Of a stretch of 64,000 nt of DNA, positions 1 to 64,000 are shown piece by piece; the first letter of the stretch is position 1, and every line of letters begins with the position of its first letter. The DNA is from Lepidodermella squamata (Eukaryota > Animalia > Gastrotricha). Below the pieces are notes generated by a model, which saw only the letters and a program-made list of their open reading frames with translations, searched no databases and was not told the DNA's origin. The stretch is from the NCBI GenBank assembly GCA_047495785.1, contig JBLDXI010000055.1, positions 620,001-684,000 on the forward strand, in the 5' to 3' direction. A program made the position numbers and the translations under genes.

Positions 1-810
1 GTTGTCACAGTAGTCACTGAGTTAAGGCTGATCAATATTACAACGATATTCATGTGTCATTGTCATTGCTTTTTTGCCAATTTCAAGCCATTATAAAGAA
101 GCACCAATTGAAATTAGGTATCCTGCGTTTTTGAACTCACCAAAATGCAATGGGGGATCGTTGGGGCTTTTCGTAAAAATGGGAAACAAGTGGCTAAGTC
201 TAGTGAACTTCATACATTGCATCATTCACATTTTTAAGAGCAGAATTAGACAAGCTATGAACAGATAATCGACGAGGATCAGTGAAAATTGAACGTCATT
301 GCTGCAGCAAGCTTGCAACGACCGCAAAAAATCTACGAGGATCACCTTTTTCATGCGGTTAACCTTAAGTATAAAAATAGATTAGAGAATATCTAATATT
401 GCAGATATTAATTTTCTCAACGAAAATGATAATTTAATTTTTCTGAGTAACGATTGGCCTTAGCAACGTGTTGCTTCCTCTGCATTATCCGCTATGTACA
501 CCCCTCTTGAAAGCGCGAATGACAGGTTACGGTTCTAGGCGTTCTTTAGATGCGCCTTTTGATTTCGAACTTCTGAAAAGGATACGTCCGCAGAGCCACC
601 GCTCCAGCCGTGGATGGAATGCAGGTCGGAATGCTCTGAGTTATTGGAATTAACAACATCTAAATCGTTGCCTCAGCCTGAGCCAGTTGTAGGCGTTCAG
701 AGGAAGAGCTATACAGCCAGTACAGTTCCCCTGAATGCTCATGAGACTAGCTTATACGCTGCCCTTATGGCCAAGTCACCGAGTCGCTAGCAGAGCCGGC
801 TTAGTCAGTG

Positions 811-850
811 CCCTCTACCCTACCCTACCCTGCCTTACCCTGCCCTACCA
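811..850. repeat. Degenerate (CCCTA/CCCTG)n pentanucleotide microsatellite
   Basis: ccctctaccctaccctaccctgccttaccctgccctacc read directly. Confidence 0.7.
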
Positions 851-1451
851 GAGCCTGTTTTGGTTGAAGGAATCATGCCTTCTTGCCTGCCTTGTGCGGG
901 TATTCATGTGTGTTTAGAGGAGATGATCTAGACACGGATTTGCCCGCAACAGACGTTAAAGGGTGCAAACGTGGCTTGCCATATCACCAACTTGGCCCGG
1001 GATGACCATATAAGATCACCCTCTTTCCCTCACACAGAGTGCGGTTACGAAAATTTTCAGCGTGTGAAACCAAACATCATCATAATCACCAAAAGCCGCT
1101 CTCATAGCTGGAATAACTGCATTCTGGCGAGCAGCAAAATATTTATGCCTGCATGAACAATATTACTATCGCTGTTACTTACTTTCTCGACTGTGAACGA
1201 TCTCTCTCTCTGGAAAGCGTAAGTCAATGTTATGCGGTACAATCACTCAATTAAAGTTTATCAAGGTCATCGAAGCTGATTATTTAACTCGCCTGTATTC
1301 TTTCAGAAGTTTCTCCAAGTAAAGTTATTACTTATTACTGATGCTTTGGAACCTTGTTAACGTTTGACCCCCGATGGCTTCTATTACTATCACCTTATTA
1401 TTTAGATAGTACTACTTTTTGTTTTAAACAATTTACCGGAGACACTTCCTA

Positions 1452-1953
1452 ATGGAGCAACGCGAAAAAAATCAAATGGAAAAAGACTTGCAGCGTTCTA
1501 TGGAAAAAATTCAAGAATTTGAGCGTTACAGTGAGAAGAAAGACTTGAACAGAATGTTCGAGTGTCTCATGTCAACTTTAATACTCCACAAACCAGATGA
1601 TCCCGTAGATTTCCTCGCGGTACTTACTTCACATGTCTTTGTTACATATATTGTAGCGTTTGCTTTCTTTGGTAGAAAATGCTTACGGAACTGGAAGGTA
1701 GTGGGATTGAAAAATCAGCTCTAGGCTGGGAGTCTTTCATTTCAGAGCTTCACCCTAGACGTGATGCTACAAGGTTATAGAACTTTCACAATTTCGCTCG
1801 CGTTTTTCATTTTTTGTTCTCAGGCTGTCTCAAATTAAAGACCAGAATGACCCATTCTACCGCGAGCATACGAAACGCAAAGCCGAGCGGCCTTCTTCTA
1901 GCGAAACGCAGCAGCCAAGCACTCTATTTCAACTCACGGAGCTGCGAAAATGA
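1452..1953 (+). CDS. Small RIIa/Dpy-30-type dimerisation-docking (D/D) domain protein, copy 1 (exons 1452-1619, 1676-1773, 1824-1953)
   Basis: Motif YSEKKDLNRMFECLMSTLILHKPDDPVDFL matches the RIIa/Dpy-30 pattern (Y-L...F..L...L...KP.DP..F). GT-AG introns join in frame to ...GWESFISELHPRRDATRLSQIKDQNDPFY...STLFQLTELRK*. Confidence 0.8.
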
Positions 1954-2244
1954 AATGCTTTTTCGATTTGGTTTTGCTTCGATTGATATAAACTGCTTTT
2001 GGGTTACGCGCTTTTATATTATGCTTATATTCTGATCGCTTCCATTAGTTTTTAACAATAAATTCTAATATTTTTGCTTCTAGTGCTAAACCCTTTTGAC
2101 GGGACTTGTTAGCCATACTCGGGGTAATTAGCAGCAAGGTTATCATGGCTCAATTTTGTTGGAATTTGGTGTATATGACCTTTCCAGAGAAATTTACATG
2201 GATTGATTTACTCTAGACAGCGTTTTTACTTGATTTTGAAGAAA

Positions 2245-2703
2245 ATGGAGAATGACGAAAAGATTCAAGAGGCTCGACGATATCTTGAGACGAAAGATAT
2301 TGCTAAACTCTTCGAATGTCTCATGTCAACACTTATTATGCACAAACCAGATGACCCAGTTGATTTTATGATGGTAGTTTTTGTCATATCGAATTGGAGT
2401 TTACTGATGATATTTTAACAGAAAATGTTGACCGAACTTGAGGCGAGCGGCGGAGATACATCAGCCGTCGGATGGGAATCTTTCATAGCAGAGCTTCATC
2501 CCAGACGTGATGCAACAAGGTGAGCAGCTCTTTAAGCATAAATGATTGATTACTAACTAATTATTGATGACAGGCTATCTCAAGTGAAAGATCAAGGTGA
2601 CCCGTTCTATCGCGAGTATTCAAAGCGCGTTGCTGAGCGACCGCCTGCAAGCAATCCTCCTCAACCCAGCACCTTATTTCAGCTCACAGAGCTTCGAAAA
2701 TAA
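2245..2703 (+). CDS. Small RIIa/Dpy-30-type D/D domain protein, copy 2 (exons 2245-2373, 2422-2519, 2574-2703)
   Basis: YLETKDIAKLFECLMSTLIMHKPDDPVDFM. Same intron positions and phases as copy 1, and the same C-terminus QPSTLFQLTELRK*. Confidence 0.82.
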
Positions 2704-2902
2704 GTCGTTAACCGCCAAGTCTCACTTGAGTCATCATTTTACGATACTAAAGAAACCAGCTATACTCATGATAAAATTAGGATAAAACTTGTTTTCTTCC
2801 TCTAGAACCAATCAATCAATTGCAGTATAAATTATAATAAATCGATTTTTGTAGAACAAAGCTTTTTATTCCGATGGTCGTGACAAAAAGAGGGGTGAAT
2901 AA

Positions 2903-5759
2903 CTAAAACATGTATGCATCGCCGTCTTTGATATCTTCGAGAAATTCGCCAAAATTGAGTCCCTGCAACACAAGAAACTCAGAGAGTTAGATGATGACCT
3001 AATAGGAACATCATTTTACCTCGAGATCAATCTTGAACTGGCGTTTCGGGGAACATAGTGGAACGTCGCACGGTTCCCATTTTTTAAATGCGCTTTGCGT
3101 TAAACACCAAACTCCGTCGGCGTTGTCCTTTTCTGGATTTCTGAAATGAAAAAACCGTGAAATTCATAGTGGTACAATCATTAGAACATACCGGCAGTAA
3201 TTTGCCGCTGCTGTTACTGAATCATCCGGAAACAAGCTCGCCTCATTGTAGCCATGTTTATGTGGCACATTTGAGTCCCAACGTTGGCAAGGAATACCGG
3301 ACTTCGTGACATTGACTTTGCCTATGTACCCGCGGCCTGCCTTCGTAGTTCGGCATTTATCGGAGATGGGCTCCCGCGGAAGCGACTGAACTTGCTGATC
3401 GAGCTGTATTTGATTAAGAGACGCCAAAGAATTGGATGTTGGCGCACTTGAGTTGACGACCGGCAATCCAGTGGCTGACAATATAAGCAAAGCGAATTAA
3501 TTGAAAAAATCCTAAATATCTATGACTCACGACACATGGGTATTTCATTGCAAACGCCAGTTTTAGAATAACCCAAATCGGTATAGCACCAAGGTTTGCT
3601 TCGAGAATCCGGATTTCGGCACATCGATCCGGAAGCTTTCAGGGTGTCATCTGGGAAGCTCAAAGCACCCAAAGAACTCTGTCCAGCCCAAGCTGAACAC
3701 ATTCCGCTGTCCGAGACGGTTTGTGAGCCGATGTAGTCGTAACCAGTAGATGTGATCGAACATTCTTTATCATCAGACGAATTGATATTATCATGATTTT
3801 AGTAGGATTTCCATTATATTCATACCTTGATTTAGACTGGAAGCATTTGTACCAGCGCATGTCGCGTAAATGTTGAGCTTGAACCCAGACCGACCTCCTC
3901 CTCCCTGCTCGGCCGATGTGCTCGAGAAGATAACGAGAGCCTCGCCTTTGTCAGAGACTGCAACCCGACCTCCACTCTTGCCGCCAAGGCAAAATCTGCG
4001 GAAACAGTGAGTTGAAAATTGCATACACGCAAGACAAACACAAACCTATATCCAGGCGAAGAGACCTTGGCCATATCGGTTATAATTTCGACAAAATCGA
4101 TGCAGGTATCGGCTGTGTAAATTTTGATTTCTTAGAATACTTAGATGCTTCAGGTTCCACTTACAAATTTTAGCCGGCATGTTTGGTTGCTGCTCGAAAG
4201 CAAAAACAAGGCTTGTTTCGGTGTTGATTTTCCAGGAGCAAAATGACCCAGCGGCGTAGGTGTTCGGAAAATTCGGAGAGGTTATCGAGACAGTCGAGCA
4301 CTGCTGAATGACAAGCTCGCCGCCACAGTTTTGACTGCCAATTGAGGGCGCCACTGTTTGGCAGTAGTCTCCCCCTAAACCAGGCGGGCATCTGAGTGAA
4401 CGCGATAAGATATTAGCCTCAAAACTAATTGACTAAATCCTCGCTTTTACCTGCAAACAGCGCAATTTAGTGGATCTTGGTAGCCTCCATTTTGGCAAGC
4501 CTGAGGTAGCGTGATATTTGAACACATCCGCTCTGAATAAGACAAGACTTCGTAATTTTTGGCTTCAATAATTCTCGAAATTTACCAATGCAGTTGTAAT
4601 GAAAATTGATCCGCTTCACGTCGTTGAATGATAAGAATTCACGCTGACCAATCACAGTGAGGTGGCGGACATTTTTCGGCGTGATGACGCGTTTCTTGCC
4701 CATGTAATCAGTCGAGAAAGCCAGCGAATCTGGGCATAATTTTGATATAAAAAAGGATTTCCGCAAAAATATCAAGATCCACTCACCGTAATGCATTACA
4801 GAGGAATAATCGTAGCCAGTGCCGTAGTCGACGTCATCATCCTTGGATTCCAAGAGCGAATATTTAAAAGAAAAATAGTAAAAAACTCACCTTTGGAACT
4901 CTTGTGAAAGATGATTCCCCTAGCCCCGTTATCAGATTTCCATAGTTCACTGAGATGCTATGAATTTTGTTCGATAAGAAGCAGTATTATTGGCTCTCAA
5001 GGTAACTTACTATTCGTCGCGATCTGGGCGAGTATGCTCGTGCCACAAACCGAGGGCATGTCCGACTTCGTGGCTAGCAATACCGGGTGAAACACATCCC
5101 ATACCGAGGGTAACCGTTTGAGAGCTGAATGGCGACACCATGCCAACGAATGACCAGCAACCGAATCCCTTACTGAAAATCAGCCCTGCCTTTTTTCTCA
5201 GCTGTTTCACGGATGGATATTCGCGGAACGTGGCGCAGGTTGAGGCTTGCCAACGCTGAATTCCGCTTCGAATTATGGCTTTATCAGAATCAGCTGATTT
5301 CACAGAATGACCACAACTTATTACAATAAGGAAAAAGTTCAAATGACTTACAATGAGTTCCATCGAATGAGTAAGAAATAGGGAAGGACCATCTCGTCTC
5401 TTCTTTAGGATAGACACGTCTATCGAATCGCGGCTGCTCTTGACGAATTCCGAGTTCTGATTTAAGATTGTCGAGAATGCGTGTAGCCTGAGGAACTGTC
5501 CATCTGATGTCATTTTCGAGAAGTGACGTTTGTAACAGCTCGGCGCTCGGTTCCATAAATGCACGATTGATTCTGTGCTTGGCTCTGACCAGCGCTGTTA
5601 TTTCGTCTGTTATTTCGTTAACTTGAGCCTGCTCTTCATCGCTGATGGCAGAAACCTGGCGAAGAAATGCATTTAGTCCATAGTTTAGAAGCGCTGAAAT
5701 ATCCTTACTCCATGTGAGAGTACGGCAGAAAACGCGAATAAAAGCAATTTAATACTCAT
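2903..5759 (-). CDS. Astacin (M12A) metalloprotease A: signal peptide-prodomain-astacin-EGF-CUB-kringle-kringle, multi-exon
   Basis: Signal MSIKLLLFAFSAVLS; prodomain ENDIRWTVPQA; zinc motif HEVGHALGLWHEHTRPDRD; Met-turn YDYSSVMHY; CUB (CGGELV..ITSPNFPNTY..CSWKI); two kringles (CRNPDSRSKPWCY; GYIGKVNVTKSGIPCQRWD..NYCR); stop after GDAYMF. Confidence 0.9.
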
Positions 5760-6045
5760 GATGATGATTTTCCAACAATAAATGCTCAGGATTTATTGTT
5801 AGTTTGATATTTATAGCTGTTGCTGTTCTAGAAATTCGGATGATAATTAATTGGAGCGGTAATAGGTTCAAAAGAAATCGGCATCTTTGTTCGCTCAAAT
5901 GTGCGCCGAAATTTCCAACTGCGCGCAAATAGGGTGCGAGACCATTGTTTCACCTTTTACCTCAATTGCCAAAAGTGTTAACACAAGTTCACACGCGTTC
6001 TAGATTTATTCCAATCAATATTAAGTAAAATGCATGGAAAGTTAA

Positions 6046-7150
6046 TCATTCAGGCAGTTTGTTTTTATCGCCCTGCTTGTTGTAGTAAGGAAAAGGGTTC
6101 ATCATCGTGCGGTGCAGGCGAAAGTAGTTGCCGGAAACTCGATTGAGAACTGGCGGGGATGCTTTCGAACAAAGAGGGACATCACACAGGTCCCACCGGG
6201 TGAACGACTCGGCATTGGTGTAGCACCACACTCCTTTGTGAAATTTCGGATTCGGGTTTCTAAAAACAATTATTGGGAAAAAAATCAAGCCAGAACGATG
6301 CAGTAATACCGGCAATAATTGGCAGCGTCCCGTAACGTGGCATCAGGGAAAGAACTTGCGTTCGTAAACGGGTGGGCATGAGGGGTTTGTGAGTCCCAAC
6401 GTTGGCATGGAAAGCCTTTTACTGTTACACTCACTTTTCCGCGATAGTCATGCCCCGCTTGAGTCGACAAACAATCTTCAACTATACAAGAAAAATAGAG
6501 AAAAATCTGAGTCAAAGCCGGTATGTTATTTTTTATTAACTATTCTTAATCGAGCGGATTATTATTGTTATTAAGCGTTAAGTTTACGAAAAGTTACTTG
6601 AGCTATTTTCTTGGCAAGCTATTACAGCAAATTTCATTTTTCGAAAAATGTAGCTTTATCACCTCCGCTTGTGCTGGAAATGCCTGACGAGGCGTAGTAT
6701 GTGTAAGGCCTGCGCTTGGTGATGCGCGGACGGCTGCGTGATCGTGACCTTGAGCGGTATCGCCTCGGAAGATTCAAGTCCCATTCAGGATCGTTCATCA
6801 AATTGTACTCGGAACGCATGTTTTGATACATAGACAAAGCCTGTGGCACTGTGAGGCGAATCATTTCGCGCGGCGGACCGTCCGGCGGCGGCCCAGCTGG
6901 TACGGTTGATGGATCGACTGGAGGCAAGTTGTAGTGCTTTCGCATCATCGCCGATAGTTTATTCATTATGTAGGTCACGACTGGATCCTGTTCCCCGGGA
7001 GGACCTCCTGGCAGCGGCATCGGTTGACATTCTACGGTCTAAAAAATCACTTTCATTAAAAGACAGTATCTCAAGGAATAATTATTGATTGATTACCTCG
7101 AAAAAATTCAGCACCGAGATCGCTAAAATTGTTGCTATAAAAGGTCTCAT
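6046..7150 (-). CDS. Secreted protein: astacin-prodomain-like segment + Arg/Ser-rich linker + single kringle, no protease domain (exons 7150-7097, 7038-6663, 6481-6310, 6259-6046)
   Basis: Signal MRPFIATILAISVLNFFE. The phase-1 donor at 6662 joins the phase-1 acceptor at 6482 to give ..STSG-VEDCLSTQAGHDYRGKVSVT..CQRWDSQTPH..NYCR-NPNP..VWCYT..WDLCDVPLC (kringle). Confidence 0.75.
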
Positions 7151-7411
7151 TTTAGTTGCTATGAGCAGTTTTCGATATGGATAGTAAAATCGAGCGCACT
7201 ACTATACCCTTCGTCTAGGCGCGCTCCCAAGATTGCGCAATCGCGAATACTCATCTCACCCTGTCCTCACCCGCGCTGTTGATTCCGAAAAGATAGCGAC
7301 ACACAAAAGCTCACACTTCATTGTTGCGAGCGACATTTTATTAAAAGCTTTGAAATTACAGCGAATTGAATACATAAATGACGAGTAATATGGTCTGGGG
7401 TGGGCTGAATG

Positions 7412-10277
7412 TTAGGTAAGGCGTGAGCGCATTCGTTTGAACAAATCGCTCTCACGCTGGACTTTGATATTGGGCGATTTCGCCTCAATTTTTTCAGCGT
7501 CAAGGTAGCTTTTGATGATATCAGCGTCGATTTTACACCGCGGCACGTCGCAGATTTCCCATCGCATATTGGGATCCGTGGTGAAACACCATACACCCCG
7601 TCGAAAATTGGGGTCAGGATTCCTGAAAAATAATATTTGTATAAAACAATTTTGCCGCTTGAGCTGCAAACCTGCAATAGTTTTTCGCAAGTCGAACGGA
7701 TCCGTCAGGGAAAGCTGTATCGTTCTTGAAATAATTATGGATATGAGGATATCTGTCGGCCCAAGGTTGACACTGGCGGCCGTATCGCGTGGTTTGCAGG
7801 GTGCCGACGTATTCCGAACCGCGATCAGAAATACGGCAATCTGATTTAATAATGCTTTGAATTAACTGATTCAATTGCAAAATTTCTATGACTAACTTAG
7901 ATTCGGAATTTCAGGCTGCTGTTCAATCTTGTGCGTAGGAACGTCGGTCGATTCGGCTTGATCAAGGTCAAAGTTGAAATTGAAATTGTAATTTCGAGTC
8001 GTGGGCAGCGTAGTAGAGAGTAGTGGCTTCGGAGATTTTGAGACAGAGCTACTCTTCCAGTTGCTGGGTGGTAGGTTCTCTAAAACGCATATTCGTCCAG
8101 TAAATTTCAATGAATTGTAAAGAGTAGTTTTACCGCATTTAGGAATAGCCGCGCAATAATCGGGATTCGATGAGTCCAAATCGGTGTAACACCACGGCAA
8201 TGCGAGAGAATTGGGATTGCGGCAAAAATTTCCAGATTCGAGCAAGCTTTCATCAGGCAAACTGATTGGTGCTACATCGTCTTGATTCGCCCAAGGCAGG
8301 CAAATTTTCCCCGAATCGGCTACGCCATAAGACCCTTGATAGTCATAGCCACTCTTGCCGATTTTGCACTCTTTCAAACCAACAGCTGTGAGATAATCAA
8401 TTTTGGAAAATATAATTTTTTTTACCAAACGTGAATTCAGATGCCGATAAGTTTCCGCATGTTGCGAAAATGTTTAATTTAAAGCCATTGAAGCCTCCAT
8501 TTCCCAGCCTTGCGTTGAAATAAACGAAGGCGCTTCCTGCGTTAATCGAAGCAACTCGGCCCGCAGATTTTCCACATCCACAGAACCTGTTTCCAGGTTC
8601 ATCTATACGGCTGATATTGGAGCGAATTTCGACGTAGTCGATGCACGCCTCGAGTTTCGAGCACGGCAAATCTGGTTGTTGATCGAATCCAAAAATCAGA
8701 CCTCGAGCACTTGTCTGAAAATTAACTGTTAACACTTTGAAATGGTTTCACCGCGCCGAAATAAACCTCAACTAGCCATGAGCAGGTAGTACCAGCTGAG
8801 TATTTTCCAGGATACCCCGGGGAAGTGATGAAAGCAGATGAGCAAGGTGAAATTCTGACGATACCCCCGCAATTAGATGTAGAAGTTTTGGCCAGAATTT
8901 CGCAAAAATCGCCGGTAACTCCGAACGGACACCGGCATTTCGCGCAATTTTTTGGGTCTTGATACCCACCGTTCAGACAAGATCGTTTCAGAGGCCGTTT
9001 CGCGCAACTCCAGTTTAAGCAGTCGTAGAGTAAATTTACTCGTTTTATGTCGAGGAAAGATAACTCGCTGCGTTGACCGATGGTTGCTTGCAGGTATTGA
9101 TCAACTGTCTCAATCGCCCGTCTCTTGGATCTTGAAGATTTTAATGATTTTTAAGTCGGAAAACAGAGGTTAGGCTTACATTTCGTTCCCAGGTAGCTGT
9201 AAAAAAATTAAAAAATTAAACTTTTACGACACGTTTCAAAAAAATACTATTGAAGCGTAATGCATGATGGATGTTGGGTCGTATGGCGTATTCAAGGTTA
9301 CTGCCCATGGTTCCTTGTAAAATGCGTATTTGTCCCTAAAAATTGAAGCCTGAAAAATGAATCGAATTTGTCTTAGTCCACGTACAGTCCGACGTTAGCG
9401 AAATTGACGCGAATGCTGCAAAAATGTTCTTGATTTTGGATAGACTTTTTATTGGGAAAATGCTCACTAGCTGTCTCTGTCCGGACGGTTGTGTTCGTGG
9501 CTAAGTCCAAGGGCATGGCCAATTTCGTGGGAAGCTATTCCTGGCTGTTGATAATCACAGATAATTACGATACTTTCAAGTTTCAAGAGTCTCACCGTAA
9601 TGCAGTCACGACCTAGAACAACTTTTTGCGGTATTTCGCCTGTTGATCCAATATTGGTGAAACATCTATTACAAATGATTAGTTCCCTAAAAATTCGATT
9701 AGATAAAAATTGCTTACCCTGATCCTTTTACTATCAACAAATATGGCTGCATTCCGATTGATAAATCGTCAGGATATTCTATGAACTGGACACAGGTAGC
9801 AGCAGCCCACCACTCGATCCCTTGCCTTATGAGCGCCTTCTCGTCATCGGCTGAAAAAATCACTGCTTAAACGCAAAATTAATCGAGTCTTTGAATCTAC
9901 TATATTTCGTAGCTCCTGGTTCAGAACTTGTGAACGTGTAAATAATTGGTAGATTCCATTTATTAACCAAGGATGATTTATCGTCTCGCTTCACCGAAGG
10001 TTCGCCATTCAACTCCGCTTTGATCGAGGAAAGAAGCCACTCTGCTTGAGGTAAAGTAAAATTCACGTCGTTTATCGTTTCTGCGGAAATCTGTTGGAGG
10101 AAAACAGTTGGAACTTCTGTATTGGTTTTAGACTTGAAATTATACCCCGGTTTCCCCGACACGATAATGCTGAACCAATAGATCATTGATCTGGTTTAAA
10201 ATACGCTCCACGTCGAGTGTTGAAGCAAAGTTGTAGCAAACGAAAATAGAAAAAAACAACAAAAGTTTGGCAAGCAT
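7412..10277 (-). CDS. Astacin metalloprotease B: signal-prodomain-astacin-EGF-CUB-kringle-S/T linker-kringle, multi-exon
   Basis: Signal [19 protein letters not shown]; prodomain [14 protein letters not shown]; [19 protein letters not shown] (about 9470-9540); YDPTSIMHY; [15 protein letters not shown]; CUB; kringles [13 protein letters not shown] and [21 protein letters not shown]. Confidence 0.9.
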
Positions 10278-10395
10278 TTTCTTCAAGACTGGTTTATTGA
10301 ATTCTTATCACAAGCAATAGAAGACGGCATGCATGAAAGGTGTGTGTGATAATGAGGTCACCGCACACTCGAGTCAAATTACGAGCAATATTCAA

Positions 10396-13071
10396 TTACC
10401 GCGTGCTGCGGCGGTTCGCGCCTTTCCATAGGCTATAGAAGGGGACACGAGTGAGCCTGAAACGACGACTATGCGGAATAGGGTGTTCGAAATCAGTTTC
10501 ATCACGCTCTTCAGCCGATTCTAACATCATACGTTTACCGACCCCGGCCGCTTGCTGCGAAACGGCAATTTCTAAATAATGAGAATAAAGTTCAAATTCA
10601 AGTTTGCGCATTAATGCTTTCATCTTTTACCGCATTTGATGACAGGCGGACATGGTTCAACTTTGGTAAATTCTTTATCCGTGTAGCACCAATTCGATTG
10701 AATGCCTCGCTGGGCGATTGGGTTCCTGCAGGCATTGCCGGCCTGCGATAAGCTGGTATCGGGTAACATCACAAAAGGAATAGGCTTAGGGCTATTTGCC
10801 CAAGCCATGCAGTCAGAACCCGACTCGGCCTTAGTCAAACCTAATCCTTGATAATCGAACCCGGTTGCTGTAAACTGGCACTCTATGGGGTAATTAATTA
10901 AGCGGTAAAAAATGTAAAAAAAAATTAATATAGGTACCTTGCGTAACTTTGGAAGCTGGGACGTTGTTGCATGAGGCAAATATATTCAGGTCAAAGCCTC
11001 GCGTCAACTGCGACGGCTTTTTGAACATTTTAGGGGCGCTGTGAAAATAAACCAGCGCCTCATTACCATCAGTTACGGCAATGCGGCCGGCTGATTTTGC
11101 GCATTTGCAAAATCGATTTCCTGCCTTGTCCAAGCCAGACATATTCGTGCGAATTTCGAAATAATCGATACAAGCATCGGAATCTGTGCACGGCAGTAAA
11201 GGCGCTCGATTTTGGCCGAAAATCAGACCTGATCCGGTTGTCTGGCGTAAAATATTAGGTTTTCATAAGGGAAATTAAATTCAAATAAATGCCTACCTTA
11301 ATATGCCATGAGCAGTCGATATCAGGTTGGTAAGGTTCGGGAAATGACGGCAGGCGAAGGGTAACCGTGGAGCATGGGGCGACCTCAACAACTCCGCCGC
11401 ATTTTTCATCCCCGTTCCACGACCCGGCGAGGAGTTCGCAAAAATCGCCAGAAATTCCGAACGGACAGCGGCACTTGGCGCAGTTTTTAGGGTCTTGATA
11501 ACCGCCGTTCATGCACGGCTTTTCTAGTTTGATACTAGGGCAGTTTTTCGCGATGCAGTCGTAGTGAATATTGATGCGCTTTGCGTCGTCGAAAGACAGC
11601 CGAGTCACCTCGCCGATAGTCGACATTTTACGTTGGTCGATCGTTTCAACAGTTCTCAATTTCCCCCTAGATCAAATCGACCATGAACCAGATGATGGTA
11701 TGAATGAAATTCAACTAACCAATAGTCCTTGCTGAAAGCCTGAAAATGGATATAGGTAATTTGTTATAATTATTCGAGCCAGAAATAACTCACCAGTGAA
11801 TCGTAATGCATTATCGAGCCGTAATCGTAGCCGGTTCCGTAATCGGTAAAAATTTGCCTCGGGAGGGTGATGTTGAACTCGACTTGCTGAGGAGTCCTAA
11901 AATTTAAGTATTAGGATTTCGCGAAATCGAAGAAATTAGCTTAAATACTTTGGATTGGTGTTTTCCCAAATCAATCGAACGCTGATAAAAGGTAACAAGA
12001 GGAACGATGAAGCCATAGATTTTGAATATTCAACCTACTAGGTATCTCGATCTGGTCGTGCTTGCTCTGGCAACAAATTTGTCCAAATAAAAGCAAATTA
12101 AGGAGTGTATGACAGTGTTTACCGTGAAACCTATAAAGAAATATTTAAAAAATGACCGAATAGTCTCAATCAGATCTACTTACATTCCGAGCAAATGGCC
12201 TAATTCATGAGCCGCGATGCCAACCTAAATCAAACCAATGTTAAAGTTGTAGGCCTAAAAAGCCCCAAATTTCAGCTTGCCTCCATGCAGTTAGATCCAA
12301 GGGAAACGTTTTGCCTTGTTTTAGTGGTTAGCGGTAGGCGGCCGATTCTTGTGCTGCACCTGCAAAAACGATGTCAGAAAGGCCGTATTTCATTACATTG
12401 TAACAAACCCTTCGCCTTTTTCGATAACAGCATGCTGAACAGCAGCGAGTTTTGGATCATCGATTGATTTCTCTTCAAAGCGAACGCAAGTATCAGCCAT
12501 CCACCAGTCCATAGCGTCTCGAACGATTTGCTGCTCAGTTGGAGCTTCAAATAAAACAAAATTCGGCATGAAATTCTACTATCAATAATCGATTAATTAA
12601 AAAATTACAATGTGATCCATCGAAAGCGTAAAAAATCGGCATCGGCCATTTTCGAGATGGATCGGTAACAATGCGCCTTGAAATTCCACGCCGATCGATG
12701 AATTCCTCGCTCATTAATGCTTCCAGCAAATCCTCGGCCTCATCAATCGTCAATGGCGAGTTGCCGCCCCAGAAAGCTTTAACGTCGTTCGATAGCGGCG
12801 TTTCTTGCTGAAATTGATTCATTTTCAAAGTATTTTCATAGAAAAAAACGCAAAACCAACAATATGGCTAGGTAATAGCCCACGTTCTCGCGCGATCAGC
12901 ACAATTAAACGCAAAATAGCAGCGTAACGACTTTCCACAGATTCATCATCGATATGATTTCCTGAAACCTGGAGGATACATCAGTCAAACAATAGCTTGA
13001 AAAAACTGAAAAAACTTCACCTCTACAAACAGCACGAGGCTCAACAGTAACGCAACAAATAATCTTGCCAT
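10396..13071 (-). CDS. Astacin metalloprotease C: signal-prodomain-astacin-EGF-CUB-kringle-basic tail, highly fragmented exons
   Basis: Signal MARLFVALLLSLVLFVEVSG; prodomain LTIDEAEDLL; zinc motif HELGHLLG-MFH-EQARPDRD assembled from exons 12224-12184, 12130-12123 and 12066-12039; YDYGSIMHY; [23 protein letters not shown]; CUB; kringle CRNPIAQRGIQSNWCYTD. Confidence 0.88.
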
Positions 13072-14180
13072 CGATTAACCCAAAGCATACACTATGGAAG
13101 GTGTACGTTTTCTTTTCTATTTCAATTTTAGCGCGATTGCGCAATTACACGTCGCCGTCGCAAGACGGGTGGGACACCTTATCAGGATATCATCAATGGC
13201 CTGCAAATTCGCTTGTCTCTTTGTTTCAATCATTCAACGCTTTTGTGAATTAGATACCTATCGTTTTCATCGATTTAGCAACTGATATTTTTGATAACTA
13301 TCAGTAATAACGCATTGTACTGCAGCGCCATTGACGTCAATCAAATATGAGCCCGTTCTCATGGACGCATAATATCTGCAATTTCTTGTTTTGTTACTGG
13401 CATTTTCCTGCAGTGATAACAAATATCGTGAATAATTCATTGCACTGGCAATTTTTGCTCGATTTTTAAAGCTCTTTAAACGCTAATGCTCTATAAAATT
13501 AACGATGATAACGTGTGGGTTTTGCCTAGGCACGCCTGCATTTTGATAGAAAAAAGACAGGTTGCATCGATTCGTTGTTTTCGGTGTTTTCCTGAGCCGT
13601 TTCATCGGATATTAAATTATACTGGAAGGTTGCCAAACAATCGCTAGTAACTACGGAATGCAATGAAAGAGTGTTATCGAGACGACTTTGATTGAAGTTA
13701 TTCCTGTAATAAATAGAGAGGACTTGAGAATAATGCTTCGCTTTCAGTAAATTGCGCTATAAAAAGAGTTAAGCGAATGAGTGGTCTTTAAAAGGAAATT
13801 CCTGAGAATACATTTAGCCGCAATTTCATTCAGCACGAATGGCCATTCTAACCCTCTCTAATTTAAAAACGGCACCTGTTAGCCGAAAATAGGACAGCCA
13901 AGTGGCTCTGTTTGACCCAAAAGAAAACCCGCAGGAAAATAATTTCCATTTTTTTTAATGAAATTTTTCCACCGTTAAACGTCATCTGAATTCAAAGTAA
14001 AAATAAAAGAAGCGAAAAGGAAACAGATTTGAAGAGCTGATATGCTCTCATGTTACAGTATCACAGGATTCACGAAGGCACAGAACAACAATTTAAAAAG
14101 TTGATAAAAAAAAGCCACGGTAATGATACGACAAATTACGAAATCACATTGTGGGCACAATAAAATTAATACAACTGAAA

Positions 14181-14710
14181 TTACGCGGATCCATTTGTTT
14201 CAATAGCATTTGCTTGCTCAGCTGCTGAGCTTTCAACAGTTGTATCTAATAGCGCTCTCTGATATTCATCGGAGCAGTTTTTGAACGGGTTTTCTAGTTG
14301 TACGATTTGAACAGAAACAGATTTCGAACGAGGCTTGTTCATTTTCCGCAGTCCCTCGTGCATAATGTGCTCCATCTGACGGCGCCAGTACATTTCGGCC
14401 TCGACCTGCGGTGATATTTGTCCACTTCCGTTTGCTGATTGCTCAATTTCGGCGGCTCTAGCCGACATTTTCGACTCATCATAGCTCATCGTTTTTTCTA
14501 TTCCCTTTTTCGTGCCAAGCGGCTTCACGCCAGCTTTTGGTGCCACTGAGAATGCCACCTAGATTTCGATAAAAATGGTCATAAAGTTATCAAATAAATT
14601 ATAATAATCACCTTCTGTCCATCTCGCTCAAAAACGTCGTCCGGTTCGGTTATCGTTGCGAGATTAGACATTCCGAGGGAATTATTTCTCGAGAGTGCTT
14701 GCTTGCTCAT
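14181..14710 (-). CDS. Uncharacterised ~160 aa protein, two coding exons (14710 to ~14612; 14558-14181)
   Basis: MSKQALSRNNSLGMSNLATITEPDDVFERDGQK|GT ... AG|VAFSVAPKAG..EMYWRRQMEHIMHEGLRKM..; phase-0 intron in frame; no recognisable domain. Confidence 0.55.
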
Positions 14711-17387
14711 CGTCTGACAAATGAAGTTCTAATATAAGTATCTACGAATTCAGGATAAAAAAAAGTTAATTACTCTGGCTCATTCAAAATAGAGTCTTAG
14801 GCGATGCAGCTGAAAATAAGGATTGTGAATGAGATCAATCAAGCTGGTGTGTGTCACTTTTCGTCACTAGACGACGTATTATAACGATATAATACGCCGC
14901 CTTTCATGACAATGCCAGCCGCGCGGTTTTTTTTTAACGCAAAGGTAACAAAAAAACCAGGTCCCCACCCACTTATCGTCAATGGCTTCGAGTCACGTGA
15001 ATAGGATGTCGGGGAAGACTTCAACGATGAGAAACACGCGTTGAGAAACTCAGGGACAGCTATATTTATTAATAAAACGGATCTTTCTAATGAAATCGTC
15101 CTTGAAGTGCACGCTGAGCTGAGTATTGCCTGAATGGGAAAGTGCGGTTTGATTGCAAAAAAACGCAACGCTCCAGCATTGCGCTCATGCGCACATTACC
15201 GTTCTCGTTGTTACGTTTATTTTCAATTATTATTGCTATTATTACCTATCGCTCATTACGGCGCATAAAGTTATTGATTCCCAGGTGAGCAAGCCGAGCG
15301 TGACCAAAGGAAAAAATTCGTAATTAAAACTGCACATTCTACTTTATCTACGATTTTTCATCACACTCCTATATATTGCGTTATTTTCGCCACTGTTTCA
15401 TCACTACAGTTTTCAATCATTACTTGCACAACAGCATCGTTTCTTACCGGTTGGTAAAAACAGATCGAAAACATCATCACGCGATAACGGCATCATGGGA
15501 TATGCAGTTAGTGGTTTATAAAATATTAATAAGCAAGCAGAGCTCTGCCATCTGTGCGCTCCTCCATCCTCACAGCTATTCTGTGATGCAAGTCGGAAAA
15601 AAAATCGGGAATTTTCATGATATTTTTATCGCCGTGTCTGATCCATGAAAATATTTAGTGACAGAAAATTCGGACAATTCATGCCGGCAAAAAGCAAGGA
15701 AGCAGAAGTCTTATTTTTGTTCTCGGTGAGTTACTTCCCAAGAGTGCCGCTTTCTACGAATTCGCTGAGCATGAAAAATGAAGATACTTTATTCGCTGGT
15801 TGTTTACACTTCGCGGCAGTAATCTACACAATAGATCTTGCGCATTCCTGACTAAGATGTTTGCTTTCTTCCCTTGATCTAATGTCTTTCCCGTCTAACA
15901 TAGGAGGCGCAAACCTGAAAGATGCATAAGGAAAAACAATAACAATGCAGCGATGATGGCCTTAACTGGCATGAGAAAAACTCGCAAATGAAGGTGCATC
16001 AACAGCTTTTTACCATGTCACAAAGAGCAATCTTTTACGCAAGCCGTATATAAAAGAAGCAATATCCTATAAAAAGCACACGATGAGTCTACTAGGCAAC
16101 ATGGAGAAAATAAAACATATCAACACTAGGTGGCGTTAATTTTCAAATTATGGCTGGTTATTTCCCGCATTAGTGAAGAAACGGTTTTTTATCCCATTAA
16201 CACAACAACCTCCATCTCACGAATATATTTAATTAAGGCTGCGAAGGAAGCTCTGGAGATTAAAATTGAAATACCTCCGAAGCTTAAGAAAGCGCATGAT
16301 TCACATAACGTGATCTTTCGGGTTTGAAAGATCGACAAAATTTAACTGCATCCAGACAAATTGAGGTTGCTGTTGAACTTATAATTTACTCTTACTAACT
16401 TTTCAGTCGATGCTGTGACTAACAAGACAATCAAGTCATGGGAAAATGCACATGAAAACTAATAACACCAGTCATATCTGCGAACGGACAGCAATACGCA
16501 AAAACTCAAGCAGAAAGATGCAGAAGAATAAACTGGCTTTACAGAGTATGGAACACGTCTTGAAACTCAGCTTAGATTTCAGGCATCTGATCTCAACAGC
16601 TATCAACTTGCATCATGCAAGATGACTACTTTGTCGCATTTGATAATCCTACGAAAGGTGTTTGCTAATCAGATTTGATATTGCCCAGCATGCAGCGTAT
16701 AGTGTGTTGGGACGATAAATACATCAAGTCGGAGTTGAAATTATTTGAAAGTTCTGAATTTGAATATTCAGCCCCGATGGATATTTCTACATTCCGCATC
16801 AAAAATCACGGATGGGATCATCCTTGACGTAAATCATCCTCCTGAGAATAAATAAGCACTGCGCTGATTCTACTACCCAGTTTTATATTCCATTTCATTT
16901 GGCCTTACTATCGACTAACAAAGGAGAGTCACCTGCGGAATATACATTTAAATAGCTTACGTATATCTTAACGACAGGACAGTGACACCGATCACCATCG
17001 ATCATCGATCACTTTCATGGAAACAATGAAGCATATGGCATATGTTGTAGAGAATCAAGGCATTTCCGTCTATTACACATTGGGTGGCTTTGAGGGACAA
17101 GTGTACGCGCTTTGGGCGAATCCCACCTTAAAAGCTCTATCGCGGCCAAAGACTAGAAACACGTGTGCTCATGCGTGACATGAGCGCAGTGAAGTGTTTA
17201 GCCATCAGCCCAACCACATTTATCCAATACTTGGCATTTGACGTTCCATCAGCGCAAATTATTTTGTTGTTTTTTTGGCCTCCACAAAAGCAAAGTTGGG
17301 CTGTTTTCCGTCGAACGATCACATATAGCAGGAGGAAATTCGTCCTTTGTCCTTTGCTAGGGCTTATAGCGAGTCTCCTCCCATTGG

Positions 17388-17542
17388 GTTGGTAGAAGTG
17401 TCCTCTCAGACGGCTCAGAGGGCACCCCACCTCCAACCTCTAACCCTAAACCTTACCCTAACCCTAAAACTAACCATAAATCTAACCTTATTAGAGCGAT
17501 CCCTCCGATAGCGGTGCCCTCTGAGACGGCACTTCTAACAAC
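17388..17542. mobile_element. Small MITE-like foldback element with internal degenerate telomere-like (CCCTAA) repeats
   Basis: Left arm gttggtagaagtg..ctcagagggcacc (17388 to ~17426) is the near reverse complement of right arm ggtgccctctgagacggcacttctaacaac (17513-17542). Core ctaaccctaaaccttaccctaaccctaaaactaaccataaatctaacc. Confidence 0.6.
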
Positions 17543-17990
17543 GAAATTGGAAACGGCTACAGCGATTCCGCGTATAGTTGCCATTCGCGTGAACATATTG
17601 CGATTAATGCGATAAATTGGATTGGAAACTCAACTGGGCGATCGAAGCCAGCCTGTCTGCCTGCCGGCACTGAACCGATCGAAGCCAAGCCGATAAAAAA
17701 AATGCAATTTTAAAAATTTAGCGCTTGATTTTTTTGACGGGAAAATACACTTTATATTTTCTAATAATTTATTTAGCTTTTTCAAAATATTTTACAGCAA
17801 TTTATTTCAACAAGTGGCAAATTTTTCCGAAGAAAAGAGGCCGCGGATTTGTTTTGTGCAGTTCTCGGTCTACGTCAGCGACGTAACCTGTTGTGCAGGT
17901 GTTATGTTATGCAAGTGCTTCTTCTTTCGCATGGAAGGCTAGTTTGTTTGAGGATTGGTGTTGTGCGGCATTCTTTGAAATTTTCTGATA

Positions 17991-20900
17991 ATGGAACCCA
18001 AAAGCAAACTTTGCGAAGCCAATCCTCGTGAAAGAGACTCGTGGTTTCTCTCTGGGGGACTATTTGCGCATCGTTCCTGTTGCATGAATATAATCTCATA
18101 CTGCCTTGAATTCATTTTATGGTTTTCTTGACATTTTCACGCCAGCTTTCGATGGATTTATCGGCTTTTAGACTTGATCATGGATATTTCTTGCATTTCG
18201 TCTGCCCAATAGCTGCAATAGTTAGTTAGATGTTATAGCTTATTTCAGATGGGCCTAATCATAATGAAATGGCGGGAAGGTAATCAATTAAGCGATATCT
18301 TTACTTTGAAGATAAAAGGACTCTCAAGGGACTATATTGGTGAATTTTCTCGCGTCTTACTCCCTAAATGTTTTGCATTCCTGTGTAATAAGATCGCCTT
18401 GTTTCAGTATTATAGCCAAATCGAGCCGAATTTGTAACTTTTATTCACATTGATTACCCTGAGATTTCGCCGTGCTGTTTTGTTTTCCGTTTCATCTTAT
18501 CTGCTGTTATCACAAATGCTGTTTTAATAGGGTAGTTATTTGAACGACTGATTGGGAGTGCATTTTAAAGAATAAAACTGGAACCAACAGTCGAGTTTTC
18601 TCCCAACCCCAATCCTCCTGCAGGATCTGGGGAAGACAAGCGAACTCCAGAATATTTGTCTGAACTTTTGCGAGACAAAAAGCTTGTCGAACTACTGAAA
18701 CACACGCTACCATTTTGTCACGTCGAACGGCTTCTGGAAGATGGTTTGTCATAATGTTAATTCATTTTCTAATTTCCAATGCCAATTTCACAACTTTCAG
18801 AGATAACCAAAGTTCGCGAAAATCTCTTTCATCTCAACGGTGTAACTTCACAACCTCTTGATTTGCCCGCTCCGGATGGCGAGTCACAAGTGCATCAGGA
18901 AAAAGTTATGGTTCCAGTCGATCAATATCCCGAGGTAATTTTTTTGCTTTACATTGTTTTTTAAGATGACATTCTTTAATTTATTGCAGTACAACTTCGT
19001 CGGCCGAATTTTAGGCCCTCGCGGTTTGACAGCCAAGCAGCTAGAGCAAGACACAGGTTGCAAAATCATGGTCCGGGGTCGCGGATCAATGCGTGATAAG
19101 AGAAAAGTACGATATATGCATTATACTCATATCACATTGTTCTACATATATGATATTTTCCACAGGAGGAACAGATGCGTGGAAGACCCAACTGGGAACA
19201 CCTCGAAGAAAGCCTTCATGTCCTTATTCAGTGTGAGGATACGCCTAATCGCGCTAAAGTTAAGCTCCAACGCGCGCATGAACTGGTGAAACAACTTCTT
19301 ATTCCAGCGGTAAGCTTCTGAGTTCTTTTAGCATTTACAATACATACGGTGGACAATTTAGTCATAAGTCTACTAGAATCCGGGGTTTGTTATTGACGTT
19401 GTTTGTGTACGTTGTCAAGTGTATGTAATATGTGCCGGCCTATCGTATCTTAATTTTTAGTCAACTGTTTGTAATTTCCATTGTTGTTTTACAAGCCATC
19501 GCGCTAAGCGCATGGTTTCACTCAGTTAATTTTTAAGAAATATATATAAAATGTACATATACACACACAAACACCATAGGAGGAGGGAAAAGACCACTTG
19601 AAGAAAATGCAATTGGCCATTTTGGCTATTGAAAACGACAAATTCCGACCAGCCGGTGGTAAAACCAGCCCTCGAAGTGTGATGGGAACGCCATTAATCA
19701 CGAGTACAAATCAAGCGGGTCCTTCTGCGCCCTCGCCGCTTCCCTCGGGAGCAACACAACAGGCATTCTTCGGAGCTAGCAGCTCTCTTGCATCTCATCC
19801 TGCTGGAGCTTTTGTCTTTCCCTCTGGAGTTGCAGCAGCATCTACTCATTCGCTTTCTTTACCCTGTACGTGTAAAAGTTACTTGAAACTAAACACAGTT
19901 GGCTTCGCTTTTAAACACCAAACCCCAACCATTCGTTGCCCGTAAACCTCCGGCTGCTTCATACTGCCTTTCACACAAACACTGAGACAAAGTTAACACG
20001 GGTTCAGGGTTCATGTTATTCTGAATTAATTTCGTGGTGTATAGCTGGTGATGGATTTAACTCTTGTTTCAGGCTTATCAAGATAACTTCAGGAATCAGC
20101 AGTTGCGCTGGCTGTCTATTTTGAAAAACTTAGAACGTGGCCCGGTAACTGCACAGCCCGCGCCGTTGAATTGTATGCTAGTGCCTAATGTTGCTGTCGT
20201 GAACGCAGCGCCGCTTTCCATTCCTTTCTCTACGACCCCGCAAATCGGTTTTATGACTCCCACCTCGAGTGATGGCTCCCCTTGCACAGCGAACGACTCG
20301 CCGGGCTTGATGAAAGCTGGTTTTCATGATAATGTCCCAATTAAGAAGTGGTCGAATTATGGCGATTTAGTTATGCGGAATAGCGTTGAAGGTTAAATAT
20401 GGCGGAGTATCACTTGAATTTTCATTAACATCATCTAATAACTAACGCCGCACAAAATAATGTATGGTCGGACATTTTTTATTCAAGGTTAAAGGTGTTT
20501 CAATGTTATTTATATGTTAACATTATAATTTAACACTACTTCTAATTTAACATACTCACAAACGCACTTCTATGTTTTGCACTTTCTGTTTTTAACCATG
20601 CACAGCCGGAGGGCGAGGATGACCTCAAGAAAAAACAACTGATGGAGCTCGCAATTTTAAACGGAACCTATCGTGATTCGAAACCTCTTACCGTCGGTGG
20701 TTGTAACACCGCGAGCGCGACAACGATGCTAGCCAGTCCGGTTAGCGCGTTGTCGCCGCCACCAGCCGTCTCGTATCCTACCGTCCAACTGTCGTCAGCG
20801 CGTAAGTGCCGGTTTTCCCCTCGAAAAAATTGCCAGCTCCTCCCCGCCGATAACCCCCTGCACCTATAACCTCTTGTATTAGAAAATCGCAATTGTCTTA

Positions 20901-21661
20901 GATTTGTCCAATTTTCTAGCTCTCGCAAATTCGGGCAATTTCACGCTGGCAAATGTTCAACAGCAAGCTAATGCCGCTAATATTCTACAACTGGGTCGCC
21001 TTCCGCTTCGAATGCCAAGCACTTCTCCGTTCAGTCTCATCCAGTCGGCTGGCGTGACCGCCAGTTCACCGACGATTGATCTGTCGAGTTTTCTCAACGC
21101 GCAACAAGCCGCTGCGCTACAGCAACAACTGCTGATTCCGACTCAGCAGCAAGAGCAGGTCCGTTGCTGGACACAAATACGTTCGTTATTTCTCTACTAA
21201 TAAGACTTGTAATTTTCATAGGCTCATCAATTGACGATAGCTGCTGCTGATTTGCCGCAAATCTCAAATGCGCTCATTCAGGCGGCTCAGCAACAGCAGC
21301 ACCAGCATGCTCAGCTGCAAAATTTGATGGCCCAACAGCAGCAACAACAGGGGCTGCTGGCCCTGGCTCATCAGCAACAGGTTGTGGCTGCGGGCCAAAC
21401 TATGGAAGATCTTCACGCTGCATCTCAGCAATCAGCCGCAGGTTTGTAGACCCGAATATTTTGTTCTGACTAACTCGAAAATTATCGAGGAGCGAACTAT
21501 TTCTAACTTTTGATTAACGGTGTTTGGGACATTTCTTCATGTGTGCCGTGTTGTTTTGTGGTGCAGGGCCCGTCAGAGTGAGTCTGAAATCGGCAATGCT
21601 CGGTGTTGGTGGCGGCGGCGTTGCTGGTTCTGCGCGGCCTCATCCTTACGCGCGGTCGTAA
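17991..21661 (+). CDS. STAR/Quaking-family KH RNA-binding protein (QKI/HOW/ASD-2/GLD-1-like) with three alternative QUA2 exons
   Basis: QUA1 [25 protein letters not shown]; [38 protein letters not shown]; canonical QUA2 [23 protein letters not shown] (20606-20801); Q-rich tail; C-terminal [13 protein letters not shown]. The start exon (17991 vs the ATG near 18269) is uncertain. Confidence 0.92.
19393..19433 (+). promoter_or_regulatory. Putative intronic docking site for mutually exclusive QUA2 exon selection
   Basis: tgtttgtgt (19400-19408) and gtgtatgt (19419-19426) are complementary to sequences upstream of each of the three QUA2 exons. Confidence 0.55.
19580..19865 (+). CDS. Alternative QUA2 exon A of the STAR gene
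   Basis: catag|GAG acceptor; [24 protein letters not shown] aligns to QUA2; ends T|gtacgt in phase 1 (286 nt). Confidence 0.75.
20073..20391 (+). CDS. Alternative QUA2 exon B of the STAR gene (most diverged; may instead be a terminal exon ending at TAA 20396)
   Basis: tttcag|GCT acceptor; [22 protein letters not shown] aligns to QUA2; G|gttaaa phase-1 donor (319 nt). Confidence 0.62.
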
Positions 21662-24540
21662 CGGTGAAATACGTCTCGACTTGTGATGTATTTTTTCAAA
21701 AAGCCATAGATTTTAACGGTTTGTTTGACGAATTTCAACTTTCAATTTTTCTATTAATAATAATAATGCGCAATAACTTTCTTGAAATCAATTTCCCGAT
21801 TAGTCTTTCTGAAAACATTTTTAACAAGAAAATATCACTCGTTTTTTTCTTAACAATAACCAACAAAAACACGGCGATAAAAGTTACATTTCGAATGCTC
21901 ATCAATTTCGGTGCATGGCGGCTTAAGCAGGGGGAGGCAAAATTTACATTGAAAATCAATAGATCATTTGTTGAAGGCACCCCTCACTTTAGTCGAACCC
22001 CGGTAGAGCCTATTTAACTGCGCAGATTGAGTTGACTTATAATAATAACTTATAATTTATAATTGTCTTGCATTTTTATTACTAATTAGTATAACAACCA
22101 CAGTAACAACCAGCACAACGAAGGATGATGATGTCCAACTACTATACTATCAACCAACATGCTACTACTGACTGTTAAAATCCGTAAAACTTCACGTTGC
22201 ACTCGTTGCCGCTGCTCTATCATGATGTGACTTGTATCTATACCTTGAGGCTGTTAAATAATCCAATCTAAACACGTCAGCGCGACCTATCCAGTGTTTC
22301 ACGCCGCAACTTACGCTGATTTGTTTGTTTGGTTGCCGCTGTTGCTGCTGCTGATTATGATGATGCTGCTGCTGAATTTGTTGCTGGCTAAAATTTACGT
22401 TTAACGCTGTATTTAATATTGTCCAAACATCAAAACCTCTGGTAGTTCCAAACTTTACTTCCAATGTCAACATCAACTTCTATCCTCCTGTACTTACTGA
22501 ATGCACTTCCATTTTAATATGCTAGGCAAACAACTTTTGAGAACAAAATTTTTGACAATTTCTTCGCTAATAATGTGCCATTGTTGATTAGCGAAATAGA
22601 GATTACCTACTGCTATCTATACTATATATTTAATTCTGATAAATCAACGAAAATTTAACACGGAGCAAAATAATCAACGAATTGTAACCAAACTAATTTC
22701 CGATAGATGGATATAACACAAACAAATGTTCTTCCTTTTCTAGCCGTACTTTGGCGTGCGTTCCTTTTAGAACCAACGGATATTTTTTTTCGCTAAATTT
22801 AACAACGCGCCAATTTTTCAAATTTTCACGAATCTTCCAATTTACATTTGATTTGTAAAAGAACCTGCTGATGCTGAAGATTTTATATTAGTAATTTAGA
22901 TTGCTTTTGGCTTCTTTCGCAAACTCTGCTCTTCCATTCTCATCGAACGTTATTTACAGGCATCGATGGAGAACAAAAAAATATTATAATAATTTTTCTT
23001 CGGGGAAAAACTGCTGGTTGCATTTGAGAAATTGTACAGAAATATTATATACTTGAATATATATCTATATTATTGATGAAAAATGTTTGTGTGCCATCAA
23101 ATTTATTATTACTTGATGCCTTGATCCTAAAAGAGGAAAAATATTAGCCAATATATACACTTTCTTCAGAGAACTGCTGATATGAAGAATTAGGCTGAGA
23201 AATCTTTATTCTTGCAATACGCGACTTCTTCAAGTATAATTATATGTGTACATATATTCGAAGTGTGTCAAAAATTGTTATGATTTTTGGGTTTTTGTTT
23301 CTTTCTGCGTCTGCATCGCACGGGTAAAAATATTTGTTGTATAATCGCGTCACGCGCGACTAGATTTTTTTATTTTGGTTTCTATCAAAAACGAGAGGTA
23401 AAAATCAACACGAATTTTCTTGTGTAAATCGGTAAGCTATTCTTATAAATCACTACTACTCATCTGGTGCGGTATTCTTCTCCCACGTTCTTTTCTGCCA
23501 GCTCTATTTCAGATGATTCGACCTCATCTCTCGAGTGAAATCTGAGAAAATATTACATACATACCTTGGCGAATTTTGAGAGGCTTGTTTCTTAGTTCAA
23601 TTTTTACGATCCTCGCTGCTATCCTCCTGTGCGATGGACCATTTTACAAGGAGCAGGAACGCATCTGCACCGCTGATTTTGGTGCGAAAATGCCCAAGTA
23701 TGATAGCGTTTCGTGTTGTTTTAAGACCAAGCGCAGCGCGATGATTTGTAATCACTAGCGCGGGCCCAATTTTTGCTGTTAGCGCCGACTTTCCACGTGG
23801 TAAACGCGCGATCTTTCGCTCTTTTCTGTTATTATTTTCAGCGCTACTATAAATATATCGTTTTTAGTATACTCGGTTTGTTACACCGAATGCGAATCTC
23901 GTTCTTGCATCTCGCCGGGCTGCTTTAGACATAATATTTTTCAGTAGTTTACGCGTCGGCCCTGGTACATCGAAACTTGTAGTTGCAGTAGTAAAATAAT
24001 AACCGCAGTCGTCGTGATGATGGTATTTTGTGCCGAGAAAACGAGAAAGGAAATAACAAGGCTCGTTAGCCTTACATACGCGCGCTACGTGTACGATACG
24101 TGGAGAAAATTATAGAGTAAAGCAAACAAAAGAGATATTATGCTATGTATATATTCATCGCCCTCATCATCGATCATGTGCTTCAGAAGACAACAGGAAT
24201 GAATGATCTGAACATCCCTTCTCACTGCATTTCCTACATCTGCTCGCTCTCTCATCAACGTAATTATAAAGATAAACATACAAAAATTACCGCAACTTTG
24301 CTATTATCCTTATTTACTACCTTCTATGTATACAATGCTAGTGTTAAAAATGTAAGAAAGAATAAATAATATCGCAAGTATTTCTCTTTTTTTTCTCTCT
24401 CTCTCGTTCTTCTTCATCCTATCTCTCTTTATCTATCTGGCGGGACTTGTTTTCTGCGTTTTCATCACAGTTGATGATGACAGTGTGACGTCTATGATTA
24501 TGATTAAATGCATTTTAAATTGAAAAAAGAATAAAAGGCG
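21662..24540 (+). other. Probable long 3' UTR of the STAR gene
   Basis: About 2.9 kb of AT-rich sequence with no credible ORF; AATAAA at ~24361 and ~24529. Confidence 0.45.
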
Positions 24541-25469
24541 AGCCTGTATGGTTGAAAAGATCACGCCTTTTTTTTACGTGCAGCAGGTATCAATGGCCGT
24601 TGCTTTGGTTACCGTGTTTTTATATCCTCGGATTACGTCTACCAGGAGTGTGTTTACTATTATTGTTTTTGTTTTCGAGGTATATATATGGGCCTATTAA
24701 CAGTCTCCTACCCGATAATATCGTATCGAAGGGCGTATGGTGTTTATTTTCAAAGCATGTCTTTCTGCGTACTCCGCCACTCCGCAGAACAGGAGCCGAA
24801 AAAAACACTTCACCTGCAAGTAAACAACTGCTGGTATAAACGCGGGCATAATATTCACCACGGCCGCATGTCAATGAAATATAGGGAACAGCGGTTTGTT
24901 TTTGCGAGGCCTTTGTTTCATAGCCCCGTGTTATCACTAGGCTTACATCATTGAGTGTAGGCAGGTATTATTAGTTGGCATTGAACCTGTATACAATAAT
25001 AAAATGCTTGAGGCATCAATTTTTGTATATTATTGTATAAAACGTCGTCGCCAGTGTACCTGCGAGTATACGCTGCTGAAAGCAGAATTTATTCACAGTG
25101 CGTATCATTGCTGTGTTGATGGCCACAACAGCGTACCTACCTTCTCTCGTGCGCTGGTAATTACGCTTATATCAAAGAGGTATTAATATTATTTGTATTA
25201 AAAATGGGCTGAAGCATATTATATTTTGATGGTGATTATGATGTAATGCGATCATCGAGCCGTAAGCGTCAGTTTCTTTTCACACCTCATTGCCATTTCG
25301 CTTTCAGCAGAATCATGAAATAATGAAGAAAACCGACAAAAACCACCTTAAGATAAACAGAAAATAATTTGCTCATTTTCCATGAATTACACTCCACACT
25401 GCGGCCAAAAATGAATTGAAAAAATTAGGTTTCGTTTTATTATAACAAAAAAATATAATCGGAAGTACC

Positions 25470-26713
25470 TCATGATTGATTTTTAAAACCAGCACTCAGT
25501 AATATGCGTTTGATGTCATCGTTTTGAGTGACTTCGAAAGCTGTTTGACCATCGACAGTTCGAGCGTTCACATTAGCCCCGCACTGAATCAGCAGTTCTA
25601 CGGCGCTAAGCTGGCTGTGGTTTGCGGCGGCAATTAACGCGGTTTGGCCAGCCAAATTAGGCGCCTCCAAATCCGCGCCGGCGTCGATAATCATCTTAGC
25701 TACCAGACAATCGCCGTTCATCGCAGCCCAGATTAGAGCAGTCATTTTGGTCGCAAACGTGCAGACGTTAACATTGGCTGATCGCGATAGCAGCTGCGAG
25801 ATGATATCAGCATTGGCGTGGTTAAAAACTGACCACAGCAGCGGCGTATACCCATTTGCCAGGTCTTGTACATTCACCTCGGCGTTATGGTAGAGCAATA
25901 ACTCCACAGTTTTCCACTGCTTCTCCTGACAAGCTCTAAGCAGAGCGGTTTGGTGATAGAAATCAGAAGCATTCACCTCCGCGGCGTACTTTATTAGCAA
26001 TTTAACGGTGTCCAAATTAGGCTGACCTGCAGCTTGTATTAAGGCGGTCGTTCCGCTTAGGTGAACAGCATTCACGTCCGCGCGGTAAGTTTCAACCAAA
26101 ACTTTGACAATATCAAAATAGCAACCTCTGGCCGCCGTCATCAGAGCGGTTTGACCGTATTTATCGCGTGAATTAACCGGAATTCCAAGGTCATCTAAGC
26201 AAAATCTGATGGCTGATAAATTTCCGCTACTTGCTGCGTAGTGTAGACAATTTTTGCCACCCTTGTCCCGAGCCATAACAGCAGCGCCGTTCTCAACCAA
26301 CAACCTCATCACATCTGTCAAACCGTTCATGGCTGCGTATGCCAAAGCAGTCATTCCTTCATCATTGGCAGCATTTACGTCGGCATCGTTTGAAATCAAC
26401 AAGTTGATCATTTCAATGTTACCATGACAGCATGTGTGCATCAAGGCGGTTGTGTTCGCACGGTTTTTCGCTAAATTAGGATCGATTCGTTTGTCAAGTA
26501 TCAGCCAATTCACCTTCTCAAAGTCGTTATTCACAGCCGCCAAGAGAAGCTCAGTAGTTTCGCCGTCCTCCTTATTGATAAAGAAAAATCATGCGATATA
26601 ATTCATATTTTTATTCTTCAAACTTTGAATCTTTTAGCATGGATCTCAGGTTCCCGCAGCTGTTCGCCGGATTCATTGCCTGGCGATTCTGATCTGGGAG
26701 AGCCGACTGACAT
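25470..26713 (-). CDS. Ankyrin-repeat protein 1 (~10 repeats; short leader exon + one large exon)
   Basis: Repeated TAL..AA..G....V..L...GADVNA units; leader MSVGSPRSESPGNESGEQLREPEIHAKRFK|GT spliced in phase 0 to EDGETTELLLAAVNN. Confidence 0.9.
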
Positions 26714-28248
26714 GATACTGCTTGATGATTCTCGCGCTCTCTTCCCACCGCTGCTGGCCATTGCTCGATCCTTGCCAACAAACGTTTCTCAAGGGCTAAA
26801 TTAGCTTATTAAGGGAATAATTGTGGTATCTTTACTCTCGTTATAACCTTCGAGAGGCAGATAAGGTATTAGCTTCAGCCACACGATCCAGCATATCTTT
26901 ACTGCATTGCCTTGTACTATTTGATAAGGAGGTTACGAGGGTGTAGCGGTGAGCCATTTCTAAATGACGGTGTGACTCGCGGCATGTGCGAGCGGCGACC
27001 ACATTTGCCGTTGAAAATCTGTAACTGTAAAAATAAGACTGAAATCTATGAGACTGAAAAATTGAAGAGTAAATATCGACCTGAAACGCTCTGAAATATC
27101 TGAACCTCTGAAAGGTGTAGTTAAAGAGGTAGGGATATATAATTAAAAGGACTTGAAGGAAAAGTGAAAAGTCCCAGGGTGAAATCTGATGCAAACAATT
27201 ATGAGTAGGTACGTATCCAAGAAAACAAATAAAATCACTGAACTCGCCAACAACTAGGGAGCTAGTATTTGATCATTCAATTCAATTTCGAATAGCTAGG
27301 CTTGCGCTTCGAACCGAGCCAGCTCGAAGGATTTTCGCAACCTTTGCAACAGGTGTTTCGTTGGTCCTCCGCTTAAGAGCCAGAGCCAAGCGGTGACCAA
27401 AAAGTCCATCTTGGCAAAAATGTACAAAATTAGCCATTGCGTAAAAGATCTTTGATCGTCAAAAAATGACCCTTGATGGTTTGAGGTTTTAAGATGGGCT
27501 CTGAAAATATTTTGAGAATGTTTTTGGGAAACTTGTGCAGTTTGACGTTAACAAGCTTGTTTGGAATTTGCTTCGATTTTATGAGTTTGACGTTAATAAC
27601 TTGATGAATTTTGTTTCAAGGGAATTCGAATCTTTCTGAACCTTTTCTCAGTTCTCAGCTCTTGTGTTCGGTTTTCATGGCAAATTTGTTGAACGCAATA
27701 TCGATAAAAAACCATATGGCTAGCGCTCGATCGGATTCGGCTAGAGACGTCGGCGAAAAGCGTAGGTATACTGTAGAAAGTTTACGTTAACGAAGGAAAA
27801 TCCCATCTTCCCATATAATTTCGTTGGGACCGGCCAAATTTGTTTACTAGGCGAAAATTGCACAACATCAAATCTATGATGAGGGCTGACTGTAGTTTCA
27901 TTTAGCAGGCAATTCGCCGTTGAATGTTGAGAACAAGGTCTCCAATGATATCTCCACGAGATAAGTAACGAGACTAAGTTCAAAAACCACTTCGATTCTA
28001 CGACAAATAACTCATGCATGCATTATAACTCTCCGCGTTCTTCGAATTTCTTGTGGTTGTAGGTTGCAGTGGCACCAAAGGATTTGGCATCGAATTATCT
28101 TCATGCAAAAACAAGTGTCCCTAATGATACTGTTTTTTTATTATTATCACAAATTTATCTATCCATTTATTACAACATTCAACTCTATAAACAGCCGTGA
28201 AACGGAATGTGTGCTAGATTTTATCAGACGGATGCTAAAGTCCGAAGT

Positions 28249-29534
28249 CTAAATACTTTTTTTGCCAACTGGTTGTTTGAGAGCGGCAAGAATGACACCT
28301 CTGATAGAGTCGTCAGTAGCCAAGTCGAGAGCTGTTTTGCCGTTTTCGTCAACAGCGTTCACGTTGGCACCGCTATTGATAAGAAGCTTAGCAACCAAAG
28401 TCCTGCCAGAGGATACAGCGGCTAATAAGGGTGTACGCTTGCTGCCGTGAACGTTGTCGTGAATTTCTAGATCGGCACCCTTCTCGATAAGCAATTCGAC
28501 AGTTTCCAGGCAGCCGTTTTCAGCTGCCCACGCCAAGGCAGTATAACCCGCATCTGTTTTATCGTTGACATTCGCACCTTTTTGAATGAGAACACGAACC
28601 AAGTCTTCCTGACCGTTCAGGGCGGCTTCTAACAGCGGCGTGAAGCCGGCCAGAGTTTCTTTCGCATTGACATCAGCACCATGTTCTATGAGGTATTTAG
28701 CTGTTTTCCAACACTTCCTCTCCAACGCGTGAATTAGCGGTGTTCGCTTGTACTGAAGAGTCGGCGTATTGAGGTTCGCACCGTGTTCTTTCAACAGTTT
28801 AACTGTGTTTGGATTTTTTAAAGCCGCAGCAAAAAATAACGGGGTATAACCGGCTCGGTCGGCGAGGTTTACATCAGCACCATAGGTTTCGACGAGAAGT
28901 TTTGTAACCTCGTAGTGATCGAATAAAATTGAGCCAATAAGGGCCGTGCCGCCGTACTTATTCACGTCCTTATTCACGTCAATTTTGTGCTCGGATACCA
29001 AATACTGGACGATGTCGCGTTTGCCGCTTCTCGCCGCCCAATGCAAAGCGTCGAAGCCGCTGGTGTCTCGCGCGGCGACATCGGCGCCATGAGATACCAA
29101 TAAGCGAAATGTGTCAAGCTGGCCATGCACCATCGAAGCGTATATCAATGCGGTTCTACCATCCTTATTCACCGCGTTCACTTCAGCGCCGTGCTCGAGA
29201 AGAGATTTGACTAAAGGAAAGCTACCGGCAAAACCCGCCTCCATCAAAGCAGTGGTTCCATAGTCGTTTTTAGCTTGATTTGGATCGACGCCCATGTTGA
29301 GAAGATTGAAAGACATCTTGATTTCGCCCTGTCTCGCAGCGTGATAAAGCTGAAGAGCTGCTTTTTGATCATAATCCGGCTGCATGTTAACAAATAAAAA
29401 CAATGCTTTTGAACTACAATAATGCTCACCTTGCTCTGTTTTTTATTTGTCTCCCCAGAGGCTTGTTGAGCTGCAGGCACCAATGATTCAGCTGCAACGT
29501 AACCATTACTGAGTTTTTCGCTATTTCTCTTCAT
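28249..29534 (-). CDS. Ankyrin-repeat protein 2 (~10-11 repeats; short leader exon + one large exon)
   Basis: Ankyrin consensus throughout; leader MKRNSEKLSNG..NKKQSK|gtgag spliced to cag|PDYDQKAALQLY; paralog of 25470-26713. Confidence 0.92.
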
Positions 29535-29901
29535 CGCTGCCTGATCTGTCCAGTAGCAGAAAAATCACGAGGTGGTCTCTTTAAATTGCCCTAGCTGTGA
29601 ACAAGGTGATAACGAAGTCAATTATTATTTTATAGCCGAATGGCCGCCACTAACGTAGTCGTCATTTACAACTAAGCTGATTATTGATAAGATATTGCAC
29701 CACACTTGAGTGCAAATATTATACGTAAGGTTTTTCTATTCTGTTGTTTCATTTTCACTTGCAGACTACCGACTTTTTATCTCTTGTCATAAATCCACGC
29801 CATTCTGTAGCTATCACCGCATGTGTTGGGCCTATTTTTCTAGTACCCAAAAATGCTACCATTTTACCCATTTTTTTGTTTAGTACTCACTATATTTATC
29901 A

Positions 29902-30921
29902 ATGGGCTGTGTTTCGTCCAAGACAAAAGATGGTCAAGTTCAAGAAAATCCCGAAAAACCCGGACATTTAGTAGAAATAGAAACGGATTGTGGAGATCTC
30001 GGGGATGAGGTTCAAAAAGTGGTTTTCCCTCACGCATGTCCTCTGCAAAACGTCGATCCCAATGTATTGCGGCTAACAAAACCCCGGCATGGTTTGACAG
30101 AGCTTCACACAAAATATTCAATGGCTGACTGTGGACCGTTGAATGAATTGGTGGCTAAACACTTCAAGGGCAATGTGTACTTTGATTCTGAGGTAAACGA
30201 TGTATTTATGGTTTTATCTCGAATTTGGGAAGACACAGCTCGAGACGGTGGTGGCGTTTACTTCATTGTCGGAGATCAACAAGCAGCTCTACGAGCATTC
30301 GCTCAGTCGGCCTTTGATGGGACCTGGATCGCCGAACGACAAAAATCGGCCATGATAATACCGATAGGGGTTACTCTATACGAGGGAAAGTTATCTGAGA
30401 AAACTTTTGGCTCCCAGTATGATTTGTCACCATCCGCCGTGCCGCCTGAATCTGATTTAGTATTCCTGCCACGCGAAGTTGTCGCAATCGCAACCGATTT
30501 CACGGAAACAGTCATCGAGGAACTTAAAAAGGCTCTTGAAGTGGCTGCTGTGGAAGATATTGAATCTATTGAGAACGAAACACTAGAATCGAAAACCAAA
30601 CTTCTAGTGGTACAAATTCTCAAGATATACGATGACTCAGCATTTGAGGCTGCCGAAAGAATATTTACGAGACAGTGGCAGACTAGAATTGGACAGCGAG
30701 TTGAGCTAAAATTTCCGAAGCATCATATCACGGAGCGAAAAATGAACTACTCGAATGTTAGTCAGCTACCTGAAAGGATAAGAGCCCAACTGGAATGTTC
30801 AGATGTCAGTTGGAAGAAAAATTATATCGCTACAATTCGAACGAGAAGATTCATCATGAGATACCACATTTCCAAGAAGACTATTGTCCGAAGAGTATAT
30901 AAAACCAAAACTAAACGTTAG
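29902..30921 (+). CDS. Intronless 339 aa protein with N-terminal MGCVSSK myristoylation/palmitoylation motif; family not recognised
   Basis: Long clean ORF with globular composition; MGCxxSK matches the N-myristoylation consensus plus an adjacent Cys. Confidence 0.75.
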   Translation: MGCVSSKTKDGQVQENPEKPGHLVEIETDCGDLGDEVQKVVFPHACPLQNVDPNVLRLTKPRHGLTELHTKYSMADCGPLNELVAKHFKGNVYFDSEVNDVFMVLSRIWEDTARDGGGVYFIVGDQQAALRAFAQSAFDGTWIAERQKSAMIIPIGVTLYEGKLSEKTFGSQYDLSPSAVPPESDLVFLPREVVAIATDFTETVIEELKKALEVAAVEDIESIENETLESKTKLLVVQILKIYDDSAFEAAERIFTRQWQTRIGQRVELKFPKHHITERKMNYSNVSQLPERIRAQLECSDVSWKKNYIATIRTRRFIMRYHISKKTIVRRVYKTKTKR

Positions 30922-32195
30922 ATACGACTCCATGGTAGTGTTGAGGTCGGGAGAAAATGCTGGTATCTTTTGCCTAAAGCTTGGCCAATCGAACAAATAC
31001 TGCAAGCATCCGAAAATTCCCCGTGCGGCTTTTCGAAGTTTTTTATTCTTGCTTCACCGGAACATCTGTGATGGATGAATATGATGTGATAATAAAATGA
31101 GCCCATCACATGCAAATCAGCTCTTGTCTCTTGATTTAATGAAAAACTTGACCACCGATATTTTGCTCCATCATTATCGAGCTCTACACGTTTCGTTTAC
31201 TTATGCAATGTCTTGGCGTATTAGGGTACGAGAGACGATTGGCTCTTCATTTCATCAGTAATCAAACTCTTACATTGATTTGACTGGATAATTTTGCCGA
31301 AATTCCAGCATTTCGCCAGCGATAGTACTAAACGGTTTTTACACTATAATTGGCTTTTTCTCCATCATCGCTGATAGTATACCCATATTTTAACCCTGAT
31401 GAGTGAATGCAAGCAAAAGAAGTTCACGTAGAGACCAACACGATTGCTTTATTTAGATCAAATTCAAGTTTCCTTTAGCACAAGCATGAAGGCAAAATCT
31501 CACTGGGACGTCATATCACATATAATGGAGCACTCAAAATATTGGAAAAGACCTACGCAGAGAACAAAGAGAACTCATAATTATCAAAAAGACATATAAG
31601 AGGTGGAATGGAAAAAAACACGACAAGATATGAAGTTCATTTCAAAAACGCAGTAGTAAACTACAAATGTCGCAGACAGATAACCAATCGGCGTTTTGGC
31701 CCAAAAATCTGTATTTTTATCCAATTGACAACTATCTACCAAGATATTATTTCTGAAGGATGTTTTGAAGGATATTATCAACGGAAATGTGTTATTTAGT
31801 GCCACCCGAGAATAAGGAACATAAATAAGTATCTGAAACCTCGAAGCAACATCAAATTGACTTCATCAAATGAATTCCTTATGTCTTTTCCATATAATCT
31901 TATGTAGTCTTCCAAACCATACTGAGCCCTCGCCATTAATCCCATTAATTCCATATTCCATTCCTTGGAATGATCAATCAGCATAATTTTTCGTTGTCAG
32001 TAGACGCATTTCTCTTACTTGCTACTTGCTTCTGAAGATATGGGTGCCTACGACGAAGTGTCAAGTAAAACTGATGAAAATGCGAATACAATAAAGCAGA
32101 AATATATATTAGCATAGAGAAAATGACGAGGAAATGTCTAGCGACAAGAGAATATCTGGACAGCATCCTGAATCATTCGTTGGTCATTCGGAAGG

Positions 32196-32218
32196 TATTT
32201 ATTTATTTATTTATTTAT
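32196..32218. repeat. (TATT)n tetranucleotide tract
   Basis: tatttatttatttatttatttat read directly. Confidence 0.7.
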
Positions 32219-34146
32219 CGAGCATAATCCCAAAATGTTGAGAGCTCTACGTGGAAAAAAGGTGCGTGTAAAAAACAAATCGTGCAGAGAGGCGTTGTCA
32301 GATCAGGCAGTGTCGGGAAGTCAAAACAATAGTAAAATAGTTAAAATCAACAATTAAGTAGATGGTTATATACAAGTTGGCGACAGTCATTGGCGCAAGG
32401 CGCAAGCAATGTTTCAAATGAACATATACAGAGAAAGTTGCATCATCCGGACTACGATCGGACAACCCAAATCTTATCGAATTACACCAAGACCCAAGGC
32501 CGTATTAGACCACCAATTTCACATGTGAAGTAAACATGCCGAGCCACCGAAAATAGTCCAGATTACATTAGTCCTAATTAGACAACTTTCACTGTACGCA
32601 ATTCGATTGACAATAAAATCGGCTAAGCTGATTCTCAAGTCTTAAGGCTTAATGCTTAATGAATCAAATAAAGATGATGACGATTAATCCGAGATTTTAG
32701 CAATAACATTCCACGTGGAGTAATTTTACTGGCAAAAACTATAATTAATACCTCCAACACACTACGTTCAACTTGAGCAAGGGCTCACTTCAGAAGGCAA
32801 ACGACTAAGTTGAGGCGCGCGAAAGCCTTCTAATAAACTTCTACTAAAAATGAAGCAGCAACTGATTAGGACTCAAAAAAACATCACGACAATCGCTGCA
32901 CATAACTGTAGAATACCAGGCCGACGAAACACGAGAAATTGCAATAAGGAATAGATTGAGGCAGCCGACTGAGAATGAGCAAAAACCTAAGACGTGAATG
33001 TGATCGACGGTGCCAGAGCCGGCAGCGAAACTGCTAAAAAAGCGACAGACGCTACAAAACTAAGGAAATTTGAAAATGTTGATATTTTATTTTAAACATG
33101 TATTTGTGAATTATTTCAATTTTTACATAAATAAAGTTGAAAATATGCCTTTCAGACTGCAATTTTTGTCCCAGGGTCTGAACCGGGTTAGCCGGGCGGC
33201 TACGGCATCGGTCTCAAGCACCATCACCTGTTGTTGCCCATGGCGTATTATAACCCGGAAACATTTACTTTTTGCCAGTTCCCCATGGGGACGCTCGGAG
33301 ATACTATAAGCTGCAGTTTGGCCGTCATTTTTGCGCTCGCTACTTGAACGCGAGGCGTCAGGAAATGGCGAACTTGGACATGAATTTGCCGGCAAAGTTC
33401 GAATATTCTTCTACAGTGTCCTGTTGATCACGCGCTGTTTAACTTCATATTTTCGAAAGTTGCTCTTTTAATTGAGAGCTATTTAATGTCGTCGAATTAT
33501 TCGCACATCTGCGAGTGGATACCAGCGAGGGCGTTTGAGACGACCGACATATACTAGCTACAGTCTGCAGTCCGGTCCATGGAGCTAGCTTATCGTGGGG
33601 GTTAACTTTCGCACTTTTCTCACGTATTAATGGCCATTGAACTAGTCGCACAATTCATATGTGCAATTAATTGCTGCTGCCTCAAATCGGGAGTCATTCT
33701 GAATTCTGAGTCAGTTTTTGCTCGGTGCAAGAAAGCGGTCTGCTCCTTCTGAATTCAGACGTTTGCCGAGTAATATTATCTAGCTCAACTCACACTATGA
33801 GTATCATCCGATAAAGATGGATTTATTGTGCGTGTTATTTAGTCTCATTGAAGCTGCCGACTCGCGAGCCGATAGCATTCGCATTCGTTTCCCCCGGAAC
33901 CTCGAGCAGTAGATTTTAACATGGCGAGCTGTGTTCACACCTCCCTACCCCCGTCGGCTCGAGAGCGACCATCTATGGTCTCCCTCTTTGCCCAGTCCAA
34001 GGGCGCTTCTTAAACTACTTGGGGCTATATCTATCCTTAATTTGAGCCATTGCCTCTCTTGTCTTCAATTTTTGGCTAATCTCAAATTATTCTTATACAA
34101 GCATAAAATATGCATTCTTTACTTCTGTTTTAGGTGTGTTTCAACA

Positions 34147-35443
<1,297 letters not shown>

Positions 35444-38400
35444 GTCGATTGCCTACATCTTATTGTTATGTTTCTAAATGTAATCTTTATATTCGAAAAT
35501 CTTAATTTTGTCGGTCATAAATATTCTATTAAGATTCAAAAGATATCTATATTTCGTTGAATGATGATGGAATGACGACAACGCAATTACAACTTTTCTT
35601 TGAAATCTTCTGAAGGTTCGCTTTTTGCACTCGTCTTGAGCTGACTTCTCTCTTGTTTTGTCTCTAAATTTTTCTGGTAGTTATTTGTTATTTTTGTCCC
35701 GCGTTATCATGTGGCGCTGAGCTGCCAACATTTCCGAACGCGTTCCTGATAAGACAGCAAAATTCGAATAGTCTAATTTGTCTTCTCTGATTTTTATTCT
35801 AGCTGAGAGAAGAAGCCTTTGCTTGCTGATAAACAAAATTCATTAGCTATTACCTAATCTAATCGACTTTTCTTGTAACTTTCTTGTCCATAGCTATAAT
35901 AATCGTGCGCCTTCTTCTCATGAATCATCGCAACTTCCCAGCTTCAAAGTGAAAGATGCTGTTGTTTTCGGGAATTCGGCTGGTATTTTTTTCTGTCCCC
36001 GTATTAATTACTGCTCGACGATCGATAGATGATGACGACGATAAGCATTGCAGGTTGAAAAATCGGAAATCGACCCTCAGTGTTGCCTGAAAAGCCTCCC
36101 TTTTACTAGTCTCTAATGGTGATCATCAATGGCCTAGACAATTATTGTTGTTTTAATGCAAATAACGGCTAGGCGGCATACCTTCGTGTATTCTTCGATT
36201 TCTTGCGACTTGACGTCTTTCTGTCGCAATTTCATCATCATTTTTATTATTACAGCTTCTTATTCAAAAAATATTAATATCATTATTCCATGATTAAATA
36301 CAAGTCAACCACGCCGATTGATATCTGGTACCATGTTGCTGCATTGAACCATTCTTATATCATTAATACTAGAGGCACAGTCACCGCGCCACTACTATGA
36401 TGATATAGTATGTGTCTTCTCTTGCTCTCCCCCATCTCCCGTTCGCTGTACGCTGCATACAACAATGTTTTATCATTACTGACTGCTATCTGAACCACAT
36501 CTTTTACCAGAGATGATGATAATGATGATGATCATGATCTTCTTCTACAACTTCGCGTGTGCCCATTTTTGTGCGTATTGTTATATTAATATTCTCTCTC
36601 GCCATCTCTCCCCTCTCCGCGTTTATACTGAAATAATAGTAATAGTAGTAGTGATAATAGTAATAATAACGGCGATACGTAATGAAGAAGAAGACGAATG
36701 AGGCAAAGAAGAAACTTCATCCTTCGCCAGCGCGTCCGTTCGCGCATTCGCTGGCATTAATATATGTATATGCTGTGTGTGTGCGCGCGCGCTACTTATT
36801 TAAGGCAGGGTGCGAGCGCCGACGATGAGACGGCGATGATCATGGTGATTATTATTATTACTATTACCACCATGAATATCGATATGTCACCGCCAAAACA
36901 CCACCAAACGAACCATCGTCGTGTCATCCCAGATAGAAACCACGCCATGTTGTTTTGTTGACGCATCTCATATACTGCTAGTCCAATTCTAGTAAATAAG
37001 CAAAAACAATCGCACGCAAAAGTTTTTCAAAAAAATTCAACCGCCCTCGTCGAATATGTGTTGAAATTATCATCATCATCATCATTATCTCGTTTTTACA
37101 ACAACAACATGAGTTTTATGCAGAGAGGCGATTTTTTCATACCTAGCTCCTCCCATTTCTATCGTTCTTCTTCTTCTTTATTGGTGATGTCTCACATCTC
37201 GGTCTGATCTTGGTTATCTAGTTGAAATGAAGTCATCTTCGAAAGCGACACTTGATTCACACACTCACATTCACTTTAAGTTTCGACGCAAGTCATTTTC
37301 ATCAACATCATCTAGTTCACTACTTATAAGTTTACGACAATTTGTCATTGAAAATGAAGTCTTATTTTCTGATTCGAACAGTATTCAATTGCCAACTTTT
37401 CGCCAGTAGGTGAACTTTTCCGACCTGTCTATTAATAATTATGAAATGTGTCAAAGAATGACGTCAGATCTTTTTGAAAATTTTCTGGTGAAACTTTACT
37501 ACTACTATTATATTACTATTTATCATTTAGTCATGTATGCAATTATTTGGAGCGCATTTTTAAGGTAGACTGCCGCGTCTTTGCAAGCTCGTCTGCTGAG
37601 ATTGATTTCAGATAAGCGAGTCGATAAACAATAATTTTGGCTTTGGCGCAATTACCGCATTTTGTCTCGCTTTCGTTTATTTCATTTAGCAGTCCAGCTT
37701 GAATTTTATCACACCTGCGACAGGGGCTGGGGAAATAATATTCGCATGACTTCGCCGGCCTCGTTTAAACTCCGCTTCGGATTTCCATTTTAACACGATC
37801 ATGAGCACGCTTCAATTCTTTGTTTTTCTCAAATATCTGACAATTTTAACTACAGATCTGGCTGTATAAAAATGGCGCCCTCGAATTTTATCTTTTTATT
37901 ACTTGCTCTTTTTCTTATTCTTTTCCCTGATACTGAACTACGCTGTTCAACAATATGCGTTTTATTCGTGTAAAAAAACATTTTGTCTCTCATTGATTGT
38001 TGGAGACGAGGATGATGAGTAAGCCTACGACAAGGAAGTATCTGAATCGGCGAGACGATCTTTTAATCTTTCGATGTGTTGCTACAAACTTGCATATAAT
38101 ATTCGTATACGCATTTTGTTATGATAATTATATTTGAATTTAACCAAATGCTATTTATCTTTAAAAAACAAGAAAAGTGTAACAATTGTTAATTTTCTTA
38201 TTGCGCGTTGCAAAAATGCTGTTTTTCTGTGTTTGATGGTCTGTTTTAGTTTAAAAGATGAAAAATTGATTAACTATATATATAAATATATATATAATAT
38301 TCAGTGCCTATCTCGCGATGCGATGACGATTTTTTGGAATTGTTTAATTGATTTTATGTACAACTTGGAAAAACCGTGTACGAGTTCTTTATATTGACTG

Positions 38401-38900
38401 ATTCGTCAATCGGATTTGTTATATGAATATATATATCATTTTCTCGCTCTTGATTACAACTGTTAACGCATTGCCAGACTGGTGATCACAATCGATGATG
38501 ATAGAGAAAACAAGAAATTTGTTTGTTTTTTTGTAAAGCGACGAGGATGATGCGCGCAATCCATTTTTTCTGTTGGCCACCTTAAAACTCGCTCTTGTCT
38601 CGCGCAAGCGCGCGACATATTTGCCGTTGTTCTTATGTACCTACCTTAACTCTATACTGCTATTCTTATTGTGTATTAAGACGATGATTACGACTTCTTC
38701 TTCGATCGTTTGATGAGAATGATTTATATAAATATATATGAAATATAGAGACGTTCGTATACGATCTGATGAAGTACATATTATTATTAAAATGATTATC
38801 GGAGACGGATGATGAAAAATATTATTGTATATTCTATTCTGTATGAATGTAAATGTACACAAGTAATATGTTACCGTCGCAGCGTACGTGACGTGGTTCG
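35444..38900 (+). other. Probable multi-kb 3' UTR / non-coding region downstream of G-alpha q
   Basis: AT-rich, low-complexity trinucleotide runs, no credible ORF; the 3' end is not defined. Confidence 0.35.
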
Positions 38901-41052
38901 TTCTTCCTCATCTGTCGGCATCGGCATTTCAGAAATAATAAAGTACAGTTTGTCGGCTCAAAATATCACTCGTTTTTTTCCGAAAATTTGCATCGAGTCC
39001 AAATCCAGCTCAAATAGTTGGCCTAACCCAATTTTAGGCCATTCAATGTCAAGGTGCCACTTGTTTACTTAAGGTGGAGAGCGGCTTTATATTTCAGTAT
39101 CGAGTGGTGATTTTTTATTATTTATAGGCAGTGGAATGTGGGTCTGAAAGGCCTGTGTGGAGCAAATATTACAGAGGAAGAATAATGGCATTCATGATAT
39201 CTTATGTTAGCACTAATTGTTTGCCGATTCGGTGCTGAATGGCCGATGTGTTTTCTGCTCTTCGCTGCAACATAGTGGGCAGAAAAAACGCGCACGAAAA
39301 ACAGAAAGAACCCTCGACCGAACCATTGTATTGAGCGCTCGACGAACATGTTAATGACCGGGTGTAGGTACAGCACAATGCGATATATACCGGCATTATT
39401 ACCAGCGACTGCTAAATACCCGAAACTAATAATATTTTCATTGTTGTTATTTGCGTGTGCAATAACAATAATCGCAGTAATTTTTCTTCATTGTGCGCAC
39501 ACGCAGCTTGACTCGGCGCGCGCATCCTATGGGGTCGCCATCATTATAGATTTTGCTATACTCGAGATATAAAACTGAAAACATTTTATGCCGCGATGAT
39601 GATGAACACGATGATGATTCGTCCTAACTGGTAAGCCAGCTTGGCGCGTGGCGCTTTGTTTTTTGGCGGTTGGCCGTTGTTTACCATTTCGCGGCCGCAG
39701 CAATAGATAACGCTGCTATATATTATCATTTCAAGACCAGGTATGCTCCTCGTACACGCGGCTAATATATCGCAAGCGCGCTGCTCCAGTTCCCGGTGCG
39801 CTTTACCTGCATGGCCATGTAGTTGGTAGAGCTTAACGCAGATACTATGGAATATGCAGATATTAAACCGACAAACGCGCCCTATTGAGACGATGTACAC
39901 TTTGCAATGTGGCCAAGGGACGATCGTAATAATAATGATAGTGCTTGATAGGTATTTCGCTGCTGAAGCGCTATTACTATTATTATTATTGCGGTAACGC
40001 CATGTACTTTTTCTATTTCTTCGACGGCAGAATCGCCATTTTTGCGCAGCCCCGGGTTTAAACGTAGTAACCATACGTGGTTGGTTTATATTGGCACATT
40101 ACCCGGCGCCGCTGCCATAACACGCCTAGCAACTCAAGGATACAGTAGAATTAGTTCAAGAGTACCCAGAAACGCCTTTTTCTTGCACTGTTTAAGAAAC
40201 ATCGACGATTGCCAAAAAGGTATCCGTCTAATGATAGCTTGGTGTGGTATCTGAGTTTTTGCGCATGCCGCTCGCCGATCAGCACGCACTTCACTTTCAC
40301 AAGAAACATGCCTCACTCACTCACTCACATCCTCATATGCATGCATCTTCGCCGCCCGTCGATGCAAGGGCTGATTTCCGGCACGGCGTTTTTCGTTCGT
40401 TCGGTTTTCCTACCGAAAATAATACATATTATAATACAATATAACCATGTATATTGTTGGTTTTGCGTTGAGCTATCTTTCAAGTCACTCTTTCGCGGCC
40501 GGCCAATGAAGAAAACGCGCCTAGTTATTTACCCTTGGCGTCGTTACTGCCTAGACAAAATTCCCAGCTTATTATCGTTATTTTTTATTTTTATTATTGT
40601 TGTAGGTAATACGTTCTGTATCTATATTCTTTCAGCCTCTCTAGGTATACCTTTTACCCGGCCTTATTCTACGCGTATATGCCCATTCGAGCGTGGAATT
40701 CGTACAGTTCTAATGTACTATCTGTTAAAAACTGCCCGATCATCATCATCACATACGTGTGCTGTTTTTCCAATCGATAATCTTTGCCTAAGATATTACG
40801 ATCCATACCTATATCGGGATATTCGAATGTTAACATTTATTATCGCTTCCTACTGCCTAATCGCCCACTATTTTCGCGTTTTCAGCGAAAGAAAACTCAG
40901 AGAGATAATAAAACAGCGATAAATTTAGCGTGAACATTGCATTCCTTAGCGCTTGAGTCAGCCGATTTTCTGTTTATGTACAAACAACAAGCCTTAATTA
41001 TAACAGCAACTTTTTGTTACAATTTTTAGTGCCTTTACTCCGTTTGGAAACA

Positions 41053-44000
41053 ATGGAGACAACAAAACCGCCCGACTCGTCTCCGGTTTCGAATGGAAAT
41101 AATGGCATCGGGGATGATGCGATGGCGGCCGGATTGCCGTTCGACCCATCCTCCATGGCAGTTAACAATCGCGTTTCAACGCTCGACGCGTGTTACGAGG
41201 TTGTGAAGGAAAAACTTGAGAGACTTCGCGAAGAAATTCGCCGCATTCGCATCAACAAGCAACAAGAGCAACTTCATCAAAATATTCAGGTAAAAATAGG
41301 CTCAAATTGAAATATTCTAAACCTAGTTATCTATTGGTTTCAAACGAAAATTTAACCAAATTCAAGATAAATAAGTATGTGATCGATCTTGAATCTTTTC
41401 AGGCAAAACGATACTCGGTGGATTCTTCTGGAAGCAGTTCGACGACAAGCCAGCTACTGATACCGCCGACTTTACCCGGTTCAACTCTCAGCAGTCACTC
41501 TCCCACCAATCCTTCGTCTCCGTCACGGTTGCGACATCGGATCGCTACTCGGCCACGGCAGCTGGAGCATCAAGATGCTTTAGCCAGTCGGTATAACTCT
41601 AGCAGCAATGACGAAGGAGCCGCGGACGAAGGCAACGCAGCGAAATCTAATAACGCCCCGCGGTCAAGGCGCCAACAAACCGAGGTTACCTCGCAAAACA
41701 GCACATTGAAACGGTCTCCGAAATTAGCCTCGAAACCTCGTTTAGCAAGGCAGGGTGACGTTAGTGGGAATGCCAACGACTCCGCTGCTAACAAAGATGG
41801 CTCTGAATCTCCGGTTTGGGTGCCGAATACCAATAACCCGCAACCACCACCAGCTAGTCGCCATAAATCGCTCAACGCCAGGGTTAGCACATCGCCGACG
41901 AACTTGATCGGCAACCGGGCGCGGTCGAAAACCCTGCGCGAATCGCCGCACCCTACCCGCCTGGTCGCCGAGCGTAGTATCGACGACGGTACCGGCGTCT
42001 CATCAGCGCCGCAGCACGGCGGTCTTTCTTACCAAATCGTTGGAGAAAATTCGCCCACTGTCAACAAAATTTTCCTGACGTCACCCATTGTAACCAACTC
42101 TGGGCCTACAAATGTCAGGTCACCCACCATAATTTCATCCAACACGCTACCGAAGGTGCAACAAGTCTTGCCCGTGAACGGCCAGCAGTTTGATGATATT
42201 TTCAAGAGCTCAAAGGACACGGCCGATAAACCGGTTCCGGCTTTGAGGCCGTCGCTTGCTAAGATCAAGGCGCTTGAGGCGAGTGGGCGGGCTGGCAACA
42301 GCACCCGGTTGAGTAAGGGTGAAACCACCCCCACGCAGGTTCCTCTCGCTCAACAAGAGTCGACTAGCGACGCTTCTTTGCTTGCTGAACCTTCGAAGCA
42401 GAATGATGAATCCGCGAGGCCGAGAGCTGGCTCTTTACAGTCGACCCCATTGGTGCTTTCAACTGTGGTTTTGCCGGGCGGTAGCAGCAGCAACCAGCCA
42501 ACTATTACAGCGCCACAACCGCCTCAGCAGTTTCAGCTGCGACGGCCGCCGCGAAGCTTCACAGTTCGAACCAATGCCACGCCGGAAAATGAACTTGAAC
42601 CTCCCCCGCCCCACCCGGCCGGTCACAGCATGTCAGTTTCGCCTCAGAAGCACCTGTTAATGCCGCTGCCCTCTTCGGGTGGCCATTCGGGTAGTAAAGC
42701 TCTTACTCCGTCAATGCCTCTGCTGAAAAACGAGCAGCATTTGCTTCAAAACATCAATTTATCGATGCCAGCGCCTTCGCAGCAGCATCATCCGCCTAGG
42801 CAGTTACTTTTGGACGCAAAAGTTGTGTCACCCCAGGCCAAGACGTTACCTGGCCCGGTGAAACAGCAAGCGGCTAATAAGCTGGTTTCAGCGATTATGG
42901 GTGTACCTAGTAGTTTGTTGTCGAACGACAGTTCTTCGTACGAGAATTTAGATCAAGTTTCATCGTCTGGTGGCTCTACGTCGGCAGTGCCGCCGTTTCC
43001 GTTGCCTAGCAACAACTCGTCTTCAAGCGCTTCGACGCTCTCCGCTGCTTCTTCCTCGCTACCGCAGACTACGAAGCCGCGGTCCGAGGTGCCGAGTAGT
43101 GAAAACAGCAGCGTTAATAACAAGGTTAACAGCAGCAACGGGGCGCCGTTAACCGGTTCGGCAGCCTTGTTAGCGAAACAGCAGTTGATGCAGAAGCAAT
43201 TGCAGCAGTTACAGCAGATGAAGCAAGCTATCACTACGCCTACACTGCCGCAGCAACAACAACAACAACAACAACAAGCACCGCCGCCTTACAGTCAAAA
43301 TAATAACAGTAATAACAATGTACCATCATCGGCTGCTGCGGTCAAGCCCAATTCATATCCGCACCATCAGCCGATGCAGCAACAGCACCATCATCAGCTG
43401 CAGCAGCGGAAGTCAGCCGTCTTGCCGTCGGAGATGGAGCACAAGCAGTCTCGAAAAAATTTCGCTCTTCAGCGTAATTCGGTCGACCTCGCGTCGCCTA
43501 CTTTTTCCCACGCTTACCAGGTGCGAAAAAAAAAGAAAAAAAATGTTGAAAAAATTATTTTTGTCCGAAACTAGGATACTGATTCTGAGTTGGAAGGAAT
43601 TTTCGGTGAGTGTGAGGCAATTGATGATTTCGAAACATCGACTACGATGAGTGACTCTCCGTCCCTATTCACCGATGTGACAATTTGGCCGGTGATGATT
43701 GGGAATAATGTCGTAGCGACGAAGCGCCGGCCTCGCGCCGCTGCGCAGCAACAACCGGCTCGTAAAAAAGACCCGCCACGGGTAGCCGACGCTACTCAGG
43801 CTGCTCTCATGGCTAATCGACGCGGCAGTTTAGCTCGACCTCGCCCGATGACAGTGGGCCGTTACAATACATCCGTAGCACCGTCATCTAATAATCGGGT
43901 ATGTGCATTTTTCTGGGTAAGAGGACATCGGACTCGCTTTGGGTCATACCCAAGATTTGAAAAAATCATTCCAAAATGTTCGGTAATTAGGGAAGACTTT

Positions 44001-45255
44001 GGATAGACTTTGTTAGCTTGGGAATTCCTATATAGCTATTTTTGCTTCTTTTCTACAGAGTGCCGCTGATTTGCATACGGTGACTGTTATTGCCCACAAT
44101 CCACCAGTTACAGTTGCTAACCCTCAGTCTGCGCCTCCTTCACAGCCGTCGGCGCAGCCGCAGTCGCAAAACAACCACCCGGCTGTGTCCCAGCACACCC
44201 AGCCCCCTCCGCCCTCTTCGCAAATCCAGGTGCCACCCCCGGTTCTTTCACCACAAACTACGTCACTGGCAGATCGCCGCAATTCTTCACCACCGCCACA
44301 ACCGCCACCTCAACAACAGCCGCAGCATCAGCCATCAACGCATACTCAGTTGCCGCAACAGCCCCAGCCGGCTGCTCTTTCGCTTCAGCAAAAAGTGGCT
44401 AGTTCGCCTAAGATAGCTCCATCAGCGTTGGCGGCTTTGCGCCGACAACGGGCCATTCTAGGCGCCCAGCAACAACAGCAGGCTGCGATGGCTCATAACC
44501 ATACACCACCTAATGCGGCTCCATCGTCGACGAGCAGCACCACGACGACGACAACAACAGGACAGCCAGCTTCGAATAAGCCTTCGTTGACAGGGCTACT
44601 GTACGGCGCCGAAGCTGCCAGAACTGCCAATCAACACCTAAGTCATTACACCTTTCGAGGCAACATTCAGAACAATTCCGGCTCATCTAGTACAACGAGT
44701 TCTCTGGGCGCAAAGGCTCCTCTTTCAAAGTCATCGCTTTTGCCTCAGCCGATAAAACCAGGTACGCTGGACTTTGACTGGAAATTTATTTTTGATGTTT
44801 CAATTTTTGTAGAAATTCGACCCTCGGCGATCGGCGGCACTTTGTCGGTGAACGCGCCGCCGTTGAGTTCCGCTTCGAGCGGATCATCACACACGGCCTC
44901 GGCAACAGCGCCTGGCCAAGTCAGCATTGCCTCGGTGATTTTCAACAACCCATTGCAGCAGTTGCAACAACAGTCGCATCACCACCACGCGGCGCCGACG
45001 AACCCGGCAGTGCCGACCGCCGCCTCATCCTCCGCCTCATCGAATACAGCGCCGTTACAACACAGCCAATCGTTGGCGGTACCTGTGGCATCGCAACCAC
45101 GCCGGCACCACCATCGGCACTCGCAAGCCAGAGAAAAAGTCAGCGGCGGCACGTCCGAATCGGGCAACGCCTCGCATCACCACTCGCACAGGCGCCGCGG
45201 TACTGTCGGCGCAACGATCGAGGCGCAACAGGCGCACGCCGTTCCAACAACCTAA
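41053..45255 (+). CDS. Large (~1300 aa) intrinsically disordered S/P/Q-rich protein with a short N-terminal coiled coil (exons about 41053-41289, 41403-43520, 43575-43898, 44059-44761, 44813-45255)
   Basis: Long open frames joined by in-frame GT-AG introns; coiled coil VKEKLERLREEIRRIR; linear motifs YENL, PPPY, RRGS; no folded domain recognised. Confidence 0.75.
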
Positions 45256-46564
45256 CAATTTTCAAATACTGTGACTGCATTTAAAATAATGGCGATGTTT
45301 TTTTACGCCAATGATATGAAAATCAAAATGTTAGCTGATTTTCTCTTTCGCAGTAGTAGTAGATCGTATACCTTTTCCCTTAATTTTTTCTACGCTTCAA
45401 AATGTTTAGTAGAAAAAGTAGTTGATATTATTAACTTTTTCGCCGCGGAGAACTCTCTTCTCCCGCGTTATATACTCGGAATGATGTTTTTTCGCCTCCA
45501 TTTGTGACCGCCTTCTTTCGTGTTGACCGCAACAATGAAAGCGGATGTTGAAGCGAGATTTGTATCACGTCGATCGAAACGACTTTCAAAAATACTCAAT
45601 CAATTTATCGGCGTGTAATAAATTATTGTACTCATATTCAAGCCATTGATCAATCAAATTTGGTATGCAACTAGAAGATATTGGCTGTAAGAATCGGTAA
45701 GAAGACGCTCAAACGTTTTCGTCTAATTGAAAATGGAATTAACAAAATAAACTGCGGAAAAGTTTTATCGGTTGTTTGAGTCTTTTTTGGGTGATACACA
45801 CAGGGTTAATTAGCCGAAAAAATGTCTGTCGCACATAGGGCCATTTTTTGCTGAGATAATACCTGTCAGATGTGTCAGCAAAAACACACGCGCGCCTTTT
45901 TTCCACCTGTCTGGGTATTATTGCTGCACACATCGCACAACAGGTTGTTTTATTCGGTCGGTGCGCTGTCGTCGAGGTCGCGCGATATTTTTCCATCGAC
46001 ATCAAATTCCAACCCTCGCGCACTGACCCTAATAGGCCCTGGTTTTAAGCCTTTTTACGCGTTGCAAAACACTGCTAGATGTGGGTGTCATTTACAGCAG
46101 ATATGCTGCCTAGTGAAGGTAATTTTGTTGGTGAGTATTTTTTTTACCCTGCCACCAGCCCCCGCCCAGTTTTTAGCTCCAGTGCGAGATAAAATCCGAT
46201 AGGGGGACAGCCGTGAAAATCTGCGACAACTAGCCATATGAGTATATATTCTTGGCACCAGAGCCAGTTTGTCAGACAGCTTAGAGGGGTTGTGTAGGGT
46301 TATTGCAACAGCGGCGTGTGCGCGCGCCGCAGCTACTGTCAGATCGATAAAAAGTAGAGTATAAGGTCTTCGTTTTTGCCTCAATGCGAGGCCTATAATT
46401 TTATTGCTAGGCCACGATGAGCAGATGAGCATCCACACACACGAGTCGCATCGGCGTAATAATAGTAATAATAATAATATGAATCAACAAGCCGCGTATA
46501 TATGTTTACGATGAGAGTAATATAAACAAAGTACGCGACGATGGGTCGCGTGTGCGCCTCGCAA

Positions 46565-46620
46565 CGCCATTGGCCGGCCGCCGACCAATCAGCGCGCAGC
46601 TCGGGCTATAATTGGGCCCC
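46565..46620 (+). promoter_or_regulatory. Probable core promoter of the POU gene (CCAAT boxes in a GC-rich patch, TATA-like element)
   Basis: ATTGG 46569-46573, CCAAT 46585-46589, TATAAT 46607-46612 overlapping ATTGG 46611-46615; about 400 nt upstream of the ATG. Confidence 0.5.
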
Positions 46621-46987
46621 GCCGTTTGTACACTAACTATAATAGCCTGTATCCTACATCCATCGCTCATGTACATTTGTTAGTCCGGTAATCCCTTAGT
46701 GGGCTTGTAATGGCACGCCGTGGGCTATGTGCTCACGAACAGTCTATTACCACCAACCCCTACAATTTAGAGACAGCAAGTCGATGTTGCTATTATTAGG
46801 CGACGAAATGGCGCAGACTATTATTATTAGCGCGCTATAAAATGAACAAGTCCCAATTGACTGTCAACTCATCTTCATCGCCCCGTCGACTTTCTGGCTT
46901 GACATTGCCGCAAATTGACGCAAATCTGACACCTTTTTTGCTATTTTCGATTTAGATTTAAACCGTTTTCTTTTGGAGAAAATCTTC

Positions 46988-49441
<2,454 letters not shown>

Positions 49442-52400
49442 TCGGAGATCTCCGTCTAAAAATCTATCACGAGGCTAATCTGCTCCGATAAAAAATTGTC
49501 ATAACTATATATATAATAATTTATGAGAAAATAATATTTCGAAAACCTCCTTAAACTATTTGTGCTTTTTTGTACAAAAACAATCGAATAATTAAACGTT
49601 GTTTTTCTCTCATCACCGCTATGAATGAAACGAACAAAAACCACCTTTCTTACTGTATAATTATTTGAATTGATTAATGTATTTGACGGCATATATTAAA
49701 TGAAAATAATTCCAGCAGAGAAAAATTTATTATGTAAATCGTGTTGGTTTTTCACATTTGAAACGCATCAAATCATCGTTGAAAGCGCAGTTGTTGTAAA
49801 ATATTTTTCGCCATCTTATTCGCGCAACGAAGTAACAATTAATTTTTGTACAAAGTTATATTGCCGAGCAAAATTAATGAGAAATTGTTCTCGCTCTATC
49901 TCTCGCTCGTTTTTCTGTTCACATTCTTCTTTTTCTGGTTTTTCTCTCTCTTTCTCTCTCTCATCGCCGTCGTATCTGTCATTAATTGTTGCTATATTAT
50001 ATACTATTCGACTTATTATATTTCAATTATTACCATTTGAAACAACACGGTTTTTTTCTGATAAGCGACGAGAATACCAAATAATAAAAGAGTATGAAAG
50101 CTTTTACATTCCCGTTGAGTTTTACTACCTCTGACAGCATAGGTGCATTACGTGTATATAGCTCGAAAACAGGTTGTGTAAACCGATGCTACGGGGTGAT
50201 GCGGCGCGGCGTTGGGGAAAATTTGCATTTTGATGCTTCCGAAGTATGCTAACTCGGCTCGCCGGCTCGAGCGCAAATCGGTAGGCGGGTTCATAATGAT
50301 ACCACACGCAAGCCGCACTTTGTTATTACCTCTAGGTGGATTGCATAGAGCTGGTTCGCGGATCACTTGCGCGCGTGATCCGCTAATGCGCAGTTTTGGC
50401 GGCGTCTTGTTGTACTATTATTAGTTTTGCCACATTACAAGTTCATGTCGTCATCAAGCCATCGATATGAGATGATGAGCCCTCTCGATGCTCGCGTTCA
50501 CGAGCGCTTTGACCGCGCCTCGTCAAGTGCCGGGCTGGGAGCGCACGCTCGTGGCCTAAATGGCGCGTTCAGGCCGCGGCTCTGTGTCGGCACTCGTTTA
50601 GCCAGAATATATTACACCACGACGACCCTAATAACAGGCCACGGCTTTTTGACGACCGGACAGGTGGATGTTATAGCGGGGATGATGTATCGGCGGCGCA
50701 AAGTCGCACACGTCGGCGACAAACAAAGCGCGCTCGAGTCATGTTTACTATCAACACGATGCGCATTGAAGACGCCGCGCAAAAATTAGCGCCTGTGCGC
50801 CGCTCGCCACCTTGCTGGCACACGCGCGCGTGCCAGCGACAGGTCCCGGCACCGCGTGACGGTTGCGTTTTTTCTTTCTTCATCTTTCACATGTCTCCGA
50901 ATTAGGCCTGAAAAACAGCCACTTGCGCGACGCCAGACCGCGCTAATTGGTGGCGTAAATTCGAGACCCCCTCGGGACGAACGGCGTCTAATGGACGCGG
51001 ATGACTGGTTATTGTGCTCGATCTTCAGGGATCAGCAGCCATTCGAGCCCCAGCAGATATCGATTGCGATCGCGAATGATGCGCTCGCGTCTTAATTTTC
51101 ACGCAGTAATAACTTGTAATAACGCGCCCGTCGCCGGAAGTGTAAATGGCGCACATCGTGAGCGCACTCGCGTTGCGTGTTGTTATGAGACGCAGGGGCC
51201 AAATCGAACCGAGAGAGAGCGAAAGCGATAAAAGTCAAATATCGCTCGCGTCCCGTAAGTGTGTCTGTCACACAGCATCTGCGCCGGCCGAAGTGACGAA
51301 GCGATTTTCGGTGTGTGCTAGTGCCATAAAAACTTATCCTCACCCCGCGAATCAAGGCATCATCGCGATGTGCGCGCGCAAATTTTGACGCCGCCCACGG
51401 CACGAGGACAAGCGCGCGCGATTGACGTCGCACTAATAGCTGGTAATAACGCTAAATAGGCAGCTATTATTACTGTGACAGTTGTCTCTTTCGATGACTT
51501 CTCGCTCGCACGGCTTTACGACCCGGCCAGATGGCACTGGCACGCGCGATGCTCGAGTGCGATTTGCCACAGCGCCATTAATGCCAGCTGAAGATGATAT
51601 ATTCTTTTGAGCTACCTGGCTTTAACATTGAAACACTTTTTCCCGACTTCACACGGCATAAAAAAATAATCCCGGATTTTTTCGACGGATTTTTTCACCC
51701 CGAATCATTCTCGAATAAAATAATAGTACATCCCGGATGCTGTTTATTTGCACGCCTGTCGTGGTCGTAAATCGCTTGAGTCAACCGCACACGCGGCCAT
51801 AAGCCGAAAATTCGCTGCGCTTGGCGGGGCACAAGGCGCCATAAAAGCAATCAGTCTCAAGGAGTGTAGTTACATTGCTGTATCGCGTTGTAAAAGTAAG
51901 TGCCCGCCCATCGCCGCGCGCGCGTCGCTCGGTAAACACGGCCGTGTGACCACGACCCTGCGATATGCTGGACCGCGATGCAACCCGCTCTGTGCTTGGC
52001 TCGAAATTGCGCCACCATCATAATACCACAAGCATGGAAAATCGCTAATAACGGACTCACGCCTAAGTGAGCGATCACGTGTTGTAAAAGTTATATTGCT
52101 GGCAATATAAAAGTACAAGTAACACGACAATAAAACTCGAGCGCGATAATGCGTCGAGCTTTCGCCGTTAAATAATTGGCCAAGGTGTCACCTGATAAGA
52201 AAAGTTGTCGAGCTGAGGCGTAATAATAACTGACCTAAAACCTAGATTTGGTTGAAGAAAAAAGGAAATGTAAAACAAAAAATATACAGGAGACTGGCGG
52301 TCGGTGTGACTGAATCGGGTCTATATGAACCTAGATTTAATATTCAGATTAAGTTGTCGCTGATTTTTAATGTGGAAAAATTGCAAATTTAACATCTGTC

Positions 52401-53940
52401 GCGGCGTGATGCATAGAAATATAATTATACAATAAAAAAATCGAGAATTAATGTTCAATTAATGGAGATTAGATGCCAATGTATTCAGCCGGAGAGAGAA
52501 GAATAAGGAAAGGGTGGGAGTATGATACAGCTCGGATAGCCAATTTGGCTAGAAAACTGTTGAATCAGATGCTGTGCGAATACGAAATTCAGCAATAAAA
52601 CTAGAACTCATTGCATTGCAAAAATATGGATAAATTACCATGAATGTAAATTGCAAACGGACATCGGTGTTAGCGAATTGCAATGCGCTTTGAATCTTTA
52701 ATAAAATTTGCATGAAAAATAATTGTGAAAATATTTGAAATTCCAATTAGAAACGACACTATACTTGTGCTGCGAGAAAAGTGCAATAATTTATGAAATT
52801 TATGTATAAATGCCGGCGCGGTGATGAAGGCGCATAATTGTTAGAAAATTATCATTATTAAGGAGGTTTCTTCAGCTCATCTTCCGCAATATCTTCAGGA
52901 TGCCAAAAATAACTTGAACACATGCTGGGGCAGCAAATTATGGCGGAATGTGAGCGGGGCCTACTTTTAATTCAACATCTTGTCGTTGAATAATTTGCAG
53001 CAGGGTCTCCTCGGCTGCTTCGAGCTCAGGAAAATTATTCAGCAGAGACATTGATTAAAAACCACAGCAAAAAGGAGGCCCCCTGCGATTATATTATAAT
53101 ATTATGCGATATTATAATGCATTTTACTTTCTCCGAATAATTTCCCGCTTTCGCTGTCTCTGAATAATGAATTATGGAAAACAGTTCATCAGGCGACTTT
53201 TTACATCATATTTTTCTAGTTATTATTTATTTCATTTTGTGCGACACTTGGGTGTATTACCATTACGGCATTACTTGCATATTTTTGTGTCCCCCTGATC
53301 ATCATGCGCATATATTGACGGCCACAAAAAAATACTACAACACCGCATCAACATATAAACGGCTCCGATTGCGCCTGTTTTCAACTGCCCAGATGAAATA
53401 TGTAACGACGATCACTTCATTTCAATTGCAAATTTTTTTTCACTATAACGAGTGATTACTAATTACAATATTGTAGCCGGCTTGCGAATTCAGTTATTCA
53501 TTCGTTTTTCTAATATTCCCTTTTTCAACCCCCTGCTTTTTTCCACCCGAAAACTGGAATTATTTTAGCTCAGATAATGAATCATCCCAAGTGTTTCACG
53601 ACTCACTGACTCATGTCCGGTTCGGTGCACGTCAACGGGCGAAAAAGTTCGCGGCGCGTTCAAAGCTATTAACGGTTCACAACCAACCCGGGCGTAAACA
53701 GAAGATCATGCACCACCGCTTGCTGCAAAAAATGGCGCGTTTTATTACGTTTTTAGGATAATCTCTCTCAAAAAATCATGTTTTTTTTATCACACTTTGA
53801 GTTGGAGCAGATACCGAAAATAGTGCACGATATACCGTGTTCAAAGCCAAATCGGTGGCTATAAATCATAAAATAATCATAAAATATGAAAACAAGTGAT
53901 GTAGTCCATTAGGGCACGTGGGCTTTTATAAAACCCTGGT

Positions 53941-56900
53941 TCAGTATGGTCTAACTGTAGCAAAAACGCCGCGTAGATGCCAGCGATTAGCTTGAATACC
54001 ATCGCGACGTAGCAGAACTTCGAACAAAGGCTGGCCACTTCGCGCTCTAGTTGCGTAGACCGGACAGCTATATTGCTCCAGTGCCTTAGCCAGTTCCTTT
54101 GAACATAAAAAATAACATTAAGAAACGAAATCAAGTATTCAGAGGCTAAAAATTATAAAAAATAAATAAATTGCTAGAAAATAAAAATTAAATAGTGCGC
54201 AAATTGATTCAAAAAGCCTCCGAACCTTTCCAGTAGGGTGTTTACCCTTAACCTGCGATTAATTTGATCAATCATTTGATTATATTTTTTAGGTAATTTC
54301 GCTGAAATTATTAAACTAACCAGGCTCGGTTTTTCTGACGCCGGAATACAAGTAACGTGAATGACCGGCAATTCAGCTGGGTACCGCCGGCTGGTGGTGT
54401 CGAGCAGTTCGTTGACTGCCTTGTCCCAACCGCAGCTCCACAGGTGGAGGCCGAATACGAACATGCCTTCCTGAGGCGGGTCTCTCAAGTGGTCTTTATC
54501 GCGGGCTGTCAACTCGGTGTGGAACACCAACGAGTCAACAGCGCCAGACCGCAGCACGCCGTAGTACCTGAACGCGTCCTGTTTCATGAGGGCGAGCAGG
54601 GCCTGAGGCCGCGTGAACGCACCCAGCCAGTAGGCGGGTGTTTTCTCGCGGCCGAGCAAGAACAGCCGCTCGAGAATGGAGACGCGGTGGGCGAGATCGG
54701 CGACCCACGTCGCGATGCCTAACGTCTCATCGGGCGCGGCGTCGCCACTCAAGCGAATCCAATTTTGTGGGATGCGGGCGTTGTACAGCGACGCGGCTAC
54801 TTTTATCATATCGTCATCCAACTGCCAGCCGAAGGTCGCCAATGTCAGACTCGAACGTAATTGCTATCGACGAGAAAAAACGTGGCAATTTCACACCCTG
54901 GTAACTCAGGCTGAAACAATAGTACGTACCGTTAGGTCGGAACGAATGCCGTTAACGACCCCGTAAAGGATCTCCATTTCAGACAACAGGAGCATGTTGA
55001 AATTGGTCATGCCGCCTATTTTCTTCAGCTTTTCGACCAAATAACCGCGCGAGTATGTGCGCGGCAATTTCGATAAAATTGCCGAGCAAACATCGGCTAG
55101 CTCCACGTCTAGCGGTACCGGTCGGGTTAGCAACAGGGTGGCTGATGCGTTAACACCCTTCGCAAGAACGTGGGGTAGCAGTGCGTTAATCGAAACAGCA
55201 GCCAGCGATGTTTCTACGCAAAAATTGATGGGAAAAATTGAATGAAAAAACGATTATTATTACCAGTGTAAGAAGCTGGGGATTCTTGGCCTTCGAGTTT
55301 CGCCGCCGCAGCAATGGCATCTCCACTCAAAACATCGTACAGCTTGTTGATCCTCGTGAGAACATATTGGTCATCGCCAAGATAATTCTGAAAAATTAGA
55401 AGTAAAATTCATCGGAATGCTCAATTTTTTAATCGAAATAAAGCATCGATTTCACGAGTTCAAAGGTCTTATTTTTCGTTTTTAACAGATTTAACTAAGG
55501 ATTACTGCGGGAAATCAAACAAGATTCGGCCGCGATCCAGCTACAAAGAAAGAATTTTCGAAAAGTAGAACTTACGTAAGGCACTCGTAGCTAAATTATA
55601 CAGGAGAGTGAGTAAACATAGAGGGGAGGGGAGGGGAATTGGAGGGTGTAGCGTGTGTGGGACAAAAATGTAAAATTTTGCCTAAAAGAGCTCCTACCGT
55701 AGAAATAATATTATAAACTAAAAAATATTACGACTAATAAAAAATTAAATGGGGCGGATACAACTGAAAGGCAAGTAAGTAACAACGGGTATGGCAACAA
55801 ACCAAAAACTGCTGATCCTGAATAGCGATAATCAACGACGACATTTAGACATGCAAGTTTCATGCAGTTATAGATATAACAAGCAATACCAGGACAAATT
55901 TCCTAGTGATAGGAAATCAATTTTTACCTCTCGAACTGCGTGGAAACCGCCGGTATCAGGCACTTCAAGCTGGAACTCGGCTAGGTTGTCAAAAGCTCCA
56001 GCAATAGCAGCTGGCTTCAATGGGCCAGGTTGGAACAAAATCGACGGTGGTTTGTATTTCACTAAAGAAAAAATAAAAATAAAAAAAAGTAATCAATAAT
56101 TTGAAAAATATTTGAGCTCACGTTTTGTCAATTCGAACTCGCGTTTGATAGCATTCAACGACAGCCAAGTATCAACCAAGGCTGCTAGCGTGGCTCGGTC
56201 GGTTTCTTCCGTCAAATACTTGCCATAAATCTCTGTTACAGCATGCCGGATGTTAACCCACGGCAATTGAGTGCCTCTCGGAACTCCCGGGGCGGGAATC
56301 GCTGGGGTCTGAGATGTCGGCGCCGTACCAGTGTCAGTGTCTATCGACGGCCTGGCAACAGCAGTTTTCTCCGACAAAACCAGGCCCTGCGTACCGCTTG
56401 ACGTTAAGGTGGCTGCACGGGGTATGATGATATTCGCGACATTCGTCGACGGCTTGTCGTGCCCGTCCATCAAACAGTTGACGACCAGGGTGAGGCAATC
56501 GATCAAATCTGAATGCGAGACCATGTTCAACTGTTCAGGACGCGACCAGCCGTAAGACCCGTATCGAGCCCTAAGCCGAATAGCCGAGTGTAAAAAGCAC
56601 AGATTATGCACCAATACAGGCCATTCGGGCCGTGGTGACTGGCGAAGCTGGTCTGGGTGCAGGGTGATTAAACTGTGCACCAAGCTAGATCGCATCAATC
56701 TCGGCGTGTCGACCAGAACGCGAAGCGTGTGATGCAAAACTTCGATTGGGACTGAATTTATATCACTGGCATCCATTGATAACACGCATCGGAAATTCGC
56801 TGGTTTGTTCTCTATTTTCCTGATGCAGCTGAGAAGGTGACCAAAAAAGTTGGGATTCCGGCCGATTTCCCGCACGAGGAGCCAACCGCCTTTAGCTGCG

Positions 56901-59900
56901 GCCGCGTTGACATTCGCCTCGAGGAATTGCTCGAAATTCACAGTAGACGCCATTTGCGATGTTGGTAAGATGATACTAGCCAATTCAAGCTGTTGAGTCC
57001 ATGAAACAAACGTGTTGTACACCGCATCTGATTCAGTTTTGTAGAACAGCAAAATCAGCCTGTCATCGGCCGATTGAGCTAGAATGTCGGCAAGATCGAT
57101 AGCTGGTTCAGTTACGAAGCGTTTGCCCAACACGCTTCGAACAAAGTGAATCGAGGCTGGTAGCATTCGATCGGATCGAATCGAGCGGTAGACCAACAGA
57201 GTTTGCAGAGGTGTTAAATTCGTATTGATCCCACAAGTTTGCGGCAACGGTAAAAGCTCAGGAACATCGGCTATAATAAGAGCAATTCAATGAAATATTT
57301 AGAAATTTTAATTAAAAAATTTTAAATTTTAAATTTGAACTTTGAAATTGAAATTTTAAATTTAAAAATTACATTCGGTCAGGTGGCGCCACTGATTTTC
57401 CGTGCCATCAGTGCTGATCGTTCGAGGGACATCAGCAAAAGGCGGGCACAGATTAGCGAGAATATTTAGCGCGTACCACTGGTCATCGGCCATCCAATCG
57501 AAGGGAGATTTTTGCGTCGACGAATCGCGCATATGCAAATCAGCAAATGTTGCGGCAAAAATTGGCGAGATCAGGCAACGGCGTTCGTTAGGCCTCACTC
57601 GCCCGGACATTTCTTCGAGTTCGAGAGCGAGAGATAACACGAAAATGATGCGGTCAACATCGGTGACCATTCGCGACACGTAAGCGTAGCAATTATAAAC
57701 GAGACGGTCTTGAATGGTCTTTGGCGTAGTTCTGTTTTAAGCAAGAAAAAATGATAAGAGCAAGAATGAAAGAAAATTAAAATGCAAGCCAATTATTCTG
57801 TATAATAAACCCGAAACAAAAGTTAACTCGAGCAAGCAATGGAATTTTTACAAGCTGGAAAGGCGATCTTACCCTGAAACTTCACTTCGAGCTCCTCTTT
57901 AATTTTTACCAAATTTCAAATTATTAATGAAAAAAATCAACCCCAAAAGTCGCACCTTTCAGAATGTTCGATCGATTGGTGGAAAACAGTTAGAAATTGG
58001 GTGAAGGAAATGTGATACAACGGCGACAGAACCGTCATCCTTTGCATCAAATCGCAGCAAACCGAGGCCAGCTGAGCTACCCTAACAAAAGTTTGCCGAA
58101 CACCCTCCAATTCAGCAGCCGAGGCTTTCAACGTTCGCTCCCTGAAATATAAAATTTTAGACTTATCTAGAGATAAATTTTCGAAAATCACTAACACTTC
58201 CACTGTCTCTTCATATCGATTGCAAAGCTCCAAGCAATGTTTGGTAACAGATTGCGAAAGGGACAGGCTTGAACACGACTTGAGATCTTCAGCCACCGTG
58301 TTTTCGATCGCCCGTCTCGAATCGTTATTCTTCTTCTCCTGCGAAATCAGCGCTAGATAATCAGCCTCAGTTCTAGCCTTCTCCTTCCGCATGAAGTGAC
58401 CGAGCAACTCCTCCTCAATAGACGCGCGATTGAATGGGAAGTAGGAAACAGCTAGTAAAGAGAACATCTCATGCGGCACGTTGTGCGGCTGGCACGTGGT
58501 ATGCAGTATCAGCCGGAATCCCATTTTAGCCTCAACCTCTTGTTTATTCACCGTAAACTTGAGCGTGTTTGATTTTTGCTTACGGAAGAACAGCCATTTT
58601 GATTTGATGACGTCAACCAAGCGCCGGTCGTTGAACAACCTCTTCAGATCGCAGTCGAGAATCAGCAGAACGTGCCCTTCAGCCAGCGAATACTCCAACT
58701 GGCCTTTCAGCTCTTCATGCCTCGCTACTACGACTTCGTCTGGCCGGCACGTTTCCAGGTAAGATTGCATCCAATTTTCGACGAAACGAGTCGGGTCGCA
58801 TAGTAACGGCCACGTAGTTGTTAACTGATCAGACTCGGCTAGCAAACACAAATTGTCTAAGAGTTCCGGGGTTTGTGGGAACCGCAATAGCCTCAATTGC
58901 TCAACACCGACCTATAAATAACGCATAATTTTGTTAATTTAAATAAAAAAAATCATTCGAAGTGCAATATTAAATTGTGTGATTTTCCACGAAAAAACTG
59001 TGTTTATTTGTTAGGTTTATTTGTGCTCCAGGTTTTTAGCTATGACTTCACCTGCTTCTTCTGGGCAATAGCATTTTGCACAGATAACCATAAATCTTCG
59101 AACATTTCCTTTCATTACCGTCAAAAACTGATATTACAGAACAAAAGCTAGAAGAATTTCTTCTTACCTGCGGTTGGAGGAAAACTAGAAGAGGAACATC
59201 TCTCAGAACTCGAGGAATTTTGATCGCTAAACCATGGTGGTCTGTGATTGTATTCAGGTATTGGATGATCCGATTTCTCGTGTCAATATCAGCCGGGGCT
59301 CCGTAGATTAAGAACGCAGCGGCTGTTAAGCAATTAACCAACAGTCCTAGCTCATCGTTATTAGCCTGGACATAGCCGGCCCAGGTAGATCGAACAGGTT
59401 GTAGTCGGCGTACAACGGTGCTTATATCGGTGAGTTGTTGGCGAAGAGCGTCGACTTCGCGGGTAAGCGAGTGCTTCTGTTCGATTAAATCGTCGTACTG
59501 CCGCTGAAGGGCAGCGACTTCACTCTCGAGAACTTCGAGATCATCAGCTTGGCGCGACTCACGCCGGTCAGCTTGAACGACCTCATTAGAGTCACCCTCC
59601 AGCGCCTCTGCCAATTGAGCTGCCTAGATTATAATGGGAAAATTCGAATTATTCAAGAAAAAATTCGAATTTAATAGATAACTCAAATGTTAACAAAAAT
59701 GACATTGACGACAGTATTAGTGAAAAAGGGCTAGAATTAAAGGCTACTATTCTAGGACGTTGAGAGGAACAGTTGCAACATGACAGTCAAGAAGAAGATT
59801 TTTTTATTGCTTCACCTGCTCCTCCATTGATTGCTGAGCAGCTAATTTCAGCTCCTCTTGATACTCGCTTATCATCAGGCGAAGCTGGATGAACTAAGGG

Positions 59901-62900
59901 GTGAGATAGCGTGAAATGACATGCATTGTCACCAAGCAAAAAATTCGAGTAGTTTCCCTTTTAATTTTCAAAGCTTGTGAACATGAAACATTGTGATTTT
60001 GCATTTTTAAAAGCCGTTAATTAAGGCGGGTTTTATTGCAATAGTTCTTACCTCGCGTTTCCGCTGCTCTGACATGCGATTAATGTCCTCAACCTCGCGA
60101 TCAATCTCCTTCAACTTGTCCATAGCAGCTTGAAGAGGCGCACAACGGCGCGAATATTCAACAATGGCGATAACATACTGCACCAACACAGCAGCATCTT
60201 CGCTCGCGAACTTGGCCGCCGAAATGGTAATCCCACCTCCAGCCGCACTGGCCGCGGCTTTACTGGCCGCAGTCGGCCGCTTAGCAGCGATGTTTGTTTC
60301 AGCCGCGTTGTCTAGTAGGCTGCCCTCGCCTGTCAGGGCCAACTCACCCGAGTCGTTTTTGGCGAAGAAAGCTTCGAGGGCAAGGCGAAGGTTTGCTTTC
60401 AGGCCATCCTCCCAAACAACGCTGACGATTTGCTCGACAAAGCGGCCACTGTCTGACATCAAAATCTGCATTTGCTTCCAACGTGCGGCGTCGGATTGCG
60501 GCGGGCCAGATACTCGGGCTATTCGTGAATGGTTGAAATTAAGGTTCATTTATAGAAGCGAACTTCAATATCCAAGCATTAAGAGTTACCGCAGTAAAGG
60601 ATGACCTGAGCAAGGGATCTTACTAAGTGTTAACCTTTAGCTAGAGGTTTATTCTAATATTGAATAAAAAAGCTACACAATACGTCATACACGCCGTACC
60701 GTAGGATCGTACGGGTGATGGGGACGAGTTATGTAAAGAGGCCGTTTCTTTTATACCAAACAAAATGTAATTTAAAATAAAAAAATGAGTTAATTCAAGA
60801 TTAAATCAAATATTCGGCGAAACCTACCGAGTTGAGCTTGACGGGCTTGCTGGTTCGCATTGCCGCCAGCTCCGCTCGTCGAAGCTCCGGTATCTTGCCC
60901 AATAAGGGTGTTATCACCCTTTCCAGCCAAAACGCCAGCCGGGGATCGCTTTCCAATTAGAGTCATTACCATTTCCATAACCTAAGAAAATAACCGAACA
61001 ATCGATGATGCCCAAGCCGAATTCGAAATCAAAATACTTCGATGATAGTTCTCGAGGGTTTTTGGAAGCTTCGAAGACGTTCAACCGTGGTTTTCTCGAC
61101 TCTCGATTTCCAGAGGACGACTTGCTCCTTGGCGTGTTGAAGATTGTGGCGATGTGACTCGACATCAGACTCCGCCTGCAACCGCATGGCTGCTAGCTCA
61201 ATCAAACGTTGCTGGTTCTTTTCCTCCTGAATCTTGTCGAATTCGCGATCGAAATCATCCAGATCATCTGCGGTAATAAAATTGCAATAAATACCCTGAA
61301 ATAGCTAAGAAAGCCGAGTCTACATGAGGAACATTCTAGGACAATAATTCAACATAAAAATAATCGGGGTAAATTTTTCAATATAATATTCGACCATGAA
61401 TAGAAATGACAACTTTTCGACCCAATATATATAAGCAGCTACACTTACTTCTGATTGTATCTATAGCAACTATTATACACATCAAGAGATCAACTCAGAA
61501 ATTGTGAGAAAAACTAAAGATATAATAATTTTTACCTCGAAGAAGAGGATCGTCTTGCGGCGTGAAAGACACGTCCGCCTCAACTTGCTCCAAAATGCTC
61601 CGAAGTTGCGGGTTCAAGCCCCGTTCTGTCTTCAATTTTTCGAGCTGCGTGACCTTGGCTATCAAAATTTGTAGCATCTGATTGGCCTTTTCTGTAACCT
61701 CGGCATATTCCCGGCGTTTGTCTTTAATCAGCGCTTTGATGTTGGAGCAATCAGCGGCGCTTTTGTCCAGAACTGACACCCCATTTGAGTAAAGTTCCAG
61801 GTTAGCCCCGACTTCTTGGCTCTTACGGCGATACAAGCTCAGGAACAGGTCGATGAAGTTCTGAAACGTTTTCGAGCAGATGAACACCTGGCCAGGCTTT
61901 CCATAGATCGATCCGCGGTAATAGGCTTTGAAGCAGTCGGAAAGAAGGAATTTCGAGTAGGGGAAATTCGGCACCGCAGCCGCGCCAGACGGGGTTGCAG
62001 TATCAGCCCGGCCTCGTTTAACACTGCTGTTCTGCGCTCCGCCAGCACCATCGCCCGGAATTTGCACTTCTTGATTGACATCGCCGACCCATGGCAGTTG
62101 AGCGAAGAATTCGATCATGTACATATGGATATTAGCCATGCACTCCGAAATTCGTTTTCTCAGGTCTTTGCCATCCGGTGAATGGCCGGTAATTCGGGAA
62201 ATTTCTGTGAATACGCTGGTTGATTTGTCACTGATGTAATAAGTGACATGATCCACCAGGGCCTAAATTTTGGAATTTACAAGATGGAAGAAGACTTCAT
62301 GTAGCAAACAGACCTCTGGAGCCCAATCAACAATCCAGTTGACGGAGCAGCTTTTCAGCACACCAGGATATGTCCTGTTAAGTGGAATTGACATGCAAGC
62401 TAAAGGAGTGAAACAAATCGAGTCGAACTAACGTGAAAGCATTCTTGAGAAGAGGATCATCGGGTGTTACGATGATAATAATGCGGAGGCCTTCACTGAC
62501 GTAGCGCAAGAACAACTGAAACGGGTTATTGCTGAGCAGCGGAGCAGCCGCCGCATTTCGACGCGATCGAATTTGAGGTATCATCGTCTGTTTTTTGCGA
62601 TAAAAATTGTTAATTTCCAGGAAAATTAAGAATAACGACGCAAGCAAAACAAACTGAGGTGAAATAAACACGCCCCGAGAAAAATCACTCTCTAATTCGC
62701 TATTGCAGACGAAAGTTAGCCTAATTTAAAACTATAAAAGCGGTAAAAATAGAAAAAACTAAATTAAAATAAGGAAAACACGCGGCAACAAGGACCTTTT
62801 TAACCGCTGCTTTGAAGGATGCGCTCTGTATGTATAGCAAGGAGAGTCAAATACACAGGTAAAGATTGATAGAAGAAAGATGAACATAAAAACCAGTTTC

Positions 62901-64000
62901 TAATTTCTGAAATCACGAACGTGTAGTTCAGTAGCCTCAGATAACAAATTTGCTATATCCTCAAACACGATGTGCTTCTAATAATGGTGCATCAAAAATA
63001 ATGGGAGAAATAAAAATTACCACTATACTCAAATTAAAATAACATCGATTTATTACCTGTAGCAAGGCTTCAAGTTCGTCATTCGACAAAAGCTGGTGGT
63101 GAAATGATGACACGAGAATGCTGTTGAGTAGATCCCACATTTTGGGCTCGCGAAGTTCGGACGATTTCACGATAATTGCGCGATTTGAAGGTTCCAGTCC
63201 AGTGACCCGAATCAGCGACCGCATATCAGCCAGGAAAGTATCACTCGTCGACGTATCAATGTCGCAAAGCTGGGTGTCTGCAATATGCAACGACAGCCGG
63301 CAGAGTTCAATGATTTTGAAGCCATGTTGAGCCAGCAGTAGTAACCGGCAGCTGTCAGGTTTTGTCAACAATCGATGCATCCGAACGATTTGCTCCAAGA
63401 TAGCGTCAGTCAACGCAACATCGAAATCGCGGTTAGAAACGTCTTCCATGTAATGGGTCAGGTATTCGTTGACATTATCACGAATACTGGCGATGGATTC
63501 AACGATCGTTAGTTCAGACTTTTCGCGGAATTGCGTTTTCTGAGGGTTCTTGAATGCCGAAAATTCGGGGATAGTGACGAAAATCTGAGCCAACTTTGAA
63601 GTCATATCAGGCCAGCGTTCGTTAATTGCATTGTCGACAATCGACCGGAACCAGTAAATATCGCTGGCTCGGCATAAGCGATCGGCAAATGTCCGCATCA
63701 TCTCGTGTCTCCAGTACGAGACAACGTGAATCACGTCGCCGCGGTGCTCATCTTCAAGTCGGCGTAGAGATTGGAAAGATGCGACGAGATCGCGAACAGA
63801 GAACAGGTAGTGAGTTCTACCCGGGCACGGGGCTGGTTTCAGAACGTTAACAACCTCATTCAAGACATTGCAAGCCGCTGATACTAACGAGCTATGCAAG
63901 TCAATCTCGAGCAACTGGCCCTGACCGCTATGCATGGTTTGATTAAGGATCGCGCTCAGGACGGATTTCAACTCGTCACCCTCCGGTGCGTTAAGGTGGA
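53941..64000 (-). CDS. Divergent axonemal-type dynein heavy chain, 3' part (AAA3 lid to C-terminus); 5' end lies beyond the window
   Basis: PCPGRTHYLFSVRDL (cf. PTP.K.HY.FNLRD), YWRHEMMRTFADRL, stalk coiled coils, AAA5 WPLLCDP, AAA6 GGWLLVRE..LCFLHSAIRLRARYGSYGW, C-domain PPQEGMFVFGLHLWSCGWD, and last exon YSCPVYATRAR..RWHLRGVFATVRPY* (stop 53941-53943). Confidence 0.88.

Follow-up and report, generated by a model that had tools for sequence, protein, structure and literature searches.

The window analysed here (a single stretch of DNA of 64,000 nt) carries on its + strand a STAR-family gene, very probably of the Quaking/HOW/ASD-2 type, in which three tandem copies of the exon encoding the QUA2 helix have arisen by triplication and undergo mutually exclusive splicing. 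The initial annotation had proposed three such exons at the QUA2 position (referred to here as A, B and C), and this proposal is now supported both by junctions in RNA and by conservation in relatives. In the mechanism that we propose, the triplication would have placed three QUA2-helix exons after the last KH exon. The donor of this KH exon is spliced to one of the three acceptors (of A, B or C), and whichever exon is taken is in turn joined to the same downstream exon at 20920, with single inclusion keeping the reading frame and skipping or double inclusion yielding premature stops. Exon C would then supply the canonical form, exon A a form that reads the same motif with another helix surface and tail, and exon B a form with altered binding, and binding of the STAR protein itself to YUAAY clusters possibly steers the choice among them.

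Gene layout and reading frames

The features of the gene are as follows (a slash marks an exon border):

Exon 1, 18531..18743, + strand: 5′ UTR and start of the QUA1 dimerisation region; first exon in RNA.
Exon 2, 18801..18934, + strand: end of QUA1, linker and start of the KH domain, assigned from the translation; junctions 18743>18801 and 18934>18990 in RNA.
Exon 3, 18990..19106, + strand: KH domain, GxxG part (Pfam PF22675, E 5e-12); junction 19106>19166 in RNA.
Exon 4, 19166..19309, + strand: last KH exon, ending in phase 0 (...LLIPA/gtaag); its donor is common to A, B and C.
Exon A, 19580..19865, + strand: 286 nt, tag/GAG...CCT/gtacgt; QUA2 helix and a 71-residue tail.
Exon B, 20073..20391, + strand: 319 nt, cag/GCT...AAG/gttaaa; diverged helix and an 82-residue tail.
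B-C intron, 20392..20605, + strand: cluster of YUAAY motifs (STAR-site or branch-point-like).
Exon C, 20606..20801, + strand: 196 nt, cag/CCG...GCG C/gtaagt; canonical QUA2 and a 41-residue tail.
First common exon, 20920..21158, + strand: takes all three variants in phase 1.
Common Gln-rich exon, 21222..21441, + strand: junctions 21158>21222 and 21441>21567 in RNA.
Last coding exon, 21567..21661, + strand: ends in ...RPHPYARS, with the stop at 21659-61.

The coordinates, peptides, phases and length arithmetic given for exons A, B and C in the initial annotation could all be reproduced from the sequence. Each of the three starts in phase 0, ends in phase 1, is bordered, like the other exons of the gene, by AG/GT sites and has a length of 3n+1, and because of these lengths only single inclusion keeps the reading frame. 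Frame computation indeed confirmed the earlier claim that any one exon splices in frame and that two together cause a frameshift: A, B or C alone leads to an open frame up to the stop at 21659-61, whereas inclusion of none, of any two or of all three leads to early stops. Misspliced forms carrying such stops (i.e., through skipping or double inclusion) would be expected to be degraded, and the 3n+1 lengths suffice for exclusivity at the protein level. The gene would make three nuclear proteins of ~466 (A), 477 (B) and 436 (C) residues, with identical QUA1 and KH regions, that differ in the QUA2 helix and in the 40–80 residues following it.

At the 5′ side of the gene, an RNA contig starts at 18529/31 and is preceded by 23 unmatched letters. 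Exon 1 contains an in-frame TAA at 18566-68 and no in-frame ATG, and translation likely starts at the CTG located at 18578-80; in a relative (L003, described below), conservation covers AAAACTGGAAC and the peptide from K-L-E onward. When aligned with a local set of homologues, the peptide of exon 1 falls on their QUA1 position (E 2e-6), and the orthologous exon 1 of L003 and two sister contigs (L004 and L005) carries the STAR_dimer domain PF16544, if weakly. The KH domain is of the KHDC4/BBP (maxi-KH) type (PF22675, E 5.4e-12 for exon 3 and 1.6e-3 for exon 4), and exon 4 has 551 matches among library proteins at E values up to 0.001. At the other end, the C-terminus is conserved (i.e., ...RQHPYART in L003 vs. 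...RPHPYARS in the window) and resembles the PY-type nuclear signal of QKI-5.

Splice junctions in RNA and conservation in relatives

RNA evidence was obtained from one public run (X1, 2015), in the form of assembled contigs only, which are spliced and match the window at 99% or more. Next to the constitutive junctions, X1 revealed all six junctions predicted for single inclusion, every one of them of the GT..AG type. The in-going junctions had depths of 16.3 (19309>19580), 13.7 (19309>20073) and 40.3 (19309>20606), and the out-going junctions had depths of 20.1 (19865>20920), 15.1 (20391>20920) and 40.3 (20801>20920). The best-supported joints listed for this run include none between two of the variant exons (A>B, A>C or B>C), rare double inclusion being conceivable through three weaker joints beyond this list, and, among the listed joints, the X1 contigs correspond to mRNAs with exactly one of the three exons. 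Moreover, the in-going depths add up to 70.3 and the out-going depths to 75.5, compared to 60.9 and 74.8 for the flanking constitutive junctions, which, with contig depth being a rough measure, is what inclusion of exactly one exon predicts. By the same rough measure, C accounts for ~55% of exon inclusion in that sample, and A and B for ~20–25% each. The shorter side of each variant junction spans 28–32 letters, as a 31-letter word graph leaves at a fork, indicating that words spanning the junctions exist in the reads, with no long molecule being seen.

Relatives were reached via the KH exon, which led to two near-identical short proteins of a large protein collection, then to a cluster member and then to its metagenome contigs. 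They include a Logan genomic contig (L002) and four contigs of one species (L003 to L006, 97.7–99.3% alike). Exon DNA of the relatives is about 70–82% identical to that of the window, and synonymous sites are saturated (pS 0.83–1.0). The L002 contig ends just after exon A, which is kept with its AG/GT sites at a length of 292 nt (3n+1; pS 0.83–0.88) and which, over its first 24 codons, differs from the window by 0 nonsynonymous and 11 synonymous changes. The L003 to L006 contigs keep A, B and C in the same order and with their splice sites, all three being 3n+1 in length, and tandem exons with the same start and end phases are found in both the window and L003. In the latter, B measures 295 nt, C 196 nt, and A 235 nt after removal of an inferred internal 60-nt intron, with which alone exon A is open and whose size is typical for this gene.

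Constraint differs along and among the exons. Over the first 24 codons, L003 and the window are separated by 0 nonsynonymous and 8 synonymous changes in A and by 0 and 16, respectively, in C, and the helix codons of B show a pN of 0.22 against saturated pS, with the helix core QDxFRxQQ[LM]RWLSILK being kept. The tail of B evolves fast (pN 0.52), with an open frame and a retained island (GFMTP.SS.GSP..NDSP), and among the L003 to L006 contigs exon B varies at two sites without any change in its protein. In exon A, 50 of the first 55 residues are invariant across three lineages, including GGKTSPRS and PSAPSP. In every variant exon, the helix is the most constrained part. On these comparisons, the arrangement is old and under selection.

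The initial annotation had named the six single-inclusion junctions and the conservation of the A and B reading frames as checks on its proposal, and had held that a lack of spliced reads into A or B, together with a lack of conserved frames, would point to decayed duplicates. All six junctions are present in the X1 contigs, and the frames are kept in relatives in spite of saturated synonymous sites, so both of these refuting conditions are contradicted.

The same data bear on two ways in which the exons might have been misread. That the junctions are assembly artefacts, or stem from paralogous genes elsewhere in the genome, is extremely improbable: the run does consist of contigs only, with short flanks at the branches, but its six joints lie exactly on predicted GT..AG sites in contigs that match the window this closely, their depths add up to the constitutive depth, and the same exons recur within one locus of independent metagenome contigs. 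Likewise highly improbable, and largely refuted, is a view of A and B as duplicates in decay or as poison exons that only lower the output of canonical C. Such a role would agree with C being the best conserved and having the deepest junctions, and with the fast evolution of B outside its helix; however, A or B alone keeps the frame to the normal stop, the A helix is free of amino-acid changes, and open frames, splice sites and 3n+1 lengths have survived saturated divergence despite changes in length (286/292/235 nt for A and 319/295 nt for B). Functional exons of which one is included per mRNA remain the preferred reading.

With regard to how this one exon may be chosen, the B-C intron of the window contains more YUAAY motifs than expected (8 vs. 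2.5, P 0.003), and so does its orthologue in L003 (5 vs. 1.6, P 0.02). The motifs are also enriched in the A-B intron of L003, and none occurs in the KH-A intron of either relative. In addition, the donor of B is weak (G/GTTAA, with an in-frame TAA) and conserved as such in the window and L003. The YUAAY clusters before B and C and the weak B donor suggest that exon choice may be regulated, perhaps by the protein itself. Docking/selector complementarity of the Dscam type was not found in a crude test, the inverted repeats being short, AT-rich and with different partners. The best inter-intron duplexes were no better than those of shuffled sequences in the window and L003 (z –1.4 to +2.0), in a crude comparison that could miss weak or long-range pairings.

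Identity of the three helices and their putative RNA contacts

In a PDB search, the exon C helix matched the QUA2 of QKI (4jvh residues 179–202, E 1.3e-6) and also those of GLD-1 and SF1. The best match of exon A in the whole PDB was the same QKI 4jvh stretch, in register and weak (E about 1), and exon B had no match in this search. When a profile of 31 canonical QUA2 helices was run against the six-frame translation of the 64-kb window, only C (60.6 bits) and A (20.8 bits, E 1.7e-5) were retrieved, and B was not found. Origin of the exons by duplication is strongly supported for A vs. C, with an alignment score of 56 that was reached by 0 of 20000 shuffles, and more weakly for B vs. C, where B, shorter by one residue, aligns in the expected register at a score above ~99.9% of composition-preserving shuffles (P about 0.001; P 0.006 for the B of the relative). 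AlphaFold runs on single exons, at almost no alignment depth, placed a helix at residues 2–18 in B and 3–18 in A (pLDDT about 65), followed by disorder in both.

Exon A is thus a QUA2 by its sequence, and B is more weakly assigned as one, by its position, its phase, its predicted helix and the above alignment. Pfam gave no match on A, B or C taken alone, and an ESM Atlas look-up of exon B returned matches at noise level only. No match to exon A or B alone was obtained in a large protein collection, in a length-restricted search that says little, and metagenome scans with the A and B peptides yielded no confirmed relative.

Contact residues were taken from GLD-1 (PMC4081071) and QKI (PMC5626755) and mapped onto the exons by eye and through the alignments. 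In GLD-1, the first uracil sits in a pocket made by the linker G308-T309-D310, with D310 bridging to the KH domain, and K313 makes two base-specific hydrogen bonds to cytosine (K313A costs 65-fold). Furthermore, phosphates are neutralised by R314 and R328, a base is involved in stacking with L317, L320 packs against the proline of the GxxG motif (L320S costs 26-fold), and A321 lines the adenine pocket (PMC4081071). The QKI equivalents are G185, D187, K190 and Q193, the last of which (GLD-1 Q316) contacts uracil in QKI (PMC5626755).

Exon C has all the GLD-1/QKI contact residues. In exon A, the seven contact and interface residues (D310, K313, R314, L317, L320, A321 and R328) are all retained, as is Q316, and its differences from the canonical helix lie on other faces (M>A, E>I, I/L>E, G>D, T>K and Y>F). 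Exon B, when aligned with a gap of one residue, retains D, Q, L/M, L and I, and carries K313>R, R314>N/H and A321>S; moreover, its linker glycine is absent and its KH-QUA2 linker is one residue shorter. The R328 position of B is occupied by Arg in the window, by Ser in the RNA run X1 (20136 C>A) and by Cys in L003. Measured against the residues that characterise QUA2 in the QKI subfamily (D310, K313, R314, Q316, L317, L320, A321 and R328), A and C therefore have the complete set, and B keeps D, Q, L and L.

Since none of the known RNA-contact and KH-interface residues is altered in A, this form most likely binds the YUAAY-type motif that C binds, and it may differ in QUA2 docking, in its helix surface or in its conserved Ser/Thr-Pro-rich tail. 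With its altered contacts and its shorter KH-QUA2 linker, B would be the form most likely to bind RNA in a changed manner, plausibly through a change in affinity or in the preference for 5′ bases. On the strength of these residues, a switch in RNA binding is plausible for B and unlikely for A, and the switch between exons is not confined to QUA2, since each exon brings 40–80 further residues that are partly conserved. To judge from residue conservation, the gene product as such would bind ACUAAY/YUAAY RNA as a dimer.

It is possible, if somewhat doubtful, that all forms bind essentially the same motif and that the exons mainly exchange the disordered segment behind the helix (with Ser/Thr-Pro sites, partner-binding motifs or the spacing to the Gln-rich region), differences in the helix itself being tolerated or tuning its docking onto the KH domain. 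The complete set of contact residues in A fits this, as do the conservation of A well past its helix (the 50 of 55 residues with GGKTSPRS and PSAPSP), the GFMTP.SS.GSP..NDSP island kept in B and the AlphaFold models, in which only the helix is ordered. Nevertheless, the helix is where every exon is most constrained, and B alters both the Lys equivalent to GLD-1 K313 and the Ala whose pocket holds adenine. Clearly improbable is that B serves in addition as an alternative last exon, in which case the B-C intron would be retained or cleaved and the frame would stop one codon after B (...G, TAA). The resulting short protein, devoid of the Gln-rich region and the C-terminal PY signal, would be comparable to the cytoplasmic QKI-6/7 or HOW(S). 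The weak G/GTTAA donor with its in-frame TAA, kept in both the window and L003, would suit such an end, and X1 does contain RNA contigs within the B-C intron at a depth of 7–9; however, the opposite-strand joints of these contigs are odd, and they could represent pre-mRNA or artefacts, no AATAAA is present in the B-C intron, and the junction from B to the common exon is present at a depth of 15, making B at least mainly an internal exon.

A triplicated, mutually exclusive QUA2 exon stays the favoured explanation. It could be extended to B being a neofunctionalised QUA2, with a different 5′ half of the target motif or with reduced affinity, and to the protein feeding back on exon choice by binding the YUAAY clusters before B and C, in a device that, in view of a two-exon counterpart in an annelid (see below), is perhaps ancient in spiralian-type animals; we regard this extension as tentative and rather unlikely. 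If true, one gene would run two or three distinct target programmes.

Comparison with known STAR genes and tandem exon clusters

STAR proteins such as QKI, HOW, GLD-1 and SF1 are textbook examples of single-domain, sequence-specific RNA binders, in which, according to structural work, the 5′ part of the motif and a large share of the affinity are determined by QUA2. The HOW isoforms (L/S) differ at the C-terminus, and the known diversity of STAR isoforms lies outside the RNA-binding domain. The window gene shares the order of QUA1, KH and QUA2 with QKI, HOW, ASD-2 and GLD-1, and its STAR domain is 60–67% identical to nematode ASD-2-like and collembolan proteins, which are its best protein matches. 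With animal homologues generally it has in common the exon boundary after ...LL[VI]PA, its exon C is almost identical to the QUA2 of QKI, and the ...HPY... motif at its C-terminus is shared with the QKI subfamily. The described QKI isoforms (5/6/7) differ at the C-terminus (PMC9786888), and GLD-1 has a tripeptide variant in its KH loop (PMC4081071). None of the QKI, HOW and GLD-1 isoforms has been described as exchanging QUA2, in contrast to the three alternative QUA2 exons of the window gene, and our literature search returned no description of alternative QUA2 exons.

Among the best 150 library representatives, those that continue past the KH domain have a canonical QUA2 and the others read into the intron, an A-like or B-like QUA2 being present in none of them. 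Eight orthologous loci were furthermore scanned with QUA2 profiles, and those of Adineta, Heterodera, Orchesella and three others contain one QUA2 per KH domain. However, the QKI-like locus of the annelid Dimorphilus gyrociliatus (L008) contains a tandem pair of QUA2 exons behind this same end of the KH exon, i.e., Qa (124 nt) and Qb (118 nt), both starting in phase 0 and of 3n+1 length. The frame is kept with either of them alone and shifted with both or with neither. Of the two copies, one is canonical and the other is devoid of the Arg328 equivalent (NGTYG). The public model of this gene (P0117) uses Qa only, the two-exon design there being known from the genome sequence. The uniqueness of QUA2 exon swapping that the initial annotation had implied is thus too strong a claim, the design not being confined to the lineage of the window gene. 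Compared to the latter, Dimorphilus has two copies instead of three, both near canonical and with short tails, and no B-like form; what is special here is the three-exon form with a strongly diverged B. The Dimorphilus case also suggests that annotators may overlook such exon pairs elsewhere.

The substitutions in B mimic variation within the STAR family, with K313>R being the state of SF1 and A321>S that of Sam68 (PMC4081071). Sam68/T-STAR and SF1 are, however, separate genes with their own KH domains, whereas in the window gene the variant helix is joined to the same KH domain by splicing. The locus thereby amounts to a natural helix-swap experiment, with three versions of QUA2 on one KH domain that have been retained for a very long time, and comparison of A, B and C would offer a direct and cheap test of how far QUA2 alone retunes a STAR protein.

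As a tandem cluster, the window gene resembles Dscam1 (exons 4/6/9), myosin heavy chain and C. elegans let-2 (exons 9/10), which likewise have related tandem exons with identical phases that are conserved and of which one is included per mRNA. Unlike in clusters of the Dscam1 type, docking/selector pairing was not detectable in the window gene, and exclusivity at the protein level is provided by the 3n+1 lengths. C. elegans ASD-2 reportedly controls a mutually exclusive exon pair. In contrast to Dscam1, myosin and let-2, the window gene exchanges the RNA-reading helix of a splicing regulator, meaning that a regulator of alternative splicing can itself be diversified by mutually exclusive splicing within its own recognition element.

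5′ end and predicted start codon of the STAR gene

No in-frame ATG was present at the 5′ end of the STAR gene (18531-18620), and an ATG was likewise missing from the corresponding region (3500-3560) of L003, a metagenome contig from a distant relative. The RNA contig carries an in-frame TAA at 18566-68, followed by AGA ATA AAA CTG GAA. When the start regions of L003 and the window were compared, AAAACTGGAAC was the sole shared stretch, and the conserved peptide begins at K-L-E. Moreover, the CTG at 18578-80 has an A at –3 and a G at +4, and this CUG looks like the conserved start codon of the gene, as predicted from sequence. Upstream of the AG acceptor at 18529-30, the RNA contig continues into 23 letters (TCTGCGAATTTGATTTGTGTCTA) without a match in the window, which represent either a spliced leader or an exon located far upstream.

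Further upstream, at 17420-17490, lies a CCCTAA/CCTAA-like repeat that is short and degenerate. In run X2, DNA contigs stack on this segment to a depth of 818, and it is therefore a repeated element.

Intron turnover and an optional 3′UTR intron

The intron between exons 2 and 3 (18935-18989) is missing from L001, L002 (a relative's genomic contig) and L003, and the intron following the first common exon (21159-21221) is missing from L003. Exon A of L003, in turn, seems to contain an internal 60-nt intron (4613-4672). Judged from these sequence comparisons, introns of the STAR gene have turned over among relatives. The 3′UTR also contains an optional GT..AG intron (21718-22088), with an RNA junction 21717>22089 at a depth of 62 and unspliced RNA contigs covering the same interval.

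Introns around the QUA2 exons

Motif counts revealed an enrichment of YUAAY, which is STAR-site or branch-point-like, in the introns preceding exons C and B in two species; no such enrichment was found in the intron preceding A or following C.

YUAAY-enriched introns (motif count)
Window, 20392-20605, + strand
L003, 5199-5299
L003, 4730-4903

Exon choice might possibly be autoregulated via these motifs. The donor of exon B (G|GTTAA) is weak and followed by an in-frame TAA in both the window (20392-20396) and L003 (5199-5203). If the intron after B were retained, the protein would end one residue past B and lack the C-terminal PY motif. Within this same B-C intron, RNA contigs yielded two "opposite strands" joints (20398/20477 and 20461/20574; depth 7-9); antisense RNA or a hairpin between 20398 and 20574 may underlie these joints, or they may be artefactual.

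QUA2 exons in other animals

In P0145, a vertebrate-looking QKI model among the library representatives (homologous proteins matched by KH exon), the end of the KH exon runs directly into ...ALAFSLAATAQ..., skipping the QUA2 exon; this may be a genuine skipped isoform or an annotation error. The QKI-like gene of the annelid Dimorphilus gyrociliatus (L008, GCA_904063045.1) contains two tandem, phase-matched QUA2 exons, both of 3n+1 length.

Dimorphilus gyrociliatus QUA2 exons (L008)
7766-7889, first QUA2 exon
8119-8236, second QUA2 exon

The public protein model takes the first (NGTYG, with the Arg lost) and leaves the second, canonical exon unannotated.

What the first reader, a model, noticed from the sequence alone, without database searches (positions are those of the whole stretch)
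20420..20600. Dense cluster of STAR-type binding motifs directly upstream of the canonical QUA2 exon (possible autoregulation)
Seen: within 180 nt, CTAAT (20435), ACTAAC (20441-20446), CTAAT (20542), TACTCA (20553-20558, overlapping selector C) and about five TTAAC. Established: QKI/ASD-2/HOW bind (A)CUAAY and GLD-1 binds UACU(A/C)A, and QKI binding upstream of an exon generally represses it. Inference: the canonical isoform may bind here, mask the branch point and selector C, and divert splicing to exons A/B as a feedback loop.
Basis: partly seen in the sequence, partly recalled or inferred. Interest (0 to 1): 0.7.

Follow-up and report, generated by a model that had tools for sequence, protein, structure and literature searches.

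The report
STAR-site cluster between alternative QUA2 exons
A 214-base intron between two alternative exons of a Quaking-type RNA-binding-protein gene holds the densest run of that family's binding and branch-point motifs in the 64-kb window, so self-regulation of the gene's splicing is plausible but unproven.

Summary
YTAAY occurs 8 times in the 214-nt intron 20392-20605. Dinucleotide shuffles give 2.9 (P about 0.003), no AT-matched window exceeds 5, and it is the top window on either strand.

RNA contigs show that the intron lies between two of three alternative QUA2 exons: A 19580-19865, B 20073-20391, C 20606-20801. All three use one donor (19309) and one acceptor (20920).

The cluster has two parts:
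- **5' part (20425-20461):** a bipartite Quaking response element, 34-70 nt after the weak donor of exon B.
- **3' part (20510-20559):** the branch-point zone of exon C. It lies in a 109-nt AG-free stretch and was enlarged by a 13-nt tandem triplication.

Only one strict ACUAAY and one UACUCA are present. Half of the TTAAC signal is also seen on the antisense strand.

Autoregulation fits published QKI and ASD-2 rules, and the gene holds two more well-flanked sites at its 3' end. It could not be tested. No close relative was found, and four mollusc-like loci with tandem QUA2 exons show only branch-point-level motif counts before those exons.

Verdict: a real, lineage-specific motif cluster. STAR self-regulation has about 40% probability, and plain branch-point redundancy is nearly as likely.

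The parts
19580..19865 (+). Alternative exon A: a divergent QUA2 ([23 protein letters not shown]), 286 nt, length 1 mod 3.
   Evidence: RNA contig joints 19309->19580 and 19865->20920; translation.
20073..20391 (+). Alternative exon B: a very divergent QUA2, 319 nt, length 1 mod 3. Its donor AAG|GTTAAA is weak. An in-frame TAA at 20394-20396 follows if the donor is not used.
   Evidence: Joints 19309->20073 and 20391->20920; sequence; translation.
20392..20605 (+). The intron between exons B and C, which holds the whole motif cluster. It is 70% AT with 8 YTAAY and 11 TAAY.
20425..20461 (+). 5' sub-cluster: TTAAC (20425), CTAAT (20435), core AACTAAC (20440-20446) and TAAT (20458). Together these form a bipartite QRE-like element 34-70 nt after the exon B donor.
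   Evidence: Among the 45 ACTAAY cores in the window, this is one of the best flanked by half-sites.
20482..20493 (+). Copy of the exon B donor (TTCAAG|GTTAAA against TTGAAG|GTTAAA at 20386-20397). It holds the last two AG dinucleotides before the exon C acceptor.
   Evidence: Direct repeat D4; AG scan.
20494..20603 (+). AG-free zone of 109 nt before the exon C acceptor, the longest among this gene's introns.
20510..20552 (+). 3' sub-cluster: a 13-nt unit (TTATAATTTAACA) in three copies, carrying TTAAC x3 and CTAAT x1.
   Evidence: Direct repeat family D1.
20553..20559 (+). TACTCAC, the most likely branch site of exon C, with its A 47 nt before the AG. The 59-nt intron 19107-19165 has TACTCAT as its only such motif.
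   Evidence: This is an inference; the branch point was not mapped.
20564..20592 (+). Pyrimidine tract made of a 14-nt unit in two copies.
   Evidence: Tandem Repeats Finder.
20606..20801 (+). Exon C: the canonical QUA2 ([24 protein letters not shown]), 196 nt, length 1 mod 3, with a perfect GTAAGT donor.
   Evidence: Joints 19309->20606 and 20801->20920.
22040..22089 (+). Second motif cluster in the same gene. TACTAAT abuts the acceptor of the 3'UTR intron (ATTACTAATTAG|) and has 6 TAAY within 40 nt, the best-flanked core in the window.
   Evidence: joint 21718->22090.
22692..22697 (+). ACTAAT core with 4 flanking half-sites in the 3'UTR.
   Evidence: the RNA contig covers 22089-23700.

Best explanation
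The B-C intron is a composite splicing-control region of a Quaking/HOW/ASD-2-type gene. The gene encodes its QUA2 helix in three alternative exons.

**3' half (20494-20603).** This is the branch-point zone of exon C. It holds several redundant YUAAY and UACUCAC branch sites and a duplicated pyrimidine tract, all inside a long AG-free stretch.

**5' half (20425-20461).** This is a bipartite Quaking response element just after the weak donor of exon B.

**Proposed mechanism.** Branch-site motifs and STAR motifs are the same sequence. I therefore propose that the gene's own nuclear product competes with SF1/U2 at the 3' half, which lowers use of the exon C acceptor. I also propose that it binds the 5' element, which helps the weak exon B donor. 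High STAR activity would then shift output from the canonical isoform C towards B (and A). That would be a negative or cross-isoform feedback loop.

**Shown:** the exon structure, the motif positions and the enrichment.
**Inferred:** binding, the direction of the effect and the feedback.
For: - RNA joints prove three alternatives between one donor and one acceptor, all of length 1 mod 3.
- YTAAY density is the maximum of the window and exceeds shuffles and AT-matched windows.
- The sense strand holds 8 YTAAY against 4 antisense, and 3 CTAAY against 0.
- The core plus half-sites match the QRE definition.
- The three best-flanked sense-strand cores of the window (22081, 20441, 22692) all lie in this gene's transcript. 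A rough hypergeometric estimate gives P about 0.003.
- The protein ends in RPHPYARS, a PY-type nuclear signal.
- Published rules fit: tandem ACUAAC branch sites bound by QKI block SF1 (PMC13004596). ASD-2 at CUAAC repeats represses a 3' splice site and switches between exon sets (PMC3469465). QKI motifs sit near weak 5' splice sites (bioRxiv 10.1101/2025.09.04.674271). Qk isoforms regulate their own RNA (PMC5695090).
- The region is not a repeated element within the window.
Against: - There is only one strict ACUAAY and one UACUCA, and neither is enriched.
- Five of the eight motifs are UUAAC, which carries the UAAC half-site but not the ACUAAY core.
- Three TTAAC and one CTAAT come from a 13-nt tandem triplication. 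The two halves of the intron may be an old duplication, so the counts are not independent.
- TTAA-richness is strand-symmetric.
- YTAAY is also the ordinary branch motif of this gene's other introns.
- Four mollusc-like loci with tandem QUA2 exons show only 0-3 YTAAY before those exons.
- No close relative was available for a conservation test.
- The two strains laid show no variants here, but only about 0.4 were expected.
- There is no binding or perturbation data.
Confidence: 0.4

Rival explanations
1. This is ordinary branch-point redundancy plus replication slippage. The 3' motifs are alternative branch sites for exon C, read only by SF1/U2. They were multiplied by small tandem duplications in an AT-rich intron. 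The ACTAAC group is a chance or relic branch site. The STAR protein does not act here.
For: - YTAAY and TACTCAY are the branch-like motifs of the gene's other introns.
- The 13-nt x3 and 14-nt x2 tandem units explain part of the count.
- The AG-free zone of 109 nt fits the class of exons with distant or multiple branch points (PMC1431707).
- The strict STAR motifs are not enriched.
- Distant relatives lack the cluster.
Against: - Even with the duplicated copies collapsed, about 6 YTAAY remain, above the maximum of 5 in AT-matched windows.
- The densest window of 128 kb of strand space falls in the STAR gene's own alternative-exon cluster.
- The gene holds two more well-flanked cores.
- The 5' group lies outside the AG-free zone, so it cannot be a normal branch site for exon C.
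Confidence: 0.35
2. The cluster is a device that keeps exons B and C mutually exclusive. Branch-like sites and a copy of the exon B donor (20482-20493) close to the real exon B donor recruit U1, SF1 or U2 unproductively. Alternatively, they place the usable branch point too near the donor. Either way the B-to-C intron is not removed and the two exons are never joined.
For: - ACTAAC lies about 50 nt from the exon B donor.
- A donor copy follows a T-run and an AG.
- No B-to-C joint is among the listed joints.
- Joining two exons of length 1 mod 3 would shift the frame.
Against: - The 214-nt intron has normal branch candidates 47-85 nt from the acceptor, so steric blocking alone cannot work.
- Two joints were not shown.
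- Frame shift plus mRNA decay would hide B+C products anyway.
Confidence: 0.1
3. The cluster is the target of another RNA-binding protein. The repeated word is UUAACA(Y), at four of the five TTAAC sites, within a UUAA-rich stretch. A Sam68/T-STAR-type protein (U(U/A)AA repeats, PMC4735526) or an unknown factor could bind it, rather than the Quaking-type product.
For: - TTAACA is the most over-represented 6-mer: 4 observed against 0.5 expected, P 0.001.
- There are 7 TTAA in 214 nt.
Against: - No such factor is identified in this genome.
- The CUAAY sites and the full QRE are not explained.
- Three of the four copies are in the tandem unit.
Confidence: 0.1
4. The stretch is the 3' untranslated end of a short isoform. 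When the exon B donor is not used, the frame stops at 20394-20396. The product would lack the C-terminal nuclear signal, and the motifs would act as 3'UTR STAR sites.
For: - A stop codon lies 3 nt into the intron.
- RNA contigs cover the intron at low depth.
- QKI and HOW make short cytoplasmic isoforms by 3' end choice (PMC5695090).
Against: - There is no AATAAA or ATTAAA in 20392-20605.
- Intron depth is like that of other introns of the gene, so it may simply be pre-mRNA.
Confidence: 0.05

Closest known systems
ASD-2 (C. elegans Quaking-type STAR protein) acting at CUAAC repeats in unc-60 intron 1A and in let-2 (PMC3469465)
   Same: - A STAR protein motif is repeated in an intron next to a 3' splice site.
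- It is used to switch between mutually exclusive exon sets.
- The proposed action is to block that 3' splice site.
   Different: - There the targets are other genes, the repeats are strict CUAAC, a partner (SUP-12) binds beside them, and binding and function were shown.
- Here the target would be the STAR gene itself, only one CUAAC is present, and nothing is shown experimentally.
QKI against SF1 competition at tandem ACUAAC branch sites (RAI14 exon 11; eLife 2026, PMC13004596)
   Same: - Branch-site motifs double as Quaking sites upstream of a regulated exon.
- Two elements, or a core plus a UAAC half-site, are needed.
   Different: - In RAI14, both elements are full ACUAAC within about 60 nt of the acceptor.
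- Here the only full core is 160 nt away, with two AG dinucleotides between. The acceptor-proximal motifs are CUAAU, UUAAC and UACUCAC.
Autogenous regulation of mouse Quaking isoforms (Fagg et al. 2017, PMC5695090)
   Same: - A Quaking-type protein acts on its own RNA through its own motif to balance isoforms.
- This gene also has well-flanked cores in its 3'UTR and at its 3'UTR intron.
   Different: - Mouse isoforms differ in C-terminal tails and share one RNA-binding domain, and the known self-site is a 3'UTR UACUAAC.
- Here the isoforms would differ in the QUA2 RNA-recognition helix.
Fox-1/Fox-2 self-regulated skipping of an RRM exon (Damianov and Black 2010, cited in PMC5695090; not read here)
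   Same: A splicing factor uses its own motif in its own pre-mRNA to make isoforms with an altered RNA-binding domain.
   Different: - Fox uses exon skipping that removes part of the RRM, not a choice among three versions of a helix.
- The comparison rests on the reference and my own knowledge.
Exons with long AG-exclusion zones and distant or multiple branch points (Gooding et al. 2006, PMC1431707)
   Same: There is a long AG-free zone (109 nt) with several branch candidates before an alternatively used exon.
   Different: That class is defined in human genes and needs no STAR protein. It is the ordinary reading of the 3' half.

Membership tests
Bipartite Quaking response element (NACUAAY, then 1-20 nt, then UAAY) | Core ACUAAY on the RNA sense strand | tested here: met
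   AACTAAC at 20440-20446 on the + strand. The strand is transcribed.
Bipartite Quaking response element (NACUAAY, then 1-20 nt, then UAAY) | UAAY half-site within 1-20 nt of the core | tested here: met
   TAAT at 20458 is 11 nt downstream. TAAT at 20436 and TAAC at 20426 lie upstream. The chance of such a pair in this intron is about 0.02-0.1.
Bipartite Quaking response element (NACUAAY, then 1-20 nt, then UAAY) | Bound by a Quaking-type STAR dimer | not testable with these tools
   Needs EMSA or CLIP.
STAR-dependent intronic splicing element (ASD-2/QKI type) | Several strict CUAAC/ACUAAY copies close together | tested here: inconclusive
   There is one ACUAAC and two CUAAU. The other five are UUAAC, which carries the half-site only.
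STAR-dependent intronic splicing element (ASD-2/QKI type) | Lies beside a regulated splice site | tested here: met
   It lies between the exon B donor (20392) and the exon C acceptor (20605), both used alternatively.
STAR-dependent intronic splicing element (ASD-2/QKI type) | Conserved in related species | tested here: inconclusive
   No close relative was found. Four distant loci with tandem QUA2 exons have only 0-3 YTAAY before those exons.
Branch-point region | yUnAy motif inside the AG-free zone, followed by a pyrimidine tract and AG | tested here: met
   TTAAC x3, CTAAT and TACTCAC lie at 20517-20559. The pyrimidine tract is 20564-20596 and the AG is at 20604-20605.
Branch-point region | Branch nucleotide mapped by lariat reads | not testable with these tools
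   Only contigs were available, and no back-joining reads were listed.
GLD-1 binding motif UACU(C/A)A | Motif present above chance | tested here: not met
   There is a single TACTCA at 20553. About 6% of all 181-nt windows have one.
Autoregulatory splicing loop of an RNA-binding protein | Own motif in own pre-mRNA at an alternative exon that changes the protein | tested here: met
   The alternatives replace the QUA2 helix.
Autoregulatory splicing loop of an RNA-binding protein | Isoform ratio responds to the protein's level | not testable with these tools
   Needs knock-down or over-expression.

The most novel reading that the evidence does not exclude
The two motif classes in the intron are read by different isoforms. 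The classes are CUAAY with a canonical 5' context (3 sites) and U-rich UUAACA (5 sites). The KH domain reads UAAY and the QUA2 helix reads the bases 5' of it (GLD-1 and SF1 work, PMC4081071). Swapping the QUA2 exon would therefore change which sites the protein binds on its own pre-mRNA. The result would be a three-way, isoform-specific cross-regulatory switch in which an RNA-binding protein re-tunes its own sequence specificity by mutually exclusive splicing.
Probability: 0.08. Interest if true: 0.85.

Novelty: new variant of a known kind. Interest (0 to 1): 0.45.

Why it matters
Many RNA-binding proteins control their own splicing. In the known Quaking cases the isoforms share one RNA-binding domain.

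Here the regulated choice is among three versions of the QUA2 helix, the part that sets the 5' end of the recognised motif. If the cluster is a self-binding site, the protein would feed back on its own binding specificity rather than only on its amount or location.

This is directly testable with three recombinant STAR domains and two short RNAs. If the cluster is only a set of branch sites, it still shows how branch-site multiplication by small duplications accompanies a regulated exon in a phylum (Gastrotricha, according to earlier unchecked notes of this scan) with almost no splicing data.

Tried and rejected
1. **Conservation test.** This failed for lack of close relatives.
   - A word search with the exon C reading frame gave only 18 short ORFs that share the QUA2 part alone.
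   - The exhaustive search with the last KH exon gave no hit above 77% identity.
   - A profile of a full-length relative plus the window's exons gave nematode, mollusc and arthropod proteins. None matched exons A or B, the tail of exon C or the next exons.
   - One contig (P0001) had no DNA on hand.
2. **RNA structure.** The intron folds no better than shuffles (z -0.09).
3. **'Selector C' pairing.** A duplex search between the first intron of the cluster and the exon C region scored no better than shuffles. The first attempt timed out.
4. **Repeated element.** No other copy exists in the window.
5. **Rfam.** Nothing was found in the window.
6. **Gene-wide excess.** Sense against antisense is 34 to 20 YTAAY, which roughly ten branch sites largely explain. 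I rejected this as separate evidence.
7. **Second-densest + strand window (17405-17604).** It is a telomere-like CCCTAA run, not a STAR site.
8. **Polymorphism as a sign of constraint.** Too few variants for any power.
9. **Literature.** Searches for mutually exclusive QUA2 exons found no report.

Full report
**1. What is at the coordinates**

- CTAAT at 20435
- ACTAAC at 20441-20446
- CTAAT at 20542
- TACTCA at 20553-20558
- TTAAC at 20425, 20517, 20530, 20547 and 20592

The acceptor AG of the canonical QUA2 exon is at 20604-20605. The exon starts at 20606 and encodes [24 protein letters not shown].

**2. The gene and its alternative exons**

Run X1 gave contigs with GT..AG skips, so it is RNA-derived. 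The joints define these exons on the + strand:
- 18531-18743 (QUA1)
- 18801-18934
- 18990-19106
- 19166-19309 (end of the KH domain)
- three alternatives
- 20920-21158, 21222-21441, 21567-21718 and 22090 onwards

Each alternative is joined from 19309 and joined to 20920:

| Exon | Coordinates | Length |
|---|---|---|
| A | 19580-19865 | 286 nt |
| B | 20073-20391 | 319 nt |
| C | 20606-20801 | 196 nt |

All three lengths are 1 mod 3. All three isoforms keep one open frame that ends in ...RPHPYARS, a PY-type nuclear signal as in QKI-5 and HOW(L).

Exon A is a recognisable QUA2 variant. Exon B is much more diverged. Junction contig depths were about 16 (A), 14 (B) and 40 (C). Contig depths are only a rough guide.

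The finding's stretch is therefore the intron 20392-20605. It lies between the exon B donor and the exon C acceptor.

**3. Is the density more than chance?**

In the 214-nt intron (70% AT):

| Motif | Observed | Dinucleotide shuffles (5000) | P |
|---|---|---|---|
| YTAAY | 8 | 2.9 | 0.003 |
| TTAAC | 5 | 0.95 | 0.001 |
| TAAY | 11 | 5.0 | 0.004 |
| TTAACA | 4 | 0.5 | 0.001 |

- None of 339-489 windows of matched AT content reaches these counts; the maximum for YTAAY is 5.
- Over the whole 64 kb, on both strands, this is the top window for YTAAY and TAAY.
- Among the gene's own introns longer than 100 nt, the density is 0-2.4 per 100 nt, against 3.7 here.

The strict motifs tell a weaker story. 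There is one ACTAAY (P 0.27) and one TACT[AC]A.

**4. What inflates the count**

- A 13-nt unit (TTATAATTTAACA) stands three times at 20510, 20523 and 20540. It carries three TTAAC and one CTAAT.
- A 14-nt pyrimidine unit stands twice at 20564-20592.
- The exon B donor word TTGAAGGTTAAA recurs as TTCAAGGTTAAA at 20482.
- The two halves of the intron align weakly (P 0.01-0.05).
- TTAA is palindromic. There are 7 on each strand, and the antisense strand has 4 YTAAY against 8 on the sense strand. CTAAY is 3 against 0.

With the extra tandem copies removed, about 6 YTAAY remain. That is still above every AT-matched window, but the sites are not independent events.

**5. Anatomy: two sub-clusters**

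The last AG before the acceptor is at 20493. This leaves a 109-nt AG-free zone, the longest of the gene's introns. Inside it lie TTAAC x3, CTAAT and TACTCAC, followed by the pyrimidine tract.

The gene's other introns use TTCTAAT, TTAAT, TACTCAT, TTAAC or TACTAAT in branch position. The 3' sub-cluster is therefore first of all a redundant branch-point zone. TACTCAC, with its A 47 nt from the AG, is the most likely branch site.

The 5' sub-cluster (TTAAC, CTAAT, AACTAAC, then TAAT after 11 nt) lies outside that zone. It is 160 nt from the exon C acceptor but only 34-70 nt after the exon B donor. That donor is AAG|GTTAAA, one of the poorest matches to GTAAGT among the gene's ten donors. The exon C donor is a perfect GTAAGT. 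The 5' sub-cluster meets the sequence definition of a bipartite Quaking response element.

**6. Other evidence**

*For self-regulation.* The window has 45 ACTAAY cores on both strands. On the + strand, the three best flanked by TAAY half-sites are:
- 22081, with six half-sites, abutting the acceptor of the 3'UTR intron
- 20441, with four half-sites
- 22692, with four half-sites, in the 3'UTR

All three lie in this gene's transcript. AT-richness of untranslated parts contributes to this, so I treat it as moderate support.

*Neutral or negative.*
- The region has no significant fold.
- It has no copy elsewhere in the window.
- I found no support for a special long-range pairing of its 3' part.

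**7. Relatives**

ORFs that share the QUA2 exon led to loci L001, L002/L003, L004-L006, L007 and L008/L009.

L001, L002, L004 and L008 carry two tandem canonical QUA2 exons about 220 nt apart, each of length 1 mod 3. L007 carries a single QUA2 exon. Mollusc QKI models (oysters, Pinctada, Mytilus, Biomphalaria, Nucella) contain both copies read through. The exon duplication is therefore older than this genome.

Their introns before and between these exons hold 0-3 YTAAY, which is branch-point level. Pairs of CUAAC or ACUAAU occur in two of them. The dense cluster is therefore not shared.

No close relative was found by three protein searches. This fits earlier unchecked notes that the genome is a gastrotrich. 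Conservation, the most useful computational test, could not be run.

**8. Mechanism**

Established knowledge:
- SF1 and Quaking-type proteins read the same branch-site word. QKI bound to tandem ACUAAC, or to a core plus a UAAC half-site, blocks SF1 and represses the downstream exon (PMC13004596).
- ASD-2 at CUAAC repeats represses a 3' splice site to switch between exclusive exon sets (PMC3469465).
- QKI motifs near weak 5' splice sites promote inclusion (bioRxiv 10.1101/2025.09.04.674271).
- Mouse Qk isoforms regulate their own RNA (PMC5695090).
- The QUA2 helix tunes recognition of the 5' end of the motif (PMC4081071).

Applied here, the nuclear product would help the weak exon B donor through the 5' element. 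It would hinder the exon C branch zone through the half-site array. Output would move from C towards B and A.

I put this at about 0.4. The reading that the motifs are only branch sites multiplied by slippage is about 0.35. Smaller rivals are:
- a device that prevents B-to-C joining
- another protein that reads UUAACA or UUAA
- the 3' end of a short isoform that stops at 20394-20396

**9. Novelty and score**

Self-regulation of a Quaking-type gene through its own motif is known. The new point would be that the choice concerns the RNA-recognition helix itself. The evidence is motif statistics plus position, with no binding, perturbation or conservation data. I rate it as a new variant of a known kind, with interest 0.45.

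Noticed in passing
L001 6217-6570; L002 2017-2360; L004 6016-6340; L008 3866-4210; proteins P0195, P0194, P0188, P0191, P0216, P0232, P0207: Two tandem canonical QUA2 exons, each of length 1 mod 3 (109-127 nt), occur in mollusc-like contigs. Mollusc QKI gene models read both copies through with odd linker residues. The QUA2 exon duplication seems widespread in molluscs and mis-annotated. I found no paper on it.
   Followed up: partly
window 18529-18660: The RNA contig starts at the acceptor 18529/18530 with 23 letters that are absent from the window, probably a spliced leader. Between that point and QUA1 there is an in-frame stop (18566-18568) and no ATG. A CTG at 18578 in AAAACTGG context is the first plausible start. 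Alternatively, another 5' exon joins at the strong acceptor at 18622.
   Followed up: partly
window 21659-22092: The stop codon (21659-21661) lies 57 nt before the last exon junction, so the last intron (21719-22089) is in the 3'UTR. Its acceptor reads ATTACTAATTAG|, with the ACUAAU core too close to the AG to be its branch site, and six UAAY lie just upstream. RNA contigs also run across the donor unspliced. This is a second candidate self-regulation point.
   Followed up: partly
window 17405-17530: A degenerate telomere-like run (CCCTAA/CTAACC units) sits at 17440-17490, between inverted arms at about 17405-17430 and 17505-17530, upstream of the gene's first mapped exon.
   Followed up: no
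window 19947-19956, 20603-20612, 19650-19660: CCTCCGGCTG in the A-B intron is perfectly complementary to the exon C acceptor (CAG|CCGGAGG) and 91% complementary to a word inside exon A. About one perfect 10-mer pair is expected by chance in 1.6 kb, so the significance is unclear.
   Followed up: no
window 20441-20494: ACTAAC is followed 40 nt later by a T-run and AAG|GTTAAAGG. This is an acceptor-like site abutting a copy of the exon B donor, which looks like a recursive splice site. No read evidence supports it.
   Followed up: no
window 16394-16460: Three ACTAAY lie within 70 nt on the + strand, the first as TTACTAACTTTTCAG. This is a yeast-like branch site plus acceptor of an unidentified + strand exon upstream of the STAR gene.
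   Followed up: no
window 25470-29403 (-), 48476-49438 (+), 54174-63971 (-): Neighbouring long reading frames are two ankyrin-repeat exons, a homeodomain exon and dynein heavy chain exons. A 755-aa frame at 41307-43571 has no Pfam match.
   Followed up: no
window 19410-19524: The DNA run X3 holds two alleles of this stretch of the KH-A intron. They differ by 5 substitutions and a 5-nt insertion. The RNA run X1 carries four of those substitutions, seen near the end of one short, low-depth contig. It is a local hot spot of polymorphism in an otherwise nearly invariant 5.9 kb.
   Followed up: no
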